This document shows positions 1-64,000 of a stretch of 64,000 bases of DNA, in pieces (within the stretch, counting starts at the first letter, position 1; the number at the start of each line of letters is the position of its first letter). The position numbers were made by a program, and so were the translations under genes. A model generated the notes under the pieces. It saw only the letters and a program-made list of their open reading frames with translations, ran no database searches and was not told the origin of the DNA. The stretch comes from Minisyncoccota bacterium (lineage in GTDB: Bacteria > Patescibacteriota > Microgenomatia > UBA1400 > PJMF01). The stretch lies in the NCBI GenBank assembly GCA_012515515.1, contig JAAYYE010000012.1, positions 48,604 to 112,603 on the forward strand, written 5' to 3'.

Positions 1-163
1 AATGATAAGCATTATCTAGATCACCCATTTGCTTACGATAGGCAGATATTAAAGCCTGGCGAATAGCCTCATAAATATCTTCGGCCTCAATTTTACGTTC
101 TTCGGCAATTTGCGCGACTGCAGCGGCAAAATCTGTTCTCACAATTGATTGAACACTTGACAT
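1..163 (-). CDS. nusA: Transcription termination/antitermination factor NusA, N-terminal fragment (gene runs off left edge of window)
   Basis: Reverse-strand translation from ATG at 161-163 gives MSSVQSIVRTDFAAAVAQIAEERKIEAEDIYEAIRQALISAYRKQMGD, NusA N-terminal-like; AAGGAAAA RBS 6 nt upstream; not in ORF track because truncated by window edge. Confidence 0.45.
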   Translation of the reverse strand, partial: MSSVQSIVRTDFAAAVAQIAEERKIEAEDIYEAIRQALISAYRKQMGDLDNAYH

Positions 164-207
164 AATAATTTTCCTTTTTTATCTTACAAATTAGAAAATA
201 AGATAAT

Positions 208-243
208 TAATAAAAAAGGACTTATCGTCAAGATCAGTCCTTT
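208..243 (-). terminator. Rho-independent terminator downstream of dnaJ-like gene (end of hrcA-grpE-dnaK-dnaJ operon)
   Basis: Inverted repeat AAGGACT...AGTCCTT (216-222 / 236-242) with inner ATC/GAT pairing, followed on minus strand by TTTTTTA run. Confidence 0.5.
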
Positions 244-328
244 ACCAAACCACCTTAATTTCAAAAGACTATTATACCAGCGAAGCAGCTTTTTGTAAAT
301 TCAACTAAATTATTGTTGATCTAAAAAA

Positions 329-1216
329 TTATTGTTGATCTAAAGTACGCCAATTTTCTAACCAGCGTTTTTGCTCTCTAGTGAGTTTTTCGGGCACTTG
401 AACAATTAAGCGCACATACAGGTCACCTGCTCCGCGCCCCCTCAAACGTTTGATGCCTTCGCCACGAAGCCTAATTAATGTATGAGACTGGGTACCCGGC
501 CTAACCCTGATCTTTAATTCATCGTGCAGTGTCTTAACCTTTAATTCTCCACCCAAAGCTGCCAAGCTAAAAGAAATATATTCATCAACAAAGACATCGG
601 CATTATCTCGTTTAAATCGGGGGTGAGTGCCAACACTAATGCTCACGTCAAAATCATCAAAACGAATTCTGGTGCCATTATCAACTCCTGCAGGAATTTT
701 AATTGTCTTCTTTTTACCATTGTCTAAGGTGATTTCTTTATTGCAACCATCAACGGCTTCCATGAAGTCAATGTTAATGCCGTAACGAGGGCGGCGGCGA
801 GCGCTAGCGAAGCCGCCTCCAAAAAACTGTTCAAAAATCTCAAAGGGGTCTGAAAAATCAAAGTCCGCACTTCCACCCCTCGTAGATGACCAAGTAAATG
901 GCCCCTGGCCACTAGCTCCAGTAAATCCAGAAAAATCAAATCCCCCAAAGGGCCCAGCTCCACCACCCATGCCACTTGATGGATCAAAGGCTGCATGGCC
1001 AAACTGATCATAAGTTTGTCGTTTTTGTTTATCTGAAAGCACTTGATAGGCTTCATTAATTTCTTTAAATTTTTCTTCAGCGTCTGGTGCCTTGTTGCGA
1101 TCGGGATGATATTTTAAAGCTGCCTTGCGATAGGCAGACTTAATAGCTGCTTCGCTGGCAGTTTTTTCTACACCTAAAATTTCGTAGTAATCGCGTTTGG
1201 CCGACATAAAACTCAT
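329..1216 (-). CDS. dnaJ: J-domain co-chaperone, type II DnaJ/CbpA-like (J domain + G/F-rich region + C-terminal substrate-binding domains, no CxxCxGxG zinc finger)
   Basis: YYEILGV...YHPDRN J-domain (HPD motif), G/F-rich linker, DnaJ C-terminal domain; likely start [11 protein letters not shown] at 1216 (or 1207) rather than ORF-track 1249. Confidence 0.8.
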
Positions 1217-1329
1217 TAATTGTACACTAAAAAAAGAAAAAATCAGCAATCAAAAAAGGACTCTGCTAATTTTTGATCTACTCATCTCTATAATTTAACA
1301 TTAAAATGAAAAAAAATGCTAACAAAAAA

Positions 1330-1360
1330 ACCACTACCATTTTTCATGACAGTGGTTTTT
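1330..1360. terminator. Hairpin with flanking A/T runs between dnaK and dnaJ-like gene (possible intra-operon attenuator/terminator)
   Basis: ACCACT...AGTGGT inverted repeat (1331-1336/1351-1356) flanked by AAAAAAA upstream and TTTTT downstream, so U-run on either strand. Confidence 0.35.
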
Positions 1361-1382
1361 ATTATCGCTGCAAAATAACTGT

Positions 1383-3326
1383 TTAATTAACTACTTCTCC
1401 CTCTTCAGCGTCCTTTTTTTTATCCTCTTTTTCAGCGTCTTTAGCAGTTTTTTTGTCTGTTTTCGCAGATTTTGCTTCTGCTTTTTCAGCTGCCTCAGCT
1501 GCTTTAGCTTCTTCTGCCTGTGCCTTTTGCATCACTTCACCAATTTTTTGCGCACTAGCAAAGGTAGCTTCAATAGCTTTTTCAATTTCTTCTTTGCTCG
1601 TATCCTCTTTTTCGCTTAAATCTTTGAGTGCTTTAACATCGGCTTCAATTTTTTCTTTATCTGCTTTTTCCAATTTATCACCATAATCTTTGAGCTGTTT
1701 TTCAATTTCAAAAGCCACACTATTAGCCTTGTTTTTAGCTTCGATTAATTCGCGTTTGGCTTTATCGGCCTCGGCAAATTTCTCTGCTTCATTTTTCATT
1801 TTTTCTACTTCTTCATCACTTAAATTAGTGCTGTTTTGAATGGTGATTTTTTGCTCTTTACCAGAATTCTTGTCTTTAGCGCTGACATTTAAAATGCCAT
1901 TACTATCAATATCAAAAGTCACCTCAACTTGCGGCATACCTCGAGGAGCTGGTGGAATACCGTCTAGAACGAAACGACCCAAGCTCTTATTATCGCTGGC
2001 CATTTCTCGCTCACCCTGTAGAACATTAATTTCTACTTGAGTCTGATTATCAGCTGCCGTCGAAAAGATTTGACTTTTACTGGTTGGAATAGTTGTATTA
2101 CGATCAATTAGTGGAGTACGAATTCCACCCAATGTTTCTAGACCCAGAGTTAAGGGCGTAACATCTAGCAAGACAACATCTGTCACATCACCAGCAATTA
2201 CACCAGCTTGAACAGCAGCGCCAATTGCCACCACTTCGTCGGGATTAACGCCCTTATGCAGTTCTTTTTTGAAAAAATCTTTGACCACTTCTTGGACTTT
2301 GGGCATTCTAGTCATACCACCTACCAAAATCACCTCATTAACATCACTAACTGTGAGTTTGGCATCTTTAATGGCCTTTTTCACTGGCTCAATAGATTTT
2401 TGAATCAAATGATCCACTAATTCTTCCATTTTTGCTCGACTTAAATTTAAACTTAAGTGTAGTGGTTGACCCTCATCTCCTTGAGTAATAAAAGGCTGAT
2501 TAATTTCGGTTTGTTGAGAACTGGATAATTCAATTTTGGCTTTTTCTGCGGCATCTTTAATACGCTGCATGGCTTGAGCATCTTTACTCAAGTCTTTACC
2601 AGTTTCTTTTTTGAATTCTGCAACAATCCATCCAATAATTTCATTATCGAAATCATCACCGCCCAAAAAGGTGTCTCCATTGGTAGCTTTAACTTCAAAA
2701 ACACCGTCGCCAATTTCTAATATCGAAATGTCAAAGGTGCCACCGCCCAAATCATAAACCGCAATAGTCTTATTGCCTTTTTTATCTAAACCATAAGCTA
2801 GCGCAGCCGCAGTAGGCTCATTAACAATTCGTTCGACTTTAAGCCCAGCGATTTCTCCAGCTTGTTTAGTTGCTTGTCTTTGCGAGTCATCAAAATAGGC
2901 AGGCACAGTGATCACTGCTGCGTCTACAGTTTCACCCAAATATGCTTCGGCATCAGCCTTAGCTTTGGCTAAAATTTTGGCAGAAATTTCTTGCGGAGTG
3001 TATTCCTTATTATTAATTTTAACTACCGTCATGCCGTCTTTGCCCTCAACTATATCGTAGGCAACGTGCTTAATGGCGTTTTGCACCGCACTATCCTTAA
3101 ATTTACGACCCATGAAGCGTTTGACCGAATAAACTGTAGTTTTGGGATTAAGCACCATTTGTCTTTTAGCTGGATCACCAACCAAAATTTCTTTATTTTT
3201 TAGACCAACTATAGAAGGAAAAGTGTTACGACCTTCAATGCTGGGAATAATAGTTGGCTGACCACCCTGCATTACAGCAATAGCACTATTTGTAGTTCCT
3301 AAATCAATTCCAATTGTTTTTGACAT
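1383..3326 (-). CDS. dnaK: Molecular chaperone DnaK (Hsp70)
   Basis: [18 protein letters not shown], full-length Hsp70 with acidic/lysine-rich C-terminal tail. Confidence 0.95.
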
Positions 3327-3382
3327 AATTATTAATCCTTTCTTATGTGTTCTTTGTTTTAATTGATCACGAAGTGTCCATT

Positions 3383-3409
3383 TTAGCAGACAAATGCTTT
3401 GACTGCTAG
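3383..3409. promoter_or_regulatory. Weak CIRCE-like element (TTAGCA-N15-TGCTAG) between grpE and dnaK
   Basis: TTAGCAGACAAATGCTTTGACTGCTAG: core hexamers at canonical 15-nt spacing but right arm TGCTAG and inner arms not complementary. Confidence 0.2.
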
Positions 3410-3416
3410 TAGCAAT

Positions 3417-3875
3417 TTAGTCAAGTATTACTCGTGCGTGTTGAATAATCTCACCATTGAGGCGATAGGCCTTGCGCAATACTTCAATCACCTTTTCACC
3501 CTTAGCATTTTTGTCAAGGACTTCCATTGTATTGACATCAAACTTTTTATTTAAAACCTCAACTTCTTCTAAGCCAATTGCTTGTAATGATTTCCAAAGC
3601 TGATTGGTGATTATTTCCAAACCCTGATCTTGCAATTGTTGACTGGCTGTCCTTAAATGCTCCAGTGGTTCTAAAATGCTAAGCAATAAATCAGCATTAG
3701 CTAATTTAATTAAATGAGCTCGTTGTTGCTGACTCTGACGAAGCAGGTTTTGATAATCGGCCAAGGCTCGTCGTTCTTTTTCTTGGTATAAAGCGATTGT
3801 TTTTTTTAAATTTTTAATCTCTTTTTTGCAGTTATTAAGCTCAGGAGATGAATTATTTACATTTTGCTTCTTCAC
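3417..3875 (-). CDS. grpE: Nucleotide exchange factor GrpE (short form)
   Basis: Coiled-coil N-terminus and C-terminal KKFDVNTMEV...VIEVLRKAYRLNGEIIQHARV matching GrpE FDPxxHEA...V.EVxxKGYxL motif; operon position between hrcA and dnaK. Confidence 0.75.
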   Translation of the reverse strand: MKKQNVNNSSPELNNCKKEIKNLKKTIALYQEKERRALADYQNLLRQSQQQRAHLIKLANADLLLSILEPLEHLRTASQQLQDQGLEIITNQLWKSLQAIGLEEVEVLNKKFDVNTMEVLDKNAKGEKVIEVLRKAYRLNGEIIQHARVILD

Positions 3876-3886
3876 TTTAAGCCCTT

Positions 3887-4609
3887 CTAATCCACCATGC
3901 TTTCAATTAAACCTTTGAAATATTTCATCATTGGCAAAATATAGGGATAATTAAAACGCGTTGAACCTATGACCGCAAAACGACAGGGGTGTTCAGACAA
4001 ATCGACATCGACAAACATGATGCCAATTGGATCCAATTCTCTGTTGCCCAATTCTTGACCAAAAACCACTTTAACTGGATTTTCACTTTGCGATTTATCA
4101 AAAATTTCATTCATGACTGAAAACTCTTCAATCATTTGCAAAACCCGTCGAGTTAAATTGATGTCATAAAACTCTGGCATATTTAATAAATTGGCATAAC
4201 CAGAGTGCACGATGTTGCCGTCTGGAGTAATTGCCAAACCTAAGGCATGCGATTTTTCTGCTAAGACCCTGGCTGTTTCTTGGAGCAAGTCCTCCATTTG
4301 ATTGCGATAGCGCCAAATTTTTTCCTTAACACTGACTTCATCAGCAACAGACAAATCCTTTTCTTTAACCAATTCATTAATATAAAGCTTCATCGCTAAA
4401 GCCGTTGGCACTCGACCAGCACTAATGTGAGATTTGATTAAATATCCTTGTTTAGTGAGATAAGCCATTTCGTTACGAATAGTCGCAGGAGAAACACCTA
4501 TATTGTACTTTTTATCAACTGTTTCTGAACCAACTGGTTCACCAGTTTCAATAAATTCTTCAATAACAGCTCTTAAAATTTGAATTTGTCTGGCTACAAG
4601 GTCAATCAT
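3887..4609 (-). CDS. hrcA: Heat-inducible transcription repressor HrcA (short, 240 aa)
   Basis: N-terminal wHTH RQIQILRAVIEEFIETGEPVGSETV...SPATIRNEMAYLTKQGYL typical of HrcA; first gene of hrcA-grpE-dnaK-dnaJ; about 100 aa shorter than classical HrcA. Confidence 0.8.
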   Translation of the reverse strand: MIDLVARQIQILRAVIEEFIETGEPVGSETVDKKYNIGVSPATIRNEMAYLTKQGYLIKSHISAGRVPTALAMKLYINELVKEKDLSVADEVSVKEKIWRYRNQMEDLLQETARVLAEKSHALGLAITPDGNIVHSGYANLLNMPEFYDINLTRRVLQMIEEFSVMNEIFDKSQSENPVKVVFGQELGNRELDPIGIMFVDVDLSEHPCRFAVIGSTRFNYPYILPMMKYFKGLIESMVD

Positions 4610-4612
4610 ATA

Positions 4613-4639
4613 TTAGCAATCATAGAAACTTATTGCTAA
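4613..4639. promoter_or_regulatory. CIRCE operator (HrcA binding site) TTAGCAATC-N9-TATTGCTAA, 3 nt upstream of hrcA start codon
   Basis: 9-9-9 inverted repeat with 8/9 arm complementarity, matches CIRCE consensus TTAGCACTC-N9-GAGTGCTAA at core TTAGCA-N15-TGCTAA. Confidence 0.6.
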
Positions 4640-4647
4640 TTTGTCAA
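4619..4647 (-). promoter_or_regulatory. Sigma70-like promoter of hrcA operon (TTGACA-17-TATGAT) overlapped by CIRCE; predicted near-leaderless transcript
   Basis: Minus-strand read TTGACA AATTAGCAATAAGTTTC TATGAT TGCTAATAT ATG; -35 = 4642-4647, -10 = 4619-4624, -10 ends 9 nt before ATG. Confidence 0.5.
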
Positions 4648-5756
4648 GTCAAAATTAAATCTTTGATTTTTTTGCCAAACACTGCTGGGGAATAAATTAA
4701 ACTAGCACGATGAATTTCTTGAGCATTAAATTCGATTTTTTCAAAATCAAAAATACTTTGTTTAAGGGCTTCAACATTGAGATCATTAAAAAATAAACCA
4801 GTTTTAGCATTAATAATTGTTTCTTTTGGACCACCTGAAAAATGAGCAATTACGGGAGTACCCCAAGCCATAGCTTCAATCGGCACCATCCCAAAATCTT
4901 CATCTTCAACAGGATAAATTAAAGCCTTAGCTCCACGATATAGCTCAGCCAAGGATTGATCATCAACAGCTCCCAAAAATTCAACTGATGCTCCAGCCAT
5001 TTTTTTTAGAGAAGGCAACATGTCTCCTTCTCCAACCACCTTCAGTGCCAAATTTAAATCAGTTGCCGCTTGGACAGCAATTTCTGGATGTTTGGCCCAA
5101 GCCAAACGATTGACATATAAATAGTAGCCCTCTTTATGAAAATTTTTATGCTCTAATAAATAGTCTCGAGCCACATCGACCATTTTGACAGGCGGATAAA
5201 TAACTTCTGATTGACGATGATAAAATTTTTTAATTCTGGATTGAGTCTCTTTTGAATTAGCAATAAATACGCCAACTTGTTGAGCAGATTTAAAATCGAC
5301 AAAACGCATATAATGATTGATTAGCTCGCCAAAAAAACGAGTAATTGCTCGATCGCGCCAATGGCTTTTAGCTGTGTAGCCATATAAAACTCGGGGAGGA
5401 GTATGACAATAACAAAAATGTTTAGCATTATCTTTACTGGCGCGCGCCGCTTTGGCCATATAGGCGTTGGAGGAAGAAAGCACAATGTCAAATTCACTGA
5501 GATCTAATTTGGCAAAGGCGCGCGCTGCCAACACTCGCAATGGAGAAAAGGTTTTTTTAATTAAGGGAATTTTACTTAAAAAAGTTTCATGAATTTCCCA
5601 ATCGCTAAAGCGTTGCCAATTATTGCCCAAAGACTGCTTATCAACAAAAGCAGTATAGACGGGTGCATCGGGAAATAGTTGATGTAATTCTTCCAAAACC
5701 CGTTCTGCACCACCATATTCTCGTAAATAATCGTGAATTAAAGCAATTTTAGGCAT
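4644..5756 (-). CDS. Glycosyltransferase family 4 (GT-B fold)
   Basis: N-terminal [15 protein letters not shown] and C-terminal [20 protein letters not shown] motif typical of GT4/RfaG-like enzymes. Confidence 0.75.
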
Positions 5757-5839
5757 ATTTTTTACCTTAAACTATTTTAAAGCTTAATTTTTTAATTTTT
5801 TTCAAATATTTTCAATTTAATAGTTTTTTAATTCTTTAT

Positions 5840-6769
5840 TTAGAATAATGCTTCTTGGACTGAATTCTCAAAGGCGTCGCTTGGTAATAAGCTGACCAAT
5901 GATTTAAAGCCTAATTTGTTGATTAATTGAATGGTGTGGGTTTTGTCGTAAGCTGTCACTCGACAGGCTTCTAAGTCAAAATCGATTGGCGCCTGAGTGC
6001 TAATGGTAGCTAATTCTTGGCTTAAAAAGGCAGCTTCTTGGCCATTTTTTAATTTATCAAGTAAGGCTCCCTTAATTAGATCATCGCCTTCTGGGTTTTT
6101 TTGCAAAAACTGATAAATGGCTTCTAGATTTTGAAAGCGCTGAATTAGTTTACAGGCTGTTTTCTGACCGATGCCTTGAATTCCTGGGATATTATCAGAT
6201 GCGTCGCCACTTAAGGCTTTCAGGTCGACTACTTGGGTTGGTTTAATATTAATCTTTTTTTCGACCAAATCTGAATCAAACAACATGTCTCCTTGCTGTC
6301 GACCCCTGGCTGGCATCCACACCTTGGTATCGTTATCAACCAACTGAAACATGTCTTGATCGCCGGTGACTATGACAGTTAATAGACTGCTGTCTAAATG
6401 TTCAACTTGTCGATTGATAGTACCAATTAAGTCGTCTGCTTCATATCCTTCGATTTCAAAACGAGGAATGTTGATGGCGTCAACTAAGTCTTTGGTTAAG
6501 GAAATTTGCGGAATGAGATCATCGGGCATTTTGGCTCGTTTGGCTTTATAGGCTTGATATTGCTTTTTTCTTAGAGTTTCTCCCTTATGATCAAAACAAA
6601 CTGCGCTATATTCTGGTTCAAAATGATTGAGTGCTGTTAAAAACATTCGGGCAAAACCATAAACAGCATTCACTAAATGACCCTGTGGATCAGTTAAATT
6701 TGGTAAAGCATAATAAGCACGATAGATTAAGGCATGTGCATCAACTAAGAGAAAAATACGACGAGACAT
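5840..6769 (-). CDS. Stand-alone 5'-3' exonuclease / flap endonuclease (Pol I N-terminal domain-like)
   Basis: LLVDAHALIYRAYYAL, conserved acidic clusters and helix-hairpin-helix GIQGIGQKTACKLIQ; no polymerase domain. Confidence 0.8.
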   Translation of the reverse strand: MSRRIFLLVDAHALIYRAYYALPNLTDPQGHLVNAVYGFARMFLTALNHFEPEYSAVCFDHKGETLRKKQYQAYKAKRAKMPDDLIPQISLTKDLVDAINIPRFEIEGYEADDLIGTINRQVEHLDSSLLTVIVTGDQDMFQLVDNDTKVWMPARGRQQGDMLFDSDLVEKKINIKPTQVVDLKALSGDASDNIPGIQGIGQKTACKLIQRFQNLEAIYQFLQKNPEGDDLIKGALLDKLKNGQEAAFLSQELATISTQAPIDFDLEACRVTAYDKTHTIQLINKLGFKSLVSLLPSDAFENSVQEALF

Positions 6770-6797
6770 GCCTTTATTGTAACAAAGGCAGTAATTT

Positions 6798-8846
6798 TTA
6801 TCTTCTGGCTTTTTCTATGCCCATGACTTTGGTGAATTCATCAGAGTCTAGGGTTTCTTTTTCTAAAAGTGCTTCGGCGACTTTGTCTAATTGTTGGCGA
6901 TGTTTCTTGAGTAATTCTTGAGCTTGGTCTTCAGCTTTAGAGATAATTAATAGTACCTCTTTGTCAACGGCTTCGGTTAATTTATCAGAAAGTCGTTCTT
7001 GATCTCCCCAGCCTCGATTATAATCATTGTCGGCATATTCTGAGCCAAAATACATTGGGCCTAATTTGCTCATCCCATAACGAACCACCATTGATCGGGC
7101 AATTCTCGTTGCTTGAGCAATGTCATTTGATGAGCCAGCGGTCTGCTCATTAAACACTAACATTTCTGCGGCTCGTCCACCAAACATGACTATTAAATTT
7201 TCTAATAGTTCTGATTTAAAAACTTGTAATTTGTCTTTTTCTGGAGGAGTGAAAGTATAGCCCAAAGCCTGACCTCGCGAAACAATCGAGATGCGATGGA
7301 CGGGATCGGTATAAGGCAAAACATGAGTTAAGACTGCGTGTCCAGCTTCATGATAAGCGGTCATTTTCTTTTCTAAATCATCCTGAAGACGCTTTTTACT
7401 TGGTCCATATTTGACTTTCATAGAAGCTTCTTCAATATCTTCCATGTTCACTTTTTGTCTGTTTTCTCTAGCGGTCGCGATAGCCGCTTCATTTAACATG
7501 TTTTCTAAATCAGCGCCAGAAAAACCCACTGTGCGTTTAGCTACCTTTTCCCAAGAAACACTGCTACTGAACACTTTGTTTCTAGCGTGGATTTTTAAAA
7601 TAAATTTACGTTCTTCTAAATCTGGTAAATTGACTTGCACCCGACGATCAAAACGACCAGGTCTCACCAAGGCTGGATCTAGCATATCGCCTCGATTAGT
7701 CGCTGCCATCACAATTACATTGTCATTCTGCGTAAAACCATCCATCTCGACTAAAATTTGATTAAGAGTTTGTTCTCTTTCATCATGAGAGCTAAAGCTA
7801 TTGCGTCCTCGAGCACGTCCAATGGCATCAATTTCATCAATAAAAATAATTGACGGAGCCAAGCGCTTTGCCGTTTCAAAGAGATCTCGAACTCGAGATG
7901 CGCCAACGCCAACTAACATTTCCATAAATTCACTGCCAGCGATAGAGAGAAATTGCACATTGGCTTCACCAGCAACCGCTCTGGCTAATAAAGTTTTTCC
8001 AGTGCCTGCTGGACCAATGAGCAGTACTCCTTTAGGAGTTCTAGCTCCAACTTTTTGATATTTTTTAGGATTTTTTAGAAAGTCGACAATTTCTTCTAGT
8101 TCTCGCTTTGCCTCGTCCATTCCACCAACATCTTTAAAACTGATGTCTTGTTTGCCCTTGATAAAAACTTTTGCCTTGCTTTTGCCAATACCCAAAATTC
8201 CATCTTGTCCACCTCTTGCTTGTCTAAAAATAAAAATAAAAAACACAAACATCAAAATAATCGGTAAAAAGGTAATTACTAATTCCCAAAACAGCTGACC
8301 AAAACTAGCATCCCGAACTGCCAAATCTAATTCTGTTAAATCAATATCGCTAGCAAGCAGAATATCTAAAGCCTGTTGGCCATCTTCTTTTTTAGTGACC
8401 TTTTGACTTCCATCTTGATAAGATAGGCGCATTTCCTGACCAAGCACTTCAATCTCATTAACCTTTTTGTCTCGAACATCCCTTACCATTTGGCTAACTG
8501 AGATGGACTCTCTCGCTGTCTGGATACCAAAAAGACCTAATAAGGATGGTGCAAATAAAAATAAAATCAGTGAGTAAATAACAATTTTGGAAAAAAGTTT
8601 ATTTAAATTAATCTTAATCACTTTTTTTTGATTACTTTTAATTAAAGGTATGCGAAAATCAATTTGCTTCATTTCTTGATTCAAATTAGGAAGGCTTTTA
8701 CCAGTGCTTTTTTCTTGAGAAGCTTTTTCTGTCGGCATTTTTCCAGCAGCAGTCTCGGCTTGTTGTTCATTACTTTGATTTTGCTTTTGCTTGGTAGCTG
8801 AATCAGCACTGGGTATTTGCTGATTGGAATTCTTTTTAGTTGACAT
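6798..8846 (-). CDS. ftsH: ATP-dependent zinc metalloprotease FtsH with extended low-complexity N-terminus
   Basis: Two TM segments, AAA Walker [12 protein letters not shown], zinc-binding HEAGH; approx 75-aa Q/K/S-rich N-terminal extension. Confidence 0.93.
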
Positions 8847-8910
8847 AGATCTTTACTTAAAATTGATTAAATCTTAAATTAATTAAATATTTTGTTGCAC
8901 TATTGTAACA

Positions 8911-9969
8911 CTAGAAAAAACTATTAAAACCAAATTTGTCTTTTACTTCTAAAATAGTTTTTGTGGCTTCAGTTTGAGCCTTTTTATTGCCTTCTTCAAT
9001 GACGGCACTGACATAATCAACTTGCTTCTCTAATTTAGCTCTTTTTTCTTGAATTGGCATTAATTCCTCAAAAATTAATTTAGCTAAATCTTTCTTAATT
9101 TCTGCATAACGTAGGCCCTGCTTCTGATAACTAGCTTCATATTCTTTTCTCAATGATGAGCCAGCAAATAATTCAACTAAAATCATCAGGGTTTTAACGC
9201 CCTTCGATTCTTGACCATTAGCATCAAAATATACTGAGTCGTGGAGTTTGGTCTTTGCTGTTGATAAGCTTTTGACTTGACCTTTGCCGGAATCAGTGGG
9301 GATTCTAGCAATTTTCTTTTCGATCGTGGCTAAATCATCACTTAAATTAATATAACTACCATCAACTGTTTTACTCATCTTGCCCTCACCAGTTAAAGAC
9401 GGAATGTATTCGCCAGCAAGATTAAAAAAATTGGGTAAAGGAAAAGTTGTTCTATACAGGCTGTTGCATTTTCGAGCAATTTCTCTAGCTGCTTCGATAT
9501 GAGGTTTTTGATCAACTCCGACTGGTACTTGATTCGCTTTATATAGCAAAATATCAGCTGCCATCAGTATAGGATAACTTAATAAGGCCATGGTCACATT
9601 CTCTGGGTGTTGCTTAACTTTATCTTTAAAAGTTGGCAAGTGTTGCATTTTAGCCACTGACACCAAACTAGAAAGATAAAAAGACAGTTCAAAATGTTGT
9701 GGCACAGCAGATTGTAAAAACAAAACGCTACGCTGCGGGTCTAAACCAACTGCCAAATAATCCAAAACCACTGCTAAACGACTAGCCCGCAAATCTGCTA
9801 CCTGATAAGGAGTGGTAATCGAATGAGCGTCTGCCACCATGTAAAAAGTTTCGTATTGCGCATCTTCTTGCAAGGCCAACATCCCCTTGATAGCACCAAA
9901 ATAATTGCCTAAGTGTAATTGGCCTGTAGCACGAATACCAGACAAAACTCGCTGTTTAGTTTTTGACAT
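8911..9969 (-). CDS. trpS: Tryptophan--tRNA ligase
   Basis: LSGIRATGQLHLGNYFGA (HIGH-class motif of TrpRS) and KMSKT; probable start MSKTKQRV at 9969 with GAGGTG RBS. Confidence 0.8.
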   Translation of the reverse strand: MSKTKQRVLSGIRATGQLHLGNYFGAIKGMLALQEDAQYETFYMVADAHSITTPYQVADLRASRLAVVLDYLAVGLDPQRSVLFLQSAVPQHFELSFYLSSLVSVAKMQHLPTFKDKVKQHPENVTMALLSYPILMAADILLYKANQVPVGVDQKPHIEAAREIARKCNSLYRTTFPLPNFFNLAGEYIPSLTGEGKMSKTVDGSYINLSDDLATIEKKIARIPTDSGKGQVKSLSTAKTKLHDSVYFDANGQESKGVKTLMILVELFAGSSLRKEYEASYQKQGLRYAEIKKDLAKLIFEELMPIQEKRAKLEKQVDYVSAVIEEGNKKAQTEATKTILEVKDKFGFNSFF

Positions 9970-10021
9970 AACACCTCTAATCTTAACACAAGACATCAAT
10001 TAATGGGATAAAAAAACAAGA

Positions 10022-10888
10022 TTACAGCTCTTCGATTTTAACATTGGGCTGCATGTCGGGCGCTTCGATTAGTTTTAAATATTTTTCCGTGGTTGTAATT
10101 CGCTTGTGTCCTACTAGTTGGGAAACATAAACTAAAGGAGTACCCGCTTTAAGCTGCTCAACAATAAAAGTATGACGCAGATCATTAACTTTAGCTTCTT
10201 TAATGCCCGCTAAACGGAAAAAACGATCAATGGCAGTTCTAATATTTCGCACCAAAAATGGTCGACAAGTTTTAGTTAAAAATAGGGTTTTCTCTTTTGC
10301 TCTGGGTCGCACTTTTAAATAATCTAAAATGGCATTTTTCGCGGCACTATTCATTGGCACACGACGAGCATCTCGAGAATTTTGCGCCTGAATATGAATT
10401 AATTCTCGCTCCATATCTAAATCTGTAATGGTTAAAGAAGCTAATTCACTAATGCGCATTCCCGTTTGTAACAATAATTCAACAATGGCATACATGCGGG
10501 GATCAGTTCGACAGGCATCACGTAAGGCTCGATATTCAAGACGAGCTAAAACTCGTGGCGGACTATTTTCAATTCTAGGATGACTAATGCTCAGGGTAGG
10601 GTTAGTGTCTGCCAAGCCCTCACTAGTTAAAAAACGAAAAAAAGCTTTAATGGAGTTTATTTTTCGAGAAATAGATTTGCTAGTATAGCGTTGCTTATTT
10701 AGCAATTCTTTAAACTCATCAATGTCTTCTGGCAATATTTCACTAATAGTGGTTTTGCCACGTTTTGCAACAAAATCAAGTAATTGTTCTGCATCTTTGC
10801 TGTAAGCAATCACTGTTGACTCGGCTTTAGCGCTAGTCTTTAGATGCTCAGTAAATTTTACTTGCGCATCATTCAGATTTATGGGCAT
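10022..10888 (-). CDS. xerC: Tyrosine recombinase XerC/XerD-type
   Basis: N-terminal SAM-like core-binding domain, catalytic R...HxxR...Y with LVGHKRITTTEKYLKL C-terminus. Confidence 0.7.
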   Translation of the reverse strand: MPINLNDAQVKFTEHLKTSAKAESTVIAYSKDAEQLLDFVAKRGKTTISEILPEDIDEFKELLNKQRYTSKSISRKINSIKAFFRFLTSEGLADTNPTLSISHPRIENSPPRVLARLEYRALRDACRTDPRMYAIVELLLQTGMRISELASLTITDLDMERELIHIQAQNSRDARRVPMNSAAKNAILDYLKVRPRAKEKTLFLTKTCRPFLVRNIRTAIDRFFRLAGIKEAKVNDLRHTFIVEQLKAGTPLVYVSQLVGHKRITTTEKYLKLIEAPDMQPNVKIEEL

Positions 10889-10991
10889 AATATCATTAAT
10901 CTAGAACAGGCTTAAAATAATTATTATATTTATATATTAATGTCTTATAGTAACACAAATTAGGATTTTTTTCAATTCACAAAAAAACAAG

Positions 10992-11381
10992 ATGAATAAA
11001 AATCTTAAACAAATCTTTGAGCACCCCCTAATGGTTATTTTAATCAGTATTTTGGCAGTTTTATTAATCCTCTCTCTGCAAGAAAACAAGCGTAAGGCGC
11101 AAAGCAGTAGTCAAAATTTGCAAAAAAATCAAGAACACATAGCACTTTTTAAAGAAACAGTCATGGAAAAAGAAGCCTTTTATGAGCAAACTAAAAGCGA
11201 CCTATATAAAGAAAGGCTCAGAAGGAACGAGTTAGTCAAAAATAAAAAGGGAGAAACGGTTATACTAATACCTGAAGCAAATTTTGACGAAATAAATTAT
11301 AATCAAGAAAGCACGCCAGACAAACTTGATTATAGAGTGCAAAATTGGAAATCTTGGTGGCAATTACTAACTATTAATTAG
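10992..11381 (+). CDS. Septum formation initiator-like protein (FtsB/DivIC family), single N-terminal TM + coiled coil
   Basis: TM helix MVILISILAVLLILSL, coiled coil, C-terminal ERLRRNELVKNKKGETVILIPE resembling FtsB ARExLGxVKPGE motif. Confidence 0.45.
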   Translation: MNKNLKQIFEHPLMVILISILAVLLILSLQENKRKAQSSSQNLQKNQEHIALFKETVMEKEAFYEQTKSDLYKERLRRNELVKNKKGETVILIPEANFDEINYNQESTPDKLDYRVQNWKSWWQLLTIN

Positions 11382-11401
11382 TCTGGGAAAGGTCAAATAA
11401 T

Positions 11402-12166
11402 ATGCAATATTTTAACTTTGAGGGCCAAACTGCTTTAGTAACTGGTGCTTCGAGTGGCTTAGGGAGGCAATTTGCCTTGCTTTTAGCTAAAGCCGGAGCT
11501 GATGTGGCCATTGCTGCTCGCCGAGAAGACAAGCTTCAAGAAGTAGCCAAAGAAATCGAAGCCCTTGGTAGAAAAGCCTTAGTTTTAGTCATGGACGTAA
11601 CCAAAGAAGCTGAAATTGCTGCTGGCTTTGCGAAAGTTAAAAGTGAGTGGCAAAAACTAGATATTGTGGTTAACAACGCGGGCACATCAGCCATAGCCCC
11701 CGCTGAAGAAATGTCATTAGAGGATTGGCAAAAGGTGCTTGATGTTAATTTAACTGGCGTTTTCCTGGTAGCCAAGCATGCCGGTTCTTTAATGAAAGAG
11801 CAAAAATTTGGCCGAGTCATCAATATTGCTTCGATGTTTGGCTTGGTGGCTAATAGTGCTTTCACAGTCGCCAATTATCATGCCACCAAGGGCGCGGTCG
11901 TTAATTTAACACGAGCGCTAGCTGCAGAATGGGCAAAATATAATATTACCGTCAACGCTATCGGACCAGGATTTTTTGAATCTGAAATGACAGGTGCTTT
12001 TATTAATACTGGAGATTTTAAACAATATGTAGCCATTAGTTGTCCAATGCAAAGAGTTGGTAAGGATGGAGAACTAAACACCGCTTTGCTTTTTCTAGCT
12101 GATAAAGCCAGCAGTTATATTACTGGTCAAACTATTGCCGTTGACGGTGGCTGGACAGCCATATAA
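11402..12166 (+). CDS. Short-chain dehydrogenase/reductase (FabG/gluconate-5-dehydrogenase-like)
   Basis: TGASSGLGR Rossmann motif, NNAG, catalytic YxxxK (YHATK). Confidence 0.8.
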   Translation: MQYFNFEGQTALVTGASSGLGRQFALLLAKAGADVAIAARREDKLQEVAKEIEALGRKALVLVMDVTKEAEIAAGFAKVKSEWQKLDIVVNNAGTSAIAPAEEMSLEDWQKVLDVNLTGVFLVAKHAGSLMKEQKFGRVINIASMFGLVANSAFTVANYHATKGAVVNLTRALAAEWAKYNITVNAIGPGFFESEMTGAFINTGDFKQYVAISCPMQRVGKDGELNTALLFLADKASSYITGQTIAVDGGWTAI

Positions 12167-12201
12167 TTCTGGAAAAATTTGAGAATAAATATTAAATAAT
12201 G

Positions 12202-12270
12202 TTGCGGGACTAGGAGTCGAACCTAGCCTGTGGGATTATGAGCCCCACGTGCACCGTACACTATCCCGCG
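12202..12270 (-). tRNA. Initiator tRNA-fMet (anticodon CAU)
   Basis: Minus-strand CGCGGGA-T-A...TGGGG-CTCATAA-TCCCA...CTAGG-TTCGACT-CCTAG-TCCCGCA-A; C1.A72 mismatch and G29-G31 run in anticodon stem are initiator hallmarks; no encoded CCA. Confidence 0.75.
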
Positions 12271-12273
12271 ACT

Positions 12274-12352
12274 TATTCTTGTATTATAGCTTAAGTTCAG
12301 CTTGTTTTTCAAGAGAAAAAACCTTAAAATATCCCCGACTAGTTAATCTAGC
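12274..12352. promoter_or_regulatory. Back-to-back divergent promoters for the two CAU tRNAs
   Basis: Plus: TTGTTT-17-TAAAAT; minus: TTGAAA-18-TATAAT, overlapping in the 80-bp spacer. Confidence 0.35.
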
Positions 12353-12426
12353 GGCGAGGTAGCTCAGTTGGTTAGAGCATCGGATTCATAAACCGAAGGT
12401 CGTGAGTTCAACTCTCACCCTCGCTA
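12353..12426 (+). tRNA. tRNA with CAU anticodon, elongator tRNA-Met or tRNA-Ile2 (lysidine)
   Basis: GGCGAGG-TA-GCTCAGTTGGTTAGAGC-A-TCGGA-TTCATAA-ACCGA-AGGTC-GTGAG-TTCAACT-CTCAC-CCTCGCT-A; normal 1:72 pair; A31.A39 mismatch; identity cannot be settled by eye. Confidence 0.7.
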
Positions 12427-14094
12427 CAAAGGTATTTTTAAATTATCACTTAATAAAAATCCTGGTGTTTCCCGATCGTCAAGATAACTTTGCTCTACAG
12501 TTCTTAGCTTTTCTGGACGACCATCACGACAATTGGCTGGAGTAATATACAAGGTTCTACCCTCAAACTCTGGAAAGCCACATGAGTCTTGGTAAAATTT
12601 AAATTTGCCAATTGTATAATTAGCCTCATAACGTGCCAGTGGTTGAGCTTGAACCTCTTCAATAGAAATTAAACCTTCTAGCCACAAATAAATATACATT
12701 TCTCTTAAGTCACTACTAAAAACAAGCTGATCATAATCATTGAGATGATCCTTAATTAAGGGCGTGACAATCTCATAATGACGACTGCGAGCATTGGTGT
12801 AAATAATTGGTGTAGCAATAAAATATTGCTGAATAAAATAAGCAAGACTCCAAACATATAACAAAACAGTGATTGCGGCAAATAAAAAATTCCATTTACG
12901 CTTCAAGTTTTTTAAAATATGAAAAATATATTCTAAACCCAGCGCAATAATCAGGCTTAGAGGCAAAATTAAATTAAAAGAGCGAATACTACTGGGAATT
13001 TCTTCGGTGGTGAGAGCAGCTGGAATCGGAGCTAAGACTAACAAAATTAAAACGAAAGGAATTAAATTTGCATATTTTTTATACTTTATTAATCGTGCCA
13101 AACCGAAAAAAAATAAAATTATTTCAAAAAAATAAAATAAACCATGTTCTAAAACAATAAATCTCCTAGTTGCTCCACCAGTGATAAATAAATAGTTAAG
13201 ATTAAAATGTGCCAAATAGTTCTCAAAAAAATATCTAAAATAGAAAAATGGCTTATTATAAAAGCCCCTAAGCAATAACAACGGGGTCTGACCAGTGCTT
13301 TTAGTAGTAAATTGAAAAATTAAGGCTTTTGGCAAGTCATTATTTAAAACTCCAATTGCTGAAAATCTAGTCAAAGCAGAACTCAGAGTTAAAATGAAGG
13401 ATAAAAAAATTAAAGCCAATAAAATTAAATAAGTTTTTTTAAGTCTTTTAGAATTTTTTCTTAATACATTTAATAAAAAGTAGATACTATAAAAACCAAA
13501 CAAAATGATTTTATTTGAATGATAACTGTACATTCCTAAAATGGCAGTTAGAAAAAATAAAAAATAGTGGGTTGGTTGAGTTTTTGTGCTTCTAGTAATT
13601 TTTAACAATAAGATTAAATTTGCCACTAACAACATAAAGCCAAGAATCACTTCCTCTGTGGCTCGTGAATTAACAATGTGCCACGGTGAAATGCTTAATA
13701 GCAACATGGCTAATAGAGCTAAGCGTTTATTATTATTGCTGAGTTCCTTAACCAGATAATAAAACAATACAATTGAAACTACTCCAATTAAAGCCGATGG
13801 CAAACGTGAGGCGAAAATATTTTTACCAAAAATAGCCAAAAATGGAACTTGCAAGTATGAATATAAGGCTGGCTTCGGATCAATTAGAGAATTTAACTGA
13901 ATCGGTAAAGACTGTCCGTCTTCATCCTTCAGCGTTTCTAAAATAGCGCTCGAATTAATTAAAAAAGAGGCCTCATCAGCCTGCAAACCTTTCGGAACTT
14001 CCCCTAGTCGATAAATTCTTAAAAAACTAGCCAGTAAAAGAATTAAAGCAAAAAGTAGTCTAGTTAGATTTTGTTTGTTAAAAATTTTTATCAT
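12424..14094 (-). CDS. GT-C fold membrane glycosyltransferase, ArnT/PMT (GT39/GT83)-like
   Basis: About 12 TM helices, N-terminal RLGEVPKGLQADEASF loop motif characteristic of ArnT/PMT_2 family, large C-terminal periplasmic domain. Confidence 0.55.
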   Translation of the reverse strand: MIKIFNKQNLTRLLFALILLLASFLRIYRLGEVPKGLQADEASFLINSSAILETLKDEDGQSLPIQLNSLIDPKPALYSYLQVPFLAIFGKNIFASRLPSALIGVVSIVLFYYLVKELSNNNKRLALLAMLLLSISPWHIVNSRATEEVILGFMLLVANLILLLKITRSTKTQPTHYFLFFLTAILGMYSYHSNKIILFGFYSIYFLLNVLRKNSKRLKKTYLILLALIFLSFILTLSSALTRFSAIGVLNNDLPKALIFQFTTKSTGQTPLLLLRGFYNKPFFYFRYFFENYLAHFNLNYLFITGGATRRFIVLEHGLFYFFEIILFFFGLARLIKYKKYANLIPFVLILLVLAPIPAALTTEEIPSSIRSFNLILPLSLIIALGLEYIFHILKNLKRKWNFLFAAITVLLYVWSLAYFIQQYFIATPIIYTNARSRHYEIVTPLIKDHLNDYDQLVFSSDLREMYIYLWLEGLISIEEVQAQPLARYEANYTIGKFKFYQDSCGFPEFEGRTLYITPANCRDGRPEKLRTVEQSYLDDRETPGFLLSDNLKIPL

Positions 14095-14126
14095 TCACTT
14101 GTATTATAGAACTTATTACCAATATT

Positions 14127-14156
14127 AAAAAAGGGAGTCATCAGACTCCCTTTTTA
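14127..14156 (-). terminator. Rho-independent terminator downstream of groEL (bidirectional hairpin)
   Basis: GGGAGTC-ATCA-GACTCCC (14133-14150) flanked by A-run and T-run. Confidence 0.6.
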
Positions 14157-14209
14157 ATCTCAGCGGTAACAATTTTTACATCACACCTGGTTTTACATCA
14201 TGCCTAGTT

Positions 14210-15862
<1,653 letters not shown>

Positions 15863-15875
15863 TTATTCAAATTAA

Positions 15876-16178
15876 TTATTTAATAATTGCTAAAATATCC
15901 TCAAATTTCAAAATTTGATATTCAATATCGTCAACAGTAACTTCGTTACCGCCCCATTTTTTGTAAAGCACTTTATCAGCAACTTTAGCAGGAGCTTTAA
16001 TTTCATGACCATCCTCATGGATGGATGCGCCAACAGCCAACACTTGCCCATACTGAGGCTTTTCACTATCATTAACAGCTAAAATAATTCCTGAAGCAGT
16101 TTGCTTTTCTTGCTCAGCTGGTTTAACTAAAATGTAGCCAGCAGTAGGTTGTAATTTTTTTATTGCTAACTTTGACAT
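15876..16178 (-). CDS. groS: Co-chaperonin GroES
   Basis: LKPLxDRVLVK-type N-terminus (IKKLQPTAGYILVKPAEQE), 100 aa, immediately upstream of groEL. Confidence 0.9.
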   Translation of the reverse strand: MSKLAIKKLQPTAGYILVKPAEQEKQTASGIILAVNDSEKPQYGQVLAVGASIHEDGHEIKAPAKVADKVLYKKWGGNEVTVDDIEYQILKFEDILAIIK

Positions 16179-16275
16179 AAAAACCTTTCTCGGTATTTTA
16201 ATTTTTAGTAGCTATTAAATTTGATGAATAATTTGAGTCATCAAAGCGAATAAAAGTTAACACGAATTATCAATT

Positions 16276-16302
16276 TTAGCAAGTGGTGAATTAGACTGCT
16301 AA
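16276..16302. promoter_or_regulatory. CIRCE-like operator upstream of groES (TTAGCA-N15-TGCTAA core)
   Basis: TTAGCAAGT-GGTGAATTA-GACTGCTAA about 100 nt upstream of groES ATG; core hexamers perfect at canonical spacing, inner arm bases imperfect. Confidence 0.5.
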
Positions 16303-16727
16303 TTTATCGATAATTGATTATTTATTAAAAAAATCGTATTCATCAAGTTAATTACCTTGTTGATTTCGTCAGCCAGTTGGAGAGAGAGCTGAGAATGCTC
16401 GCCCGCCACTCTTAGCGCGTTTAAAGATAAATTAGAATCCTGAATAATTAATTCGCCCAATTGGATGACAAGTTGTTGGTGCCCATCTAACCACTGAGAC
16501 CTCTCCTTCTCCGATTTAAAGCTAATCTTTTCTAAAAATGCTGATAATTTTTGCGCTTCAAGCAGTTTTAATTGTAAATTAAATTCCAACTGCTGGCTTT
16601 CAAGATAATCATCGGGCTGCTGATTTAAGGATAAAGTTTTGATAGACTCTGCAAATTGTTCCTCATCTAATGAGTAACGCAATTTAATTTCATTTAATAA
16701 GTCTCGTAAATGATCGTTTTTTGCCAT
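16299..16727 (-). CDS. Hypothetical coiled-coil protein
   Basis: ORF only; Q/L-rich predicted coiled coil, no recognizable motif. Confidence 0.3.
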   Translation of the reverse strand: MAKNDHLRDLLNEIKLRYSLDEEQFAESIKTLSLNQQPDDYLESQQLEFNLQLKLLEAQKLSAFLEKISFKSEKERSQWLDGHQQLVIQLGELIIQDSNLSLNALRVAGEHSQLSLQLADEINKVINLMNTIFLINNQLSIN

Positions 16728-16775
16728 ATTTCAGGTATAATAACCAGCCTAAGAGCCTTTATCATACTAGAGAAA

Positions 16776-17876
16776 ATGAAAATTATAAAGTTAAATTTAG
16801 CATTAGCAAAAAAAGCCAAGATTACTCAAGTCATTAATGAGGCAATTGCGGTGATTAATGGTGGAGGTCTATTAATTTATCCAACTGAAACAACTTATGG
16901 CATTGGCGCTGATCCGCATAATCAACAAGCAGTTGATAAAGTGCTTCAGTATAAAAGTCGCCGTGAAGGTAAGCCTTTGTCGCTAGCTGTTGCTGATCGT
17001 GCTATGGCTGAAAGATACGTGGCGATTAATGATCAAGCCCAAAATTTTTATCAACGTTTTTTACCTGGACCATACACCGTCATTTCGGAATTAAAAACTA
17101 ATTGTCACATTGATCCGCGCGTGGCCAGTGAATTTGGCACCTTGGGCATTCGCATTCCCAACTATCCTTTTACTTTAGAGTTGCTTAAACAATTAGACCG
17201 TGCCATTACTGCCACTAGTGCTAATGCTTCTGATAAAAAACGCCCCTATCAGATTAATGACATTTTAGAAAATATTAGTGATAAGCAGAAAAAATTAATT
17301 GATCTAATTATTGATGTTGGCCAGCTTGAAAAAAATGAACCATCGGTAGTAATCGACACCACTTTATCAACCCCACTAACTATACGTGGTCAATTAGACA
17401 AACAAGCGGATTTTATTGAATTTAGTTCGCAAAGTGCTAATGAAACTCAAGAATTAGCTAAGCGCTTGATGCTTAAAAATTGGCATAAACTCAAAAAACA
17501 AGGCTTGCTCTTTGTTATGAATGGCGAACTGGGCATGGGTAAAACAGTTTTTGCCAAAGGTATAGCTAAATTTTTACACATCCAAGAAGAAATCACTTCA
17601 CCAACTTACAGTTATCTTAATGAATATGCCTTTCAAAAAGAAAACACTCAGGGTGTTTTTTATCACTTAGATGCCTGGAAAATTGATCAACAGGCAGAAT
17701 TTGCTTTACTAAAAATTGATCGCTTACTGAAAGCAAACAATGTTATCTTAATCGAATGGTGGGATAAGGTTGCCGATTTCTTAACAGAGGAAATCAAAAA
17801 GCAAGCTATTGTTCTAGAGTTAAGTGGCCATGACAATTGGCGTAAAATTAAATTATGGGAAACAAAGAAAAATTAA
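16776..17876 (+). CDS. tsaC-tsaE: Fusion protein: YrdC/TsaC (L-threonylcarbamoyladenylate synthase domain) + TsaE (t6A ATPase)
   Basis: N-half LLIYPTETTYGIGAD (YrdC/Sua5 fold); C-half FVMNGELGMGKTVFAKGIAKFL...TSPTYSYLNEY (TsaE/YjeE P-loop and SPTF motif); likely start MKIIKL at 16776. Confidence 0.75.
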   Translation: MKIIKLNLALAKKAKITQVINEAIAVINGGGLLIYPTETTYGIGADPHNQQAVDKVLQYKSRREGKPLSLAVADRAMAERYVAINDQAQNFYQRFLPGPYTVISELKTNCHIDPRVASEFGTLGIRIPNYPFTLELLKQLDRAITATSANASDKKRPYQINDILENISDKQKKLIDLIIDVGQLEKNEPSVVIDTTLSTPLTIRGQLDKQADFIEFSSQSANETQELAKRLMLKNWHKLKKQGLLFVMNGELGMGKTVFAKGIAKFLHIQEEITSPTYSYLNEYAFQKENTQGVFYHLDAWKIDQQAEFALLKIDRLLKANNVILIEWWDKVADFLTEEIKKQAIVLELSGHDNWRKIKLWETKKN

Positions 17877-19009
17877 TTCTCGCTATCGATACTAGTTGCG
17901 ATGATACCAGTGTCGCGGTGCTGGCTGGCACTCGCGTCTTAGCCAATGTGCAAGCATCTCAAACTAATATTCATCAGCAGTATGGCGGAGTGTTTCCTAC
18001 TTTAGCCAAACAAGCCCACCAAGAACATATTGCTGACTGTGTAGATTTAGCGCTTAAAAGAGCTGGTTTATCGAATAGCAAGGAGCAAAAAACTAACTTG
18101 GACGCTTTAGCCGTCACTGTCGGACCGGGTCTCGCTCCAGCTTTAGAGGTCGGCATTAACTATGCTAAAAAATTAGCGCAAAAGTGGCAGACTCCTCTTA
18201 TTCCCATTAATCACATTGAAGCGCACGCTATTTCTCCACTACTTAATCCACAAACTTGCCAAGCACCGCGCACAGTAAATTTTCCGGTTTTAGCTCTCGT
18301 TATTTCTGGCGGTCATAGTGAATTTATTTTAATTAAAAAAATTGGAGATTATGAGCGCCTCGGCTGGACCGTTGATGATAGCGCTGGCGAATGTCTTGAT
18401 AAAATTGGCCGGATGCTCGATTTGGGTTATCCAGCCGGACCAGTTTTAGAAAAATTGGCAAAAAAAGGCAAGTCAAATCGCTGGCCTTTGCCTTTAGCGA
18501 TGACTGCTGTCGAAAATTTTAATCTTAGTTTTTCTGGACTGAAAACGGCTGGTCATCAGCTAATTAATCAACTCTCAGCAAAACAGCCATTAGATGCCCA
18601 AAGCGTTTGTGATCTAGCAGCCTGTGTGCAAAAACAGGTTTTTGCGCAAATTAATTTCAAACTGGAAAGAATTCTGTTTAGCCCAGATTTAAAGAAAACA
18701 ACTTACCCCAATAAACAATATCTCAAAAAAATTAAGCGCCAAGAAATTCAAGCCCCAGTGACCGAGATCAATGAAGTTTGGCTGGGTGGTGGTGTGGCAG
18801 CTAATATAGTTTTGCGAGCTAGTATTAGAAAAACCTTAAGCAATTACCAAAAAATTACAAAGAAAAAAATTAAACTTTTTTTACCTTATCATAAAAAATT
18901 TTGTGCTGATAATGCTGCCATGATTGCCCTCGTCGCTCAGTTTCGCTCATTGAAAAAAAATTATCATCCTCAAGAGTTAGATCGTCAGCCCAATCTAAAA
19001 ATCGGCTAG
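17855..19009 (+). CDS. tsaD: tRNA N6-adenosine threonylcarbamoyltransferase TsaD (Kae1/YgjD)
   Basis: LAIDTSCDDTSVAVL, HxxxH metal site region (HIEAHA), ASKHP fold; overlaps upstream gene by 22 nt. Confidence 0.85.
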   Translation: MGNKEKLILAIDTSCDDTSVAVLAGTRVLANVQASQTNIHQQYGGVFPTLAKQAHQEHIADCVDLALKRAGLSNSKEQKTNLDALAVTVGPGLAPALEVGINYAKKLAQKWQTPLIPINHIEAHAISPLLNPQTCQAPRTVNFPVLALVISGGHSEFILIKKIGDYERLGWTVDDSAGECLDKIGRMLDLGYPAGPVLEKLAKKGKSNRWPLPLAMTAVENFNLSFSGLKTAGHQLINQLSAKQPLDAQSVCDLAACVQKQVFAQINFKLERILFSPDLKKTTYPNKQYLKKIKRQEIQAPVTEINEVWLGGGVAANIVLRASIRKTLSNYQKITKKKIKLFLPYHKKFCADNAAMIALVAQFRSLKKNYHPQELDRQPNLKIG

Positions 19010-19037
19010 CTTTGCCAAGCGTGATAAAATGTGAGTA

Positions 19038-20798
19038 GTGCAAGAACTAGTCTTGTTTCCTCTACTCGCCAAATCCCAAGCCCACTATTTTGTTGCTGCT
19101 TTTTATAATAAACAAGAAAATTTAATTGTTGCTTTTAGTCTGCAGGGGCCAGATGCTCATTTTTTTGGTAAGGATCTGCAATTAAAAATGTTTAATTGGC
19201 AATTTAAGGGTGCTGAAGAATTACATCTTGCTTTGCTTGACCTTAATAAAGAATGTCGCCTAAACAAATTGCAATTAAATTTTGCCATTAGCTTAAAACT
19301 GCATAAGCAACTAATACTGGTCTGCCAAGGCGGGAGTATCTTGCTCAAGCGTCATCAACAACTTAAAGAATTATTAAGTAGTCAACATGAGATACAAATG
19401 GTGGTTGGTCAATATGCTGAAAATGACCAATTATTATTAATAGCTGGTAATCATTTATTGGGGCAAGTTATTTTAGAAAAAAGTCTAAGTCAATCATTAG
19501 AACTTATTCTCGAGGAAAAACTTAATGATTACCTCAAGAATAATTTTAAAACTGCCTTAGTCTTATGGCGTTATCAGGCCAAAGAAAAAATTGTTTGGAC
19601 AAAAAAGCTTGCTCAACTAAAAACTTATATCAATCGGCTTAAATTAATGCCTGCTAAACTTACTAGTCTTTGGAGAAAAATAAAAGACCTCCGACAAGAA
19701 CAAAAAAAACGCTATCAAAAAATATTTATAGCTGCTGGGGCAATTATTTTCATCACGATGATTGCCACTCTGCTCTGGCAACATCAGCAAGAAAAAACCC
19801 TAGATAGCATTGGGCAAGAAATTAGCTCAATAATTCCCAGTGACGAAGAATTGTTGTTGTTAAGTGCTACTCAGCCCGTGCTAGCCAGAGAAAAAATAAG
19901 CAAAAGTCAAGCAACTTTGCAAGAATTGTTGACTGAAACAAGTTCACGAACAGCCAAAAAGAAAATAGAGGCAGAAATTGAGCAATTACAAGCGATTGCT
20001 GAAAAATTAAGCAGTGAAAATAATCTGGATCAATTGGTCATTTATAGCAATTGGTACGATAGTTATCCCAATTTTTTAGGCAAAAAAATCCTGAGTAGTC
20101 CCCAAGGTTTGATAGTCGCTAATGATCAAAAAAATCAATTATTGCTCATCAAAGAACAAAACAATTTTTCCTTGTGGGAAAATGATTTTCAAGATTTCGC
20201 TGTTGATCGAAGTAACAGTGATCAACTCAACATTTTCATCAAAAACCAAGGTATTAAATATTTGAATTGGGAAAATGCAAATCTAAGTGAATTAAAAAGT
20301 GAAGGAGATTCGGATCGAGATGCCTTATTACTCGAAAGTTATCAAGCTTATCTCTATTTATTGAATCCAGAAAAGCGTAACATTTATCGTTACACTTTAA
20401 GAGGTGGAGAATTAAGCGAAGCAATTGGTTGGTTGGTCGAAAAACAAGGCATTAATTTTGCCGATATTAGCGACCTGAATGTCGACGGCAATCTTTGGTT
20501 AACTTTTAAAGACGCTGAAATTATGAAATTTGATAGAGGTTATCAAGAAGAATTTTCATTAAGCGGTTTGGAACAAATGCCCAATAGCTCGCTTTTAATA
20601 GCTACCCAAGAAAATGCCGATAAGCTTGTTTTCTTAGACACAGGCAATAATCGCTTAATCGTCACTACCAGGGAGGGTCAGTTAATTAGTGAAATCAAAA
20701 GTAATGAGTTAGCTGGGGTGAGCGATATTGTTTTAGCTGATGATGGTCAAAGCTGTTTTGCTTTGAGCGGTTCGGTTATTTATCAAATCCAACTGTAA
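19038..20798 (+). CDS. Hypothetical membrane protein, cytoplasmic N-domain, one TM, C-terminal beta-propeller/NHL-like repeats
   Basis: TM IFIAAGAIIFITMIATLLW at about residue 235; C-terminal LVFLDTGNNRLIVTTREGQLISEI resembles NHL repeat. Confidence 0.3.
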   Translation: MQELVLFPLLAKSQAHYFVAAFYNKQENLIVAFSLQGPDAHFFGKDLQLKMFNWQFKGAEELHLALLDLNKECRLNKLQLNFAISLKLHKQLILVCQGGSILLKRHQQLKELLSSQHEIQMVVGQYAENDQLLLIAGNHLLGQVILEKSLSQSLELILEEKLNDYLKNNFKTALVLWRYQAKEKIVWTKKLAQLKTYINRLKLMPAKLTSLWRKIKDLRQEQKKRYQKIFIAAGAIIFITMIATLLWQHQQEKTLDSIGQEISSIIPSDEELLLLSATQPVLAREKISKSQATLQELLTETSSRTAKKKIEAEIEQLQAIAEKLSSENNLDQLVIYSNWYDSYPNFLGKKILSSPQGLIVANDQKNQLLLIKEQNNFSLWENDFQDFAVDRSNSDQLNIFIKNQGIKYLNWENANLSELKSEGDSDRDALLLESYQAYLYLLNPEKRNIYRYTLRGGELSEAIGWLVEKQGINFADISDLNVDGNLWLTFKDAEIMKFDRGYQEEFSLSGLEQMPNSSLLIATQENADKLVFLDTGNNRLIVTTREGQLISEIKSNELAGVSDIVLADDGQSCFALSGSVIYQIQL

Positions 20799-20816
20799 AA
20801 CTGTTACAATATAGCC

Positions 20817-21287
20817 ATGTTATTGTTAAAAAATAAAAAGGCTTATTTTGACTATAAATTAGAAAAAAAGTATCAAGCTGGGATTGTTTTAAGTGGAGCT
20901 GAAGTTAAAAGTTTAAGATTAAAACATGCAAGTTTAGCGGGTAGTTATGTTAAGGCTTTAGTCAATAAAAACAAACAAGCTGAACTATATCTGATCAATG
21001 CCCAAATTAATGCTTATCGCTTTGCTAATCAACATGATGATTACGATCCTAAAAGAAGTCGCAAATTATTACTCAAAAGAAAAGAAATCGAAGAGCTGTT
21101 GCAGAGTAGCGAACAACAATCTTACAGTATTATCCCCTTAGCTTTTATTCTAGAACGAAATTACATTAAGCTAGAAATAGCCCTTGCCAAAGGTAAAAAA
21201 GTTTTTGAAAAAAGAGAAACTCTGAAAAAGAAGGATTTGAGAAGAGAAATGGGCAAAAAATTAAAACTTAGTCAAATAAAAATTTAA
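20817..21287 (+). CDS. smpB: SsrA-binding protein SmpB
   Basis: KKAYFDYKLEKKYQAGIVLSGAEVKSLR typical SmpB N-terminus. Confidence 0.85.
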   Translation: MLLLKNKKAYFDYKLEKKYQAGIVLSGAEVKSLRLKHASLAGSYVKALVNKNKQAELYLINAQINAYRFANQHDDYDPKRSRKLLLKRKEIEELLQSSEQQSYSIIPLAFILERNYIKLEIALAKGKKVFEKRETLKKKDLRREMGKKLKLSQIKI

Positions 21288-21313
21288 AAGTCACTCTTGC
21301 TTGTCGCCTCGTT

Positions 21314-21571
21314 TTGTTTTTTAATAGAAGGTATCAATTAAAAAAGGAAAATATGCCTAAAAGAGTTTTTTGGCCTGCCACCTTAGTAATTATGGGTCTT
21401 ATTTCCATGGCCTCAAGCATGGGATTTCTACCAGAAATGTTTTGGAATCTCTGGCCAATAATTATGATTTTAGTTGGTTTGGGTGGATTAATTACTTCTG
21501 ATCAAGAAGAATGGCTTATTAAACCCAGCAGCAAACCAGCCAAAAGAAAAAAAACTGCCCGCAAAAAATAA
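21314..21571 (+). CDS. Small hypothetical membrane protein
   Basis: Two predicted TM helices, basic C-tail; ORF only. Confidence 0.3.
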   Translation: MFFNRRYQLKKENMPKRVFWPATLVIMGLISMASSMGFLPEMFWNLWPIIMILVGLGGLITSDQEEWLIKPSSKPAKRKKTARKK

Positions 21572-21601
21572 TAATAATATTAATTTAGTCGGAAACTCTT
21601 T

Positions 21602-22324
21602 ATGAGTAAGTCTTCTTATTTCTTTCAAATTGCTATTGATGGACCAGTGGCTGCTGGCAAAGGAACAGCTTCTCGACTATTAGCCGAAAAAATTAATTTT
21701 TTGTATGTTGATACTGGAGCGATGTATCGCGCTGCTGCTCTCTTAGCAATAGAAAATCATGTAGATTTTAGTCAAGAAGATAAAATTGTTGATTTGATTG
21801 CTAAAAGCGATTTGGAGATGCGCAATCCCGAGGGGAATAAAGAAATGGACGGCCGATTAACGACCTTAATTTTGAATGGCAAAGACGTCTCTTGGGCAAT
21901 TCGTACTACTCAATGTAGTGATGGTGCTTCAAAAGTGGCTACCTTAGCCAAGGTGAGACAGATTTTAGTGGAAAAACAAAAGAAAATTGCCGAAACGACC
22001 AATGTGGTTATGGAAGGACGCGATATTACTTTTAAGGTTTTGCCAGAAGCAGATTTGAAAATATTCTTAACGGCTGATTTAACAATTAGAGCTCAACGTC
22101 GCCATTTACAGTACTTGACCAAAGGCGTTGATAAAACTCTAGAAGAAGTAATTGCCGAGGTTCAAGAACGAGATGAAAGAGATATGAATCGGCAAATTGA
22201 TCCCCTCCACGCTACAGCTGACTCTTGGATTCTAGACTCTAGTCAATTAAATATTGAGGAGGTAGTCGCTTTAATTGCTGATAAAGTTGAGGTAATGATT
22301 AAAGAAAAAGCAAAGCATTCATGA
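21602..22324 (+). CDS. cmk: Cytidylate kinase
   Basis: IAIDGPVAAGKGT P-loop, DTGAMYRA motif. Confidence 0.85.
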   Translation: MSKSSYFFQIAIDGPVAAGKGTASRLLAEKINFLYVDTGAMYRAAALLAIENHVDFSQEDKIVDLIAKSDLEMRNPEGNKEMDGRLTTLILNGKDVSWAIRTTQCSDGASKVATLAKVRQILVEKQKKIAETTNVVMEGRDITFKVLPEADLKIFLTADLTIRAQRRHLQYLTKGVDKTLEEVIAEVQERDERDMNRQIDPLHATADSWILDSSQLNIEEVVALIADKVEVMIKEKAKHS

Positions 22325-22521
22325 AAAAGAATCAGAGCGACGAGCAGCTAGCCTTTAAGCTGCAAAAGGATACCGAAAAAATTGAAAAAGATTATCAAGC
22401 CAAACGTCGTCGACAAAAAAAAGAAAAAAAAGAAAAAGAAGAACTAAGTCAGCAATGGCTGGCTCCAGTCCTATTGTTTGTCAGCATAATAATTGGCTAT
22501 TTGCTCTACACTTTTTTTTAA
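22321..22521 (+). CDS. Small tail-anchored hypothetical protein
   Basis: K/E-rich segment then C-terminal TM; 4-nt overlap with cmk; ORF only. Confidence 0.25.
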   Translation: MKKNQSDEQLAFKLQKDTEKIEKDYQAKRRRQKKEKKEKEELSQQWLAPVLLFVSIIIGYLLYTFF

Positions 22522-22535
22522 ATTAATTTTTTTAA

Positions 22536-25103
22536 TTAAAAAATTTGCCCACCCTGAAACTGAGCTGCCTCAATTGTTTTTTGTTCATTTGCCGCGGCTA
22601 AATCAATAAAATATTGATCGCTGCAAGCTTGCAGTGGTTCAGTACCCGCTACAAAAATTTCTTCTACTACTTTAGGGCAAGCGCTACAAGGTAAAGTCCC
22701 CGTTGTGGCACAAATTTTAACTTTTTTAAGATTGCTGGGCATCGCGAAGCGATGAGGATTTTGCTTATCAAGAAGTAAGAGAAAAATTTTATTCCAAATT
22801 GGCGATGCCCCGGTAATTCCAGAAGCCACATAGCTCATGGGCGTGTTGTCATTGTTGCCTACCCAAGTCGCAACCAAGCGATCCGTAGTATAACCAATTG
22901 TCCAGTTGTCCTTCATGCTGTTGGTGGTGCCTGTTTTAACCGCGACTTCTTGATTGGGAATATTTAACACCGAGTGCAAACCAAAAGCGCTAGCTCGAGC
23001 TTGATTATCAGACAAAATATCAGAGATTGTATAAGCCACGCTGGGGCTTAATTTTAAGGAAGTGTAACAATTAGTTGTAGAAATAGCACAATTATTAGAA
23101 TACAAAGTCTGACCGCCGGCATCTCTAATTTCTAAAAAAGGATTAGCTTCAACTGGATAACCTAAATTGGCAAAAGTGCTAAAGACTTCAACCATGTCGA
23201 TCATTAATACCTCGCCCGCTCCCAGGGTTAAAGATAAACCAAAACGACTAGGATCGGTCCAGGTGCTGATACCTAACTCTCGGCCTTCATTAATTAAATT
23301 TTGCACACCTAGCTCGGCTAACAATTTGACTGCTGGCACATTGTAAGAAGAAGCCAAGGCTTCTCTTAAAGTAATTTTGCCGCGAAATTTTCCGTCATAG
23401 TTGCGTGGCGTGTAGGGACGACTGCCAACTATTTGGTAAGTAATGCTGCTGTCCTCAATTAAATCACTTGGTTTTTTACCCTGCTCAAAAGCTAAGGCAT
23501 AAGTTAAAGGTTTAATGGATGATCCTGGTTGGCGTGGTCGAAGGGTCACATTAACTTGACCATCGTGAGCAAAATCGAAATAGTTCACTCCACCGATCAT
23601 CGCTAAAATTTCACCTGTCTTGGGATTGGTAACCAGGGCTGCTCCATTGCTAATGTGTAAATTCCCCAAAAGATTAATTTCTTCACTGACTATCTTTTGC
23701 ACCTCTTCTTGTAAAGTTAAATCCAAGGTGGTTCTGACTTCTAAACCGCCTTTTGCCACCAAATCTTCTCCATACATTTCAGCCAATAATTTTTTAACAT
23801 ACATCACAAAATGCGGTGCTTTAATATCAATCACATCCTCGCTAAACTGCAGTTTTTCTACTCTAGCTTCGTCTGCTTGTTCTTGACTAATATAGCCATC
23901 TTCAACCATTCTCCTTAAAACGTCTGCTTGTCTAGCTTTGGCTATTTCTGGATTGGGCCCATAGGGCGAATAAGTACTAGGAGCTTGTGGAAGGCCAGCC
24001 AACAAGGCACTCTCAGCTAAACTTAAATCTTTAGCTCTTTTGTTAAAATAGCGCCAAGAAGCTTCCTCAATGCCATATGTAGAACCGCCATAAGGCACTG
24101 TGTTTAAATACATTTCCAGAATTTCATCTTTTTCGTAGGCTCCTTCTACTACTAAAGACAATAACAATTCTCTTAGTTTTCTTTGCAAGGTTCGTTCATT
24201 GCTCAGCAAACGGCTTTTAACTAATTGTTGGGTGATGGTCGATCCACCCTGCACTTTATCACTAGTGACATTTGTAAATAGAGCCCGCAAAATGCCTACA
24301 GGTGAAAAACCAAAATGTTGATAAAAATTTTTATCCTCGATAGCAATCGTGGCATTAATTAAATGTTCAGAAACAGATTTTAGAGGAACCAAAGTCCTGT
24401 TTTCATCCTCGTAAATTCGATAAAGCATTTGTCCATTACGATCTAAAATTCGCGTCGTGAGATTTTGCTGCTGAGTACTTAGATCAGTGGCAGAGGGCAA
24501 ATCTTTAAAAACAAAATCATAAACTCCATAGCTAAATAATAAAAAAAGTAGAGAAAAAATAATTGAAGCAAATAAAGAAAAGTTAATACGCCAGCGTTTA
24601 ACTTTTTTTAGACCAGTTTGAAAATAAGCAATTTCTTTTTTTTGAAAAAGGATTTTTCTTAAACTAGTTAAGTAATTTTTTTTGAAAAATGAAAAACGAG
24701 TCTTCTTTTTTCTTGGTCGACCCACTCTTTTTTTTAGACCGCAAAATCTTAGAAATTTCTGCCAACGAGCTTGATGCTTTTTAAGAAATTGTTTTCGAGA
24801 TTTAGCATTCTTGTTTTTTCGCTGTTGCCAAAAACGTTTAAATTTAACAGTTTTGGCTAATTTTGGTCGGCCAGGACTCTGTTTAATTCCAGTTTTTTTA
24901 GCCAAAATTAAAAAGCCTGCTTTTATTTTTTTTGCGTTTTTTTTAATTTTTTTCTGCTTTTCTTTAATTTTGTCCAGAATAAATCTATAACACTTCACAT
25001 GAAAAGCCAATTGTGGTCGGCCACGTTTTCTTTTTTTTTGCTCTAAGCGATATTTTTTTTGCTTTTCTTGAGAATTTTTCCTGACTGCCATGCTAAAAAG
25101 CAT
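22536..25103 (-). CDS. mrcA: Class A penicillin-binding protein (PBP1A-type transglycosylase/transpeptidase) with about 170-aa lysine-rich cytoplasmic N-terminal extension
   Basis: GT51 motifs ATIAIEDKNFYQH, QGGSTITQQLVK; transpeptidase SxxK (SSIKP), SxN, KTG(T); K/R-rich N-terminus before TM. Confidence 0.85.
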   Translation of the reverse strand: MLFSMAVRKNSQEKQKKYRLEQKKRKRGRPQLAFHVKCYRFILDKIKEKQKKIKKNAKKIKAGFLILAKKTGIKQSPGRPKLAKTVKFKRFWQQRKNKNAKSRKQFLKKHQARWQKFLRFCGLKKRVGRPRKKKTRFSFFKKNYLTSLRKILFQKKEIAYFQTGLKKVKRWRINFSLFASIIFSLLFLLFSYGVYDFVFKDLPSATDLSTQQQNLTTRILDRNGQMLYRIYEDENRTLVPLKSVSEHLINATIAIEDKNFYQHFGFSPVGILRALFTNVTSDKVQGGSTITQQLVKSRLLSNERTLQRKLRELLLSLVVEGAYEKDEILEMYLNTVPYGGSTYGIEEASWRYFNKRAKDLSLAESALLAGLPQAPSTYSPYGPNPEIAKARQADVLRRMVEDGYISQEQADEARVEKLQFSEDVIDIKAPHFVMYVKKLLAEMYGEDLVAKGGLEVRTTLDLTLQEEVQKIVSEEINLLGNLHISNGAALVTNPKTGEILAMIGGVNYFDFAHDGQVNVTLRPRQPGSSIKPLTYALAFEQGKKPSDLIEDSSITYQIVGSRPYTPRNYDGKFRGKITLREALASSYNVPAVKLLAELGVQNLINEGRELGISTWTDPSRFGLSLTLGAGEVLMIDMVEVFSTFANLGYPVEANPFLEIRDAGGQTLYSNNCAISTTNCYTSLKLSPSVAYTISDILSDNQARASAFGLHSVLNIPNQEVAVKTGTTNSMKDNWTIGYTTDRLVATWVGNNDNTPMSYVASGITGASPIWNKIFLLLLDKQNPHRFAMPSNLKKVKICATTGTLPCSACPKVVEEIFVAGTEPLQACSDQYFIDLAAANEQKTIEAAQFQGGQIF

Positions 25104-25131
25104 TTTAACATATCAAGAAGAAAAAAAGCGT

Positions 25132-27309
25132 CTAAATAGGACAAGCGCCAGACTCACATTTCATATGCTCCATGCTAATATCTTCTAGCAAAGCATTTTG
25201 ATCTTCCTGGCTAATCTCATTGATTACTTCCATAAATTGACTAATAGTGACTGCTTCTTCCGGCTGATATTCATAAGCAGTAATATCAATTTTTGGCATC
25301 ACACTACAGGTTTTAATGTGTGGTTGATATTTACGAATCATATTAGAAAATTTACGGTAAGAAACCTTTTCAGGATCATATTTAAGGGTATAAGAAATTT
25401 GGTTGCCTTTATCTTCGCTCAGTGGTTTCCCTGCTTCGTCCACGCCGCGAATCCAATATTTTTCGAGTAGCATTAGCCATTGATATTGCTCTTCTGGCGT
25501 AGCTTCACTGGCAGTGACTAGCTTGCCATTCATGCCCAAGCGACAAATTTCTGGTTGGGTTGGAAAACCGACAGCCGTCGTACCCTGATAACTTTTGAGT
25601 TCTTTAATTGGGTAACCTAATTTTTTATATTTTTTTACCAAGGGATCATCATCTCTAAATTGCACCCAACGAATATATTCGCGCATGGCTGGCAAATGAG
25701 CTCCTTCTGACAAAGCAAATAATTTTGAAGTCGTGCCAGCGGGCTTAATGGTCGTATTGGTATGAGGAGTGACTACGCCCAAAAGTTTGGCATATTTTTC
25801 AGCTTCATCTTCGACAGCCCGCTTAAAACGAGCAATAGTTAACCAAAAATCTTGGCTTTTTTCCTCATCTATTAAATCGTGAAAAGCATAGCCAAAAGCG
25901 TTCCAAGCGTATTCATGTAGTCCAGTCATCCCGACACCAATGCGATTGGTTCTTTGAACCTCTCTGGTATACAAACTATCCATATAAGTATTAACCCTAA
26001 TCAGCGCTCGAGTTGCAACGCGAAAGGCTTCTTCAGCGCTATCGGCATCAGGAGCAAAATAAGGCACCACGTCAGCAATCACACAATAACCTCCCAACAT
26101 ATTCAGTGTAATTTCACCACAAGGATTGGGAATTTGAGTGTAATATTTGGCACTGGCATATTTAGCCACTTCAGCCAACATTTTGAGAGTTTGTTTCATC
26201 GGCTGGAACTTTTTACTACTAGCATATTTCCCATCTAAATAACCATCAAAGCCTTCGTCATTTTGCACCAGACTATGCTGGTTAACAAAACCAGGCTCTC
26301 CCGTTCGATCAAAATAGGCAGAACGCATCACCGCATCTAAGACTTTTTGTGAATGCTTACTATTCTGCTTCCAAAATTTATCGTCAACAGCCACACTATT
26401 ATTAGCAGACCACAAAAAACCACCTTTTTTAATACTGATAAAATCAAAAATATCTGGATCAGTCCAAGTTTTAACTGAAATTCTAGCTGCTCGTCTAGCC
26501 CCTCCCACTAAGACACATTCGGACAAATAATGATCAACATACATGCTTTGTTTCCAGGGCTTAAGACCTGCTCCCTTGACTGTGGCCACACGCTGAATCG
26601 CTTTAATTAAGGGCCTGGGTCCAGAAGCCGGTCGACCCTGCATCCCACCAATCGGCGAACCCTTGGCTCTCACCTTGGAAAAATCTAAGATTAGGAGCTC
26701 ATCTTTATATTTTTTCTCAAAAGTCATTACCTCAATTTTTTCTATTGCTTGAGCCCAACCTTCACGGGTATCTGGCACTTCAAACCAATGAGCCTTACGA
26801 TATTTATGTCGAGCCTCTTTCACACTCTCATCTTCGCCCCAAGCAAAATCAGGATGCTGATCACTCAAAACACAACGAATAAGTGGCATATAATCCCAAT
26901 CAACCACCATCAGCGCATCATCATAAGCGCGACCCACTCCAGAACCATTCAACAATAAATAAAATAATAAAAAGCTTGAAGAAGCGGTGCTACAGTTTGT
27001 AAACACCTCCATATTTCTGCTGGGTTGTTCTGCATCCCCATGTTGTAGGTGCCGCCCGCTTAAAAGCAAAGAAGCATTAGATAAATGCTTTTTTAATAAT
27101 CGATATTCTTGCTGTTGATGTTTTGCCCATTTTTCTTCCTGTGGCAATAATGAGGAATTACCAATAGCAACCCTTTTTGCCACATCTTGCCAAGATTCTA
27201 GCTCGCCATTGGCTTTGGTCCTTAAAATAGTGCGTTTAGCTACTGCTTCACCTAAGCCTTTGGCCAATTGGCGGTTTTGAAATTGCATTTTTTTTCTATA
27301 GGCAGTCAT
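25132..27309 (-). CDS. nrdJ: Class II (adenosylcobalamin-dependent) ribonucleotide reductase, monomeric RTPR-like
   Basis: Active-site NPCGEI, N-terminal similarity to L. leichmannii RTPR (KRT..R....E.W..V.KRV..GN), C-terminal cysteine pair CESGACPI; downstream of nrdR. Confidence 0.75.
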   Translation of the reverse strand: MTAYRKKMQFQNRQLAKGLGEAVAKRTILRTKANGELESWQDVAKRVAIGNSSLLPQEEKWAKHQQQEYRLLKKHLSNASLLLSGRHLQHGDAEQPSRNMEVFTNCSTASSSFLLFYLLLNGSGVGRAYDDALMVVDWDYMPLIRCVLSDQHPDFAWGEDESVKEARHKYRKAHWFEVPDTREGWAQAIEKIEVMTFEKKYKDELLILDFSKVRAKGSPIGGMQGRPASGPRPLIKAIQRVATVKGAGLKPWKQSMYVDHYLSECVLVGGARRAARISVKTWTDPDIFDFISIKKGGFLWSANNSVAVDDKFWKQNSKHSQKVLDAVMRSAYFDRTGEPGFVNQHSLVQNDEGFDGYLDGKYASSKKFQPMKQTLKMLAEVAKYASAKYYTQIPNPCGEITLNMLGGYCVIADVVPYFAPDADSAEEAFRVATRALIRVNTYMDSLYTREVQRTNRIGVGMTGLHEYAWNAFGYAFHDLIDEEKSQDFWLTIARFKRAVEDEAEKYAKLLGVVTPHTNTTIKPAGTTSKLFALSEGAHLPAMREYIRWVQFRDDDPLVKKYKKLGYPIKELKSYQGTTAVGFPTQPEICRLGMNGKLVTASEATPEEQYQWLMLLEKYWIRGVDEAGKPLSEDKGNQISYTLKYDPEKVSYRKFSNMIRKYQPHIKTCSVMPKIDITAYEYQPEEAVTISQFMEVINEISQEDQNALLEDISMEHMKCESGACPI

Positions 27310-27320
27310 ATTTTTTCTTT

Positions 27321-27770
27321 CTATTCTTTGATTTTGGCAATCTCTTCTTCAAAATCAGCTAGATCGCCAAAATCTCGATAAACACTAGCAAATAATAAAT
27401 AAGAAAGAGGGTCTAATTTTTTTAAGCGGTTTAAGACTAAATTACCAATTTCCCAACTCTTTATTTCTTGAACATTTTTTTGTCGAAGCTTAGCCTCCAC
27501 TTCTTCAATGAGTAGTTCAATTTGTAACATGGTAATTGGTCTTTTCCAGGTTGCTTTCAACAAACCACGCTTAATTTTTTCTCGATCAAAATTTTCCCGA
27601 GAACCATCCTTCTTGATTACTTTCAAATCTACACCCTCAACTCTCTCATAGGTTGTGAAACGCTGCTCACAATCTTGGCAAATTCTTCGTCTTCTAATTG
27701 ACTCCCCGTTATCAGCTTCCCGTGAATCAATTACTTCGGTGTTTTTGCTTTTACAAAATGGACAATACAT
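27321..27770 (-). CDS. nrdR: Transcriptional repressor NrdR
   Basis: MYCPFCKSKNTEVIDSR...CQDCEQRFTTYE zinc ribbon plus ATP-cone. Confidence 0.9.
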   Translation of the reverse strand: MYCPFCKSKNTEVIDSREADNGESIRRRRICQDCEQRFTTYERVEGVDLKVIKKDGSRENFDREKIKRGLLKATWKRPITMLQIELLIEEVEAKLRQKNVQEIKSWEIGNLVLNRLKKLDPLSYLLFASVYRDFGDLADFEEEIAKIKE

Positions 27771-27817
27771 TTTTAGATTTTAATATGGTTATATCGCGCT
27801 ATTTTTTAGCGAATTCT

Positions 27818-27900
27818 ACAACATTTTGTGGTTTAAAAGTTTTTGACCACAAAATGTAGTATTTTTAATAACTGGAATAAAAATATCTCACATTTGTGAG
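27818..27900. promoter_or_regulatory. Candidate NrdR boxes and promoter region upstream of nrdR-nrdJ
   Basis: Three CAC-N8-GT(G) palindromes: 27818-27831 ACAACATTTTGTGG, 27847-27860 CCACAAAATGTAGT (inverted copy of the first), 27887-27900 CTCACATTTGTGAG; minus-strand TTGACA -35 at 27905-27910 and TAGAAT -10 near 27812-27817. Confidence 0.4.
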
Positions 27901-27917
27901 TATGCTGTCAATAGCAA

Positions 27918-28469
27918 TTACTGAAGTAACTGATCTCTCAGTAAAGTGGTTTCTTCATGCAATGACTTAAGCACTCGATTATCTGCATCAGTGAAATAAT
28001 TAAGATTTTCTTCGACAACTTCTTGATGCTCATCAAGGGCTTCCAAAACAAAAAAAACTAGCTGTTCAACTGCTGGGTCGTGGGTATTTTCATCATTTAA
28101 GCTTTTGACTTCTTGTAGAGCCTGGTTGTAATATTTTTGAGCCTTAGTAAAAGTGCTGAAAGCTAAAGCGGCCTCCTCCTTCTCTATTAAGCGACTGGCA
28201 TAAAAAACCCGCCGCTTAGCATAAGCGACTAATAAATAAATCCGTCGCTCACGATCTGCCATAGATAAGCGCAGGCGATCAAAAAGCATGAGAACAGGAT
28301 ATAAAGAGTGGTCTGGCAATATCTCTTTTTGCACATAGAATTTTCTGCTTTTAAAGTTTGGTATATCAGTCATTTTTGACTGGGAAAAAACATTGAAAGA
28401 AGTTAACAAGATAAATAGTGATACAGAAATTGCTAAGACAAGTAAGAATGATTTAAAAAATTTAGACAT
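27918..28469 (-). CDS. Hypothetical secreted protein
   Basis: N-terminal signal peptide MSKFFKSFLLVLAISVSLFILLTSFNVFS; helical remainder; last gene of 4-gene minus-strand cassette. Confidence 0.3.
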   Translation of the reverse strand: MSKFFKSFLLVLAISVSLFILLTSFNVFSQSKMTDIPNFKSRKFYVQKEILPDHSLYPVLMLFDRLRLSMADRERRIYLLVAYAKRRVFYASRLIEKEEAALAFSTFTKAQKYYNQALQEVKSLNDENTHDPAVEQLVFFVLEALDEHQEVVEENLNYFTDADNRVLKSLHEETTLLRDQLLQ

Positions 28470-28492
28470 AAATTTTACTAAGTAGACGATGA

Positions 28493-29176
28493 TTAAAAAT
28501 GAACCAGCAAAATCATTCCCCAGATAGCCTGAGTCATTAATAAAGTATAAGCATTGCGCTGAACATAAAAGATTAAAGCTTGGCCAATAGCAAAAGCAAA
28601 TAATAAAATAGCGTGGACATAGGCTGTTTCCAAACTAAAACGTAAAAATAAATTAGGCAGATGGAAGATTAAAAAGATTAAGGCAACCAAGATAATTTGT
28701 GCAACTAGAGGCCATTTCTTGTAACGATCTTCAATCACCAACATAACAAAACTGAAAAAGAATAGGCTTTCAAAAAATCCAGTTAAAGTCGCTAGAAAAA
28801 GCTCCCACCAAAAATCATCAGCTAAGTAAAAAGCTTGTGCTTGAATAGGCCCAGGATTGATGAAAGCTTTGGTAATGAGCAAGGCAAAACCCAATATCCC
28901 GCCAATAATTAAGCCAAGTAATAAGCCTTTTTTTAATTTTTTGTAAGAGAAAGTGTCCATGGTGGCCGAAAAACCAGAAATGCTCAAATAAATTAAAACT
29001 GGTAGTGCAAAAAAAATACTTTTTCCCACTAATTCATCAAAAAAAACAGAGAAAGACGATAGCGCTCGATATAAAACCCAAAGAATAAAAACAACAAGCA
29101 GCAAAGGCCAAAATAATCGATGTTTTTGCTTTTTATTTTGTTGGCGCTTGGTTGTGGTTCTTTTTTTTGATGGCAT
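28493..29176 (-). CDS. Polytopic membrane protein, CPBP/Abi (CAAX protease)-like with degenerate motifs
   Basis: 6-7 TM; FESLFF (degenerate EExxxR), FLIFH (FxxxH), HAILL region; basic N-terminus. Confidence 0.3.
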   Translation of the reverse strand: MPSKKRTTTKRQQNKKQKHRLFWPLLLVVFILWVLYRALSSFSVFFDELVGKSIFFALPVLIYLSISGFSATMDTFSYKKLKKGLLLGLIIGGILGFALLITKAFINPGPIQAQAFYLADDFWWELFLATLTGFFESLFFFSFVMLVIEDRYKKWPLVAQIILVALIFLIFHLPNLFLRFSLETAYVHAILLFAFAIGQALIFYVQRNAYTLLMTQAIWGMILLVHF

Positions 29177-29822
29177 GCAGAGCTAGTTTTAAAGTTTCCT
29201 CTTGGTTGTGAGAATATGTATCGATAACTAAATCGTATATGTCTGGACGCCAAAAATCAAGCTCCGCGTTTGCAGCAACCCTTCCCGTCTCGACTAACCA
29301 ACTTTCCCATTCCTTTTTGTACATTCTTTGCCACTTAATTAAGTTGTCTTGATAGCGCGTTAAGGCATGATTTTTGGCTTCTTCAACACTGATTTTGTCG
29401 CGATTAACAATACGATCAATGCGTACCGCATCATCACTACAGACCATCAATATCTTTAAAGTTGTCGGGATATTTTGAGCCATAAAACCAGACAGCCAAG
29501 ACTCAATAATCCAACCTTCTTCGCCGAGAAGTTTTTCTCTAATTCCCATATCGACCTGACGATCAAAATCATCGCTATAGACCACGGCACTGTGATGAAC
29601 TTTTGATTTGGCATCAAACAAGCCTTTTTCATTGGCATAGGCACGCATGAACTCTCCTCCAGAAAAACCAGTAAAACCGGCGTATTTAAGCTCTTCACTC
29701 AACATTTTGAGCAAAGTAGTTGAGCCACAACCAGGCAAACCAGAAATTGTGACATTTTTGTAGTAAATATTTTTTAAAGATTCTATTGAAGACATATTAA
29801 CTTTCAATCGCTTTGCTTTCAT
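29133..29822 (-). CDS. Cytidylate kinase-like P-loop protein with degenerate Walker A (GLPGCGSTT, Lys replaced)
   Basis: VTISGLPGCGSTTLLKMLSEEL...SGGEFMRAYA parallels Cmk IAIDGPxxSGKGT...TGAMYRA; alternative start MSSIES at 29795 abuts upstream stop by 1 nt. Confidence 0.45.
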   Translation of the reverse strand: MKAKRLKVNMSSIESLKNIYYKNVTISGLPGCGSTTLLKMLSEELKYAGFTGFSGGEFMRAYANEKGLFDAKSKVHHSAVVYSDDFDRQVDMGIREKLLGEEGWIIESWLSGFMAQNIPTTLKILMVCSDDAVRIDRIVNRDKISVEEAKNHALTRYQDNLIKWQRMYKKEWESWLVETGRVAANAELDFWRPDIYDLVIDTYSHNQEETLKLALHAIKKKNHNQAPTK

Positions 29823-30300
29823 TGTGTTTGTTTAATAATTTTACTGTTTCTCGCATGACATTTTGCATTCTATGCAGATAAGCAATGGCCTCGCTTAGGC
29901 TTAAAACTTTCTCACCATTGGGAAAAAAATGAAAAACATGGTTGCGGCAAACCAACCAAGTTTGCCAAATTTCTCTAGCCAACTCTTGATTAAAAATCCG
30001 AGCAATATCATCAAAAAACCACCATTGATCTCGTTGTTTGGGACTGACATCAGGATTTAAGGCCCGACCAATACGAAAGCGCCGGCCATAATAAACCTTG
30101 TGGCTAATTAATTCTAAATCTAATAAAACCTTTTTAAGAAAACCCTCATAAGCCTTGGCCATAGGAAAAACCACAAAAGAGAAATCATTAATATTAGTGT
30201 CATTAACAAATTGCTCGCTTAAATAAAAGCTAGTCTTGACTAAATTTTGCTGCCAAGAATCTAAATATTGAAAACAGGGTTCTTCTTGAAAGGTTTGCAT
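29797..30300 (-). CDS. Hypothetical protein with HepT/DUF86-like HEPN motif (RNHVFHFF = Rx4HxF)
   Basis: Motif CRNHVFHFF at residues 121-128 of 167 resembles HepT RNxxxHEY; no other recognizable domain. Confidence 0.3.
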   Translation of the reverse strand: MQTFQEEPCFQYLDSWQQNLVKTSFYLSEQFVNDTNINDFSFVVFPMAKAYEGFLKKVLLDLELISHKVYYGRRFRIGRALNPDVSPKQRDQWWFFDDIARIFNQELAREIWQTWLVCRNHVFHFFPNGEKVLSLSEAIAYLHRMQNVMRETVKLLNKHNESKAIES

Positions 30301-30336
30301 AATTTACTATTAAAGAAAAGTACATATCGATTATAA

Positions 30337-32778
30337 TTGAAACAGCTAAAAAAATCCAAGAGCATGCTGAATAAAAAACTTATTAGTAAAAGCCAAAAAA
30401 AGAAGATTGAGAGCCAGAAAATGAAGATTAAGAGCTCTTTTTTATATTGGCAAAAAAAAATCAAAAAAATTTTTTGGCAAAATAAAAAATGGCGCTTTAC
30501 TTGGATGGCTGCCTTGCTGCTCATCATCGCTGTATTAATCTATTTACTAAAAGATTTACCATCACCTACAAAATTAACTTCTTCAGAAAATTACGCTGTT
30601 AGTACGCAAATTTTTGATCGCAATGGTCAGTTGTTGTATGAGGTGTATGGAGACGAAAACCGCACTCCTGTTGATATTGAGTCTTTGCCCGATCATTTGT
30701 TACAAGCCACCATTGCCATTGAAGATAAAAATTTTTATCGACATCATGGTTTAGACATTCGGGGCTTAGTGAGAGCAGCCATCAATAATATCACTGGCGG
30801 CAACACTCAGGGCGGTTCTACAATCACCCAGCAATTGGTAAAAAATGCTTTATTAACTAAAGATAGAACTTTTGATAGAAAAATTAAAGAAGCCTTCTTA
30901 TCATTTTTAACCGAAATCATTTACAAAAAAGAAGACATTTTAGAAATGTATCTTAACTATATTCCTTATGGAGGCACAGCCGTTGGCGTTGAAGCAGCAG
31001 CCAATCAATATTTCAATAAATCAGCCAAAGATTTAACTATGGCTGAAAGTGCTTTATTAGCTGGATTACCAAAAGCACCTAGCACTTATTCGCCTTTTGG
31101 CGCTTATCCAGAAAAAGCTAAAATGAGACAAAAAGAGGTTTTGCGCCGAATGTCTGAAGACGGATACATCAATAAAGACAGATTGAATGAAGTTGAAAAT
31201 GAAACATTAACTTACGCCCTAAAAAAAACCGATATTAAAGCTCCTCATTTTGTCTTTTACATAATCGATTTGTTGCAAAAAGAATACGGTGAAGACACGG
31301 TTAAAACTGGCGGATTGCGCGTCACCACTACCCTCGATTTAGATTTACAAGAAGCGGCTCAAGCTTCTTTATCTGCCGAAATTAATAAGTTAAGTAATTT
31401 AAAAGTTAGTAACGGAGCGGCTTTGGTCACTAAACCAAACACTGGAGAAATCTTAGCAATGATTGGTAGCAAAAATTATTTTGACATGGATCATGATGGA
31501 CAAGTTAATGTAACTATTGCTTTCAGACAGCCTGGCTCATCAATTAAACCAATTATGTATGCCAGTGCTTTTCAGGAAAAGACACTGAATCCAGGCTCAA
31601 TGCTTTTAGACATCTCCACTTGTTTTAGAGTGACTGGTCAAAAGGATTATTGTCCAAAAAATTATAGTGGCGGATTTTCTGGTCCAGTCACGGTCAGAAA
31701 AGCTTTGGGCAATTCTCTGAATATCCCCGCAGTCAAAGCTTTAAGTACTATTGGCGTTGAAAAATTTATTAAACAAGCCAATAAAATGGGCATTACCAAC
31801 TGGGTTGATCCAAGTCAATATGGCTTATCTTTAACTCTGGGAGGCGGAGAAGTCAGAATGGTCGACATGGCAACTGCTTTTGCTGTGATAGCTAACCAAG
31901 GAGTTAAAGTGCCAAGCACAGCCATTTTAGAAGTAAAAAATTACAAAGGTGAAGTTTTGAGCAGTGCTGATTTGGAAACTCGCAAACAAACATTACTCCA
32001 CATGACTGAAAATGAAGAAATCACTGAAGAAATTGATTTAGAAAGAGTTATGCGGCGAGCGCCAGCCTATCTAACTGCCCACATCATGCAAGACAATAGC
32101 GCTCGCCTCATGGCCTTTGGTAGCAATAGCCAGCTAGTAATTAAAGATAAAGTAGTGAGTGCTAAAACTGGCACCACCAACGACCTAAAAGATAATTGGA
32201 CTGTCGGTTTTACTCCAGAATTTTTAAGCATTGTGTGGGTGGGTAATAATGACAATTCTTCGATGAGTTACTTGGCTTCTGGCATCACTGGTGCCGCACC
32301 AATTTGGAATGATATCATGAGCTATATTTTAGAAAATGAACAAATTATTTGGCCTGAGCGTCCAGCCGATGTAAAGATGGCCTATGTCTGTCAAACAGGC
32401 ATGCCAGCTGATCGTGGTTTGGGCAATAATCGTAACGATTGGATGAATAGAAACACTAGTGATTTAACGCTTAAATTCAACGAACAACAGCAAATTTATT
32501 TACAAGAAACTGACCCAGCGCAAACTTGCCAAGCTGGCGCACAAGAGCTTTATTGGGAAGAATCACTACCAAGCTATTCTGGTAGTTTCCAAAAAGAGTT
32601 TTGGATTCGTAAGGAAACTGGACTACCACCTGCCGTTGGCGAAGAAGCCGATGATTTGGTTTTAGAATTACATCAATTTTATTATGATCCAGTTACTAGC
32701 CTCTACTGTGCTGATTGTACTCGACCAATTGATGAAGAAACTGGCGAAACCATTTTTGAAAAAAATTATGTTAATTAG
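30337..32778 (+). CDS. Class A penicillin-binding protein, second paralog, lysine-rich N-terminal tail
   Basis: ATIAIEDKNFYRHHG, QGGSTITQQLVKN (GT51); transpeptidase SSIKP, SLN, KTGTT. Confidence 0.85.
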   Translation: MKQLKKSKSMLNKKLISKSQKKKIESQKMKIKSSFLYWQKKIKKIFWQNKKWRFTWMAALLLIIAVLIYLLKDLPSPTKLTSSENYAVSTQIFDRNGQLLYEVYGDENRTPVDIESLPDHLLQATIAIEDKNFYRHHGLDIRGLVRAAINNITGGNTQGGSTITQQLVKNALLTKDRTFDRKIKEAFLSFLTEIIYKKEDILEMYLNYIPYGGTAVGVEAAANQYFNKSAKDLTMAESALLAGLPKAPSTYSPFGAYPEKAKMRQKEVLRRMSEDGYINKDRLNEVENETLTYALKKTDIKAPHFVFYIIDLLQKEYGEDTVKTGGLRVTTTLDLDLQEAAQASLSAEINKLSNLKVSNGAALVTKPNTGEILAMIGSKNYFDMDHDGQVNVTIAFRQPGSSIKPIMYASAFQEKTLNPGSMLLDISTCFRVTGQKDYCPKNYSGGFSGPVTVRKALGNSLNIPAVKALSTIGVEKFIKQANKMGITNWVDPSQYGLSLTLGGGEVRMVDMATAFAVIANQGVKVPSTAILEVKNYKGEVLSSADLETRKQTLLHMTENEEITEEIDLERVMRRAPAYLTAHIMQDNSARLMAFGSNSQLVIKDKVVSAKTGTTNDLKDNWTVGFTPEFLSIVWVGNNDNSSMSYLASGITGAAPIWNDIMSYILENEQIIWPERPADVKMAYVCQTGMPADRGLGNNRNDWMNRNTSDLTLKFNEQQQIYLQETDPAQTCQAGAQELYWEESLPSYSGSFQKEFWIRKETGLPPAVGEEADDLVLELHQFYYDPVTSLYCADCTRPIDEETGETIFEKNYVN

Positions 32779-32805
32779 TGAATTAGTTATTAACAATTAC
32801 ATGAG

Positions 32806-34068
32806 GTGACAAAAAAATTTAAATTTTTCTTCTTTTTTTTAAGTATCGTCGCTTCTGCTCTTATTCTTTATGCGGGCTTTAGGCTTTGGCAAAACAATTT
32901 AAAATCGCCAATTGGCGATAATTTTTCGTTTAAGAACGTGACAGATTGGTTCAAATTTAAAACAAACCATCAGCAAAAAATTGTTTATGGTTTTTTGCCT
33001 TATTGGAATTTAAATAAAATCAAAGTTCAAGATGAACTCACACATTTAAGCTATTTTGCTCTAGAGGTTGGCGCCGATGGGCAAATCGTCACCCACAGTC
33101 GACCTGGAGAAACTGAACCTGGTTACCGCCAGCTTAATAGTGATGAGTTTTTAAATTTGCTTGACAACAATCAATTTAAAAATGAATTGGTACTAAGTCA
33201 ATTTGACGCATCAACAATTAAACAGTTTTTAGACAACCAGCGGGCTTGGATTACCCTAATCGAACAAATCGACAGTTTATTGCTTGCCTACCCCTTCACG
33301 GGTATTAATCTTGATTTTGAATATCCAGGCGAGGTAAGTGATCAATTACGCCAACAATTTGTTAACTTAGTCATCAGTATTCATCAACATTTAGCAGCTC
33401 GTCAAGAAAAAATTAACTTAAGCATCGATGTTTATGCGAGCGCTGGCAATCAAAATAAAAAATTACTTTGGGACATTAAGCAGCTTGAACCCCATTTAGA
33501 TTACCTAATTGTGATGGCCTATGATTTCCATCGACAAAATTCGACCCAAGCTGGGCCAGGAGCACCTTTGCTCGGTGGACAAGAGCTATGGACAAGCGAT
33601 ATTAATACTTTAATGAAAGGCTTTTTCGAGCAAGTTCCTCGAGAAAAAATTTTGTTAGGGTTGCCATTTTATGGCTATGGCTGGCAAACCGATAGCATAG
33701 ACCCTCGAGCCAATACTTATCCAGGAACTGGTTTCACTGTTAGTTATCAAGAAGCTTTGGCACTCAAAAGTTTAAGTGGTCGTTGGGAAAATTGCCGCAA
33801 TTTGAATCTTTATTGGCAAGAAGAGGCGCTGTCGCCTTTTGCCACTTTAAACTGTCCCAAAGAAAATCCAGGAGGTAATGATAAAACCGAGAATGAAGAA
33901 GAGGCGGAATTACTTAATTATTTAGTTTATTTTGAAAATGCTCAATCTCTGCAATACAAAATAGATTATGCAAAACAATTAGACTTAGCTGGAATTGCTA
34001 TTTGGGCACTAGGATATGAGGGAGAAAGTCGAGATTTGTGGGAAGTGGTGAAGAGCTTGAATAATTAA
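32806..34068 (+). CDS. Glycoside hydrolase family 18 (chitinase/peptidoglycan hydrolase-like), secreted/membrane-anchored
   Basis: N-terminal TM/signal; catalytic GINLDFEYPG (DxxDxDxE) motif; MAYDFH; YGYGW. Confidence 0.6.
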   Translation: MTKKFKFFFFFLSIVASALILYAGFRLWQNNLKSPIGDNFSFKNVTDWFKFKTNHQQKIVYGFLPYWNLNKIKVQDELTHLSYFALEVGADGQIVTHSRPGETEPGYRQLNSDEFLNLLDNNQFKNELVLSQFDASTIKQFLDNQRAWITLIEQIDSLLLAYPFTGINLDFEYPGEVSDQLRQQFVNLVISIHQHLAARQEKINLSIDVYASAGNQNKKLLWDIKQLEPHLDYLIVMAYDFHRQNSTQAGPGAPLLGGQELWTSDINTLMKGFFEQVPREKILLGLPFYGYGWQTDSIDPRANTYPGTGFTVSYQEALALKSLSGRWENCRNLNLYWQEEALSPFATLNCPKENPGGNDKTENEEEAELLNYLVYFENAQSLQYKIDYAKQLDLAGIAIWALGYEGESRDLWEVVKSLNN

Positions 34069-34080
34069 ATGAGGAGAAAA

Positions 34081-36105
34081 TTAAAAATCTTTGCTAAATT
34101 GCTTCGCTAAGAAGAAAGACCAGGTTCCCGTAGCTACAAAAAACAAGCCTATTACCAATAAACTTAAGGTGTTAAATGTTGAGCCCGCATTATAGGTACC
34201 ACTTTGGGTAGAAACCACAGTTTCTCTAATACTGGCTGTTGCTTCTTCAATAGGTTCGACTGTGGGAACGGGAGTTGGCGTTACATCTTTAACTGGTAAA
34301 TAAGGATCGCCAGTGCCATGAGGCAAGTCTGAGCCTGTTTGAGCGCTAGCAATAGGTCTCGTTTCATTTTCAATATTACTGCCAGGAGGAGAAACTGTAA
34401 AATTATAGCTTTTAGACACTTCTTGACCGGTTCCTGGATCGATGTAGGTATAATTAATGCTGTGCTCTCCAGGGCTTAAGTTCTTTTTTAAACTGGCTAT
34501 ATCGACCTCAACATTGCCATCGGCATCTGTTTCTACAATGGTTTCAATGGCAGTGTCTGAATGAATCTCGATTTTAACAGTGACATTGGGTGGTAAATTA
34601 GCCTTAATGATTGGCTGGGTGCTTGTTATAACATTATCTTGAGCTGTGCTAGCTTCATCAACTTCGTTTAAATCTAGTATTCGCTGACTATCAGCCAAAG
34701 CTGTTATCTCCTCCTCACCCCATTCATTCTCTAATTGGTTGTTTTGTGCTAAATTGGCATCAGTGCTTGCTTCTTCTTGGATAACTTCGTGTGTTTCCAG
34801 CTCTTCACTATCAACAGAATTTTCGCTACTTTCAAACTCCTCAGCCAACAATTCTTCTCTGGTGGTTAATGATTCTTCGCTAGCCTCCTGACCAACAATA
34901 ATTTCTGGCACCGGTTGAGCGCCAGCCACATTCACCACTCTATTAGAGACTGAATTTAAATCAATTCCTTGAACTTTGATTGATAAAACAGTATCTTCAC
35001 TTACTTGTGGGTAAGCATTAAGACTTAAATTAAAAGCATTGGCTAAAGACACTGCCCAACTTCCAGAGGATTTAACAATAGTTGATAAAGCGCCAGCTCC
35101 CTCAGGAGTAACAAAGACAATTGCCCCCTCTCCAGGCTGACCACTTATCTGACCAACTGTTCCATAGATTGTTTGATTATTTGGAGAAGCATTGCTTAAA
35201 CTACTTGCGGTTGTGATTTGATAAGGAGCACCATTGTTATCAAAACTTGAATTGCTGCCAGTGCTTAAATTGTAATAGTAGCTTGTATTTGGCTCTAAAC
35301 CTCTGACTGTAATATGGTGTAAACGATACGGCTTAATTACACCAGACAACTGATCACGATCATCACTAGCCTGTTGTTTTATATCATTAGCGCTTGGACC
35401 ATATTTAACAGAAGCAATAATCTCTTCATCAGTATAAAAAGAAACTGTAAAGGCTTTGTCTGTGACATTGCTGACAACAATATTTTGCGGAGTTGTGGCT
35501 GGTGTCGCTCTCGGAGCAAACAGCCCGGTGCCATTTCCAAACAAGAGCACTCCCGCCACCATGGAAACAATTAAAATCAGTAAACCCAAAAGTGTTGGGA
35601 TTTTTTTCTTAACTGTTTTATTATCTGTTTTTTTATCTGTTTTTCCGCCTGAAATTTTCCATTTTTTTGAGGGTTTTTCTTTAGCTTTTTTGCCAATTTC
35701 TTCAGTTGGTACAACTTTATCTTTATTTGAATTTGCTTTTGGCATTGTCTTTGCGGGTGAGCTTGGAGCAACGCTTGGAGTTGGAGTTTGAACTGGGGCT
35801 GGAATTGGAGCTACAGCTTGAGCTGGGACTACAACCTTGCCTGCAGCTGATGTTGGACTGGTAGCTGATGCTACACCTGGCGGAGAGGAACCCGCTGGAG
35901 CGACTACTTTTGGAGTTGCGCTCGGCAATTTTACTTGTTTTGTTAGATTAATTTGCGCGGGATTGGCTTTTTGAGTATTAACCAACGGATTTGGCATTTT
36001 TACAGGGGTATTGGTTTGAGCAGTTGCGGATTGAGGAGGCACCGGCTTTGGCAAATTTAAACCTAGTTGAGGATTAGTTGGTTGATTTTGATTTAAAATT
36101 TGCAT
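34081..36105 (-). CDS. Large surface protein: Pro/Thr/Ala-rich N-terminal region, TM, fibronectin type III-like domain, acidic region, C-terminal TM anchor
   Basis: Low-complexity PTPS-rich N-terminus; FTVSFYTDE...YGPS...HHITVRGLEPNTSYYY Fn3/PAP-N-like block; C-terminal hydrophobic LLVIGLFFVATGTWSFFLA. Confidence 0.4.
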   Translation of the reverse strand: MQILNQNQPTNPQLGLNLPKPVPPQSATAQTNTPVKMPNPLVNTQKANPAQINLTKQVKLPSATPKVVAPAGSSPPGVASATSPTSAAGKVVVPAQAVAPIPAPVQTPTPSVAPSSPAKTMPKANSNKDKVVPTEEIGKKAKEKPSKKWKISGGKTDKKTDNKTVKKKIPTLLGLLILIVSMVAGVLLFGNGTGLFAPRATPATTPQNIVVSNVTDKAFTVSFYTDEEIIASVKYGPSANDIKQQASDDRDQLSGVIKPYRLHHITVRGLEPNTSYYYNLSTGSNSSFDNNGAPYQITTASSLSNASPNNQTIYGTVGQISGQPGEGAIVFVTPEGAGALSTIVKSSGSWAVSLANAFNLSLNAYPQVSEDTVLSIKVQGIDLNSVSNRVVNVAGAQPVPEIIVGQEASEESLTTREELLAEEFESSENSVDSEELETHEVIQEEASTDANLAQNNQLENEWGEEEITALADSQRILDLNEVDEASTAQDNVITSTQPIIKANLPPNVTVKIEIHSDTAIETIVETDADGNVEVDIASLKKNLSPGEHSINYTYIDPGTGQEVSKSYNFTVSPPGSNIENETRPIASAQTGSDLPHGTGDPYLPVKDVTPTPVPTVEPIEEATASIRETVVSTQSGTYNAGSTFNTLSLLVIGLFFVATGTWSFFLAKQFSKDF

Positions 36106-36233
36106 ACCAATAACAAGACAGTCAAAGTGTCTTGTTTTACTCTATACGAATTGAAAATAGATCACAAGGCGAAAAAAAACCAAACATTGCTTGAAAAGCA
36201 AATAACAGTCCTAAGAGGCCATGTGATCTAAAA

Positions 36234-36716
36234 TTAGTATTCGGCAAAATTATTTTCTTCGATAATTTCTTCTGCAGCTTCATCTGCCACTTCAGCTTCA
36301 TATTCAAATTCATCCGCAACTTCCGCTTCATATTCGGCTTCATCTTCAACTACATTTTCACCTTCGCCTTCATTATTTATTGATAAATCAGTGATATTCG
36401 TTAAAACACCTTCTTCCTTACTCTTAGCATCGCCAAACTTAAAATAGACAAAAATGGGAAAGGACTCTAATTCTTCATCGCTTACTAGTCGTTTTTCTTC
36501 AATTAGTGAGAAAACGTCGGTTTCTAAGCGAGGAACTAGTGGTTTAGCAATTGCTGTTAAATGTGAATCAATTTGCACTTTTTTTTGAGAAGTGAAAATA
36601 CTAATGGCAGTCCAAAGCAAAATCAGCACTAAAAACAAAACGCCAACCCATAGAATGCTTTTTTGACGACGCAAGCGATTCAACTCTTGTTTTAGTCTGG
36701 CTTTTTCTTTATTCAT
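36234..36716 (-). CDS. Hypothetical single-TM protein with highly acidic repetitive C-terminus
   Basis: TM ILWVGVLFLVLILLWTAISIF; C-terminal EYEAEVADE repeats encoded by 27-nt tandem repeat. Confidence 0.3.
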   Translation of the reverse strand: MNKEKARLKQELNRLRRQKSILWVGVLFLVLILLWTAISIFTSQKKVQIDSHLTAIAKPLVPRLETDVFSLIEEKRLVSDEELESFPIFVYFKFGDAKSKEEGVLTNITDLSINNEGEGENVVEDEAEYEAEVADEFEYEAEVADEAAEEIIEENNFAEY

Positions 36717-37348
36717 TCTTTATCCAAAGTTGAACTTAATAAATAATGCGGCAAAGAAACTTTTAATTGAGCTGCTAAATTATCAGACTCTGTCATCTTT
36801 TCTATTAAAACCTGATCAACCACCACCACTTGTCGTAAATTCATAATTTTTTCAATAAATTCTCTAATGTCTATATAAGAGCCAATAACACCTACATTTA
36901 TGCTTAAAAATTCACGCTGATAATCCCCAAAATCGCCACTTAGCAGTTCAGTTTCAACTGTTTCTGGCACTTTTTGAACACTCATTCGGTCAATCGCAAA
37001 TTCTCCCTCTCCTGCTAATTTTTCAATTTTTTTCAAGGATTTAACTAAATCTAGTTGTCTAGGAATTGCCTCATCTAATAAATAAAATTGAGGTTGATAA
37101 AGATCATATTGTTCCTGAGCTGAGGCTAAGCTGGCTAATTTTAGATCCAGCTGTTTATTAATCTCTTTTTTATCAGCAATTTCTTTAACCAAGTCAGCCA
37201 TAGTAATTAAAGTCGGACGTATAGCGAAAAGAGCAAAAAAAATGACGACTATTACTGATAAAATTAATTCAATTGATACTCTGGCTACCGGTTTTTGATA
37301 GAAATCCATTAAAACTGTTGCTAATTGTTCTTGTTTGCTTTTTGCCAT
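36713..37348 (-). CDS. PilO-like bitopic membrane protein (TM + coiled coil + C-terminal domain)
   Basis: Architecture only: N-terminal TM, coiled coil, about 100-aa C-domain; 4-nt overlap with downstream gene. Confidence 0.25.
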   Translation of the reverse strand: MAKSKQEQLATVLMDFYQKPVARVSIELILSVIVVIFFALFAIRPTLITMADLVKEIADKKEINKQLDLKLASLASAQEQYDLYQPQFYLLDEAIPRQLDLVKSLKKIEKLAGEGEFAIDRMSVQKVPETVETELLSGDFGDYQREFLSINVGVIGSYIDIREFIEKIMNLRQVVVVDQVLIEKMTESDNLAAQLKVSLPHYLLSSTLDKE

Positions 37349-37357
37349 AACTTTTAA

Positions 37358-37957
37358 TTATTTATTCGTTTGTTCGCTAGATTTATTGTTTGCGACAATT
37401 TTTGCCTGCATATCAAACATTAAGCCTGGTAAATCCTCACCTCTAGATTCAATGCTACCTATGCTCACCTCTTCGAAGTGTGGCGATAATTGCACATTTC
37501 TAACTAAAATATCAAAAGCTGTTTGAGATAGGGCTATGCCTGAAAATACCACTTCGCTGGGTTTAATTGTCAACTCATCCAAGATAACATTGCTTGGAAT
37601 TGTTTCGTTTAATAGCGGAAAAATTTCTACTAAATTGGCTTCTTGCTGCAGCTGCTTGATATCGGTCATTTGAGCTTGAACAAACAGGAAGCGTTTTTCT
37701 AGATCGCCATAAGATTCTATAGCCATTTTTTGTTGACTTATAGCTGAATTTAGATCTGTTACTTGCCGATCTAAAACAAAACGGGTTAAAAAACTAATAA
37801 TTACCACTAATTGAGTAAAAATTACGATATAACGCCCTATAGAGACAGTCCACTTTAGAGATCGACCGATGGCTGTTTCAAAAAAAGGATCCTTGGGTAT
37901 TAAGTTGACATCTAAAACAACCGCAGTTCCTTTTTGCTTTTTTCTAGCTTTGGGCAT
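37358..37957 (-). CDS. PilN-like protein (type IV pilus/competence assembly)
   Basis: N-terminal VLDVNLIPKDP resembling PilN INLLP motif followed by TM and coiled coil. Confidence 0.35.
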   Translation of the reverse strand: MPKARKKQKGTAVVLDVNLIPKDPFFETAIGRSLKWTVSIGRYIVIFTQLVVIISFLTRFVLDRQVTDLNSAISQQKMAIESYGDLEKRFLFVQAQMTDIKQLQQEANLVEIFPLLNETIPSNVILDELTIKPSEVVFSGIALSQTAFDILVRNVQLSPHFEEVSIGSIESRGEDLPGLMFDMQAKIVANNKSSEQTNK

Positions 37958-38016
37958 TAATCCTATTGTAAATTAATTAAAGAGAGAATAAAAGAGCTTC
38001 TTCCTTGAGTAATCAA

Positions 38017-39705
38017 CTATTTACCCAATTCACCATCGATTGAGCTATCTAAAAGCACCTCTTCAGAATCACTAAAAACCGATTGCCATTTACCAAACTT
38101 AGCAATTAAACTATTGAAGTATTTCAATTCTTTAACATCAAACAAAATAGAGAAATAAATATAGGCCAACAAAGCAATAGTGCCTGTCGATACTGTCAAG
38201 GCTATTAAATCAACAGTTCTAGTGGTATCGAAAACAACTTCGTCGAGAATCTTAAAGGGTAAATATAAAAAGACAGCCATAAAAAAACTAGCCAAGAGTA
38301 TCTTTAACTGTGGTAAAAAGAAATCTTTAAAATTAAAGCATTTAATTTTTTTATGCAACAATATTAACATCAACAATAGCTCAACAAATGCGGTCAGGGT
38401 AATCGCGATGCCAATGGCATATACACCCCAATTAAAAACATAAATTCCCAGAATGTTAACAATTATGTAAGTTGCCATGGAGATCATTGACACTAAAAAC
38501 GGAGAATGACTATCCTTTAAGGCATAAAAACTACGCACTAAGAGTTGCACCATGGCTTGAGCGGTGATGGAAATAGCTATCAAGGCAACAATTTTGCCCG
38601 TGGTAACAGTAGTTTGCCAGGGGAAGTTGGCTGTTCCAAATATTAAGCGCACTGCCGGAACACGTAAAATTAATAAAAGCACCGAGGCCGGCATGGCTAG
38701 AAAAGAAATTTGATTGAGAGACTGAATTAGCAACTTATTAAATTTTTGCCTATTCTCCTCTGATGATTCTTCAGATAAAAAAGGAAATGATGCCTGACTA
38801 ATTGGCACACCAAAAAAACGAATTGGCAAGGTCATTAAACGCCGAGCTAAAGTAATAATCACAAAACTTAAATCTCCAACGCTAGTCGCAAAAAAACCTA
38901 AGGCTAAATTTTGTACTTCACTGATGCCCACGGTTAATAATCGAGGAGGCATCATTTTAAATAGTTTTTTAACACCTGCAAAACGAATATTAAGCAGAGG
39001 TTTCCAGCGATAACCTGTTTTCAGCACGAGGGGGAGCTGAACTAAAAAATGTAAAGCAGCTCCGATCACCACTCCTAAACCCGCTGCATAAATTCCTAAG
39101 TATTTAGCTAAAAATACTGAGCTTAAGATAATTCCCAGATTATAAACAAGAGGGGCTAGCGCAGGAACAATAAAACGCTGATAAGCCTGCAAAATACCTG
39201 TTAAAAAATTAGAAATGGCAAAGAAAAATTGAGCAAATAACATTATTCTGGTTAAATTGACAGCAGTGTCGATTTGCTCAGGAGTAAACTCAACTCCAGT
39301 GCGAGCCATGGTAATGGGACGAGCAAAAATGAAAGCAATAACGGAAAAAATGGCAAAAATTAATAAGACTAAGTTCATCACTATCGATGTAAATTGAAAA
39401 GCTTTCTGCTCGTTTTTTTTCTTTAATTCTGCAAATAAAGGAATAAAAGCAGCTGAGAGAGCTCCCAAAACAATGAGCTGAAACAATAGATCTGGGATTT
39501 GAAAAGCAATTTGAAAAGCCTCATAGGCTTGTTGACTGGCTAACTCATTAAAAAACAGCTTAATTAAAACTCTTTCTCTCAATAAACCCAACAATGAAGA
39601 AGAAATATTAGCCACAGTAATAATAAATGCTGCAGACAAAATAGAGTTTTGTTTTTTAGCTAACCAGTGAGAGTTGCTTTGAAAAAGTTTATTAAAAGAA
39701 ATCAT
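38017..39705 (-). CDS. murJ: Lipid II flippase MurJ (MviN)
   Basis: 14-TM MOP-superfamily pattern with conserved N-terminal SRxLGxxRExxxAxxFG-like motif (SLLGLLRERVLIKLFFNELASQQAYEAFQIAFQIPDLLF). Confidence 0.7.
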   Translation of the reverse strand: MISFNKLFQSNSHWLAKKQNSILSAAFIITVANISSSLLGLLRERVLIKLFFNELASQQAYEAFQIAFQIPDLLFQLIVLGALSAAFIPLFAELKKKNEQKAFQFTSIVMNLVLLIFAIFSVIAFIFARPITMARTGVEFTPEQIDTAVNLTRIMLFAQFFFAISNFLTGILQAYQRFIVPALAPLVYNLGIILSSVFLAKYLGIYAAGLGVVIGAALHFLVQLPLVLKTGYRWKPLLNIRFAGVKKLFKMMPPRLLTVGISEVQNLALGFFATSVGDLSFVIITLARRLMTLPIRFFGVPISQASFPFLSEESSEENRQKFNKLLIQSLNQISFLAMPASVLLLILRVPAVRLIFGTANFPWQTTVTTGKIVALIAISITAQAMVQLLVRSFYALKDSHSPFLVSMISMATYIIVNILGIYVFNWGVYAIGIAITLTAFVELLLMLILLHKKIKCFNFKDFFLPQLKILLASFFMAVFLYLPFKILDEVVFDTTRTVDLIALTVSTGTIALLAYIYFSILFDVKELKYFNSLIAKFGKWQSVFSDSEEVLLDSSIDGELGK

Positions 39706-39776
39706 GGCTAAAGCTAATTATAGAGAAAATAAAGAAAAAATAAATCTAAGAATTAATTTGCTCAACTTGTGGGATC

Positions 39777-39805
39777 TTGTATGATAGTCTTTTTTCTTGT
39801 ATAAT
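39777..39805 (+). promoter_or_regulatory. Sigma70-like promoter of rpsT (TTGTAT-17-TATAAT)
   Basis: -35 39777-39782, -10 39800-39805, AAAGGAAA RBS before ATG 39837. Confidence 0.45.
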
Positions 39806-39836
39806 CGCCTCTTGTTAAATTGAAAAGGAAATAACA

Positions 39837-40073
39837 ATGCCAATTTTAAAAGGCGCTAAAAAAGCACTCAGAGTTAGTAAGAAAAAAAACCTCATTAATC
39901 GTAGACTGAAATCGCAAATGAAAACAGCTATTGATCAGGTCAAAAAAGAAATTAATCCAAAAAACGTATCTTTGGCTAGTAGCAAAATCGATCGAGCTGT
40001 GAAAAAAAATATTATCCATAAAAATAAAGCAGCTCGCGTCAAATCTCAACTTGCTAAGCTTAAAAGCAAATAA
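39837..40073 (+). CDS. rpsT: 30S ribosomal protein S20
   Basis: MPILKGAKKALR...IHKNKAARVKSQLAKL typical S20. Confidence 0.85.
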   Translation: MPILKGAKKALRVSKKKNLINRRLKSQMKTAIDQVKKEINPKNVSLASSKIDRAVKKNIIHKNKAARVKSQLAKLKSK

Positions 40074-40078
40074 AGACC

Positions 40079-41899
40079 ATGGCTCAGCTTTCGCGAATCA
40101 GAAATTTTTCTATTATTGCTCATGTCGATCACGGAAAAACCACTTTAACCGATGTTTTTTTGCGCTTAACCAATGCGGTGAGCAAATCGAAATTCCACGA
40201 ACGAATGATGGACTCTAATCCCATCGAACAAGAAAAAGGAGTGACTATTAAACTGGCTCCAGTGCGGATGAATTATAAAGGATATATCCTTAATTTAATT
40301 GATACACCAGGACATGTTGATTTTGCTTATGAAGTTAGTCGCTCGCTGGCCGCTTGCGAAGGAGCCGTTATGTTGGTTGATGCTACTCAGGGCGTACAAG
40401 CCCAAACCCTAGCCAACTATCAAAAGGCCAAGGATCTTGGTTTAAGCATTATTCCAGTGATCAATAAAATTGATTTGCCTTCAGCAAATATTGAACAATG
40501 TTTGCTAGAAATGATGGAAATTTTTAATTTTAAAGAAGATGAAATTTTGCAAGTAAGTGCTAAAACTGGTTCAGGCGTAGAAAAAATTTTAGAGACAATT
40601 ATTGAGAAAGTTCCACCACCTCAATTAACCCTGATCCAAGAAAGAACAAACAATAAATCAAACGCTAATGATGAAAATAAAAGCACTCAAGCCTTAATTA
40701 TCACTTCCAAATTCGACAATCATCAAGGAGCCATTGCCTATGTCAGAGTGGTTCGGGGTCAAATCGATAAAGAAAGCCTGCATTTAATATCTACCAACAC
40801 TAGTTTTAATCCAATTGAAATTGGCGTTTTTACTCCTGATCCGACCAAAAAAGAATTTCTTAGCGCTGGTGAGGTGGGTTACATTGCTACAGGATTAAAA
40901 GATACCAGTCAATTAAAAATTGGTGACACCATTACCAAGACCAAAGAAAGAAAATACGCTGGTAGCCTAGCTGGATATCAAGAACCACAAGTGATGGTGT
41001 TTATGGATCTTTATCCAATTGATAGTGCAGATTTTACTGAATTGAAGGAAGCGATGGCCAAATTACGCTTGCACGACAGTGCTCTTCAATATCAGGCCAC
41101 TAATTCGCCAGCTCTTGGCAATGGTTTAAGAGTGGGCTTTTTAGGTATTTTTCACGCAGAAATAGTTCAGGAAAGATTGCTTCGAGAATTTAATTTAGCA
41201 TTAATTAGCACTGCTCCTTCAATCACCTATCAAGTCACATTGTCCAATAATAATAGTATATTGATTCACAACCCCACAGAATTGCCTGATTCCAGTCAAA
41301 TTAAAGAAATTAAAGAGCCAATTTGTTCCCTCAATATTTTTACTCCAGAAAAATATTTATCCACAATTATGAAGTTTTGCCAAGAAAGACGAGCTGTCTT
41401 AAAAAACAGCTTGCGCGCAGGTAGTCGCAATCAACTTTACTATGAAATTCCTTTTGCAGAATTAGTTAGTGATTTTCACGATCAACTAAAATCAATCACT
41501 TCTGGTTTTGCCTCCATGGATTATCAACTAAGTCATTTTTCAGCGGTGGATGCGGTTAAAGTAGATATCGTAATTAATTTCAACAAAATAGAAGCGCTCA
41601 GCTTTATCACTATTAAAAGTAATGCTGATAAAAAAGCTAGAGCTATCGTCACCAAACTTAAAGAAGTTATACCTCGCCACATGTTTGAGGTGCCCATTCA
41701 AGCAGCCATCGGCGGCAAAATCATTGCTCGGGAAACCATTAAGGCCTTCCGCAAGGATGTGACTGCTAAGCTTTATGGTGGCGATCGCACCAGAAGAATG
41801 AAGCTCCTAAAAAAGCAAAGCATTGGTAAAAAGAGAATGAAACAGTTTGGACAAGTCCAACTGAATCAAGAAGCTTTTTTAGCTATTCTAGAAAATTAG
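40079..41899 (+). CDS. lepA: Elongation factor 4 (LepA)
   Basis: IRNFSIIAHVDHGKTTL G-domain, LepA-specific C-terminal domain. Confidence 0.92.
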   Translation: MAQLSRIRNFSIIAHVDHGKTTLTDVFLRLTNAVSKSKFHERMMDSNPIEQEKGVTIKLAPVRMNYKGYILNLIDTPGHVDFAYEVSRSLAACEGAVMLVDATQGVQAQTLANYQKAKDLGLSIIPVINKIDLPSANIEQCLLEMMEIFNFKEDEILQVSAKTGSGVEKILETIIEKVPPPQLTLIQERTNNKSNANDENKSTQALIITSKFDNHQGAIAYVRVVRGQIDKESLHLISTNTSFNPIEIGVFTPDPTKKEFLSAGEVGYIATGLKDTSQLKIGDTITKTKERKYAGSLAGYQEPQVMVFMDLYPIDSADFTELKEAMAKLRLHDSALQYQATNSPALGNGLRVGFLGIFHAEIVQERLLREFNLALISTAPSITYQVTLSNNNSILIHNPTELPDSSQIKEIKEPICSLNIFTPEKYLSTIMKFCQERRAVLKNSLRAGSRNQLYYEIPFAELVSDFHDQLKSITSGFASMDYQLSHFSAVDAVKVDIVINFNKIEALSFITIKSNADKKARAIVTKLKEVIPRHMFEVPIQAAIGGKIIARETIKAFRKDVTAKLYGGDRTRRMKLLKKQSIGKKRMKQFGQVQLNQEAFLAILEN

Positions 41900-42660
41900 A
41901 ATAAACTGTTCGGCTCAAATCTAAAATAGCGAATCTGAGCGTCATTGCGAATAGTTGTTAACCATTCTTGTTGAGCAGTAGCACGCTTCTCTTGAATTAA
42001 TTGAGCTTTGATATCTTCTTTGATTTCTGCAAAATCTACTCCATCGCCCAACAATTCTTTATTGCTTTCAAAATACTCTAATACTTCCTCGTCACTGGCT
42101 TGAATTTTATCAGCCAAAACTTTATCAATTTGCAAGTTGAGTTTGAGATCTTTTTTAATATCATCTCTGGTAACACCTTGCATGGCTAATAAATCATCTA
42201 GACTTTGCCCCTGGGCGCTTAGGCTTTCTTCAATTTCTTTTAGCTGAGTATCAACTTCTTCATCGCTCACCTTGATATCTAGCTTCTTAATTTCTTGTTT
42301 GACCACCTCCATAGTGACCAAGGAATCTAAAATTTGGCTAGCACCTTGATTTTCTAATTCTTTAATCACTTGAAAACGAGTAATCGGTTTACCATTCACC
42401 ATGGCAACAATTAATTGATCCTTCAAAAACAACATAGCTAAAGCGATTAAAAGAATAATAATCGGCCATAACAATTGTTTTGGCTTAAGTTCTTTTGGCG
42501 CTATTGCTTCTTTTTTAACTTCTGGTTCTTGAATTACTGCTTTTACAACTTTTTTTACTGGAGTTTTCGCAACTTTGACTGTTTTTTGCACTACTGGCTT
42601 TTTTGCAGGACTTGTCTTTTTAGCCTGAGTTTTGGCTTTTTTAGTTTTTTTAGCTGACAT
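41896..42660 (-). CDS. SurA N-terminal domain-like / PrsA-like periplasmic chaperone (no PPIase domain), K/A/P-rich N-terminus and TM
   Basis: Architecture: basic low-complexity N-term, TM LLWPIIILLIALAMLF, helical SurA_N-like region (LIVAMVNGKPITRFQV...). Confidence 0.35.
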   Translation of the reverse strand: MSAKKTKKAKTQAKKTSPAKKPVVQKTVKVAKTPVKKVVKAVIQEPEVKKEAIAPKELKPKQLLWPIIILLIALAMLFLKDQLIVAMVNGKPITRFQVIKELENQGASQILDSLVTMEVVKQEIKKLDIKVSDEEVDTQLKEIEESLSAQGQSLDDLLAMQGVTRDDIKKDLKLNLQIDKVLADKIQASDEEVLEYFESNKELLGDGVDFAEIKEDIKAQLIQEKRATAQQEWLTTIRNDAQIRYFRFEPNSLF

Positions 42661-42820
42661 ATCAACCTTTCTTTAATTAAAAGAATCTGATTTATTAAGC
42701 ATATTTAATAAAAAAATCAGACTGCTCCAAAGTTAACATTTTTTTTCAAAAATTACTAGGGGAAAAACCTTTTATTAACATGTATAATAGTTACTGATAT
42801 AATTAAAATAAGATAAATTA

Positions 42821-43444
42821 ATGAAAAAACCAGTAAGACAAATCGATGATTATTCAGAAGTCATGCGACAAGAGACTCCAAGTAATAATTGTCTAAGAGC
42901 TTTTATCCCCAAACCTAAAAAAATTTCTTTTGAAATTCAAGATCATGAGGAAAAAATTGTTCTAGTGCTACGACAGCATCCAATTACTCAGATTAAAAGC
43001 GTGCTCATGATCCTTTTCTTGTTTGTATTTCTACCGTTCTTACTAAAAGTAGCTGGCTTGACTGCTGTTCTTCCAGATAAATTTAGAGTTGCTGGAAATA
43101 TTTTCCTTTTCTTTCTAGCTATTGGTATAGCTTTCCGTTCCTTTCTAATGTGGTTTTTTAACGTTTACATTATTACCGATGAAAGAATTATTGACGTTGA
43201 TTTTATATCAATGATTTATAAAAATATTTCCACTGCAAAAATAGATAATATCGAAGATATTACCAAAAAATCCTCAGGTATCGTTGCTAATCTTTTTGAT
43301 TATGGCACGATCTTAATTCAAACAGCTGCAACCAAGAATGAGTTTGAATTTGATCATGTTCCTCATCCAGCAAAAGTAGTTAAATTGCTAAATGAATTAG
43401 TGATCGAAGAAGAAAGAGAAAAAATTGAAGGGAGAGTTAATTAG
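42821..43444 (+). CDS. Membrane protein with bacterial PH (bPH_2/YdbS-like) domain
   Basis: Two TM helices followed by ITDERIIDVDF...GTILIQTA pattern typical of membrane-flanked bPH domain. Confidence 0.45.
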   Translation: MKKPVRQIDDYSEVMRQETPSNNCLRAFIPKPKKISFEIQDHEEKIVLVLRQHPITQIKSVLMILFLFVFLPFLLKVAGLTAVLPDKFRVAGNIFLFFLAIGIAFRSFLMWFFNVYIITDERIIDVDFISMIYKNISTAKIDNIEDITKKSSGIVANLFDYGTILIQTAATKNEFEFDHVPHPAKVVKLLNELVIEEEREKIEGRVN

Positions 43445-43668
43445 TGCCAGAATTTTATCTTAATCAAAATTTTATTTCTATCTTACTTAAAATTTTTTTT
43501 GTGCTTGGAGCAAGTTTTTATCTGGTTTATTCTGTAGTTGTTGTCCGACAAATTACAGTCATGAAAAAAACTTTAATTACTGGTTTTAGCAGTGTGATTA
43601 ATTTGTTGGGAATGATTAATCTAGTTATGGCTGCAATACTCTTGCTTGCCTTTATATTGTTTCTCTAA
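43444..43668 (+). CDS. Small hypothetical membrane protein (2 TM)
   Basis: ORF only; overlaps stop of upstream gene. Confidence 0.25.
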   Translation: MPEFYLNQNFISILLKIFFVLGASFYLVYSVVVVRQITVMKKTLITGFSSVINLLGMINLVMAAILLLAFILFL

Positions 43669-43678
43669 TAAAAAAACC

Positions 43679-43806
43679 CTTGGTTCTGGCCTCGACCTAT
43701 CTTCGCAAGGGGAAACCCCTAACTATTGTCAGCGCTGAGACGTTTCAAGACTCTGTTCGGGATGGGAAGAGTTGGGACCATCTCGCTCCAGAGACCAGAA
43801 CCAAAG
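43679..43806 (-). rRNA. rrf: 5S ribosomal RNA
   Basis: Minus-strand ...GATGGTCCCAACTCTTCCCATCCCGAACAGAGTCTTGAAACG... with helix I pairing CCTTTGGTTCTGG/CCAGAACCAAGG. Confidence 0.85.
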
Positions 43807-43904
43807 GTTTTTTATTTATTTGTTAATTATATAGCACAACTGTGCTTAAACATGTGAAGAAGTCAACCGTCACCCAATAATAGTCTTGAGAATTAACGAA
43901 AACT

Positions 43905-46823
<2,919 letters not shown>

Positions 46824-47020
46824 CGAATCATTGAAGTCTTCATTTTTTCTCGACTATTATTGAATAACAGTTGATAAAATTCTTCACATGTTAAAGAACA
46901 GTTGTTTGCCAAACAAACATTTTAACAATATTTGGTGGCTACTTATTAGCCTCTAGAAGTTCCGTTAGGAAAACATCCAAAGCCTAATAAGCAAACACCA
47001 ATTTAATTTTAATTATAGAG

Positions 47021-47094
47021 TGGACCCTAAGGGGCTCGAACCCTTGACCTCCACATTGCAAATGTGGCGCTCTAGCCAACTGAGCTAAGGGCCC
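47021..47094 (-). tRNA. tRNA-Ala (UGC)
   Basis: GGGCCCT...CCACA-TTTGCAA-TGTGG...GGGTTCGAGCCCC...AGGGTCC-A with G3.U70 identity pair. Confidence 0.9.
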
Positions 47095-47189
47095 AATTTT
47101 AAGCCGCTGTCAAAAACCACGCTATTCTATTTGTTGACGGAGGGAATCCTGATGGGTAGACCCATAACGGATTGTCGCGAGGAGTTGTA

Positions 47190-47218
47190 ATTATAAAATC
47201 AAACAAATAAGAATGCAA
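47190..47218 (-). promoter_or_regulatory. Sigma70-like promoter for tRNA-Ala-23S-5S transcription unit (TTGCAT-17-TATAAT)
   Basis: Minus-strand -35 at 47213-47218, -10 at 47190-47195; about 90 nt upstream of tRNA-Ala. Confidence 0.45.
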
Positions 47219-47241
47219 GAGCAAATCAGACTAAAATTTAC

Positions 47242-49581
47242 TTACAATAATTGCGCTCGCTGACCGATTTCCTCTTCAAGTAATTCTTTGTCCTTGCCGT
47301 ATTTAAGCCGTGATAGTTTTTTAATTAGTTCTGATAATTTAGGATTCATTTTGGCCTCCTGAGCCTTAATGTCTTTTAAGAGTGACATGCTAAACGCACT
47401 TACCGGTTGATTATCAACAATAGTCTTTATATAAGCGTGATATTTATCGACATTGGCCAAGTCTGTTTCATTAAAAGTTGGTGAGAATTCATGTTGTAAA
47501 AAATTAGCATCAGTGACACCGACGCGAAAAGCCACCATCGTCCCCACATTACCAAAAACAGCATTTTTAATATCTTCTTCGATTTGACCAATAAATTGGT
47601 TAGCGACTATTAAATTTAAGCGATATTTACGAGCTTCAGACAAAATAGAAGCAAAATCTTCGGTGGCAAAGTTTTGAAATTCATCCACATAAAGGAAAAA
47701 GTCATTACGTTTCTCCATCGCGACATTTTGACGACTCATGGCAGCGGTTAAAATTTTAGGCACTAAAATTAAACCCAAAAATTTAGCATCTTCTTCACCA
47801 ATGACGCCTTTACTCAAATTACACAGAATAATTTTCTTCTCATCCATTGCCTTGCGAAAATCAAAAGCACTTTCACTTTGGCCAATGATGTTGCGCATGG
47901 TTTTGTTGGTCACAAAACGACCAAATTTCGAAACAATATAATCTAAGACTTCAGATTTGTGGAAATCACTGGTGCTCGCAATCTGGTCAGTCCAATAGCG
48001 CTTAACCATCGGATCTTTGACAAAAGGCAAATAATCTTCAACATATTTAGAATCAGTCAAAATTCTTACCAATTCAATAAAAGTTGCTCCAGGCTTGGCC
48101 ATAATGGTTAACATTCCATTGCGAATGGCGTGCTCAAAACGTGGACCAACAATTCCTGTTCGATGAGGATCGTAGAGCTTATACATTAAACCGATTACCG
48201 CGCTGGCCATAAATTGTTGCTGCTCTTCATTATGGGCTTCCATAATGTTCATCCCCAGTGGTCGCTCAGTATCGGCTGGATTAAAATAAATAACATCCTC
48301 GGCTCTTTCTGGAGGCATTAATTGCAATAAATCCTCAACCAGATCGCCGTGAGGATCAATGACTGCCACTCCTTGGCCGTTTTGAATATCCTGCAGAGCC
48401 AAATCTTTCAAAAATTCTGATTTACCTGTGCCTGTTTTTCCAATGATATAAGTGTGACGACGGCGATCTTCAAGAGACATATAAATCCCTCGTTCGACGC
48501 CTCGATATTTTGATTTACCCAAATACAAGCCTTTAGTGGGAATTTTATTTGAGGCTGGTGCGCTTTTAGCACTTAACCAACGCATATGGTGAGTTTCAAC
48601 TGTTTTATTAGGGAAATGCATTAGAGTAGCTAGTTCTTCAGTATTCAGAATGGTTTTTCTTAAGGGAATAAAAGACAGGTAGCGGTAAATAAAGTCGATC
48701 ATAAATGAGTGTTTAAAAAGGATGTTTCTTCTTTTAAATTCGTTATAAGGAGAAGAAAACTGAGAAAAAGCGCCAATTAAATTATTTAAATGAGCTTTGG
48801 CAGTCATGTCATTATTGGCTGAAACAACCATACGAATAGCAGTTTTAAAACCTGGTTTACTAATTTTAGTATTAATGGCTTCAACTTCTTTGGGGTCATG
48901 AGTGTAACTAGCTGTATCTGGATTAGCTTCTTGTTTTTTTTGCTTTTGATTATGACGTTCGCCTTTTATCTGCCAACCCCTTCCGGCCGGTTGCAGTAAA
49001 ATTTGTAAAGTGGCTCCTTCACCATCACTCATTTTCGATAAGGCACTGGTAATTAAAGACAAACCATCAGTTGGCAAATCTTTGTAAGTTTTAATTGGAT
49101 AAAAACTGGCTTTATCCAACTTTAGATCACTAAACGCGACTCGACCCGTATCACTAAAAATATTAACTTCATCGACTTCACTAATGGCCGCTGATGGATA
49201 AGCTCCATTAATTTGTTTTTCTACCAAATCTTGAATATGGCGAGGACAAGTAACATAAAAAGCAATATCTTCTTTCAGACCTATAATTTCAAAACCAATA
49301 GTTTCTTCAGGTTCTAAGAATGAAAAAGCGCCAACCTTTTTTAGTGAATAAAGACCTGCAAACATTTGTTCCGCAGCATCAATCTTAATTTCATTACTTT
49401 TTGGCAACTTAACCAGTAAGGTGACAAAATTAAGAGCATATTTCTCTCGACGCCTATTTTTAATAAAGATGCTTAGAGAATAAAGTAAAAAAGCTACTAC
49501 ACCCACCAAAATTAAAACCGTTAAAAAATTTAAGACAAAATTATTGGCGCTAGATAGTATTTGTTCTCCTTGTGGCGACAT
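47242..49581 (-). CDS. VirB4/TraG(VirD4)-family conjugation/type IV secretion-like P-loop ATPase with single N-terminal TM
   Basis: Walker A HTYIIGKTGTGKSEF, VAVIDPHGD, Walker B LYVDEFQNF, ARKYRLNLIVANQ (TrwB/TraD-like arginine finger region); Walker A at about residue 390 of 779 as in VirB4. Confidence 0.55.
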   Translation of the reverse strand: MSPQGEQILSSANNFVLNFLTVLILVGVVAFLLYSLSIFIKNRRREKYALNFVTLLVKLPKSNEIKIDAAEQMFAGLYSLKKVGAFSFLEPEETIGFEIIGLKEDIAFYVTCPRHIQDLVEKQINGAYPSAAISEVDEVNIFSDTGRVAFSDLKLDKASFYPIKTYKDLPTDGLSLITSALSKMSDGEGATLQILLQPAGRGWQIKGERHNQKQKKQEANPDTASYTHDPKEVEAINTKISKPGFKTAIRMVVSANNDMTAKAHLNNLIGAFSQFSSPYNEFKRRNILFKHSFMIDFIYRYLSFIPLRKTILNTEELATLMHFPNKTVETHHMRWLSAKSAPASNKIPTKGLYLGKSKYRGVERGIYMSLEDRRRHTYIIGKTGTGKSEFLKDLALQDIQNGQGVAVIDPHGDLVEDLLQLMPPERAEDVIYFNPADTERPLGMNIMEAHNEEQQQFMASAVIGLMYKLYDPHRTGIVGPRFEHAIRNGMLTIMAKPGATFIELVRILTDSKYVEDYLPFVKDPMVKRYWTDQIASTSDFHKSEVLDYIVSKFGRFVTNKTMRNIIGQSESAFDFRKAMDEKKIILCNLSKGVIGEEDAKFLGLILVPKILTAAMSRQNVAMEKRNDFFLYVDEFQNFATEDFASILSEARKYRLNLIVANQFIGQIEEDIKNAVFGNVGTMVAFRVGVTDANFLQHEFSPTFNETDLANVDKYHAYIKTIVDNQPVSAFSMSLLKDIKAQEAKMNPKLSELIKKLSRLKYGKDKELLEEEIGQRAQLL

Positions 49582-49614
49582 ACTTGTTTATTTTATTCTA
49601 ATATTTTATCAATT

Positions 49615-50319
49615 TTAAACATCAGTACTATTTTCGACTTCTTCTTTATATAGTACTGCTCCTGAGAAAATTTTTCTGATTTTATCAGCCCATTCGGCTA
49701 ACCAACGCAAACTAAAATTCAGGCCTTTTTTCTTGGCTTCTGTTTTTTGCTTTTCTGTAATGGGTAAAACAACCACCGGTTTAACCTGGCTTGGCGCGGT
49801 CTGGGCTTGACCAGCAAGCTGATCTATGGCGCTTTGTTGTTTTTCGGCCAGCTCTTTGGCTTCTTGCTCTCGATCAACTTCTTTGATTTCGCTCAATTCT
49901 TGACCAAGCTCTCTTATTTCTGAAGCTTCGCTGGATTTAATTAGTTCCGCTACTGGAGCGTTTTCACTAGCTTGCTGCTCAGTTGAGGGAGTTTTTTCTG
50001 GAGCTACTTGAGTTTCTAGCTGGCTATTGCCCAGCTCAGCTAAATCTAGCTGAGCTTCTGGCACAGCCGTATCAGCCGGTCGAATTAATTCTTTTTGACG
50101 CGACTGAGTTGATGAAGCAGCTGGTCGTTGTTGCTCAACTTCATTGATGGCATCTTCCAGCAAGTCTAAGGCTTGTCGATTTGATATTAAGTTTGTTGAT
50201 TTATCACTGGAGAGTGACTGAGCAGTTAAAAATTGAGCCAAGTTTGGATATTTCTTCAAGTCTAGATTTTGTAATAAAGGAACTGTAGCTCGATCGTTAG
50301 GCATGAATCCATCATACAA
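49615..50319 (-). CDS. Hypothetical acidic protein
   Basis: ORF only; E/Q/A-rich, no TM. Confidence 0.3.
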   Translation of the reverse strand: MYDGFMPNDRATVPLLQNLDLKKYPNLAQFLTAQSLSSDKSTNLISNRQALDLLEDAINEVEQQRPAASSTQSRQKELIRPADTAVPEAQLDLAELGNSQLETQVAPEKTPSTEQQASENAPVAELIKSSEASEIRELGQELSEIKEVDREQEAKELAEKQQSAIDQLAGQAQTAPSQVKPVVVLPITEKQKTEAKKKGLNFSLRWLAEWADKIRKIFSGAVLYKEEVENSTDV

Positions 50320-50346
50320 GTTTTTGCTTGAGAAAAAAAGAGAGAG

Positions 50347-50865
50347 TTAAAAAAGGCTTAAATAGAGCTTGTCCCCCAACATTTCTTCTGACAGAAAATC
50401 TGGATTGGTCTCGAGCACCCAATCTACTTTTTGAGGCGATGGATAAATCGGCAAGGTATCGGTGGGAGTTGTTGGTTCAGGTGCCAGTGCCCGCCTCGTA
50501 CAATTTACTAATTTTTTATCCTCTATCCAGCAAATATCGATGTCGAATTGCACATCTTTCATCCAAAATTGCCGAATTTTTGTTTCTGGAAAAATAAAGA
50601 GCATGCCGTCAATCTCTTGGCCATTAATGCTTTGTAATTGCGAACGAGATGACAAGCCTTGCCGCACAGAATTTTCACTTTTTGCCACCTCAACTAATAG
50701 AGTTTGTCCTTGACGAGAAAAAAAGTTGTTTTTGATCTGCAATTTGACTAATTGACCATCTTTAACAAAAAACTGCCAAAGCTGACTCTGATAAAACAGT
50801 ATTAAACAAACAAAGAAAAAGACTACTACTATTAATAGTTTAATTTTTTTAAGCTTATTTGACAT
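50347..50865 (-). CDS. DUF192 (COG1430) family protein with N-terminal TM
   Basis: GMLFIFP...FWMKDVQFDIDICWI pattern typical of DUF192. Confidence 0.45.
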   Translation of the reverse strand: MSNKLKKIKLLIVVVFFFVCLILFYQSQLWQFFVKDGQLVKLQIKNNFFSRQGQTLLVEVAKSENSVRQGLSSRSQLQSINGQEIDGMLFIFPETKIRQFWMKDVQFDIDICWIEDKKLVNCTRRALAPEPTTPTDTLPIYPSPQKVDWVLETNPDFLSEEMLGDKLYLSLF

Positions 50866-50880
50866 TGAGCGCTCAAGTAA

Positions 50881-51384
50881 TTAGTAAAGTAATAAAAACA
50901 ATATTAATAAAAAATAGGCAGATGAAACTATTTGAATAATCCTCATCTCAGATAAATTTACTCGCTTCTTGGTGTTTTGCAAAAAATTTTGATTAAAAAG
51001 ATCTTCTTTAGTACTCAATTGCCAAATTTCAATCAATATGACTAAATTGAGTGCCATGATTAGACCTATGCCAACCACACTACCCGTAGAAGTGAGCACG
51101 AAAATACTTAAAAAAGGTAAAATTAAAATAAATAAGGGACTGCGCGTAATTAAGATTTTCTCTTCTAGTTCATCAAGATAGATTTTTTGCAAATATTTTT
51201 CATCACCCAACATTAAAAATAAGCCCAAGCCGTATGAAAAAATAAATAATAAAATTTGCGACCATGAATTACTTATGTCCCAGTGCTGCTTGATCAACAA
51301 AAACAAAACAAAAAGGATTAAAACCACTAATAAAATAATTTTTTTAACTTGCTCTTCTTTCTTATTAAATATCTTCATAAGCAA
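50881..51384 (-). CDS. Hypothetical polytopic membrane protein
   Basis: 4-5 TM helices; ORF only. Confidence 0.3.
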   Translation of the reverse strand: MLMKIFNKKEEQVKKIILLVVLILFVLFLLIKQHWDISNSWSQILLFIFSYGLGLFLMLGDEKYLQKIYLDELEEKILITRSPLFILILPFLSIFVLTSTGSVVGIGLIMALNLVILIEIWQLSTKEDLFNQNFLQNTKKRVNLSEMRIIQIVSSAYFLLILFLLLY

Positions 51385-51392
51385 AATTACAT

Positions 51393-52631
51393 TTAATTAT
51401 TAAAACCTTTTAAAGATAAAATTTTCTGGCTAGTTTGATCAACCAATCTTTGAAAATCTAAAGATTCTTCATATTTGCTCTCCAAATCATTAATGAGGGA
51501 ATTTAATTGGGCGTAATCAAAGCCTTTGCCGAAAAGCAAAACATGATTGCCAGCTTCAATTGCTTCAATGGCAATTGTTGAAAGGGGCTTTTTTTCCTTA
51601 CTTCCAGGTATATAACTGGCCGATTCCATTAATAAATCATCAGTAATTACTAAGACATTAGGATAAAACTGAAAAAGTTGATCCAAACACTGTTTGCTTA
51701 AAGAACAGGCTTGACCAGCTAATTTATCTTGGATTCGCACGTGAGTCGACATTACTCCAATATTGGGATATTGATCTAAAATTTTTTCAAAAATTAAAGT
51801 ATCGTTTTTATCTAAAATCACTGTGTCTTGATTGAAATGTAAATCCTGCGCAATACTGCCAATTCCAGGAAAATGTTTCAAAACTGGCATAATTCGCCAA
51901 TTGGAAAAAGCCCTAATATATTCCTGAGCAACTTGCACAATATTATCTGGATCATTGCCAATTCTACTGCTTAAAATCGGATTGTGTGTTGGCGAATAAT
52001 CCACCATCGGCGCTAAAATTAAATTAATGCCCGCTTCAGATAATTCTTGAGCTGATTGATTAAGCAGCTTATTTCTCTCTCTAGCATTAAGTGATGTTGA
52101 GTCCACATCATCTTCAGAAGAGCTAACGCTCTCAGTAAATAGGCGCATGCTGGGCAAAATACTAAAGCCTTCTCCACTGAAACGTTGCACTAGGCCCCCT
52201 TCATGATCAACAGCTAACAAGGGCAAAAATTGGGACTCAAAGTGATCAAGTAAAAAGCTTTGATATTTTTTTGCTGCTGCGTAAGAAATTTCTTCACCAA
52301 AATAGATGATGAAGCCTGGTTTGTGTTCGATTAATAATTTTAGGGTTTCATTTTCTTCTAAATTAATGTCATTATTTACAGAATCTGTGTTGCTATCTTC
52401 AGCGGAGATTTCATGTTCAATCACTAGAGGCAACATTAGCATTTGACTAATTTTTTCTCTAGTAGTTAAATCGGTAAGACTTAACTCTTGTTCTTGCTCT
52501 TCTGGCAAATCAGCTGGCTCATCTAGAACTGGTTCGGGAAAATACTTTAAAAAGGGTTGTGCAAAATAGTTGTAAGCTAAAAAAGCTGCTAAAAGTGCTA
52601 AACAAACAATTAAAAGATTGCGCCATTTCAT
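51393..52631 (-). CDS. nagZ: Beta-N-acetylhexosaminidase, GH3 (NagZ-like), secreted
   Basis: Signal peptide; KHFPGIG motif and GH3 N-terminal domain layout. Confidence 0.65.
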   Translation of the reverse strand: MKWRNLLIVCLALLAAFLAYNYFAQPFLKYFPEPVLDEPADLPEEQEQELSLTDLTTREKISQMLMLPLVIEHEISAEDSNTDSVNNDINLEENETLKLLIEHKPGFIIYFGEEISYAAAKKYQSFLLDHFESQFLPLLAVDHEGGLVQRFSGEGFSILPSMRLFTESVSSSEDDVDSTSLNARERNKLLNQSAQELSEAGINLILAPMVDYSPTHNPILSSRIGNDPDNIVQVAQEYIRAFSNWRIMPVLKHFPGIGSIAQDLHFNQDTVILDKNDTLIFEKILDQYPNIGVMSTHVRIQDKLAGQACSLSKQCLDQLFQFYPNVLVITDDLLMESASYIPGSKEKKPLSTIAIEAIEAGNHVLLFGKGFDYAQLNSLINDLESKYEESLDFQRLVDQTSQKILSLKGFNN

Positions 52632-52643
52632 AAAATCATTTTA

Positions 52644-53138
52644 CTAAAGTTTTTGCTTTTTCTCGCCTGCTGTTTTACTTTGCTTGGCTGTTTTCTCTTT
52701 TTTAAGCAGATCTAGTTTCCACATAAAAAGCTTGGCTTTGCTTCTAGCATTGTGCGCATCACTTACAAAAGCCAAAGCCTGTTCCAGAATCGCTCGAGGA
52801 TAAGTTTTAGCTAATTTAATATACAGCGAAGTGCGAGCTTGATCTTCTAAAACAGTAGCCATATGACAGCCAAAAGCTTGGAATTCTTGGCTAATATATT
52901 TATTACTAGCCTTGATGGGATGATTGCTCAGCAAGTCAGATATCGCGCTAAATGGCTGCTTTTGCTGGCCAAAATCTTGATTTAGATCGCTGTCTTTTCT
53001 TAGTTCATTATCTTTTTTTTGAGAGTTTTGCCTTAAACCTAGCTCTTTATTTTTGCTCAATAAATTGTCATCAAAAAGAGTTTGTTCGGTGATTTTGATT
53101 GATTTAGCTTGTTTTTTACTTTTTCTTGTAAGAGGCAT
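52644..53138 (-). CDS. Hypothetical basic protein
   Basis: ORF only. Confidence 0.25.
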   Translation of the reverse strand: MPLTRKSKKQAKSIKITEQTLFDDNLLSKNKELGLRQNSQKKDNELRKDSDLNQDFGQQKQPFSAISDLLSNHPIKASNKYISQEFQAFGCHMATVLEDQARTSLYIKLAKTYPRAILEQALAFVSDAHNARSKAKLFMWKLDLLKKEKTAKQSKTAGEKKQKL

Positions 53139-53182
53139 AAAAAGTTTACTTTTTTGCTATTGTAAAAGCAAAAAGAAACAAA

Positions 53183-53872
53183 TCAAAGGATGATTTTCTT
53201 TAAAAGTTGATGATTTTGTGCCACTAATTTTGGATCAAATGGACCTTGCTCGCCAATTAACACTTTTAGTTGATGTTCTCCAGCCAGCTGTTGATAAAAA
53301 TCTAATTGAGTTTTTAAAATCTCTTTTGCCTCAGCCAAATTTTTCTTTCCATTATTGGTAAATTCGGCTAACCAGTCAGCGCTAATTAGATATTGGCCTA
53401 AATTATAGACTTCTTCACCACCAGCAATTGTAAAACAGACTTGGTTAGCTAAATGCATATTGTGAGGACGAACCATATGTCCTTTGACACTGCCTGCCAA
53501 TTCTTTTGGATCAGCAAAAGGCAAAATGCCCACATATTCTAGCTTTACCTGATCAGCCAGCGCTGCCAAATGTTGTTGCGCACTAGCATTGGTTTCATCC
53601 CAATCATTAAGTTTTAATTGCTGTTTAATCCAAGAATTTTCTTCGCTCGCAGCAATTTTTAATTTTTTATCTAATTGTTCTTTGGGTAAAGCATTATTAA
53701 GCACTTTTTGCAAAGATTTTACTACCTTGGAGAAATGTGGCAAACGAAAACCAGAGCCTAAAAAAGCAAAACGACGACCATGATTGAGCTGCACGCCTTC
53801 ATCGCCATCTGCAATGACTAAGGGCACTGGCTGATACTCGGCAGGTTCAACTGATCGACTGTTCTTGCTCAT
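53183..53872 (-). CDS. Hypothetical protein
   Basis: ORF only. Confidence 0.25.
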   Translation of the reverse strand: MSKNSRSVEPAEYQPVPLVIADGDEGVQLNHGRRFAFLGSGFRLPHFSKVVKSLQKVLNNALPKEQLDKKLKIAASEENSWIKQQLKLNDWDETNASAQQHLAALADQVKLEYVGILPFADPKELAGSVKGHMVRPHNMHLANQVCFTIAGGEEVYNLGQYLISADWLAEFTNNGKKNLAEAKEILKTQLDFYQQLAGEHQLKVLIGEQGPFDPKLVAQNHQLLKKIIL

Positions 53873-53891
53873 GAAACTCCTTTTATTAAAA

Positions 53892-54044
53892 TTATTGAGC
53901 CATAGCTTGTACTGAAGCTAAATATTGATACATCTCTTTTTCTACCTTTTCCCAATCACCATTTGCTTCACGAATTGCATTAAATAACAATTCCATGTCA
54001 ATTAGTAATTGGTCGTCAGTAACAATCATTCTTTGTTTTGCCAT
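53892..54044 (-). CDS. Small hypothetical protein (50 aa), below ORF-track length cutoff
   Basis: ATG at 54042-54044, TAA at 53892-53894; MAKQRMIVTDDQLLIDMELLFNAIREANGDWEKVEKEMYQYLASVQAMAQ; 19 nt upstream of next gene. Confidence 0.25.
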   Translation of the reverse strand: MAKQRMIVTDDQLLIDMELLFNAIREANGDWEKVEKEMYQYLASVQAMAQ

Positions 54045-54139
54045 AGACCTCTATTATATCATTAGTCGAGAAAAAAAGCTAGTAAAAAGCTTAATTTTTT
54101 ATTGAAATATCAAGATAATAAATCACCAGCAAGAATATT

Positions 54140-55249
54140 TTACTTGTAGGTAATCGGTAAATCTGTTTGCACAATAGAGAGGCTCATCCGACGTTGTTCT
54201 GGCACAACATTTTCCACATTGACAGTTACCTCATCACCGACTTTTAATTCTTTGCTAGGATCAAGCTTGGTTGAATGAATTAAACCATCAACGCCTTTTT
54301 CTACGTTGACAAATACACCAAATGCTTCAATTCTAGTCACTTTACCAGTAAAAGTGGTGCCAGCAGCATAGCGTTCAACCAAATTATTCCAAGGATCTTC
54401 ACCTAATTGCTTAATTGATAAATTAAGTTTGTTGGTTCTCTCATCAATGCCCAAGACTTTCACTTTGACTTTATCGCCGACTTTATGATAATCCTTGGGA
54501 TGATTGACTTTTTCCCAAGAAATTTCAGAAATGTGAATCAGTCCTTCTATATAACCAGTGCTATCTTTTTTATCTTCATCTTTTACGGGGACTTCGACAG
54601 TAACAAATAAGCCAAAGTGCATTACCCCAGAGACAATTCCTTCATAAATCGCGCCTTCTTGAACATTTTCCACTGCTAAGTCTTTTTGCGCCAATTCCTT
54701 GGCTTCGCTTACGTGACGTTCAGAAAAAATTAAACGATTTTTTTCGCGATCAACTTCAATCGCTTTAACTTTAAAAGCTTCGCCTTTCAGAGAAGAAATT
54801 TTTCCCATATATTGACGGCCAAATTGGCTAGAAGGTACAAAACCACGAACACCATTAACTAAAACAATTAAACCACCGCGATTCAATTCAATGCCTTTAG
54901 CCTCTAAATCAAGATCTTTGTCTAAAGCCTCTTCAAAATATTCCCATTTCGCGTCGGAAGCTGCTCCTTTGAGAGATAATAAGACTTGGCCATTATCGTA
55001 ATCGGTTGAAACAACTATGCCTTTAACTTCATCACCAACTTTTAACTCATCAATAAAATCACTGGCAAATTCAAATTCCTTATCTGCCACATAAGCTTCG
55101 GTCTTAGCTCCTAAATCAATTACTAAATTCTTTTTATTTTTTTCAACAATCACGCCAGTAACCGTATCTCCTTTTTGAGGAATTACTAGCTTATCTGCAT
55201 TAGCTTTTAAAAGCTCCTCCATCGTTATTTTTTTTGTACTATTCGCCAT
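54140..55249 (-). CDS. rpsA: 30S ribosomal protein S1 (4 S1 domains)
   Basis: Repeated S1 OB-fold blocks (G.V.G.V..I...G.FV); likely start MANSTKKITMEEL at 55249, ORF-track 5' extension to 55516 improbable. Confidence 0.8.
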   Translation of the reverse strand: MANSTKKITMEELLKANADKLVIPQKGDTVTGVIVEKNKKNLVIDLGAKTEAYVADKEFEFASDFIDELKVGDEVKGIVVSTDYDNGQVLLSLKGAASDAKWEYFEEALDKDLDLEAKGIELNRGGLIVLVNGVRGFVPSSQFGRQYMGKISSLKGEAFKVKAIEVDREKNRLIFSERHVSEAKELAQKDLAVENVQEGAIYEGIVSGVMHFGLFVTVEVPVKDEDKKDSTGYIEGLIHISEISWEKVNHPKDYHKVGDKVKVKVLGIDERTNKLNLSIKQLGEDPWNNLVERYAAGTTFTGKVTRIEAFGVFVNVEKGVDGLIHSTKLDPSKELKVGDEVTVNVENVVPEQRRMSLSIVQTDLPITYK

Positions 55250-55337
55250 ATCAAAATAGTTCCTTTCTTTTTGATCTGTGTATTGTAACACAAGTTTGCT
55301 GTTGTTTACTCTAGGAAAAGATGGCAAAATAGAGCTC

Positions 55338-56651
55338 ATGATTAACTGCCCAAAAATTAAAGATATTAAAAATAAACAAGTTTTAGTTAGAGTAGATTTT
55401 AATGTTCCACTCAAACTGGTCGCTGGTAAAGCCGGCAATAAAAATGCGGTGTGGCGGGTGGCCGACAGCGATAGAATCAGCAGCGCACTAGAAACGATTA
55501 ATTTTCTCTTAGACAATCAGGCTAAAGTTGTTTTAATTTCTCATTTGGGTCGAGCTGATGGTAAAAAGAATCATGATTTAAGTCTTTTGCCAGTCGCTAA
55601 ATTTTTAAAAAATAACTTAGATTTACCAGTTGAATTTGTTAATGATTGTGTCGGAGCAGATGTGGCAGAAAAAGCGCGAAATTTGCGCAGTGGCCAAGCT
55701 TTATTGTTAGAAAATCTACGTTTTTATCCTGGAGAAGAAAAAAATGATCCTCATTTTACAAAACAATTGCTTAAAGACAGCGCGGCTGAAATTTATATTA
55801 ATGAAGCATTTAGCGCTAGTCATCGGGCTCATGCCAGCACCGTTGGTTTAGCCAAGCGCTTGCCCAGTTTCGCTGGCTTCAATTTGCAACGAGAAGTTGA
55901 GCTTTTTAGTAAAGCCCTCAATGATATTAAAAGACCATTGGTGGTAGTGATGGGCGGAGCAAAAATCTCTGACAAAGTGGCAACCATGCAAAATCTAGCT
56001 CGTTTAGCCGATGTTGTCTTGGTCGGCGGCGGCATTGCCAACGCCATGCTCAGAGCTGGTGGCATTGAAACTCATCGCTCTTTTATTGGCGCCGACGAGG
56101 AAAAAGAACAAGAAGAAATTGGCAAAATTCTGCAAACAGCTAAAGATATTCTTGGTGAACATGCGCTAGAGCGAGTGTTGTTTGAAAACGTAGGTAAAGA
56201 TCGAAAAAATTTACCTTTACCAAAAATTGTCTTGCCTATTGATGTTTTAGCAGGCAAAGACAGCGAGGCTAAAGAGAGCGAACAAGTCGCCTTATTAAGT
56301 GATGTACTCGATACTGACAATGATCGCGATATTAAATATTTAGATATCGGGCCAGAAACAATTAGGCTTTATCGCTATATTCTGCAGGGAGCAAAAACTA
56401 TTGTCTGGAATGGCCCCATGGGAGTTTTTGAGAATCCAGTTTTTGCTAGGGGTAGTAGAGAGGTGGCGCGCGCGATAGCGCGCGCAAGCCAAGACGGCGC
56501 GATTTCGCTGGTTGGCGGTGGAGAAAGCAATAGCGTCATCAACCGAGCTGGGCTTTACAATCAATTTACTCATGTTTCTAGTGCCGGTGGGGCCGCTTTA
56601 GAATTTTTGAGTGGAGAAAAATTGCCAGGCATTGAGGTTTTAGAAAAATAA
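55338..56651 (+). CDS. pgk: Phosphoglycerate kinase
   Basis: RVDFNVP N-terminal motif, GGGASLE-like VGGGESNS/GGAALEFLSGEKLPGI; start MINCPK at 55338. Confidence 0.85.
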   Translation: MINCPKIKDIKNKQVLVRVDFNVPLKLVAGKAGNKNAVWRVADSDRISSALETINFLLDNQAKVVLISHLGRADGKKNHDLSLLPVAKFLKNNLDLPVEFVNDCVGADVAEKARNLRSGQALLLENLRFYPGEEKNDPHFTKQLLKDSAAEIYINEAFSASHRAHASTVGLAKRLPSFAGFNLQREVELFSKALNDIKRPLVVVMGGAKISDKVATMQNLARLADVVLVGGGIANAMLRAGGIETHRSFIGADEEKEQEEIGKILQTAKDILGEHALERVLFENVGKDRKNLPLPKIVLPIDVLAGKDSEAKESEQVALLSDVLDTDNDRDIKYLDIGPETIRLYRYILQGAKTIVWNGPMGVFENPVFARGSREVARAIARASQDGAISLVGGGESNSVINRAGLYNQFTHVSSAGGAALEFLSGEKLPGIEVLEK

Positions 56652-56652
56652 A

Positions 56653-58776
56653 TCAATAATTACTTTCGATTTCTTCTAAAATTAACAATTGATCCTTATT
56701 TTCAATTTGATCATATAAGTGATGTATCAGATAGAATTTTGCAGCGGCTTCCTGATCTAAGATATCAATCATTAAACTTTTAAAATCATCTAAGCGATTA
56801 GCCACAAAAAGCTTGGTGGTATTTTCTTTATACAAATACATATATTGACCAAAATTGCCAAGAACGTGAGGTGAAATATTTTTAAATTTTGAGAAAAATT
56901 CAAGAAAATTCTCCAAGTTGTCTTCCTCAAGAAATAAAGCTTGTTCGGTAAAAAAGACGTATTCATCAAATAAAAGAGCTTGCTGGTAAAAATAGCTAGC
57001 ATTCTCCCAATCATTGTTTTTATAAGCTTCTTGAGCCTTAGTAAAAATTTGTTTTGCTAGTTCAAGTTTTCGCCAATAATTTAAAAAATACTCATCTTCA
57101 AAAAAATTATTAGCTTTAATTATCTGTAATAATCGATCTAAAAGAACTCTGGCCTCCTCAACTTGCCAATCTTGAAAATCTACTTTTGTTAGATAACTGG
57201 CTGGATCTATTTCTGCTAAATTTAAATACAAATTCTTTTTAAACTGATAGTCTAATTCTCCATCTAAGTTTAAAAGACGAAAAACAAAACTAGTGTCATA
57301 ACGATATAAATCGTAGATAAGCGTGTAATTCTCAATCGTATTGACTGATTCAGTATAAGGAGCCTTCACAGCGCTGGCAATAAAAGGCGTATATTTCAGC
57401 CAATGTTTGGAGTTTTCTTTTTGCCAAGTGATTGTTAAAACATTGCTAATTGAGAAAAAACTACTCACTACAAGCAAAAAAACAGGATAAATTTGCCAAA
57501 ATTTAGATTTTGTTTCTTTAACAAGCTGATACTCTTGATCTACTAAAATATAGGCTAAATAAATTAAAGTTAACAAAAAAATGCCAAAAAAATGCCAATC
57601 AAAATCAAACAATGCGTTAAATAGTGAGCTACAAGCACCTAAATAAAGAAATTTATTGATGTTATTTTTTGATTTTTTAACTATTAGAAAACTTTTATAG
57701 TAAATGTAGAGAATTAATAAAATAAATAAGCCTCCACCCAAAACTCCCATTTCTGCTAAATTATGTAAAAAAATATTATGAGCATAAGAACTGTGTTGCT
57801 CCATTTTCGCTGGAAAACGATAGGAGGCGTCTTTAAATGTATTTAAACCATACCCAAAAACTGGATAATTTTTAAAAGTTAACCAGGCTTGGCGCCAATA
57901 AAACACACGACTATTCTCCGTGATTGATACGCACAAATCTTTTCGATAAAGTTTCAAAAAGCAATTTTTTTGATTATTGCTAGTGATGGGAAAAGATAAA
58001 AAAATAAAAATAAAAGAAACAAAAATAAATAGAAAAATTACACTTTTCACCAGAGAGAAAATGATTTTTTGTTGGCGAATTTTAGCAAAGCTTGATTTAT
58101 TCAGCAAAAAAATAATAATAAATTGCGCAAGGGCAATTAGTAAGCCTAAACGAGACAGACTAATTAGCACCAATAAATACGATGATAATAGTAAATAAAT
58201 CTCCAAATAAATCTTAAATTTTTGACCAAAGAGCTGAGATTTGGACGGATTTAATATTCTCCACCAGACCATTGGCAAAATTAATAATAAAAAAGCAACA
58301 TAATGATTATGACCGTAACTGCGAACCAGGAAATTCATCCCCTGAAAAGATAATCTGGAAACATCGAAAACTGTTAACAACAACACTAGAATGTTTAAGA
58401 TTGCGCTTAACAACAATAGATAATCAACAAAAAAATCAATTTTTAAAAATTTCTGTCCGCTTTTTAAAAAAAATAAAAAAATGCTGAAAGAAAAAAGATA
58501 AAATAAATATTTTTCTATGCTTAAGGGAATGTGGTGAGAAAAAATAAGGCTAATTAAAGCGATCAATAAAAACACAAAAGTTAAACAGATGATTTTCTTG
58601 TTTTTTTGTTCTTTAATATTATCAATGATTGTTGAAAAAAAATCCCTATAAATCAATAAAAAAATCGACCAAAGTAAAAATAAATAGAACTTATACTCTG
58701 TTTCCATCAGGAAAACTGATAATAAAAAAAGTAAAAAAAAGAATGGGTAAAAAAAATTAGCCAATAACTTCTTCAT
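56653..58776 (-). CDS. O-antigen ligase/polymerase-like (Wzy_C) membrane protein with C-terminal TPR-like repeats
   Basis: Multi-TM with SYAHNIFLHNLAEMGVLGG Wzy_C signature loop; C-terminal helical repeat region. Confidence 0.5.
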   Translation of the reverse strand: MKKLLANFFYPFFFLLFLLSVFLMETEYKFYLFLLWSIFLLIYRDFFSTIIDNIKEQKNKKIICLTFVFLLIALISLIFSHHIPLSIEKYLFYLFSFSIFLFFLKSGQKFLKIDFFVDYLLLLSAILNILVLLLTVFDVSRLSFQGMNFLVRSYGHNHYVAFLLLILPMVWWRILNPSKSQLFGQKFKIYLEIYLLLSSYLLVLISLSRLGLLIALAQFIIIFLLNKSSFAKIRQQKIIFSLVKSVIFLFIFVSFIFIFLSFPITSNNQKNCFLKLYRKDLCVSITENSRVFYWRQAWLTFKNYPVFGYGLNTFKDASYRFPAKMEQHSSYAHNIFLHNLAEMGVLGGGLFILLILYIYYKSFLIVKKSKNNINKFLYLGACSSLFNALFDFDWHFFGIFLLTLIYLAYILVDQEYQLVKETKSKFWQIYPVFLLVVSSFFSISNVLTITWQKENSKHWLKYTPFIASAVKAPYTESVNTIENYTLIYDLYRYDTSFVFRLLNLDGELDYQFKKNLYLNLAEIDPASYLTKVDFQDWQVEEARVLLDRLLQIIKANNFFEDEYFLNYWRKLELAKQIFTKAQEAYKNNDWENASYFYQQALLFDEYVFFTEQALFLEEDNLENFLEFFSKFKNISPHVLGNFGQYMYLYKENTTKLFVANRLDDFKSLMIDILDQEAAAKFYLIHHLYDQIENKDQLLILEEIESNY

Positions 58777-58887
58777 AATTTATTTTCAGCAGTATTCAAA
58801 TATCTAGTATGGCTGATGAGAAAAGCGATTGCAAATAGGATTTGAGGCATGCAAACAAAATTATTATATTTAAGATAAAATAAGGTA

Positions 58888-60015
58888 ATGATTTTGGTTA
58901 ATCAAGTTAAAATTCCAAAAAATGCTAAAAAATACTTAAATGATTGTGTAGAATCTACTTGGATATCTGGACAAGGTAGATACGTAGAAAAATTTGAAAA
59001 AGAGTTTGCTAAATTTATCGGTAAAAAATATGCTGTATCTACCAACTCTGGAACTAGTGCTCTTCATCTGGCTCTATTAGCCCTTGATATTAAAGCTGGA
59101 GACGAAGTAATTCTTCCAGCTTTAACAATTGGATCCTGTTATTTTGCCATTTGGCAAACAGGAGCTAAAGCGATACCAATAGATGTTCTACCAGATACCT
59201 ATAATATAAATCCCAGCCTAATAGAAAAAAACATCAATAATAAAACAAAAGCGATTATGCCCGTCCATTTGTATGGAGAGGCTTGTGAAATGGATAGCAT
59301 TTTGAAGATTGCTAAAAAATATCGTCTAAAAGTTGTTGAAGATGCAGCTGAAGCACATGGGGCAATTTATAAAAATAAAAAATTAGGTAGCTTTGGTGAT
59401 CTGGCCTGTTTCAGTTTTTACGCCAATAAACTTATAACTACCGGTGAAGGAGGGGCTGTCCTAACAAATAATAAAAAGATGTATGAAAAGATGCAAAGAT
59501 TAAAAAATTTAAATTTTTCGCAACAAAAACGCTTTGTTCATCAGGGCATTGGCTATAAATATGAATTAAGTAATCTCGAAGCAGCCTTGGGTCTAGCTTC
59601 TTTAGAGGAAGTTGAGCAAAACCTGTCTTTGAAGGCACAAATGGCTAATTATTATGATGACCAGTTAAAGGATATTCCAGGAATAATAACACCTGTTAAA
59701 AGAGCTTACACTAAATCTAGTTACTGGATGTATGCTATTTTAGTTAAAAAAGAACAATTTGGGGTCAGCAAAAAAGAATTAATGAAAATCCTACTAAATA
59801 AATATGATATTCAAACTAGAGAGTTTTTTTATCCTCCACAAATTGCTTTCAAAAAAATGAATTTATATATCAATGATAATTTTCCAGTTGCCGAAAAACT
59901 AAGTGCCGAGGGTTTGTATCTTCCATCTGGACTGGGTAATACTAAGGAAGATTTCCAAAAGGTAGTAGCAGCTATTAAACAAATACACGCCGATGCTAAA
60001 AGAAAAATTTATTGA
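58888..60015 (+). CDS. DegT/DnrJ/EryC1/StrS-family PLP-dependent sugar aminotransferase
   Basis: STNSGTSALHLALLAL, active-site lysine region FSFYANKLITTGEGG. Confidence 0.8.
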   Translation: MILVNQVKIPKNAKKYLNDCVESTWISGQGRYVEKFEKEFAKFIGKKYAVSTNSGTSALHLALLALDIKAGDEVILPALTIGSCYFAIWQTGAKAIPIDVLPDTYNINPSLIEKNINNKTKAIMPVHLYGEACEMDSILKIAKKYRLKVVEDAAEAHGAIYKNKKLGSFGDLACFSFYANKLITTGEGGAVLTNNKKMYEKMQRLKNLNFSQQKRFVHQGIGYKYELSNLEAALGLASLEEVEQNLSLKAQMANYYDDQLKDIPGIITPVKRAYTKSSYWMYAILVKKEQFGVSKKELMKILLNKYDIQTREFFYPPQIAFKKMNLYINDNFPVAEKLSAEGLYLPSGLGNTKEDFQKVVAAIKQIHADAKRKIY

Positions 60016-60412
60016 AAGAATTAATTATCGTGGGAAAGAATTTGCTTTTATTGTAAGAGCAAATTATCCAGTGGACAGCATCGAATTCTTCTCTGAAAAA
60101 GAAGATTTCTTACAAGTTGGTTTTCATAACAAAAAAAAAGGTGAAAAATTAAAAGCTCACTACCACCAATTCAAAAATCATAAAATTACTAGCTTGCAAG
60201 AAGTTTTATTTATTGTTAAAGGTAAAGTTAAAGTTTACTTTTATACAAAAAAAGGAATATTGATTCAAACAGAAGTATTGAATAAAGGAGACATACTTTT
60301 CCAAAGAAATTTAGGTCATGGTTTTGAATTGTTAGAAGATGCAGAGATTTTTGAGGTTAAACAGGGTCCATTTTTTGGTAAAGAACATAAAAAATTTTTT
60401 GACGTTCAATAA
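59993..60412 (+). CDS. Cupin-fold protein, WxcM/FdtA-like sugar ketoisomerase candidate
   Basis: Small beta-barrel with HYH/H residues (KAHYHQFKNH); sits in sugar-modification cluster; overlaps upstream gene. Confidence 0.35.
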   Translation: MLKEKFIERINYRGKEFAFIVRANYPVDSIEFFSEKEDFLQVGFHNKKKGEKLKAHYHQFKNHKITSLQEVLFIVKGKVKVYFYTKKGILIQTEVLNKGDILFQRNLGHGFELLEDAEIFEVKQGPFFGKEHKKFFDVQ

Positions 60413-60415
60413 TTT

Positions 60416-61117
60416 TTATGATTTATAGCGCAATTCCCAAGCAGTTTTTAGGTAACTAACAAGCATTTTAACCAAATTTGATTTACTTTGGCCATATTTT
60501 CTACGCTGATAATAAACAGGCACCTCAACTATCTTAAAGTTGTTTTTGTTAGCCAAATACACTAAACGCAAGTGATACTCCCCATATCCCTGGAAAATTT
60601 CTTCTAAAGGCAATTTATTTGCCAATTTTTTTTTGATGACATAGTAACCACTTGCATTGTCAGTTAAAGGAAAAGCGAAAATTATTCTTAATATCATATT
60701 AAACAAATAAGTTGAAAAATAACGAAATTTATTCTGCATACCGCCTCCCTTAATGAAGCGTGAAGCAACTACAACATCTGAATCATTAATTTCTTGAATT
60801 AAATTATTGATAATATTGGGGTCATGATTAAAATCTGCATCCATTCCAACAATTAATTCCCCTTTTGCTTTTTTCCAGCCCAATAGAATTGACTTTGCTA
60901 ATCCCTTTGGAGGATGATTTAAAAAAAGTTTAACTTTTTTGTTATTTTTTTCGATTTTCCTTAAGACCTCAATTGTTCCATCTTGACTATGATCATCTAT
61001 GACAATTATTTCGTAGTTATATTTAAATAATTTTTTTGACAAAACTGACACAAGTGAGGATATATTTTCTTTTTCATTGTAGGTAGGAATTACAATACTA
61101 ATTAATTTATCAGTCAT
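60416..61117 (-). CDS. Glycosyltransferase family 2 (polyprenyl-phosphate sugar synthase, DPM1/ArnC-like)
   Basis: ISIVIPTYNE, DDHSQDG (DxD) GT-A motifs. Confidence 0.75.
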   Translation of the reverse strand: MTDKLISIVIPTYNEKENISSLVSVLSKKLFKYNYEIIVIDDHSQDGTIEVLRKIEKNNKKVKLFLNHPPKGLAKSILLGWKKAKGELIVGMDADFNHDPNIINNLIQEINDSDVVVASRFIKGGGMQNKFRYFSTYLFNMILRIIFAFPLTDNASGYYVIKKKLANKLPLEEIFQGYGEYHLRLVYLANKNNFKIVEVPVYYQRRKYGQSKSNLVKMLVSYLKTAWELRYKS

Positions 61118-61844
61118 TTTTCCTTGCTAAAACCATTATGCTTGAACCAATCGGCCAAGTCTTTATATACTTTAAGAGAAATGCTTCAATTTTTATTAAA
61201 AATAATAAAAATTTGTTAATAACATTTGGCAGTTTAGAAACTACAGACTTAGATTCCCTTTTACTAAATTTTAAAAACAATCTTTGTAAAACAAAAAATG
61301 GAAAAGTAAAAAAATAAATATAAGAAGATTTAACAATAGAAAAATTATTTTTTTCTAGTAATTGCTCTATCTCCCGCTTAGTAAATCTTTTTTTAGCCAT
61401 CATTTGCTCATCGTGAGCACTCCAAAAAAATGGTAAAGCACAATCTGAAAGCAAAAGATAAGCATCTTTCTTCAGCAAACGCCTAACTTCTTTTAAAACC
61501 AATGCTTCTTCAACATCTTTATGATATAAAACATCAAATATCGTTATTAAATCAAATTTATCTTTTTGTATTGGAATTTTTTCAACAGACGACTCGATCA
61601 CTTGAACATCGTTTTTTTTACAAAAAGCGATTGACGTCTGGTTTGATTCGACTCCTAAAACTTTTCCATATCTTTCTAAAAATTTTGTCATCCCTCCTGT
61701 GCCGCAGCCCAAGTCTAAAATTGACGACTTGGTGTCAGAAAAGTTAATGCTGCTTAAAAAAGAACTAGCAAACAGTCTTTTGCCCAAAAACCACCAATGT
61801 TCGTTTTCTAAAACAAACATTGTTTTATATTCGATTTCTTCCAT
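61110..61844 (-). CDS. Class I SAM-dependent methyltransferase
   Basis: ILDLGCGTG motif I. Confidence 0.7.
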   Translation of the reverse strand: MEEIEYKTMFVLENEHWWFLGKRLFASSFLSSINFSDTKSSILDLGCGTGGMTKFLERYGKVLGVESNQTSIAFCKKNDVQVIESSVEKIPIQKDKFDLITIFDVLYHKDVEEALVLKEVRRLLKKDAYLLLSDCALPFFWSAHDEQMMAKKRFTKREIEQLLEKNNFSIVKSSYIYFFTFPFFVLQRLFLKFSKRESKSVVSKLPNVINKFLLFLIKIEAFLLKYIKTWPIGSSIMVLARKND

Positions 61845-61848
61845 CTTT

Positions 61849-63483
61849 TTATCTTGATATATTTTTTAAATTTTTTACTAAATAAACTTTAACAAGAAAT
61901 GGTGAGTCTTCCTCATACAACAATTCTTCCTCGATAACAAATTGGTTTGGACTACTTGATTCTGCGGCAATAGTAGATAAATCAAATAGAAAATCTGCCA
62001 CACAATCATTATCTTCGCCAGAACAAACTAGATAATAATAGTCAAATTTTAAATATTTCAAATTTCCAGAATAATTATTTGTGTTCTGATAGCTGGCAAT
62101 CAAATCGTTGGTGTAAAAGTATGTTTTGTTTATAAAATGATCAATTTTTTCACCTTGCCATTTCTGTGACCACAGATTTGACATCGCACTGTTACCATCT
62201 CTTGACATCTGACCCAAGTTGCTAAATATCAAGGTTCTGCTTCGTGGAATTCCGTTTGCATTTAGTGAGTTGAGAATTAACTGTGAAATGTTCTGATTGT
62301 TGAATGTTGAGTCAATATTTTTATACCTTAAAAGACGAAACGAGGCAAGTAAATTAATAGATGAAGTAAATAAGAAAAAAGAAATTAGTAGATAAAAAAT
62401 AAATTTTTCTTTAAAACCATTAAGCTTTTTATTTTCAGCCAATAATAAAAGAAGCCAGATTAAAAAAACTAAAGCTAAAACATCAAAACGATGATATGCT
62501 CCTAAAAAAGAAAGATTTTTTAATAACAAAGTACAAAATATAATCCATATTAACAAAAATGGAGAAGTAAAGGGCTTTATATAAGAAGTTCTTTTTTTAT
62601 TTTTTCTAAAAATAAAAAAAATAACTAATAGAAAAAAAACTAAAAATATTAGCAAATATTCCTTATGACTAACAAAAAACAATAAATAAAAACTCCTAAA
62701 AATTACATTAAAGTGATCAAAGATTCCAAAAAAATTAAAGGTCTGATTCTCGGACAAATCAAACAAAGATTGAAAAGAAATAAATTGATTTTGCGCTTCA
62801 AAAATCAATAAAGGTAAATAAACAATCAGAAAGTTTACAAATAAAGTTAATAGGCTGCAAAGAATGCTTTCAAGGCGATTAAACCGAATACTTTCTTTAA
62901 AAAAGTAGAATGAATTGTAAAAAATTATTGGAAAAACAAATATTGGCGAAGGATAAATCGCTAAAGCAATAAAAAAGAATAACTGACCAATAAGTAAATA
63001 AGTTATTTTCTCCTTTTTTAGAGCTAAAGTCCCAAATAAAAGGGCCAAAGACGAGAAAAAAAATATTGGATTAGGATGCCATATTTGTCGACTTATATAG
63101 TTTATGTGATAATGCCAAACAGAAAAAAATATAAAAATTAACAAAGAGCTTAATTTACTATTAGTTAACAAATAAATAAAATAAGTAAATATAAAAATTG
63201 TTAAAACTCCTAACAAAGCATAAAAGAAGCTTATAAATAAAATATTTCCGCTAATTGAATAAATACTTGCTAAAAGATAAAGATAAGTTGGCGGAATAAA
63301 GAAATCTTCCATCCCAACCGCCGGACCAACAAGGGGCAATTCTTTATTCTGATTGATTAATCTAGCAGCTTCTAGTTCATAACCACTATCATGAACCATA
63401 AAATTATTTTTAAGATTGAAAAACCTAAAATAAGAAGCCAACAAGAAAAACAACGACAATACTATAATAAATATTTTTTTCAT
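61849..63483 (-). CDS. Polytopic membrane protein, GT-C-like (ArnT/PMT-related) candidate
   Basis: More than 10 TM helices, N-terminal loop with HDSGYELEAARL, large C-terminal soluble domain. Confidence 0.35.
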   Translation of the reverse strand: MKKIFIIVLSLFFLLASYFRFFNLKNNFMVHDSGYELEAARLINQNKELPLVGPAVGMEDFFIPPTYLYLLASIYSISGNILFISFFYALLGVLTIFIFTYFIYLLTNSKLSSLLIFIFFSVWHYHINYISRQIWHPNPIFFFSSLALLFGTLALKKEKITYLLIGQLFFFIALAIYPSPIFVFPIIFYNSFYFFKESIRFNRLESILCSLLTLFVNFLIVYLPLLIFEAQNQFISFQSLFDLSENQTFNFFGIFDHFNVIFRSFYLLFFVSHKEYLLIFLVFFLLVIFFIFRKNKKRTSYIKPFTSPFLLIWIIFCTLLLKNLSFLGAYHRFDVLALVFLIWLLLLLAENKKLNGFKEKFIFYLLISFFLFTSSINLLASFRLLRYKNIDSTFNNQNISQLILNSLNANGIPRSRTLIFSNLGQMSRDGNSAMSNLWSQKWQGEKIDHFINKTYFYTNDLIASYQNTNNYSGNLKYLKFDYYYLVCSGEDNDCVADFLFDLSTIAAESSSPNQFVIEEELLYEEDSPFLVKVYLVKNLKNISR

Positions 63484-63531
63484 CTTATTTTTAAGTTAAG
63501 AATTAAGTAATTTTATTGTAAACTAGAGTTC

Positions 63532-64000
63532 GTGGATATAGGTAATAAAAAAATTGCCATCATACATGATTCCTTAACTCAATTTGGAGGAGCAGAAAGG
63601 GTGCTTTTTTATCTTATAAAAATGTTTCCTCGCGCAGATGTTTATACTTCATTAGCCAGTAAAAAATTAAAAACGCAAGTTGAAAATAAGATTACTGGAA
63701 AATTTTGTTGCTCAAAACTCAGCAATGTAAAACTGGCCATTAAATATCCCAGCTTGTTTAAGCCTTATTTTTTTCATTATTATTGGGAAAGTTTAAATTT
63801 GGATAAATACGATTTGGTGATATCCTCTTCTCACTCTTTTTGTGCTCACTGGATAAACACTAAACAAAAACATATAAGCTATATTCACACCACACCAAGA
63901 TTCTTACACGACGAAGTTAATCAAATGCTTTGCTTAAAGCGTCCATTTTTTAGAATTATTACTCAGCCATATTTTAATTATTTAAGAAAAAAAAATTTGG
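63532..64000 (+). CDS. Glycosyltransferase family 4, N-terminal fragment (runs off right edge)
   Basis: Translation KIAIIHDSLTQFGGAERVLFYLIKMFPRADVYT parallels GT4 at 4644-5756 ([33 protein letters not shown]); putative GTG start 63532. Confidence 0.5.
   Translation, partial: MDIGNKKIAIIHDSLTQFGGAERVLFYLIKMFPRADVYTSLASKKLKTQVENKITGKFCCSKLSNVKLAIKYPSLFKPYFFHYYWESLNLDKYDLVISSSHSFCAHWINTKQKHISYIHTTPRFLHDEVNQMLCLKRPFFRIITQPYFNYLRKKNL

Follow-up and report, generated by a model that had tools for sequence, protein, structure and literature searches.

A conserved TsaC-TsaE fusion protein encoded directly upstream of tsaD in Patescibacteria

The t6A modification of tRNA is universal. In bacteria, its synthesis involves stand-alone TsaC (E. 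coli YrdC, PDB 1HRU and 2MX1) and stand-alone TsaE (YjeE; HI0065, 1HTW; the T. maritima TsaB2D2E2 complex, 6N9A and 6S84), which are the closest described counterparts of the protein examined here. In the order of events proposed by Missoury and colleagues in 2018, TsaE readies TsaD for TsaC, TC-AMP is transferred, ATP is hydrolyzed, TsaE is released and tRNA binds, with the four-protein complex seen only transiently (PMC6009658). In E. coli, TsaC pulls down TsaB and TsaD (PMC4615747). A two-domain organization is found in Sua5/TsaC2, where a linker connects an N-terminal TsaC catalytic domain of ~200 residues to a second α/β domain, SUA5. TobZ and HypF carry YrdC-like and Kae1/TsaD-like modules in one chain, which places synthase and transferase on the same polypeptide; a tunnel is present in their crystal structures, and they provide a precedent for the channelling of an unstable acyl-adenylate (PMC6009658; PMC9654439). 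The YrdC module of TobZ lies opposite the TsaE binding site (PMC6009658). Pandoravirus TsaN is also a natural multi-domain t6A fusion, with a different domain set (TsaD-TsaC-SUA5-TcdA) that lacks TsaE; its substrates are nucleotides, not tRNA, and it has no channel (PMC10484737). Further known fusions include YeaZ::RimI::YgjD, Alr::YjeE and hydrolase::YeaZ (PMC3571937), as well as TsaC/HemK in M. genitalium and Kae1-Bud32 in archaea (PMC4615747), the last of which links a pathway enzyme to an accessory ATPase/kinase. Like the protein described below, these bacterial and archaeal fusions are of the Rosetta-stone type, which serves to infer physical association among parts of the t6A machinery, and none of them joins TsaC with TsaE; according to the SyntTax paper, YrdC was not known to interact directly with the YgjD complex (PMC3571937).

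In the window (the whole stretch of DNA analyzed, 64 kb), TsaC and TsaE domains are encoded by a single gene on the forward strand (16776..17876). The open reading frame is continuous, running from an ATG at 16776 to a TAA at 17874-17876 over 366 codons with no internal stop; a longer frame could start at the ATG at 16710, but homologues begin at the methionine of an MKI(I/L)KL sequence. The initial annotation had described this frame as a YrdC/Sua5-type domain joined to a TsaE/YjeE domain. The two peptide strings that it quoted are found in the translation, and both profile families exceed their curated cut-offs in the Pfam search that it proposed and in NCBIfam. The TsaC (YrdC-type) domain comprises residues 1-205 (16776..17390) and matches PF01300 (Sua5_yciO_yrdC) over residues 26-204 (E 1.3e-43, 149 bits, cut-off 25.1) and TIGR00057 (160 bits, cut-off 123.2), two profiles that do not discriminate between TsaC and YciO. 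K60-S61-R62 (nt 16953-16961) forms the KxR motif and aligns with K50-Q-R52 of E. coli TsaC; S148-A149-N150 (nt 17217-17225) forms the SxN motif and aligns with S-A-N of the same enzyme. In Foldseek comparisons, the domain superposes on E. coli YrdC (1hru) with a TMt of 0.81-0.82. No SUA5 domain (PF03481) is detected by Pfam in the fusion protein and its second half is TsaE, which places it with the TsaC type and not with Sua5/TsaC2. From its motifs, the N-terminal domain is predicted to be a TsaC that synthesizes TC-AMP from threonine, bicarbonate and ATP.

The TsaE (YjeE) P-loop ATPase domain spans residues ~213-366 (17412..17873, forward strand) and matches PF02367 over residues 219-349 (E 1.5e-26, 93.3 bits, cut-off 26.6) and TIGR00150 (78.1 bits, cut-off 60.1). 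The Walker A motif is G250-E-L-G-M-G-K-T257 (nt 17523-17546). Overall, 18 residues that are invariant in 45 stand-alone TsaE proteins are retained, among them S275-P-T-Y-S, H297, D299, E327, W328 and R356. The fusion shares with the separate enzymes the KxR/SxN motifs as well as the Walker A motif, the SPT loop, the H..D pair and the EW pair. One difference concerns the YR motif of TsaE, which is WK here and WK or WR throughout the fusion clade, a conservative change; 78 fusion sequences all carry W301, and the tyrosine of the motif is kept in more distant fusions. Structurally, the domain matches HI0065 (1htw, TMt 0.80) and T. maritima TsaE (6n9a_E, TMt 0.76). Judged by its motifs, it is a complete P-loop ATPase and is presumably active; the ATPase of TsaE is characteristically switched on by docking at the TsaB-TsaD interface.

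The two domains are separated by an interdomain linker of about seven residues (~206-212; 17391..17411, forward strand), whose length varies among relatives while the domain boundaries remain constant. The AlphaFold model of the whole protein shows two well-folded domains (pLDDT 91, pTM 0.81); the block 201-210, with a mean pLDDT of 64, is the sole internal stretch of lower confidence, and the first TsaE strand follows at 213-218. In the model, the very short linker together with the pTM value for two domains points to an interface that is fixed, and not to domains strung loosely like beads. Foldseek matches each half to solved structures, TsaC/Sua5 for the first and TsaE for the second, and neither PDB sequence searches nor Foldseek recovered a chain containing both domains. 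The best whole-chain Foldseek matches are Sua5/TsaC2 proteins, at a TM of ~0.5 and an rmsd of 13-15 Å, in which the TsaC half alone superposes. The idea that the TsaE domain is a structural stand-in for SUA5 is unsupported by these values. TsaN (8ide) is likewise matched through its TsaC part. With respect to the stand-alone enzymes, the locus encodes the same folds and the same tsaD partner, and differs in placing both enzymes on one polypeptide.

The tsaD gene, encoding the t6A transferase subunit of 384 aa, lies at 17855..19009 on the forward strand and is identified by PF00814 (E 4.8e-70) and TIGR03723 (309 bits, cut-off 296.1). The metal-site motifs HxxxH (NHIEAH) and DNAAMIA are present in the translation, and a variable insertion of ~30 aa occurs around residues 277-307. 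The fusion gene overlaps the start of tsaD by 22 nt (17855..17876), as the initial annotation had noted, and gaps of 28 nt and 18 nt separate the genes that follow. An overlap or a gap of a few nucleotides is also found at this boundary in loci L001, L003, L005, L006, L011, L015 and L087-L090. Counting this window, tsaD directly follows the fusion gene in 16 of the 17 loci with downstream sequence, the exception being L010 (Beckwithbacteria), where it is absent from the 6.9 kb downstream of the fusion. Downstream of tsaD, a conserved gene (19038..20798, forward strand) encodes a 586-aa protein of unknown function that had been described as membrane/NHL-like and devoid of TsaB features. AlphaFold and Foldseek agree with that description, giving a PP2C-like domain, one membrane helix and an NHL-like propeller, and the protein matches no Pfam, NCBIfam or TsaB profile; it probably stands outside the t6A machinery. 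This gene separates tsaD from smpB in close relatives only. On the reverse strand, a gene divergent from the fusion (16299..16727) encodes a conserved 142-aa protein of unknown function with no Pfam match; homologues occupy the same position in L003 and L005-L009, and unannotated genes of 120-124 aa are found there in L087-L090. In more distant lineages, the fusion occurs with neither the 586-aa nor the 142-aa protein beside it. A promoter and terminator scan of 16100-21400 returned counts at chance level.

The initial annotation supposed that the fusion might exist in databases and called for a survey of related genomes; it is in fact common in Patescibacteria, which are ultra-small bacteria. 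The same two domains occur in all 120 of the best database relatives (52-93% identity), and when sequences are clustered at 50% identity, about 130 of the 150 best representatives extend across the junction. Its position is unchanged in relatives of 34-54% identity, with the same junction held down to ~30-34%, and the credible taxonomic labels of fusion carriers are all patescibacterial (Paceibacteria, Beckwithbacteria). The architecture is found in assemblies from NCBI, JGI, ENA and Logan, in part on contigs of 0.65-0.87 Mb.

The reading that we favor, and consider fairly probable, is that of a bifunctional t6A protein of single, early origin, translationally coupled to tsaD, in which TsaC is recruited together with TsaE for the hand-over of TC-AMP. 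The fusion would go back to a single event at an early point in a large lineage of Patescibacteria. Its TsaC domain would produce the labile threonylcarbamoyl-AMP while tethered by the ~7-residue linker to TsaE, the ATPase that would dock where the active site of TsaD opens and would reset or prime TsaD. Each docking of ATP-bound TsaE on TsaD (normally on the TsaB-TsaD dimer) would then bring TsaC along, so that TC-AMP could be made and loaded beside the TsaD pocket with tRNA kept out. Once the TsaE domain hydrolyzes ATP, the whole TsaC-TsaE protein would be released, after which tRNA would bind and the threonylcarbamoyl group would be transferred to A37. TC-AMP synthesis would in this way be physically coupled to the transfer step. 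This scheme fits the 2018 proposal that TsaE-bound TsaD receives TC-AMP from TsaC. The system may be analogous in its working to TobZ/HypF without belonging to that family: both link an adenylate-forming module covalently to downstream transfer machinery, but here the synthase is fused to an accessory ATPase, and the Kae1/TsaD module is encoded by a separate gene. The short tether to TsaE may also keep TsaC from reaching a TobZ-like channel position.

An alternative history would be that a stop codon was lost in a streamlined genome with overlapping genes, joining two neighboring genes of the pathway, and that the fusion was kept for 1:1 expression, with neither TC-AMP hand-over nor joint docking. 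The tight gene packing at this locus is in line with such economy, and t6A genes are also fused to functionally unrelated partners, as in Alr::YjeE and hydrolase::YeaZ (PMC3571937) or TsaC/HemK (PMC4615747). We nevertheless regard a neutral fusion as rather unlikely, given that the same junction is held down to ~30-34% identity across ~130 clusters, that the very short linker and the pTM suggest a fixed interface, and that the partners catalyze consecutive steps of one pathway with an unstable intermediate (PMC6009658).

In Gram-positive bacteria, tsaB sits between tsaE and tsaD, a slot that is empty here, the TsaE domain running directly into tsaD. The initial annotation's statement that tsaB is absent locally is borne out: a profile scan of all window ORFs finds tsaD as the only PF00814 gene, and six-frame scans of the window and 13 patescibacterial loci with a TsaB HMM match TsaD only, while Pfam gene tables give one PF00814 gene in each of four further related loci. 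In total, tsaB is absent from the 64-kb window, from ~18 kb beyond its ends (L085, L086) and from 17 related loci; in the source genome, the search covered the window and these flanks, or ~10% of ~0.8 Mb. Two candidates for a hidden TsaB were discarded, the 586-aa and the 142-aa neighbors, neither of which matches the TsaB HMM. Similarly, a possible TsaE::TsaB fusion in L038 is not claimed, its reading frame having no TsaE profile match. Published loss patterns show TsaE being lost earlier than TsaB, and tsaB is therefore likely to be encoded elsewhere in the genome. TsaE needs TsaB in the systems studied, and the lack of tsaB in all of the sequence covered is a point against the favored reading. 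That TsaB is wholly absent, with t6A made by two polypeptides in which a Qri7-like TsaD homodimer is served by the TsaC-TsaE fusion, appears improbable; if true, this would be the first bacterial system with TsaE but without TsaB. Since most bacterial phyla do not keep their t6A genes together (PMC3571937), the lack of tsaB in the neighborhood is unremarkable, and it carries no information on the rest of the genome.

The identity of the N-terminal domain deserves separate consideration, as it could be a YciO-like paralogue with another RNA-related role, the true TsaC/Sua5 being encoded elsewhere. [quoted passage not shown] Although it retains most active-site residues, YciO does not substitute for TsaC in vivo (PMC12506659). 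At the motif positions, however, the catalytic tetrad KxR...SxN, which sets TsaC apart from the inactive paralogue YciO, is present, whereas E. coli YciO has R-Q-L and S-L-M, in a comparison that includes a single YciO sequence and is limited to that extent; the E. coli TsaC and YciO reference sequences were checked against the PDB. The best PDB sequence matches below MTH1692 are true TC-AMP synthases, namely T. maritima TsaC2 (90.8 bits) and the Sua5 proteins of P. abyssi and S. tokodaii (72.5 bits). The domain is also joined to TsaE and adjacent to tsaD at nearly all loci, while yciO instead clusters with rnm (PMC12506659). Taken together, a YciO-like identity is very improbable. The initial annotation itself had raised the possibility of an error at the junction. 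That faulty assembly, sequencing or gene calling joined separate tsaC and tsaE genes there, through a missing stop codon or a shift of frame, is rejected as next to impossible. Nothing was found in its favor, the frame being uninterrupted at the junction, the fusion recurring in every one of the best relatives and across the independent assemblies with a homologous junction, and the AlphaFold model being confident across it.

TsaC-TsaE is a real and new domain architecture built from known enzymes. Our literature search found no published description of such a fusion and nothing relevant on the t6A gene content of CPR/Patescibacteria. In databases, these proteins are named only 'L-threonylcarbamoyladenylate synthase', a label that covers TsaC and omits TsaE; for this reason, automated surveys would score such genomes as lacking TsaE. 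The route of the very unstable TC-AMP to TsaD and the purpose of the ATPase cycle of TsaE have been at issue ever since reconstitution of the bacterial pathway. The covalent tie between TsaC and TsaE, maintained over a large lineage, offers independent support of the Rosetta-stone type for TsaE-bound TsaD as the state that accepts TC-AMP. The fusion is also a natural construct that should stabilize the elusive TsaC-TsaB-TsaD-TsaE complex for cryo-EM and kinetics.

The window has a GC content of 36-40% and reads as a piece of patescibacterial (CPR) chromosome. Its tsaC::tsaE fusion gene (16776-17876, +) is a single uninterrupted 366-codon ORF encoding PF01300 (Sua5_yciO_yrdC) at residues 26-204 and PF02367 (TsaE) at residues 219-349. 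All 4/4 Pfam and NCBIfam domain profiles exceed their curated thresholds, with TIGR00057 scoring 160 bits (cut-off 123) and TIGR00150 78 bits (cut-off 60). The initial annotation had joined a YrdC/Sua5-type and a TsaE domain in one ORF and called for a Pfam search of its translation, which found both domains. The following gene, tsaD (17855-19009, +), is recognized by the bacterial TsaD equivalog model (309 bits, cut-off 296), and its ATG lies 22 nt ahead of the fusion stop codon, the overlap described earlier being directly visible in the ORF coordinates. TsaD residues ~277-307 form a ~30-residue lysine-rich insertion (…SPDLKKTTYPNKQYLKKIKRQEIQAPVTE…) that relatives lack or carry in varying form, to judge from the breaks in pairwise alignments at this place.

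The fusion is probably a functional bifunctional t6A protein. In the T. maritima TsaBDE structure solved by Missoury et al., TsaE sits at the TsaD active-site entrance, on a surface needed by the tRNA; they suggested that TsaE 'prepares' TsaD to interact with TsaC, that TC-AMP passes over while TsaD is in this state, and that ATP hydrolysis afterwards ejects TsaE and tRNA binds (PMC6009658). The four-protein complex was visible in native gels only (PMC6009658), and a pull-down with E. coli TsaC recovered TsaB and TsaD (PMC4615747). Tethering TsaC to TsaE by ~7 residues would enforce their co-arrival at TsaD, as in this scheme, and translational coupling of the fusion with tsaD would fit a stoichiometric machine; the TC-AMP hand-over step itself is one that we infer. 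The main alternative, rather unlikely in our judgement, is a fusion of economy that brings no kinetic coupling; direct channelling does face a real difficulty, because in TobZ the YrdC module and the TsaE site fall on opposite faces of the Kae1 module (PMC6009658).

In the N-terminal domain, K60-x-R62 and S148-x-N150 align with the KxR and SxN residues of E. coli TsaC, whereas E. coli YciO, a paralogue sharing the TsaC Pfam family that makes no t6A in vivo (PMC12506659), has RQL and SLM at the equivalent positions (reference sequences verified against PDB 1HRU/2MX1 for TsaC and 1K7J for YciO); a YciO-like function of this domain is highly improbable. The C-terminal domain retains 18 positions invariant among 45 stand-alone TsaEs from GTDB loci, including the Walker A motif, the SPT loop, H297, D299, E327, W328 and R356. 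The usual TsaE 'YR' is replaced by 'WK'; W301 is invariant in the close clade, and more distant fusions keep Y at this position. Using Foldseek, the N half matched TsaC/Sua5/YciO structures and the C half matched TsaE structures (TMt 0.80 against HI0065 and 0.76 against T. maritima TsaE of the TsaB2D2E2 complex). Whole-chain superposition with Sua5 was poor (TM only ~0.5, rmsd 13-15 Å), and the TsaE domain as a simple stand-in for the SUA5 domain is therefore not supported. No PDB chain with both TsaC and TsaE domains was found by PDB sequence search or Foldseek.

A search of 5.8 billion clustered proteins found both Pfam domains in 120/120 best matches (52-93% identity; 351-394 aa except one 290-aa fragment) from NCBI, JGI, ENA and Logan assemblies, so that a sequencing or assembly artefact joining separate tsaC and tsaE genes is extremely unlikely. 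Residues 150-300 alone, which straddle the junction, were also run exhaustively with HMMER against 1.84 billion cluster representatives (50% clustering), giving 151 proteins at E ≤ 1e-10; the alignment crosses the junction in about 130 of the 150 listed matches, at identities down to ~30%, these relatives being mostly 340-450 aa long. An alignment of the window fusion to 12 fusion proteins, drawn from metagenome contigs and GTDB species genomes and including some at just 34-40% identity, shows coinciding domain boundaries: the TsaC end ('...VIDTT....LR.G') is followed by about 10-20 variable residues and the TsaE start ('S.S...T..lA'). The AlphaFold2 model (78 sequences) has a mean pLDDT of 91 and a pTM of 0.81, with lower confidence only at residues ~201-212. 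Recurrence in relatives and matching junction boundaries indicate a single old fusion event, not repeated accidents or sequencing error. Both the junction frameshift/stop check and the survey of related genomes advised in the initial annotation thus favored a genuine fusion, with an unbroken frame, a junction homologous in relatives and the same fusion recurring.

To define TsaB, E. coli YeaZ (sequence verified) was used as query, yielding 46 TsaBs directly after tsaE in non-patescibacterial loci of the scan that recovered the fusion loci; these ~46 loci belong to Firmicutes, Actinobacteria and Spirochaetes. A profile built from these 46 proteins, scanned in six frames, matched only TsaD in the window (E 3.9e-12; next E > 1) and only TsaD in each of 13 patescibacterial loci. 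Pfam scans found just one PF00814 gene among the window ORFs, Pfam gene tables give one in each of four further fusion loci, and about 18 kb outside the window ends contain no second one. The local absence of tsaB proposed previously is thereby upheld, and local absence is normal across most phyla (PMC3571937). In reduced genomes TsaE is lost and TsaB kept, both are missing only in two Mycoplasma species, and published distributions report no case of TsaE without TsaB (PMC4615747); from this loss pattern, tsaB very likely lies elsewhere in the genome, in the ~90% outside the sequence scanned.

Downstream of tsaD, a conserved 586-aa protein (19038-20798, +) has no Pfam or NCBIfam match, matches NCBI 'hypothetical protein GX559_02685 [Candidatus Pacebacteria bacterium]' at 100% identity and has only 41 database relatives; in close relatives its gene always lies between tsaD and smpB. 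In its AlphaFold model (pLDDT 84), a PP2C-like phosphatase fold at the N-terminus (2pk0, TMt 0.47) is followed by a single membrane helix (~228-247) and by about 140 residues arranged as long helices, and the C-terminal part is predicted to form a six-bladed NHL-like β-propeller (TRIM3 NHL, TMt 0.64). A disguised TsaB was rejected on this fold, which agrees with the earlier description of a membrane/NHL-like protein lacking TsaB features.

Close relatives conserve the order groEL, groES, a small opposite-strand gene, tsaC::tsaE, tsaD, a ~600-aa gene, smpB, cmk, a class A PBP and class II RNR with nrdR. The fusion is directly followed by tsaD in 16/18 loci examined, window included (14 by overlap or short gap, 2 after 0.4-0.9 kb); one contig ends too soon downstream to show tsaD, and one Beckwithbacteria contig has none in 6.9 kb downstream. 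The small gene of the window (16299-16727, -) encodes a glutamine/leucine-rich protein of 142 aa that matches no family, and it diverges from the fusion gene, the two being 48 nt apart; its position is taken by a 117-126 aa gene in related loci L003, L005-L009 and L087-L090. Credible organism labels of fusion carriers are Patescibacteria, Pacebacteria/Paceibacterota and Beckwithbacteria. Seven third-party MAG contigs (L005, L007-L009, L012, L013, L015) are titled Pseudomonadales, Vitreimonas, Clostridia or Gammaproteobacteria, labels that are doubtful because the closer four (L005, L007-L009) have the patescibacterial order groESL-small gene-fusion-tsaD and all seven have a GC content of 37-45%. 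Not all members of the phylum have the fusion: a Candidatus Saccharibacteria contig (L027, 10001-11515) carries a stand-alone tsaE directly before tsaD, and this 13.9-kb locus contains no tsaB, either between the two genes or elsewhere.

In the window, groES-groEL (14210-16178, -) adjoins the t6A genes (16776-19009, +). The same linkage occurs in the mycobacterial operon alr-tsaE-tsaB-rimI-tsaD-groES-groEL1 (PMC5335608). The adjacency may be left over from an ancestral cluster of Gram-positive type that has lost tsaB and rimI. The window DnaK is identical to a DnaK on a JGI contig. Two class A penicillin-binding proteins (transglycosylase and transpeptidase) are encoded <10 kb apart (22536-25103, -; 30337-32778, +), the former with a ~200-residue lysine/arginine-rich N-terminal extension. 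The 23S and 5S rRNA genes (43684-46822, -) appear unlinked, as no 16S rRNA gene occurs in the 64-kb window and the upstream region carries first a tRNA and, beyond it, a gene for a TraG/VirD4-like coupling protein (47242-49581).

Fusions listed in t6A reviews and primary papers comprise Sua5, TobZ/HypF, TsaN, Kae1-Bud32, YeaZ::RimI::YgjD, Alr::YjeE and TsaC/HemK; TsaC-TsaE is not among them in the literature searched, outside which most subscription-journal papers lie, and searches naming it directly returned only an artificial expression cassette. Within that same scope, the initial annotation's impression of an undescribed arrangement holds. Its guess that databases may contain it is right: hundreds of fusion proteins are deposited, named as TsaC only, and the fusion lacks an NCBIfam model of its own. 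We classify TsaC-TsaE as a new domain architecture within the known t6A system. Its interest is moderate and lies in its relevance to the open mechanistic question of t6A intermediate transfer and in the handle that it offers for trapping the transient complex.

Follow-up and report, generated by a model that had tools for sequence, protein, structure and literature searches.

A group of four minus-strand genes, here called H, K, M and S, is on balance probably an operon with housekeeping functions, inherited vertically throughout a lineage of Microgenomatia of the Pacebacteria/Woesebacteria type (Patescibacteria), and not the toxin-antitoxin or defence cassette proposed for it in an earlier note. 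The group lies just upstream of nrdR-nrdJ, within the 5.2 kb between two class-A PBP genes of the window, by which we mean the whole 64,000-nt stretch of DNA that was analysed. All four ORFs that the note had placed between the PBP genes are present, and Pfam confirms the genes around them: NrdR (27321-27770) and NrdJ (25132-27309), PBP genes with Transgly and Transpeptidase domains on the minus strand (22536-25103) and on the plus strand (30337-32778) and, also among the flanking genes, a GH18 gene and a canonical Cmk. H (29797-30300) encodes a 167-aa HEPN protein that we assign to the RnlA/LsoA (RNase LS) class, and K (29133-29822) a 229-aa member of the Cytidylate_kin2 family with an NMP-kinase fold. 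M (28493-29176) encodes a 227-aa polytopic membrane protein, apparently a divergent CPBP/Rce1-like one, and S (27918-28469) a 183-aa protein in which an N-terminal hydrophobic segment (signal or anchor) is combined with a DUF5667 domain. No nucleotidyltransferase is encoded between the two PBP genes, so that MntA is indeed absent, as the note had said.

The genes had been described as packed with overlaps or 1-nt spacing throughout. This holds at the H/K junction (a 26-nt overlap with the first ATG of K, or a 1-nt gap with the alternative start ATG at 29795) and at the K/M junction (a 44-nt overlap), but not between M and S, which are separated by a 23-nt spacer. M starts inside the 3' end of K, an arrangement suggestive of translational coupling; the first residues of M (MPSK) are kept across the M family. 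Between S and nrdR, on the minus strand, an intergenic region (27771-27917) carries a promoter-like site found by promoter scan (TTGACA-18-GATATT at 27911-27882) and three palindromes, candidate NrdR boxes by their likeness to the published consensus. Downstream, the H-K-M-S unit is bounded by this region.

At least 503 species-level genomes encode a relative of H, and we compared gene order in the 80 that are closest by H. About 70 of the 80 have the order GH18<-PBP<-|H->K->M->S->nrdR->nrdJ, at H identities down to 40%, which confirms that the neighbourhood of the quartet is conserved in relatives. H is found at all 80 loci, K at 73, M at 71, S at 63, NrdR at 64 and NrdJ at 63; most of the absences are contig ends. 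Synteny spans the whole 16-kb neighbourhood, beyond the cassette itself. Since these small genomes generally conserve gene order, the fact that two genes are neighbours says less here than it would elsewhere about whether they are functionally linked. In most genomes K and M again overlap, and in about half H and K also overlap or lie close together. At one locus (L048) H, K and M stand together elsewhere, between an ABC exporter and RNase J. Three other loci have H and K apart or in altered orientation: L070, where the K-M unit is inverted, L079, where a giant gene follows H, and L080.

By median identity to the window, K (63%) is better conserved than the canonical Cmk (58%); the PBPs stand at 58-60% and NrdR at 67%, and the fastest-evolving gene of the block is H. 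In their distance matrices, H follows NrdR, NrdJ and PBPb (r 0.65-0.68) to much the same degree as it follows K (r 0.63), which fits vertical descent. In a mirror-tree analysis with the shared phylogenetic signal removed, the partial correlation is weak between H and K (0.24) and close to zero between H and M. Correlations of identity to the window are low for H (0.44-0.50), probably an artefact of choosing loci by their similarity to H, and in full pairwise matrices H is no outlier.

The patchy, mobile distribution typical of toxin-antitoxin systems and defence islands is thus not what the cassette displays. In PADLOC-DB, H, M and S had no match at E≤1, and K had only weak sub-domain matches to generic kinase models, such as one to pVip-kinase (5e-6) that covers part of a 474-position fusion profile. 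No relative of H was found in the viral contigs scanned, and no homologue of RnlB, Dmd or MntA at the locus. On the PADLOC and viral-contig results we dropped a defence-system assignment, and with H evolving in step with NrdR, NrdJ and PBP the idea of a mobile defence module is not supported.

The earlier note had recognised a HEPN motif in H, and this part of its proposal stands. The H model (AlphaFold2, pLDDT 93) is a four-helix up-down HEPN fold, and in CRNHVFHFF the stretch R119-N-H-V-F-H124 fits Rx4-6H, in which a polar residue follows the Arg; all 80 H proteins from other genomes carry RNxx[FVIL]H. Four positions are invariant, K49, E52, R119 and H124 (KAYEGF ... CRNHVFH). The suggested HepT/DUF86 class, on the other hand, is not borne out: DUF86 gave no Pfam match for H, and the family profiles point to RnlA/LsoA. 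When members of the H family (519 homologues) were scanned against Pfam, 45 of 51 matched RnlA-toxin_DBD (PF19034) and 44 of 51 HEPN_RnaseLS (PF18869) at E≤0.01 (best E 5.6e-7). The window H lies below the curated cut-offs, at 17.3 bits versus 29 for HEPN_RnaseLS and 19.4 versus 27 for RnlA-toxin_DBD. As a single sequence it matched nothing in the PDB; the family profile alone reached LsoA, its best match (5hy3, E 0.08), with KAYEGF aligned to RAIEGF and CRNxxFH to NRHGLFH. In a fold search of a viral structure library the top match of H was a phage 'RNaseLS-like protein'.

RnlA and LsoA (PDB 5hy3, 7aex, 6y2r) are E. coli HEPN toxins. H shares with them x-A-x-E-G-F and R-x4-H, the latter preceded by W/x-x-x. 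All four positions of the catalytic site are kept, with Lys in H for Arg at the first: K49, E52, R119 and H124 align with R255, E258, R318 and H323, which are essential in RnlA (PMC8266594). Judged by its sequence, H appears to be an RnlA/LsoA-class HEPN protein with all catalytic-site positions conserved, and it is probably active as a HEPN RNase. By analogy it would most likely be a homodimeric, metal-independent endoribonuclease leaving 2',3'-cyclic-phosphate and 5'-OH ends. Unlike RnlA/LsoA, however, H consists of the HEPN (Dmd-binding) domain alone and lacks the two N-terminal TBP-like (NTD/NRD) domains, has no RnlB or Dmd partner, is followed by a gene for a P-loop kinase-family protein, and is single-copy and vertical at a fixed locus, whereas RnlA/LsoA are sporadic on mobile elements. 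The type VII toxin-antitoxin system HepT/MntA has the HEPN fold and the Rx4H motif in common with H but differs from the H locus in its DUF86 class, its MntA nucleotidyltransferase, its gene order and its partner. A literature search found no description of this H family. RnlA/LsoA-class HEPN RNases have so far been known as phage-defence toxins, sporadic on mobile elements. Here, a bare HEPN domain with its catalytic site intact is single-copy and vertical across a large Patescibacteria clade, beside a highly conserved gene of the nucleotide-kinase family; if H is active, a toxin-type RNase would have been recruited to core RNA metabolism in very reduced genomes.

K is CMP-kinase-like with a P-loop that lacks the Walker lysine, as the note had read it, and both Pfam and an alignment of 74 sequences bear this out. 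The protein (AlphaFold2 pLDDT 85; 1279 homologues) scores above the Pfam cut-offs for AAA_17, Cytidylate_kin2 and AAA_18 (40.6 bits versus a cut-off of 28 for Cytidylate_kin2, PF13189). It is collinear with archaeal CMP kinase (TIGR02173, 68.5 bits, under the equivalog cut-off of 102.1), and its nearest structures are the structural-genomics Cytidylate_kin2 entries 3hdt and 3fdi. Our full-text literature search returned no reported function for any member of Cytidylate_kin2. The loop GLPGCGSTT spans residues 28-36, with Ser where CMP kinases have the Walker lysine, and G[LMF]PGxG[ST]TT is present in 74/74 aligned K sequences, the window K included. Over the wider family the Walker-lysine position varies (S, T, N, G, R or K).

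The note had proposed K, with its Walker lysine replaced, as a possible kinase-like neutraliser. We dropped the argument that such a loop marks a dead kinase or neutraliser, as the position is variable in the wider family and GxPGxGSTT is found identically in a solved structure, adenylate kinase 1kht of Methanococcus voltae, which is reportedly an active enzyme; the P-loop of K is therefore no proof of inactivity. The Methanococcus AdkA structures (1kht, 1ki9, 6pjw) have GVPGVGSTT or GVPGVGGTT, lysine-less like GLPGCGSTT, and K aligns with AdkA over its N-terminal ~55 residues only (E ~1e-3), the rest of K being CMP-kinase-like. A CMK-like segment kept after the P-loop, SGGEFMR, presumably corresponds to the NMP-binding motif of CMP kinases. 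In CMP kinases the Arg of 'EGR' binds the NMP phosphate. More distant family members have E/D-G/S-R where K has 'ESW', and W109 of K appears to occupy the position of that Arg. K further differs from the distant members by a ~20-residue insertion near the C-terminus (EWxxWVVxxG...IDFW), which is conserved in the K orthologues of H-bearing genomes and missing from K-family proteins of genomes without an adjacent H. Without the Walker lysine and apparently with Trp for the EGR Arg, K may be no ordinary kinase.

The contexts of K-family genes outside the H-bearing genomes are informative. One locus (L082) has the order K-DUF5667-NrdR-NrdJ, with H and M absent, and at another (L084) a K-like gene lies amid genes for GMP synthase, IMPDH, adenosine deaminase and deoxyribosyltransferase. 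Five loci (L081, L083, L085, L086 and L087) read rpsB-tsf-frr-rseP-K-(NUDIX)-proS, and pyrH is missing from its usual slot between tsf and frr. Fusions of the family to NUDIX and to ribulose-phosphate epimerase also occur. These genes of sister lineages are probably orthologues of K, and their occurrence without H speaks against K as a neutraliser of H. The genomic contexts (upstream of nrdR-nrdJ, among salvage genes, in the pyrH-less rpsB-tsf-frr cluster) place the K family in nucleotide metabolism, and K itself would most likely be a pyrimidine NMP kinase or a nucleotide-binding protein. The family is a candidate P-loop kinase lineage with a dispensable Walker lysine, and a candidate replacement, in Microgenomatia, for the otherwise universal UMP kinase PyrH. 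A search with an E. coli PyrH sequence as the query found no pyrH in the window or in the relatives' loci, a result that says nothing on the window's own genome, as the window does not include an rpsB-tsf-frr region.

In the housekeeping operon that we favour, H would carry out housekeeping RNA cleavage or turnover, and K would act on the nucleotide side, supplying NDPs towards NrdJ. Such a working model would suit an organism of a group that is reported to lack complete nucleotide biosynthesis (PMC7143001). HEPN products (2',3'-cyclic-phosphate oligonucleotides) are not direct NMP-kinase substrates, hence a recycling link between H and K would be loose. Conserved adjacency is what suggests a physical or regulatory link among H, K and M. 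The housekeeping model has against it that K has no Walker lysine and that H and K are not always adjacent (L070, L079); a functional H-K link has against it a partial correlation of only 0.24.

Closer couplings of H and K can be envisaged. It is possible, though unlikely, that H-K(-M) is a domesticated RnlA-type core RNA-turnover machine, possibly membrane-associated, with the lysine-less K as a nucleotide-sensor gate or a 5'-kinase. If true, bacteria would have a counterpart to Las1-Grc3 or to the kinase-gated KEN/PrrC RNases, and RNA decay would be tied to pyrimidine/dNTP supply (nrdR-nrdJ). Less probable, and in our view doubtful, is the more definite proposal that K is a pseudokinase that senses nucleotides and controls the dimerisation or activity of H, RNA turnover being tuned to the pyrimidine/dNTP pool, possibly at the membrane through M. 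The RNase activity of KEN and PrrC/RloC is gated by nucleotide binding. These precedents (an NTPase domain in PrrC/RloC, a kinase-like domain in Ire1/RNase L) fit such gating, as do the conserved K/M overlap, the position of the operon directly upstream of nrdR-nrdJ, the K insertion that accompanies H, and the strong purifying selection on a K that has lost the Walker lysine and apparently the EGR Arg. The HEPN superfamily includes the RNase domains of KEN and PrrC/RloC (PMC3710099). However, the presence of the lysine-less loop in Methanococcus adenylate kinase leaves the loss of kinase activity unestablished, no H-K fusion was found, and the partial co-evolution signal is weak.

A slightly smaller chance is given to a pair resembling Las1-Grc3, the eukaryotic machine of ITS2 processing, in which H would cut a specific precursor RNA (pre-rRNA, tRNA) and K phosphorylate the 5'-OH for processing or decay; the note had offered a HEPN cut plus 5'-kinase as its alternative. 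A machine of HEPN nuclease and polynucleotide kinase is documented in Las1-Grc3 (PMC10942766), which offers a precedent. Like it, H and K combine a HEPN endonuclease with a P-loop kinase-family protein in a unit conserved clade-wide as core genes, and in L048 the H-K-M trio adjoins RNase J. But Grc3 is a Clp1-family polynucleotide kinase, and K is NMP-kinase-like: it is nearest to Cytidylate_kin2, CMP kinase and APS kinase, not to Clp1, Grc3 or T4 Pnk, and retains the CMK-like SGGEFMR segment. There is no sequence relationship, so the analogy would be a functional one, and K-family genes without H in sister lineages lie in nucleotide-metabolism contexts.

Quite improbably, the four are unrelated housekeeping genes with no functional link, co-transcribed in a compact, syntenic genome. 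The synteny of the entire 16-kb neighbourhood, the K-family genes in contexts without H or M, the loci at which H and K are separated or reoriented (L070, L079, L080) and the H-M partial correlation of about zero are all compatible with this; the persistence of H-K-M in L048 despite a changed neighbourhood, the K/M overlap in most genomes and the tight H/K junction in about half are not readily so. Least probable of all is the earlier note's own proposal of H as a HEPN toxin, K as a modifying or sequestering neutraliser (compare MntA-HepT and type VII toxin-antitoxin kinases) and M as an Abi-like effector, for although the closest characterised relatives of H are the RnlA and LsoA toxins, a phage protein tops its viral structure matches, a partner gene follows the HEPN gene as in rnlAB, H/K are tight or overlapping in about half of the genomes and H evolves fastest within the block, the locus keeps its place amid housekeeping genes in about 70 of 80 species-level genomes, across which H identity falls as low as 40%, H keeps step with NrdJ, NrdR and PBP, K is as well conserved as a housekeeping enzyme and has family members without H in sister lineages, RnlB, Dmd and MntA homologues are absent, PADLOC yielded nothing at E≤1 for H, M and S, and no relative of H turned up in viral contigs. 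The case is also a warning that 'HEPN plus neighbour' is not a toxin-antitoxin pair until gene distribution has been checked.

The last two genes agree well with their first description, as a CPBP/Abi-type membrane protein with degenerate protease motifs and a signal-peptide protein. CPBP/Rce1 proteases (PF02517, formerly 'Abi') have the motifs EExxxR, FxxxH and HxxxN/D. The window M had no Pfam match; of 34 M orthologues scanned one by one, 16 match PF02517 (best E 3.1e-10). M shares with these proteases the polytopic topology, the motif-1 Glu (E136) and the motif-2 FxxxH (H172), and lacks the second Glu and the Arg of motif 1 and the His/Asn of motif 3; FxxxHxPN is found in 65 of 71 M sequences. 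The sequence of M thus predicts a divergent member of the CPBP/Rce1-like membrane proteins in which the catalytic site is incomplete. S, which follows M in 63 of 80 loci, has the expected N-terminal hydrophobic segment and in addition matches DUF5667 (E 9.3e-9, 36 bits versus a cut-off of 27), as would befit an exported DUF5667 protein.

The four minus-strand genes between the two class-A PBP genes were recovered by ORF calling at the positions claimed for them: H (29797-30300, 167 aa), K (29133-29822, 229 aa), M (28493-29176, 227 aa) and S (27918-28469, 183 aa). The packing described in the earlier note holds for the first two junctions but not for the third. Read directly, the H-K junction is a 26-nt overlap with the first ATG of K or a 1-nt gap with the ATG at 29795; inspection of the other junctions gave a 44-nt overlap between the end of K and the start of M, and a 23-nt M-S spacer. 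Pfam agrees with the setting proposed for the genes, with Transgly and Transpeptidase domains in both PBPs (22536-25103, minus; 30337-32778, plus) and, beside S, NrdR (27321-27770, minus) and the B12-dependent ribonucleotide reductase NrdJ (25132-27309, minus). A canonical bacterial Cmk (21602-22324, plus) and a GH18 protein are also among the neighbours. The S-nrdR spacer contains a promoter-like site, TTGACA-18-GATATT (promoter scan and direct read), and three NrdR-box-like palindromes, ctcacaaatgtgag, actacattttgtggt and accacaaaatgttgtag, lie upstream of nrdR (27816-27911, minus), overlapping or following that site. This arrangement suggests that nrdR-nrdJ, probably under its own regulated promoter, is autoregulated apart from H-K-M-S, and the four genes probably form a unit upstream of the separately promoted pair.

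Scanned as a single sequence, H gave only sub-threshold Pfam matches, to RnlA-toxin_DBD and HEPN_RnaseLS. With each family member scanned, these models matched 45/51 and 44/51 sequences, respectively (best E 5.6e-7). LsoA was the top PDB match of the H family profile, KAYEGF aligning with RAIEGF and WLxCRNxVFH with WHENRHGLFH, and the sole convincing match in a viral structure library was a phage 'RNaseLS-like protein'. Residues R255, E258, R318 and H323 of RnlA are essential (PMC8266594). Their equivalents in H are all invariant, with Lys replacing the first Arg; K49, E52, C118, R119, N120, F123 and H124 are among the invariant positions of a 51-sequence alignment, and RNxx[FVIL]H is found in 80/80 orthologues. 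On these profile matches and conserved residues, H is predicted to be a stand-alone RnlA/LsoA-class HEPN domain with intact active-site residues. RnlA's N-terminal TBP-like domains are missing from it, and no RnlB-type partner accompanies it. The motif CRNHVFHFF and a HEPN with Rx4H, both reported previously, are thus present, but the HepT/DUF86 identity is ruled out by the RnlA-toxin_DBD and HEPN_RnaseLS matches and the LsoA alignment. The fold assignment is not new, since some family members already carry borderline HEPN_RnaseLS matches.

K passes the Pfam cut-offs of AAA_17, Cytidylate_kin2 and AAA_18, and reaches 68.5 bits against an archaeal CMP kinase model, under the equivalog cut-off of 102. 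Its P-loop contains the quoted lysine-less GLPGCGSTT, and G[LMF]PGxG[ST]TT is kept in 74/74 aligned K sequences. In a profile comparison with the PDB this loop aligned with those of Methanococcus adenylate kinases (1kht, GVPGVGSTT; 1ki9 and 6pjw, GVPGVGGTT), which we take to be active enzymes, so the missing lysine does not prove a dead enzyme. A search of 1.84 billion representatives placed all K orthologues in one 50% cluster and, in the wider family, showed the 'Walker lysine' site occupied by S, T, N, G, R or K. Four Cytidylate_kin2 proteins from this search have two domains; three combine GK[ST] in one domain with AGTS or AGSS, a P-loop devoid of the lysine, in the other, and the fourth (P0379; the set is P0327, P0342, P0379 and P0381) lacks the lysine in both. 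The Walker lysine has thus been lost more than once in the family. At the site of the 'E/D-G/S-R' of remoter family members, the K branch reads 'E[SG]W'; in CMP kinases, the Arg of this segment contacts the phosphate of the NMP. K also carries an insertion of its own, at about residues 168-190. By comparison with its family relatives, K may have unusual chemistry.

K-family proteins also occur in other Microgenomates (35-53% identity to K); these are probably K orthologues. Neither H nor M was found within 5-7 kb of their genes in the seven loci surveyed (L081-L087). The Gottesmanbacteria locus L082 has a K-like gene followed by DUF5667, NrdR, NrdJ and cobalamin adenosyltransferase genes, and the K-like gene of L084 is surrounded by those for GMP synthase, IMPDH, adenosine deaminase and nucleoside deoxyribosyltransferase. 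The other five, named as Roizmanbacteria where named, have the order rpsB-tsf-frr-rseP-K-like-(NUDIX)-proS, with tsf and frr adjacent or nearly so and the K-family gene two genes further, after rseP (L081, 4790-7579; L083, 4784-7561; L085, 2918-5549; L086, 2812-5567; L087, 378-5582). Since tsf is next to frr, pyrH is absent from its usual slot in all five. As a lead from these Microgenomates loci, the Cytidylate_kin2 gene may be a non-orthologous replacement of the UMP kinase PyrH. Other family members are fused to NUDIX or ribulose-phosphate epimerase domains. Together, the fusions and the contexts without H argue for a role of K in nucleotide metabolism and not as a dedicated neutraliser of H, the role suggested for it in the earlier note.

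M of the window has no Pfam match, and PF02517 (Rce1-like/CPBP) is matched by 16/34 of its orthologues (best E 3e-10). E136 and FxxxH (H172) are invariant; motif 1 lacks its second Glu and its Arg, and motif 3 its His/Asn. This is compatible with the proposed CPBP-like protein with degenerate protease motifs. S matches DUF5667 above the Pfam cut-off and has an N-terminal hydrophobic segment.

We scanned one genome per species and found an H relative encoded in at least 503; among 519 homologues, every organism-named one is from Patescibacteria (Pacebacteria, Woesebacteria). In the 80 closest genomes, where H identity falls from 96% to 40%, a GH18 gene and a PBP gene diverging from H-K-M-S-nrdR-nrdJ are retained in this order almost everywhere. 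The quartet recurs as the earlier note had proposed to check, with K near H in 73, M in 71, S in 63, NrdR in 64 and NrdJ in 63; missing neighbours are mostly at contig ends. The K/M overlap is kept in most genomes and tight H/K spacing in about half. K is more conserved (median identity 63%) than canonical Cmk (58%) and the PBPs (58-60%), nearing NrdR (67%) and NrdJ (71%). Exceptions include L070, with an inverted K-M unit; L048, where an intact H-K-M trio is flanked by an ABC exporter and RNase J; and L079, where a 2387-aa gene (8502-15665, minus) directly after H takes the place of K-M-S. In the encoded protein, LamG-like repeats come after numerous Cys-rich ones ('FADCDxATCSSGT'). RNase J directly adjoins H-K-M in L048 (9999-11648) and the K-like gene in L087 (5672-7519), which may be coincidence or a further tie to RNA turnover.

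We consider it reasonably probable that H-K-M-S is a lineage-specific housekeeping operon upstream of nrdR-nrdJ. It would comprise a HEPN endoribonuclease of RnlA type that is probably active, a protein of the nucleotide-kinase family, a predicted membrane protein of CPBP fold, encoded by a gene that begins within the end of K, and a presumably exported DUF5667 protein, with H, K and M perhaps coupled. Folds, conserved motifs, synteny, the vertical-descent pattern and K-family genes apart from H are shown by the data; the RNase and kinase activities and a coupling of H, K and M are inferred. An RNase gated by nucleotides, for which K would be the sensor, is unlikely; the conserved lysine-less loop is compatible with it. 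A Las1-Grc3-like pair, in which H cuts and K phosphorylates, seems rather doubtful, as K-family genes also stand without H. Co-transcription without functional coupling is quite improbable. In pairwise distances, H tracks NrdR, NrdJ and PBPb (r 0.65-0.68) no less closely than K (r 0.63), which fits vertical co-inheritance, and the H-K partial correlation is only 0.24 once shared signal is removed. The toxin-antitoxin or defence module of the earlier note, suggested by the HEPN domain, is highly improbable in view of fixed synteny, vertical descent, K family members without H, a PADLOC search with no match to H, M or S at E≤1 and only weak ones to generic kinase models for K (best pVip-kinase, 5e-6), and no H relatives in a viral contig scan. 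A full-text literature search returned no paper on the H family or on Cytidylate_kin2 function. The unusual feature here is that a HEPN domain of the RnlA class, with nothing else attached, has become a fixed core gene beside one for a lysine-less kinase-family protein.

Among MAG records with a locus of this Patescibacteria type, many bear the title 'uncultured Pseudomonadales bacterium' and others name Methylococcaceae or Limisphaerales, and CP011212.1 (L025), titled 'candidate division TM6', is listed under Microgenomatia order UBA1400 in PMC7143001; such titles are unreliable as taxonomy. In the window, the PBP at 22536-25103 has an extremely Lys/Arg-rich N-terminal extension of ~170 aa with repeated GRP(K/R)-like motifs before the membrane segment, and the PBP at 30337-32778 a shorter Lys-rich N-terminus. 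A 674-aa protein (34081-36105, minus) combines a long Pro/Ala/Thr-rich N-terminal region with a single hydrophobic segment in its interior and a hydrophobic anchor at the C-terminus. Strong strand asymmetry is reported for complete genomes of order UBA1400 (PMC7143001); across positions 1-64000, most 2-kb windows show negative GC skew and cumulative skew declines near-steadily over the 64 kb.

What the first reader, a model, noticed from the sequence alone, without database searches (positions are those of the whole stretch)
36234..39705. murJ operon continues into pilN-like and pilO-like genes, an acidic-repeat TM protein and a 674-aa Fn3 surface protein
Downstream of murJ on the minus strand is a gene with a PilN-like N-terminus (VLDVNLIPKDP before a TM). 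A PilO-like bitopic protein follows with a 4-nt overlap. After that comes a TM protein whose C-terminus is made of EYEAEVADE repeats. The large Pro/Thr-rich, Fn3-containing surface protein (34081-36105) comes last. No PilM ATPase is adjacent, as it usually would be. The linkage of lipid II flipping with a PilN/O-type inner-membrane alignment module and an adhesin-like protein may reflect a cell-surface or attachment apparatus. Episymbiotic CPR bacteria rely on type IV pili-like systems.
Basis: partly seen in the sequence, partly recalled or inferred. Interest (0 to 1): 0.55.

Follow-up and report, generated by a model that had tools for sequence, protein, structure and literature searches.

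The report
Split-off pilus alignment gene module
In this ultra-small (CPR/Microgenomates) bacterium, two genuine type IV pilus "alignment" proteins (PilN, PilO) are encoded away from the other pilus genes, in a fixed four-gene unit with two uncharacterised envelope proteins, and their position after the cell-wall flippase gene murJ looks like a lineage-specific rearrangement rather than a deep functional link.

Summary
The five co-directional minus-strand genes exist as described: murJ, a 199-aa PilN-like protein, a 211-aa PilO-like protein, a 160-aa TM protein ("X") and a 674-aa Fn3 protein ("F"). PilN and PilO pass every test I ran. These were Pfam scores above the curated cut-offs, family profiles whose only significant PDB hits are PilN or PilO, and AlphaFold models whose best fold matches are GspL/PilN and PilO/GspM domains. 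An FtsL/DivIC assignment is rejected.

The unit conserved in all ~175 related loci examined is pilN-pilO-X-F. In the window's clade (80/80 species genomes) murJ sits co-directionally upstream. In sister clades murJ is divergent and rpsT (S20) sits upstream instead, which a single inversion of the two-gene murJ-rpsT segment would explain. This weakens the proposed coupling to lipid II flipping.

No pilM, pilin or PilB/T gene occurs within about 10 kb in any locus (2.26 Mb). PilN still keeps an invariant PilM-binding-type N-terminal motif. A published Microgenomates genome lists PilM at its pilus locus but no PilN/O.

X's acidic repeat is not conserved. Some F orthologs carry LPXTG-type wall anchors.

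Best reading: a trans-encoded pilus alignment subcomplex with two new accessory partners. This is a new variant of a known kind, of moderate interest.

The parts
38017..39705 (-). murJ (lipid II flippase), 562 aa. It is the co-directional upstream neighbour of pilN in this clade only.
   Evidence: Pfam MurJ E=4.2e-78; TIGR01695 equivalog 273 bits, above the 235.6 cut-off. It lies upstream and co-oriented in 80/80 clade loci but is divergent in sister clades.
37358..37957 (-). PilN-family protein, 199 aa. Layout: disordered cytoplasmic N-terminus, TM helix (~41-61), long coiled coil, then a C-terminal beta-beta-alpha-beta-beta domain.
   Evidence: Pfam PilN PF05137 39 bits (cut-off 22.8). 418 homologs found, several of them named PilN by their sources. 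AF2 pLDDT 73. Foldseek top hits are PulL/EpsL/XcpY and T. thermophilus PilN periplasmic domains.
37883..37912 (-). Codons for the PilN N-terminal motif D-V-N-L-I-P-K-D-P-F (residues 16-25), a putative PilM-binding peptide.
   Evidence: N18, P21, D23, P24 and F25 are invariant in 29 homologs of 45-84% identity. Distant members carry (I/V)NLLP(K/Q)(E/D)EF. [quoted passage not shown]
36713..37348 (-). PilO-family protein, 211 aa. Layout: conserved cytoplasmic N-helix, TM plus coiled coil (20-84), then a 2x(alpha-beta-beta) domain.
   Evidence: Pfam PilO PF04350 24.4 bits (cut-off 22). The family profile hits only PilO chains in the PDB (3jc8_Oa 4.4e-5, 2rjz, 5uvr). AF2 pLDDT 72.6. Foldseek top hits are PilO, Amuc_1100, PulM and EpsM.
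36432..36716 (-). Conserved part of protein X (residues 1-95): a basic cytoplasmic stretch 'L..LRR.K', a TM helix (~22-42) and an extracytoplasmic segment 'KPL.P.L...EL..FPIY'. It overlaps the pilO stop by 4 nt.
   Evidence: Alignment of 7 and of 77 orthologs. Homologs in sister clades score E=2e-10 to 5e-14. The median pilO-X distance is -4 nt over 76 loci. No Pfam or NCBIfam family matched.
36234..36431 (-). Variable low-complexity tail of X. It includes the acidic AEYEAEVADE repeat (36275-36351).
   Evidence: TRF finds a 30-nt period with 2.6 copies. In orthologs the tails are acidic, S/T/P-rich or absent.
36106..36233 (-). X-F spacer. It holds a weak hairpin plus T-run, a conserved promoter-like element (CGCCTTGTGATCT at 36159-36171; TATAGA at 36141-36146) and a hairpin (36113-36135) just before F's ATG.
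   Evidence: MFE -42 kcal/mol, z=-5.6. The stretch is nearly invariant in 7 close relatives and occurs only once in the window. It is absent from more distant loci, and in most sister-clade loci X and F overlap by 4 nt.
34081..36105 (-). Protein F, 674 aa. Layout: variable Pro-rich N-extension, conserved signal-anchor 'KKIPT.LGL' (~170-194), Fn3 (206-299), second beta-domain (~312-395), acidic linker, Ig-like region (478-571; sub-threshold Big_13 match), P/T linker and a C-terminal TM anchor (~645-667).
   Evidence: Pfam Pur_ac_phosph_N E=1.9e-9 and Big_13 E=5.9e-4 (20.7 bits, below the cut-off of 27). Ortholog alignments. Sister-clade homologs score E=1e-24 to 2e-80 over the full length. Some ortholog C-termini pass the LPXTG_anchor model TIGR01167; the window's does not.
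39837..41899 (+). rpsT (S20, 39837-40073) and lepA (40079-41899). They are divergent, invariant neighbours and mark the inversion breakpoint region.
   Evidence: Pfam. The order lepA-S20 | murJ-pilN holds in the window's clade, against lepA-murJ | S20-pilN in sister clades.

Best explanation
The 199-aa and 211-aa proteins are the PilN and PilO components of this organism's type IV pilus (T4P) or DNA-uptake machine. They form the bitopic membrane 'alignment' heterodimer. In this Microgenomates-type CPR lineage the pair is encoded away from pilM, pilB/C/T and the pilins. It forms an invariant, largely translationally coupled four-gene unit, pilN-pilO-X-F.

Proposed mechanism:
- PilN's conserved cytoplasmic N-terminal peptide (INLxPKDPFF) docks a PilM encoded elsewhere (inferred).
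- PilN and PilO pair through their coiled coils and ferredoxin-like domains outside the membrane. The folds are shown here; the pairing is inferred from the family.
- X, a small bitopic protein, and F join them (inferred). F is a double-anchored Fn3/Ig protein that in some relatives carries an LPXTG-type wall-sorting signal.
- X and F would tie the membrane platform to the cell wall. That is the job PilP and the peptidoglycan-binding PilQ AMIN domains do in diderm bacteria, which CPR lack.

murJ is simply the upstream gene in this clade. It was put there by an inversion of the two-gene murJ-rpsT segment (inferred from comparing gene orders). Read-through from murJ probably drives pilN-pilO-X here, as rpsT does in sister clades.
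For: - Family membership: Pfam PilN 39 bits (cut-off 22.8) and PilO 24.4 bits (cut-off 22). The PilO family profile hits only PilO chains in the PDB. The sister-clade PilN profile has M. xanthus PilN as its only significant hit, E=1.6e-5.
- Folds: the PilO-like model matches PilO 3jc8/2rjz/5uvr, Amuc_1100, PulM and EpsM. The PilN-like model matches PulL/EpsL/XcpY and T. thermophilus PilN domains, best TM 0.80 and rmsd 1.8 A over 84 residues.
- N-terminal motif: invariant N18, P21, D23, P24, F25. It is canonical (I/V)NLLP in distant members. PilN's first eight residues bind PilM in Thermus (PMC6325625).
- Module conservation: pilN-pilO-X-F is intact in 9 loci with called genes, in 80 GTDB species genomes and in 80 metagenome loci. 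Median gaps are pilN-pilO 2 nt and pilO-X -4 nt. X and F homology across clades was confirmed by HMM.
- Literature: PilB/T/C/M/N/O are widespread in CPR (PMC6744442). A closed Microgenomates genome lists PilA, minor pilins, PilD, PilB, PilT, PilC and PilM at one locus, with no PilN/O (PMC7143001).
- Wall link: F orthologs ending in LPKTG or LPESG pass the LPXTG_anchor model. In P. aeruginosa, PilP links PilO to the PG-binding AMIN domains of PilQ (PMC5285504).
Against: - No T4P gene lies within ~10 kb of the module in any of 177 sources (2.26 Mb). The T4P connection therefore rests on family membership and the PilM-type motif, not on context.
- I could not show that this genome, or any genome carrying the module, encodes PilM, PilB, PilC or pilins.
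- PilN/O homologs are known to work outside T4P, for example in the H. pylori flagellar cage (PMC10823254).
- The roles of X and F are inferred from synteny and domain architecture only. Neither matches PilP or any T4P/T2SS family.
- The window's own F lacks the LPXTG-like motif and probably has its own promoter.
- Both structural models have only moderate confidence (pLDDT ~73).
Confidence: 0.62

Rival explanations
1. The PilN/PilO pair has been co-opted into a pilus-independent envelope machine. Together with X and F it would form a membrane-to-wall scaffold that works with peptidoglycan or cell-surface glycopolymer synthesis (MurJ, class A PBPs, LytR-CpsA-Psr, PMT). It might dock an actin-like protein other than PilM, such as FtsA.
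For: - The module is never next to T4P genes in ~175 loci.
- Its neighbours are repeatedly envelope genes: murJ in all clades; PBP1 and GH18; LytR_cpsA_psr and PMT; a Wzy_C glycan cluster.
- Some F orthologs are sortase-type substrates. Sortase substrates are attached via lipid II (established knowledge, not tested here).
- There is a precedent for co-option of PilM/N/O, in the H. pylori flagellar motor (PMC10823254).
- PilM is structurally similar to FtsA (PMC5285504).
Against: - murJ orientation and immediate adjacency are not conserved.
- rpsT, lepA and dnaJ are equally constant neighbours, so the neighbourhood reflects general synteny.
- The PilM-type N-terminal motif is retained.
- Literature indicates that Microgenomates have PilM and T4P genes but report no other PilN/O. 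The simplest reading is that this pair serves the pilus.
Confidence: 0.15
2. murJ, pilN, pilO, X and F form one functional operon, in which lipid II flipping is mechanistically coupled to the PilN/O module.
For: - The genes are on the same strand. The murJ-pilN gap is 59 nt in the window and has a median of 44 nt.
- No terminator was detected between murJ and pilN.
- The arrangement is invariant in 80/80 species genomes of the clade.
Against: - In sister clades with homologous PilN, PilO, X and F, murJ is on the opposite strand and rpsT is the co-directional upstream gene.
- In L096 two other genes intervene. In L102-L104 and L165 murJ is not adjacent at all.
- A single inversion of the murJ-rpsT pair explains the difference between the two layouts.
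- The murJ-pilN spacing is looser than the coupled pilN/pilO/X junctions.
Confidence: 0.08
3. The 199-aa and 211-aa proteins are divisome-type bitopic coiled-coil proteins (FtsL/FtsB/DivIC-like) or T2SS GspL/GspM, rather than PilN/PilO.
For: - A weak DivIC match (E=0.039, 14.2 bits) and a weak GspM match (E=0.016) on the TM plus coiled-coil part of the 211-aa protein.
- The best structural matches of the PilN-like domain are GspL periplasmic domains.
Against: - Both weak hits are far below their cut-offs (28.9 and 60 bits).
- Both proteins have a C-terminal ferredoxin-like domain that FtsL/FtsB/DivIC do not have, according to my own knowledge of those families; no such chain appears among the top 50 fold matches.
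- The 199-aa protein has only ~40 cytoplasmic residues, so it lacks the large PilM-like cytoplasmic domain that GspL carries (own knowledge of the family).
- Pfam assigns PilN and PilO above their cut-offs.
Confidence: 0.03

Closest known systems
T4aP alignment subcomplex PilM-PilN-PilO(-PilP) of Pseudomonas, Myxococcus and Thermus
   Same: - PilN and PilO belong to the same families by sequence and have the same folds: a bitopic protein with a coiled coil and a ferredoxin-like domain.
- PilN keeps the short conserved cytoplasmic N-terminal peptide of the INLLP type.
- pilN and pilO are adjacent, in the order N then O.
   Different: - pilM is not adjacent, and no pilP or pilQ is present.
- pilN-pilO is instead followed by two unrelated proteins (X and F) and lies far from all other pilus genes.
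- The N-terminal motif is extended to INLxPKDPFF.
- PilO has a strongly conserved cytoplasmic N-terminal helix.
CPR and monoderm T4P loci with contiguous pilM-pilN-pilO (e.g. Saccharibacteria TM7x loci 1 and 2, PMC12206443; CPR-wide families in PMC6744442)
   Same: - The same component families, in organisms thought to lack an outer membrane and found to lack a secretin.
- PilN and PilO were already recognised as widespread in CPR.
   Different: - In those systems M, N and O co-localise with pilB, pilC and the pilins.
- Here N and O are uncoupled from M and fixed to X and F.
- The published Microgenomates T4P locus lists PilM without N/O (PMC7143001).
Helicobacter pylori flagellar-cage PilM/PilN/PilO homologs (PMC10823254)
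   Same: PilN/O homologs encoded away from any pilus genes. In that case they are next to housekeeping and envelope genes (miaB, lpxJ).
   Different: - H. pylori keeps pilM in the same operon and has no T4P at all, and the function there is flagellar.
- I found no flagellar genes in the window. CPR generally have T4P genes (PMC6744442).
PilP plus the PilQ AMIN domains, as the link from the alignment complex to peptidoglycan (PMC5285504)
   Same: - The position in the gene order after pilO.
- The proposed role of connecting PilN/O to the wall.
- F has beta-sandwich domains, and some orthologs have a predicted covalent wall anchor.
   Different: - There is no sequence similarity to PilP or PilQ.
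- X is bitopic, not a lipoprotein.
- F is anchored by TM helices or an LPXTG-type signal and is not a secretin. The analogy is functional and inferred.

Membership tests
PilN (Pfam PF05137) | Sequence match to the family model above the curated threshold | tested here: met
   39.0 bits against a cut-off of 22.8, E=8.4e-10, residues 113-187. All but one of the 120 listed homologs carry PF05137. The sister-clade profile hits M. xanthus PilN at 1.6e-5. The window-clade profile alone reaches only E=0.95 against 3jc8 PilN.
PilN (Pfam PF05137) | Bitopic topology: short cytoplasmic N-terminus, one TM helix, a coiled coil and a ferredoxin-like extracytoplasmic domain | tested here: met
   The AF2 model has residues 1-21 disordered, helix 29-119 and beta-beta-alpha-beta-beta at 124-187. 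Foldseek matches PulL 5hl8 (TM 0.80), EpsL, XcpY and T. thermophilus PilN 4bhq.
PilN (Pfam PF05137) | Conserved N-terminal INLLP-type peptide that binds PilM | tested here: inconclusive
   The motif is present and invariant: V-N-L-I-P-K-D-P-F here, and (I/V)NLLP in distant members. Binding to a PilM could not be tested, and no PilM was located.
PilO (Pfam PF04350) | Sequence match to the family model above the curated threshold | tested here: met
   24.4 bits against a cut-off of 22, E=3.6e-5, which is marginal. However, the family profile hits only PilO chains in the PDB: 4.4e-5, 0.01 and 0.084.
PilO (Pfam PF04350) | TM helix, coiled coil and a 2x(alpha-beta-beta) domain | tested here: met
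   AF2 secondary structure is H20-84 followed by alpha-beta-beta-alpha-beta-beta. Foldseek top hits are PilO 3jc8_Oa at 1.4e-6, 2rjz and 5uvr, then Amuc_1100, PulM and EpsM.
Type IV pilus machine (system-level membership) | Co-occurrence with PilM, PilB, PilC, prepilin peptidase and pilins in the same genome | not testable with these tools
   None of these is present in the 64-kb window, in ~10 kb beyond its right edge, or in 2.26 Mb of related flanks. Whole genomes could not be scanned. The literature supports T4P genes including PilM in Microgenomates.
Type IV pilus machine (system-level membership) | pilM-pilN-pilO gene adjacency | tested here: not met
   pilM is adjacent in none of the ~175 loci.
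FtsL/FtsB/DivIC division proteins | Match to the DivIC/FtsB/FtsL models; a small (~100 aa) TM plus leucine-zipper protein with no globular domain (the size and domain description is from my own knowledge of these families) | tested here: not met
   DivIC scores 14.2 bits against a cut-off of 28.9. Both proteins have a C-terminal alpha/beta domain, and no FtsB/FtsL/DivIC chain appears among the fold matches.
LPXTG sortase-anchored surface protein (TIGR01167), for protein F | C-terminal LPXTG-like motif, hydrophobic helix and basic tail that score above the model cut-off | tested here: not met
   The window's F C-terminus ('GTYNAG', TM, 'AKQFSKDF') gives no hit. Orthologs L108 (LPKTG, 25.7 bits) and L144 (LPESG, 20.4 bits) pass the cut-off of 15.9. 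Other [LIVT]PxSG variants do not hit.
MurJ (TIGR01695), for the upstream gene | Equivalog model score above the cut-off | tested here: met
   273 bits against 235.55, covering positions 2-502 of the 506-position model.

The most novel reading that the evidence does not exclude
PilN-PilO-X-F is a self-contained envelope machine that is independent of the pilus. It would be a membrane-to-cell-wall scaffold, with F covalently wall-anchored in many lineages. The PilN/O alignment module would have been co-opted into it, as in the H. pylori flagellar cage, to organise peptidoglycan or surface-polymer assembly, or some other structure, in Microgenomates.
Probability: 0.15. Interest if true: 0.75.

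Novelty: new variant of a known kind. Interest (0 to 1): 0.42.

Why it matters
How a type IV pilus machine is held in register with the cell wall in bacteria without an outer membrane, PilP or PilQ is poorly understood. CPR bacteria are thought to depend on these pili for attachment and DNA uptake.

If the reading here is right, a very large uncultured radiation uses two previously undescribed proteins as fixed partners of PilN/O. One is a ~90-aa conserved bitopic protein. The other is an Fn3/Ig protein with a membrane anchor and, in some lineages, a sortase-type wall anchor. These are concrete candidates for the missing link between platform and wall. The finding also gives annotators a rule: in these genomes, look for PilN/O next to rpsT and murJ, not at the pilus locus.

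It also shows that 100% conserved co-orientation within a clade (murJ-pilN) can come from a single inversion rather than from functional coupling.

Tried and rejected
- **Window-clade PilN profile against PDB sequences.** It gave only a marginal PilN hit (E=0.95). This was resolved by structure prediction and by the sister-clade profile.
- **Promoter and terminator consensus scan of 33.9-40.2 kb.** The counts equalled those of shuffled sequence, so it was uninformative.
- **Search for pilins, PilB/T Walker A boxes and PilM-like N-termini by motif.** Nothing was found in the window or in 176 loci.
- **Attempts to see beyond the window.** The dnaJ product is not on record. Beyond the right edge there are only glycan-synthesis genes, on a 692-kb JGI contig.
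- **Locating PilM in the same genome.** This was not possible.
- **Family assignment for X and F.** Pfam and NCBIfam on X orthologs gave no consistent family. F against PDB sequences gave no hit. The PilN N-terminal 70 aa against the PDB gave no hit.
- **Metagenome scan with 10 very divergent PilN sequences.** I repeated it with 5 sequences.
- **Literature.** I found no paper linking PilN/PilO with MurJ, and none using the word INLLP.
- **FtsL/DivIC and GspL/GspM readings.** Considered and rejected; see the rival explanations.
- **The X-F spacer as a conserved RNA structure.** Rejected. The big hairpin's left arm exists only in the window and L010, whereas the conserved stretch looks like a -35/-10 promoter.

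Full report
**1. Observation**

ORF listing confirms five co-directional minus-strand genes:
- murJ, 38017-39705
- a 199-aa protein, 37358-37957
- a 211-aa protein, 36713-37348
- a 160-aa protein ("X"), 36234-36716
- a 674-aa protein ("F"), 34081-36105

murJ is a bona fide MurJ: Pfam E=4e-78, and the TIGR01695 equivalog scores 273 bits against a cut-off of 235.6.

The 4-nt overlap lies between the 211-aa gene and X. The 199-aa and 211-aa genes are 9 nt apart. murJ and the 199-aa gene are 59 nt apart, and X and F are 128 nt apart.

X's acidic repeat is a 30-nt unit present in 2.6 copies at 36275-36351.

The window has about 36% GC and a housekeeping gene set typical of a CPR genome. Among the ~55 ORFs I scanned against Pfam there is no PilM, PilB, PilC, PilT or pilin.

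**2. Are they PilN and PilO?**

Yes, on every test I could run.

The 199-aa protein:
- It scores 39 bits on Pfam PilN, against a cut-off of 22.8.
- Its relatives are already named PilN by NCBI and JGI in Pacebacteria and Woesebacteria MAGs.
- An AlphaFold model (pLDDT 73) has a disordered N-terminal peptide, a TM plus long coiled-coil helix, and a β-β-α-β-β domain.
- The best PDB fold matches of that domain are the periplasmic domains of PulL, EpsL, XcpY and Thermus PilN. The top match has TM 0.80 and rmsd 1.8 Å over 84 residues.

The 211-aa protein:
- It scores 24.4 bits on Pfam PilO, against a cut-off of 22.
- Its relatives are likewise named PilO by the sources.
- A profile of 32 family members hits only three PDB sequences, all of them PilO, the best at 4.4e-5.
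- Its model (pLDDT 72.6) has the α-β-β-α-β-β domain.
- Fold matches are PilO 3jc8, 2rjz and 5uvr, then PilO-like Amuc_1100, PulM and EpsM.

No FtsB, FtsL or DivIC chain appears among the top 50 fold matches, and the DivIC Pfam hit (14 bits against a cut-off of 28.9) covers only the TM and coiled coil.

**3. What is conserved**

The most conserved part of PilN is not the outer domain. It is the cytoplasmic peptide I-N-L-x-P-K-D-P-F-F (N18, P21, D23, P24 and F25 are invariant), together with the TM helix and the juxtamembrane segment. More distant members carry (I/V)NLLP(K/Q)(E/D)EF.

[quoted passage not shown] That INLLP is the canonical motif is from my own knowledge. This conservation implies a PilM-type cytoplasmic partner encoded elsewhere.

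**4. Gene context**

- In nine loci fetched around homologs, PilN and PilO are followed by a small TM protein with no Pfam hit on record. Next comes a large protein that carries Pur_ac_phosph_N and/or Big_13 in eight of the nine and no Pfam hit in L009.
- A scan of GTDB species genomes found 126 genomes with a relative. In the best 80, HMMs built from the orthologs show lepA(−) S20(−) | murJ(+) PilN PilO X F without exception wherever the contig is long enough.
- Median gaps are 44 nt (murJ-pilN), 2 nt (pilN-pilO), −4 nt (pilO-X) and 101 nt (X-F).
- An exhaustive HMMER search shows the PilN family extending smoothly to 2,030 clusters at 50% identity.
- Context changes in the more distant members, that is, in four further look-ups (L092/L093, L094, L095, L096) and 80 metagenome loci. 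The dominant layout there is lepA(−) murJ(−) | S20(+) PilN PilO X F. Exceptions have dnaJ or a UvrD-like helicase upstream.
- X and F in these loci are true homologs of the window's proteins: X at E=2e-10 to 5e-14, and F at 1e-24 to 2e-80 over the full length. In most of them X and F overlap by 4 nt.

The conserved unit is therefore pilN-pilO-X-F. The two layouts differ by one inversion of the two-gene murJ-rpsT segment between lepA and pilN. murJ is a conserved neighbour, as are rpsT and lepA, but it is co-transcribed with pilN only in the window's clade.

**5. Where is the rest of the pilus?**

- No prepilin signal, PilB/T Walker A box or PilM-like N-terminus occurs in 2.26 Mb from 177 sources.
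- The window's genome matches a 692-kb JGI contig. The 10 kb beyond the right edge holds only glycan-synthesis genes.
- I could not scan whole genomes.
- PilB/T/C/M/N/O families are widespread in CPR and often co-localise (PMC6744442).
- Saccharibacteria have pilM-N-O at both of their T4P loci (PMC12206443).
- The closed Microgenomates genome Ch65 has a single T4P locus with PilA, minor pilins, PilD, PilB, PilT, PilC and PilM. PilN and PilO are not listed (PMC7143001).

The simplest reading is that this lineage encodes its only PilN/O in the module described here.

**6. X and F**

X:
- Only the first ~95 residues are conserved. They comprise a basic cytoplasmic stretch, a TM helix and an outer segment "KPL.P.L…EL..FPIY".
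- The acidic tail varies between lineages or is absent.

F:
- It has a variable Pro-rich N-extension, absent in some orthologs, followed by a very conserved signal-anchor "KKIPT.LGL…G.GTG.F.PRATP.TTP".
- Next come an Fn3 domain with an almost invariant "DDRDQL.G" loop and a second β-domain.
- An Ig-like domain (Big_13 or Big_6) is optional. A P/T linker and a C-terminal hydrophobic anchor complete the protein.
- In sister clades the C-terminus reads "PSTE.G-[LIVT]P.[ST]G", then a TM helix, then a basic tail.
- Orthologs with LPKTG or LPESG pass the curated LPXTG-anchor model. Other variants and the window's degenerate "GTYNAG" do not.

Neither X nor F matches PilP, PilQ or any T4P/T2SS family.

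In the window's closest relatives the X-F spacer carries a nearly invariant promoter-like element and a hairpin just before F's ATG. F may therefore be transcribed separately in these genomes.

**7. Mechanism**

Shown:
- family membership and folds of PilN and PilO
- the conserved PilM-type peptide
- the invariant four-gene unit
- the topology and domain make-up of X and F

Inferred:
- PilN docks a PilM encoded in trans.
- PilN and PilO heterodimerise.
- X and F join them and tie the platform to the wall. This role is analogous to PilP plus the PG-binding AMIN domains of PilQ in P. aeruginosa (PMC5285504).

The main rival is that the module has been co-opted for a non-pilus envelope function, as PilM/N/O were in the H. 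pylori flagellar cage (PMC10823254). The module's constant separation from T4P genes and its envelope-gene neighbours keep this rival alive, at roughly 15%.

**8. Verdict**

The PilN/PilO assignment is supported. The murJ coupling is a clade-specific juxtaposition. The new result is the fixed PilN-PilO-X-F module, uncoupled from pilM, across a large CPR radiation. This is a new variant of a known kind and of moderate interest.

Noticed in passing
window 43684-47094 (-): 23S rRNA (43910-46822), 5S rRNA (43684-43799) and tRNA-Ala (47020-47094) lie together with no 16S gene beside them. The next gene upstream is a VirD4/TrwB-like ATPase (47242-49581). The rRNA genes therefore appear to be unlinked.
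   Followed up: partly
window 36106-36233 (-): The X-F spacer folds strongly (MFE -42 kcal/mol, z=-5.6). It holds a promoter-like element (CGCCTTGTGATCT ... TATAGAGT) and a hairpin before F's ATG. The element is nearly invariant in the 7 closest relatives, absent from more distant ones, and occurs only once in the window.
   Followed up: yes
L108, L144 and other sister-clade loci; window 34084-34218: F orthologs end in a [LIVT]Px[ST]G motif, a TM helix and a basic tail. The LPKTG and LPESG versions pass the LPXTG cell-wall-anchor model. The window's copy has a degenerate 'GTYNAG' and does not pass.
   Followed up: yes
window 38017-40073 compared with L094, L098, L107 and others: The murJ and rpsT pair is inverted between clades: S20(-) murJ(+) here, against murJ(-) S20(+) in sister clades. 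This swaps which gene sits co-directionally upstream of pilN.
   Followed up: yes
window 16710-17876 (+): A single ORF combines a Sua5/YciO/YrdC (TsaC-type) domain with a TsaE domain. It lies directly upstream of tsaD (17855-19009). This appears to be a fusion of t6A-pathway proteins.
   Followed up: no
window 42821-43668 (+): A 207-aa multi-TM protein and a 74-aa DUF5657 protein form a pair. The pair is found close to lepA in all the relatives whose gene tables were examined. Its function is unknown.
   Followed up: partly
window 22536-25103 (-), 30337-32778 (+), 32806-34068 (+): Two class A PBPs (transglycosylase plus transpeptidase) and a GH18 glycosyl hydrolase flank the module. The PBP plus GH18 pair downstream of F is also present in L001, and a PBP is present in L009, but not in more distant relatives.
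   Followed up: partly
L003 13574-20579: A giant ORF (4,475 aa, no Pfam hit) directly follows F in a relative with 61% PilN identity.
   Followed up: no
L010-L089 (record titles): Many contigs that carry this CPR-specific block are titled 'uncultured Pseudomonadales', 'Limisphaerales', 'Methylococcaceae' or 'Lentimicrobiaceae' in the public records. The complete genome CP011212.1 is titled 'candidate division TM6'. These are probably taxonomic mislabels or binning errors.
   Followed up: no
L075 and L077 (JAACWQ01 contigs 10 and 17): One MAG carries two copies of the whole lepA-S20-murJ-pilN-pilO-X-F block, on two contigs. This could be a strain mixture or a real duplication.
   Followed up: no
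window 56653-64000 and L090/L091: A large surface-glycan cluster lies about 20 kb from the module and continues beyond the window's right edge. It includes a 707-aa Wzy_C protein, a DegT aminotransferase, GT2 and GT4 enzymes, WecG, a radical SAM enzyme and a 1,039-aa PQQ beta-propeller protein. In L008 a similar cluster directly follows the module.
   Followed up: partly

Follow-up and report, generated by a model that had tools for sequence, protein, structure and literature searches.

Background

What is a conjugation-type motor ATPase doing in a stretch of patescibacterial DNA that holds no T4SS gene, and from what did it arise? Patescibacteria depend on host bacteria. To our knowledge a T4SS has been found essential in one genetically studied species, and we know of no coupling ATPase or substrate for it. 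A sequence-only reading of the present 64 kb window (the whole stretch of DNA that was analysed) had proposed an orphan secretion or conjugation ATPase of either the VirB4/TraC or the TrwB/VirD4 type, working in envelope translocation or left behind by an integrated element.

The ATPase gene and its product

The coordinates of the locus are given in Table 1. The range 47242-50319, from which the ATPase had been described, contains its ORF but also spans a second ORF (49615..50319, reverse strand).

Table 1. Features of the ATPase locus, in positions of the window.
Feature	Positions	Strand	Basis
TM + DUF8128 + T4CP-type ATPase, 779 aa	47242..49581 (stop codon included)	-	ORF, Pfam, AlphaFold2 model
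Sole N-terminal transmembrane helix, residues 15-40	49462..49539	-	translation and hydropathy
DUF8128 N-terminal alpha/beta domain, about residues 50-345	48547..49434	-	predicted secondary structure, conservation
TrwB/VirD4-type nucleotide-binding domain, about residues 350-735	47377..48534	-	
Walker A, GKTGTGKS, residues 381-388	48418..48441	-	translation; conservation
Walker B, FFLYVDEFQN, residues 628-637	47671..47700	-	translation; conservation
Conserved acidic partner, 229 aa	49615..50304	-	from ATG; TTG at 50319 gives 234 aa
Invariant C-terminal module of the partner	49618..49794	-	translation; conserved in about 80 species
Co-directional, tightly spaced array upstream of the partner	50347..53872	-	gaps, Pfam, synteny

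Pfam matches on the 779-aa ORF are TrwB_AAD_bind, DUF87, TraG-D_C and HerA_C, and the identical database protein (P0001) is annotated with PF26449 (DUF8128), PF10412 and PF01935. The structure was modelled with AlphaFold2. An earlier model built on an alignment of 36 close homologues was poor (pLDDT 60.8), and this was remedied by an alignment of 61 sequences, giving a pLDDT of 89.1 and a pTM of 0.80.

All motifs quoted in the sequence-only reading were found by translation, namely Walker A, Walker B and RKYRLNLIVANQ, the last at residues 651-662. The motor is RecA-like with a P-loop, of the TrwB/FtsK/HerA class, and has intact Walker A, Walker B and conserved Q. Within Walker A, G381, G386 and K387 are invariant in 61 diverse family members, and none of the 51-61 diverse members compared has a substitution at the catalytic positions K387, D633, E634 and Q662. 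Between Walker A and Walker B there is a helical insertion, about residues 452-566, where T4CPs have their all-alpha domain.

The single TM segment reported earlier corresponds to one hydrophobic helix, FVLNFLTVLILVGVVAFLLYSLSIFI, and an N-terminal hydrophobic segment is also present in most family representatives. Because the helix is followed by KNRRREK, the bulk of the protein should, by the positive-inside rule, lie on the cytoplasmic side of the membrane. The DUF8128 domain has conserved positions at E98, F108, P162, D172, Q193, K239, R250, N280, R300, E316, H322 and P324, and terminates in a conserved LNTEELAxxxHFP motif. A profile search of this N-domain against PDB sequences returned no match, nor did the local Pfam copy, from which the PF26449 model is probably absent; HHalign comparisons with TrsD and with the TrwK N-terminal domain gave nothing.

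Partner gene and genomic neighbourhood

The partner most likely starts at the ATG, giving 229 aa, since its homologues begin with MPNDR; 33 nt separate the gene from the start of the ATPase. The label 'orphan' fits the ATPase in position only: of 82 related loci, 81 have the partner immediately upstream in the same orientation, and in a close relative, Pacebacteria GWF2_38_9, virB4, trsD and VirB2 pilin genes are found about 74 genes from the ATPase orthologue. The partner is a low-complexity, acidic protein (pI 4.7; middle region pI 4.2) without any match in Pfam, NCBIfam or PADLOC, and it evolves fast, with 54-55% identity where the neighbouring ATPase has 92%. Its C-terminal module consists of PVVVLPIT, a K-rich stretch and FSLRWLAEWADKIRKIFSGAVLYKEE, a predicted amphipathic helix. 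When more distant loci were searched with an HMM of this motif, neither their upstream proteins nor their six-frame translations gave a match; the motif is lineage-specific, a point against the functional proposal made below. Four more distant lineages likewise encode a low-complexity protein directly upstream of the ATPase homologue.

The upstream array comprises a 229-aa protein, a 164-aa basic protein, a GH3/NagZ-like enzyme with an N-terminal anchor, a 167-aa membrane protein with five predicted helices, and DUF192, with intergenic gaps of 44, 12, 8, 15 and 42 nt; the neighbours had been correctly described as an acidic protein, DUF192, a small membrane protein and NagZ. Among the 82 loci, DUF192 is kept in 71, GH3 in 60, the 164-aa protein in 59 and the membrane protein in 51. 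Near distant relatives of the ATPase these genes are absent, the association being confined to the order-level lineage, and whether the array belongs functionally with the ATPase is uncertain. Promoter and terminator scans around the locus gave counts at background and nothing on operon boundaries.

On its other side the ATPase gene is directly upstream of tRNA-Ala, 23S and 5S. The window also holds genes for PilN (37358-37957) and PilO (36713-37348). As had been noted, T4SS genes are missing nearby: Pfam searches of ORFs of at least 110 aa found no VirB4, VirB6, VirB8, relaxase or pilin gene in the window.

Class of the ATPase

The ATPase scores 39.6 bits with TrwB_AAD_bind (cut-off 20.5) and 22.9 bits with TraG-D_C (cut-off 22). 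Among 51 diverse members TrwB_AAD_bind is matched by all 51, TraG-D_C by 48 and T4SS-DNA_transf by 29. The family profile aligns with TrwB from Walker A to the Q motif (HHalign 95.6%, E 1.2e-8). Against this, the NCBIfam T4CP models all score far under cut-off, the top one being SXT_TraD with 61 bits versus 366; there is a weak NCBIfam similarity to the archaeal DNA-import ATPases CedB and CedD. The family profile places the ATPase with the coupling proteins (T4CPs) of the VirD4/TrwB class and not with VirB4, and the idea of a conjugation- or secretion-type motor is borne out in its TrwB/VirD4 half.

If the protein were instead a VirB4/TraC-type assembly ATPase, the approximately 380 residues before Walker A would be the VirB4 N-terminal domain. 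The depth of Walker A, beginning at residue 381, is indeed as in VirB4, and the top Foldseek match is full-length TrwK/VirB4 of R388 (E 4.5e-16, about 860-890 aligned columns), with TrwB slightly behind (E 1.3e-13). VirB4 identity is nevertheless very unlikely, and is largely refuted by TIGR00929 (18 bits vs a cut-off of 643), by CagE_TrbE_VirB (matched by 0/51 members) and by HHalign, where the family profile reaches 5.5% to TrwK/VirB4 and 0.1% to pGO1 TrsD, which is homologous to the N-terminal part of VirB4, while the match to pGO1 TrsE covers only 106 C-terminal columns. In addition, patescibacterial genomes contain a separate, genuine VirB4, and the plasmid and phage homologues described below share an operon with a separate VirB4-like ATPase.

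The Pfam DUF87 and HerA_C matches, together with PADLOC matches to mad8 (63 bits) and, weakly, to HerA and DndH, might suggest a HerA/FtsK-type DNA translocase acting in repair or anti-phage defence with a partner nuclease or effector. Such a function is highly improbable. Pfam and PADLOC searches that included the neighbours gave no HerA/FtsK assignment with a partner nuclease; the adjacent genes include no nuclease, Sir2, methylase or any other defence gene, NurA, DUF4297 and Dnd/Dpt genes are likewise missing nearby, and PADLOC matches no neighbour. The conserved partner is a disordered protein lacking an enzymatic domain, the ATPase is a fixed core gene in conserved synteny and not part of a variable island, and the profiles favour TrwB, TraG-D_C and T4SS-DNA_transf. 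Defence or repair was rejected on the ground that a nuclease or effector partner is not conserved in at least 80 loci.

Comparison with plasmid, phage and canonical coupling proteins

Including the N-domain, the ATPase is homologous over its full length to proteins of plasmids and phages with the same DUF8128 plus T4CP motor architecture: HHalign gives 100% to a Bacillus plasmid protein (E 1.9e-56, 673 columns) and 100% to phage G gp156 (E 2.5e-60), the plasmid and phage alignments covering 673-706 columns. The Bacillus protein (WP_345805471.1, NZ_CP154917.1), annotated 'DUF87 domain-containing protein', is the ATPase of a Tcp-type operon in which the T4CP comes first, followed by Replic_Relax, TcpC, TcpE and a VirB4-like AAA_10 ATPase; tBLASTn puts the Bacillus plasmid homologues at about 25% identity over 82-91% of the query. 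Among phages the same two domains are found in the coupling ATPases 0305phi8-36 orf201, SPO1 gp27.4, which adjoins the Replic_Relax/MobC-like relaxase gp27.3, and phage G gp156, which adjoins the VirB4-like gp155. Foldseek gives a TM-score of 0.70 between our model and the phage JL homologue. The phage genes have been termed a relaxase plus coupling-ATPase 'DNA translocation operon', which in 0305phi8-36 is dispensable in the laboratory (PMC3357382). Unlike the Bacillus plasmid ATPase, ours is chromosomal, has neither a relaxase nor a T4SS gene beside it and comes after the disordered partner; by hydropathy the plasmid and phage homologues lack the N-terminal TM helix that ours has. Sequence comparison indicates that the ATPase descends from a coupling ATPase with which plasmids of Gram-positive bacteria transfer DNA.

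The canonical T4CPs (TrwB of R388, VirD4, TraD, TraG and DotL) differ in having two N-terminal TM helices with the motor directly after them. With the same hydropathy method TrwB shows two helices, while our ATPase shows one followed by about 300 residues of DUF8128, and thus has no two-TM membrane domain just before the motor. The single helix counts against the T4CP account. Canonical members lack DUF8128, share about 16-18% identity with the ATPase and are encoded alongside relaxase or T4SS genes, whereas the window contains neither relaxase/Dtr nor T4SS genes.

Conservation and distribution

The homologues of the ATPase number more than 6,700 at E<=1e-5 and form 5,895 clusters of 50% identity at E<=1e-30. 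Conservation is far beyond chance, the gene is real, and the family to which the ATPase belongs is a large one in Patescibacteria, its members being built as TM + DUF8128 + T4CP motor. Across 80 species it is 66-98% identical in the same chromosomal context, and among relatives it is conserved at least as well as LepA and S1 (92% vs 84% for LepA in one relative, L004, and 77% vs 67% in another, L011).

These data bear on the suggestion that an integrated conjugative element or a prophage left the gene behind as a decaying remnant. Its nearest homologues outside Patescibacteria are on plasmids and phages, it adjoins a tRNA gene, and the window contains a tyrosine recombinase gene (10022-10888). 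The recombinase, however, is separated from it by 37 kb, has housekeeping genes around it and seems to be of the XerC/D kind, and no relaxase, integrase or repeat boundary is found nearby; the ORF is intact with invariant catalytic residues, the G+C of the locus (0.37-0.40) is that of the flanks, and identity and chromosomal context are maintained across the 80 species. A decaying remnant is barely credible, and was rejected on conservation and synteny.

T4CP homologues occur in 2,918 of 3,035 Patescibacteria genomes and VirB4 in 2,417, and 148 of 5,713 patescibacterial T4CP genes lie near virB4. That T4CP is commoner than VirB4 and rarely linked to it suggests that at least some family members work without a T4SS; Woesebacteria assemblies that are scored as VirB4-negative but have t4cp1 matches point the same way. 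Genes for T4CP homologues at a distance from virB4 have been described in Patescibacteria before (Quinonero-Coronel et al. 2025, PMC12102498), and our ATPase gene is among them. Its GWF2_38_9 orthologue is listed as a t4cp1 match not near virB4, and in that genome a second T4CP-like gene adjoins virB4.

Paralogue clades and the probable Southlakia counterpart

Using pairwise distances and average-linkage clustering, the family divides into two paralogue clades. The two outgroup sequences are close sisters, which left quartet bootstraps of the paralogues uninformative. A paralogue from another lineage, of the same clade as our ATPase, has a VirB2-like pilin gene as its downstream neighbour at a distance of 9 nt (a weak Pfam match in a single lineage); it has 43% identity to our ATPase and 39% to its genome-mate.

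A Saccharibacteria protein, P0336/P0220, has the architecture of our ATPase and also falls in its clade, and the locus order of P0336/P0220, YifB (reverse strand), small gene, partner, ATPase and GyrB, is that of SEML1_0138 to 0145. On synteny, length and clustering, we infer that this protein, with which our ATPase groups, is the orthologue of Southlakia SEML1_0142. Tn-seq of Southlakia epibionticum scored SEML1_0142 as ES/ES/ES and its small upstream gene SEML1_0141 as GD/ES/ES (Wang et al. 2023, PMC10633639). The T4SS genes of Southlakia are essential too, a coupling protein was not recognised in the T4SS cluster, and a comEC deletion is viable. The Southlakia t4cp has been treated as dispensable in published work (PMC12102498). 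SEML1_0293 has a sigma factor gene upstream, as do the clade-2 proteins P0224 and P0233; the dispensable t4cp would fit SEML1_0293, and SEML1_0142, the presumed member of our clade, would be the essential one. By extension the ATPase would be essential in our organism too. A literature search found no paper that mentions DUF8128 or SEML1_0142.

Proposed function

We propose, with confidence that is about evenly balanced, that the ATPase is an exapted, chromosomally fixed ('domesticated') monoderm T4CP, anchored in the membrane and probably serving a T4SS in trans. By analogy with TrwB it would assemble as a membrane-tethered ring on the cytoplasmic face, binding and hydrolysing ATP, and the helical domain and/or DUF8128 would receive a substrate or adaptor. 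The small upstream protein may dock on the ATPase by means of the invariant amphipathic module at its C-terminus, and could be an adaptor, a regulator or a cargo. The ancestral plasmid or phage homologue, beside its relaxase, would have supplied a Tcp-type T4SS with DNA; Patescibacteria would have lost the relaxase, and the gene, no longer linked to virB4, would have become a core gene. Most likely the protein would now work in trans with a T4SS or pilus encoded elsewhere, as the 'missing' coupling ATPase, on protein and not DNA substrates. The virB4 cluster of GWF2_38_9 and the same-clade paralogue with a VirB2-like pilin gene behind it speak for a link to the T4SS. The lack of a T4SS or relaxase gene in the window counts against a role in trans, as do the wider distribution of T4CP homologues than of VirB4 and the T4CP-like gene within the T4SS cluster of GWF2_38_9.

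The same T4CP-like gene is among the points that would favour a self-contained envelope motor independent of any T4SS, in which the ring and the disordered partner, possibly with other membrane proteins, perform a housekeeping function specific to Patescibacteria. The cargo could be DNA (uptake or export) or the partner itself, recognised by its C-terminal module. We regard this motor, taken together with these cargo candidates, as possible but rather unlikely. It is consistent with the excess of T4CP homologues over VirB4 and their almost complete lack of linkage, with t4cp1 genes kept in VirB4-negative Woesebacteria assemblies, with housekeeping-level conservation in a housekeeping context upstream of the rRNA genes, and with the gain of a TM anchor that plasmid and phage relatives lack. 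The layout of the partner, a fast-evolving acidic body with an invariant C-terminal tag, is that of a substrate with a recognition signal, and the similarity to CedB and CedD, although weak, points the same way. However, a conduit formed from six single TM helices is unlikely, no channel partner is conserved outside the order-level lineage, many VirB4-negative assemblies are incomplete MAGs, and a VirB2-like pilin gene directly adjoins one gene of the same clade. The partner lacks both a signal peptide and a TM segment, and it ends in an acidic C-terminus, whereas known T4SS signals have positively charged tails. It is unlikely that the essential role is DNA uptake through ComEC, as the comEC deletion is viable while SEML1_0142 is essential.

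In its strongest form, to which we give still less credence, the clade-3 TM-DUF8128-T4CP ATPases and their disordered partners would constitute an essential, T4SS-independent envelope machine specific to Patescibacteria. The conjugation coupling motor would then have become a housekeeping translocase, which might, for instance, bring the fast-evolving partner out to the host interface or display it there, or transport nucleic acid. If true, this would explain the apparent absence of a coupling protein from the Southlakia T4SS.

Implications

Members of the ATPase family occur almost throughout the phylum and change no faster than translation factors do, and the pair SEML1_0141 and SEML1_0142, essential if our synteny-based assignment holds, is not discussed in the T4SS literature. 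If the domesticated T4CP proposal is wrong, the ATPase would be an ordinary, already annotated T4CP homologue. If it is right, the locus would provide a concrete candidate for the motor and adaptor of an essential secretion machinery, or else a new stand-alone translocase, and a clear case of a conjugation module that has taken on a core cellular function.

Genomic context

The window was annotated with Pfam on all ORFs of at least 110 amino acids, and its features are collected in the table. The content, i.e. DnaK/DnaJ/GrpE/HrcA, FtsH, GroEL, TsaD/TsaE, SmpB, NrdR, a B12-dependent RNR, MurJ, PilN/PilO, LepA, S1 and two class A PBPs, is that of an ordinary Patescibacteria chromosome. No VirB4, VirB6, VirB8, relaxase or pilin was found among these ORFs, in agreement with the sequence-only reading, which had seen no other T4SS genes nearby and had correctly named the neighbours of the ATPase: DUF192, a GH3/NagZ-like enzyme and a membrane protein, for which five helices are predicted. 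The G+C content around the ATPase gene matches that of the flanks.

The ATPase gene is followed directly, in the same orientation, by an rRNA unit. Its 23S fits the full Rfam model and has no large insertion. A 16S rRNA gene was not found across the whole 64 kb, and 16S is therefore unlinked from 23S and 5S. The membrane protein/DUF5657 pair is retained near the ATPase locus in the closest relatives. PilN, PilO and a 160-residue protein lacking a Pfam match lie directly 3' of MurJ; PilM, PilB and PilC were absent from the ORFs searched in the window. The mechanical ORFs of S1 and phosphoglycerate kinase share about 240 nt. Shorter genes are called in a relative (370 and 431 aa, respectively), and the true starts are probably internal to these ORFs. 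The region is rich in cell-wall/glycan enzymes (GH18, the adjoining 674-aa protein, GH3/NagZ and the two class A PBPs).

Features of the window, the ATPase and homologous loci
Feature	Sequence	Location	Strand	Description
ATPase	window	47242-49581	-	ORF, 779 aa
Partner	window	49615-50319	-	ORF, 234 aa from TTG; same direction as ATPase
Hydrophobic helix	ATPase	residues 15-40		single TM
Walker A	ATPase	residues 381-388		GKTGTGKS
Helical insertion	ATPase	residues 452-566		AlphaFold2 model
Walker B	ATPase	residues 628-637		FFLYVDEFQN
RKYRLNLIVANQ	ATPase	residues 651-662		
tRNA-Ala(UGC), 23S, 5S	window	43684-47094	-	rRNA unit
Membrane protein and DUF5657	window	42821-43668	+	207 aa and overlapping 74 aa
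PilN, PilO, 160-aa protein	window	36234-37957	-	PilN 37358-37957, PilO 36713-37348
GH18 and 674-aa protein	window	32806-36105		chitinase-like, 420 aa; purple-acid-phosphatase N-domain and Ig-like domain
S1	window	54140-55516	-	mechanical ORF
Phosphoglycerate kinase	window	55278-56651	+	mechanical ORF
ORF, 586 aa	window	19038-20798	+	no Pfam match
ORF, 544 aa	window	61849-63483	-	no Pfam match
ORF, 227 aa	window	28493-29176	-	no Pfam match
ORF, 167 aa	window	29797-30300	-	no Pfam match
Phage homologue locus L093	SPO1	92636-97329		
Phage homologue locus L094	phage G	89194-93336		
Paralogue locus L084	homologue genome	3558-11237		two DUF8128-T4CP genes

Domain organization and type of motor

The interval that the sequence-only reading gave for the ATPase (47242-50319) contains two ORFs on the minus strand, those of the ATPase and of the partner. 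All motifs quoted in that reading were found in the translation, and the single TM it had noted corresponds to one hydrophobic helix. The helix is followed directly by KNRRREK, so that by the positive-inside rule the remainder of the ATPase is predicted to be cytoplasmic. The ATPase has, besides this membrane anchor, a conserved N-domain of about 300 residues between helix and motor, assigned as Pfam DUF8128 from the precomputed annotation of an identical database protein. More than 6,700 proteins match the ATPase at E<=1e-5 and 5,895 clusters at 50% identity at E<=1e-30; most family members share an N-terminal hydrophobic helix and a Walker A at around residues 380-450.

The family had been given as either VirB4/TraC or TrwB/VirD4, and only the second part stands. 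The ATPase matches TrwB_AAD_bind, DUF87 and TraG-D_C in Pfam. Among 51 diverse family members TrwB_AAD_bind was matched by all 51, TraG-D_C by 48 and T4SS-DNA_transf by 29, while CagE_TrbE_VirB was matched by none. The family profile aligned to R388 TrwB with 95.6% (E 1.2e-8) over a stretch that runs from Walker A across the helical domain as far as the Q motif, against only 5.5% for R388 TrwK/VirB4. Alignment to pGO1 TrsE was limited to the last 106 columns, and pGO1 TrsD gave 0.1%. These profile comparisons identify the ATPase as a motor of the type IV coupling protein (T4CP) type, not VirB4, and leave the VirB4 reading at most a very slight chance. Curated NCBIfam T4CP models match far under their cut-offs, which points to a divergent T4CP subfamily.

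An AlphaFold2 model based on a 61-sequence alignment was confident (pLDDT 89.1, pTM 0.80) and places the helical insertion where T4CPs have their all-alpha domain. Fold alone cannot tell these families apart, sequence can. A HerA-type motor of defence or repair is highly improbable at best. PADLOC ranks mad8, from the MADS defence system, highest for the ATPase (63 bits over residues 364-718) and detects no further MADS component nearby; the motor shared by T4CP and HerA-like proteins probably accounts for this match.

Homologues in plasmids and phages

A search of viral predicted structures gave full-length matches in Bacillus phages (phage G gp156, E 1e-48; a phage JL protein, TM-score 0.70). 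With tBLASTn, homology extended across 80-90% of the protein in 46 phage records, among them SPO1 gp27.4, 0305phi8-36 ORF201, CP-51 and TP-84, and in 278 plasmids, among them those of Streptomyces, Bacillus, Staphylococcus, Clostridium, haloarchaea and Sulfolobus. Profile alignments to phage G gp156 (100%, E 2.5e-60) and to a Bacillus subtilis plasmid protein (100%, E 1.9e-56) also covered the N-domain and argue decisively for full-length homology.

On the Bacillus plasmids the homologue is the first gene of a conjugation operon, followed by a Replic_Relax relaxase-like protein, TcpC, TcpE and a VirB4-like AAA_10 ATPase. Among Bacillus phages, both SPO1-like and jumbo ones have the homologue: in SPO1 its neighbours are an Alp7A-like actin and the Replic_Relax protein gp27.3, and in phage G it comes after the VirB4-like ATPase gp155. 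The phage genes have been described as a 'DNA translocation operon' of relaxase plus coupling ATPase, in which the N-terminal domain of the ATPase is devoid of a TM segment (Pathria et al. 2012, PMC3357382). The ATPase descends from relaxase-coupled conjugation ATPases: these contexts and the full-length homology place it in a T4CP family of monoderms, the ancestral function of which is to couple relaxase-bound DNA to a Tcp-type T4SS. Unlike the plasmid and phage homologues, the patescibacterial members have an N-terminal TM anchor, are chromosomal and have lost the relaxase neighbour.

Most homologue-bearing plasmids are classed as 'non-mobilizable' by MOB-suite, yet at least the two examined carry a full Tcp-type operon. 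Additionally, in a class of proteins of about 1,450 aa (P0239, P0242, P0244, P0247 and similar) the same ATPase domain is C-terminal, and its identity to ours of 49-53% exceeds that of many full-length family members. Some 1,000 residues with TPR repeats precede the domain, and neither TM helix nor DUF8128 was matched in this class.

Upstream partner and conserved neighbourhood

Synteny was evaluated in 80 species-representative genomes with an orthologue 66-98% identical, for a total of 82 loci. In 81 loci the gene directly 5' of the ATPase, read in the same direction, encodes the partner, an acidic protein; the sole exception is a locus that starts at the ATPase itself. The gap is mostly -25 to +45 nt, and 33 nt in the window. 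Because homologues begin MPNDR, the partner likely starts at the ATG at 50304 and would then have 229 aa. Further genes are kept less often (DUF192 in 71, GH3 in 60, a 164-aa protein in 59 and the membrane protein in 51 loci), and the side 3' of the ATPase varies.

The partner is fast-evolving, with an identity of 54-55% in comparisons that give 92% for the ATPase, and has an acidic low-complexity middle (pI 4.2). Its last 55 or so residues form a nearly invariant module consisting of PVVVLPIT, a K-rich stretch and FS(I/L)RWLxEWxxKIxK(I/M)FxGxV(I/V/L)Y(K/R). A small low-complexity protein likewise comes immediately before the ATPase in four lineages that are more distant (an acidic one of 351 aa, a Q/P-rich one of 208 aa, a P/S/T-rich one of 119 aa and one of 210 aa). 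The C-terminal motif is undetectable in these four proteins, and DUF192 and GH3 are absent near the distant relatives' ATPase loci. The sole neighbour persisting family-wide is therefore 'a disordered protein just upstream'.

The ATPase is an intact and strongly constrained T4CP motor, conserved among relatives at least as well as LepA and ribosomal protein S1, and this fits a core function. That the locus is a decaying element has, at the very most, a minimal probability.

Paralogue clades

Clustering of representatives gave two main DUF8128-bearing clades. Typical clade 2 proteins have 900-1,100 residues, and at the two loci examined (P0224 and P0233) a Sigma70_r4/HARE-HTH gene lies directly 5' of them, the same arrangement as SEML1_0294 (RpoS) and SEML1_0293 of Southlakia epibionticum; SEML1_0293 was scored non-essential in Tn-seq (Wang et al. 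2023, PMC10633639). Clade 3 holds our protein and second paralogues of genomes that also carry clade 2 members. These paralogues are nearer to ours than to their own genome-mates (41% vs 37%; 43% vs 39%), and pairwise distances agree. At locus L084 two paralogues (852 and 1,078 aa) are nearly adjacent, separated by no more than a 170-aa gene and one for a sigma factor.

Clade 3 also holds the Saccharibacteria cluster P0220/P0336, with the order YifB(-), small gene, 210-aa protein, ATPase, GyrB, GyrA. Southlakia has the same order: SEML1_0138 YifB(-), 0140, 0141, 0142 and then GyrB 0145. SEML1_0142 (1,019 aa, 'TraM recognition domain-containing protein') was scored ES/ES/ES and the upstream SEML1_0141 (139 aa) GD/ES/ES (Wang et al. 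2023, PMC10633639). On the strength of shared gene order, length and clustering, rather than of the SEML1 sequences, our gene pair is therefore taken to correspond to this essential pair.

Relation to the T4SS and proposed role

VirB4 has been reported in 2,417 of 3,035 Patescibacteria genomes and 5,713 VirD4-like T4CP homologues in 2,918 genomes, only 148 of them near virB4; exaptation was suggested as possible, and the t4cp homologue of S. epibionticum was described as not essential (Quinonero-Coronel et al. 2025, PMC12102498). The Southlakia T4SS is essential, and no coupling protein was recognised in it (Wang et al. 2023, PMC10633639). In the close relative Pacebacteria GWF2_38_9 trsD is gene 39, virB4 gene 40 and VirB2 pilins are among genes 29-60; gene 21 is t4cp2-type and near virB4, gene 114 t4cp1-type and not near it (PMC12102498 Table S3). 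Gene 114 corresponds to our orthologue P0046 (UT13_C0001G0104). The term 'orphan' therefore holds for the position of the gene in the window but not for the genome, as judged from this relative, which carries its T4SS away from the orthologue. A further link to the T4SS comes from another genome (locus L097), where a gene for a 238-aa VirB2-like pilin lies 9 nt 3' of the clade 3 gene; this pilin combines a signal peptide with two TM helices and a P/T-rich tail and matches PF18895 weakly.

The ATPase could instead act alone, independently of any T4SS, which we regard as rather unlikely. T4CP genes are distributed more widely than VirB4, their linkage to virB4 is almost wholly missing, the family has a TM anchor of its own, and the relative's T4SS cluster contains a second T4CP-like gene, all of which speak for such a role.

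The N-domain is already in Pfam and unlinked T4CPs of Patescibacteria are already published. Four points appear to be unreported so far: the division into two paralogue clades that differ in the gene upstream, the placement of the essential pair SEML1_0141/0142 in our clade, the conserved disordered partner, and the homology, over the full length, to coupling ATPases of plasmids and phages that are linked to Replic_Relax.

With chances that we consider evenly balanced, the ATPase would form a membrane-tethered ring on the cytoplasmic face. The ring would bind the partner, be it an adaptor, a regulator or cargo, and use ATP to pass substrate to a translocon, which would most likely be the patescibacterial T4SS/pilus encoded elsewhere.
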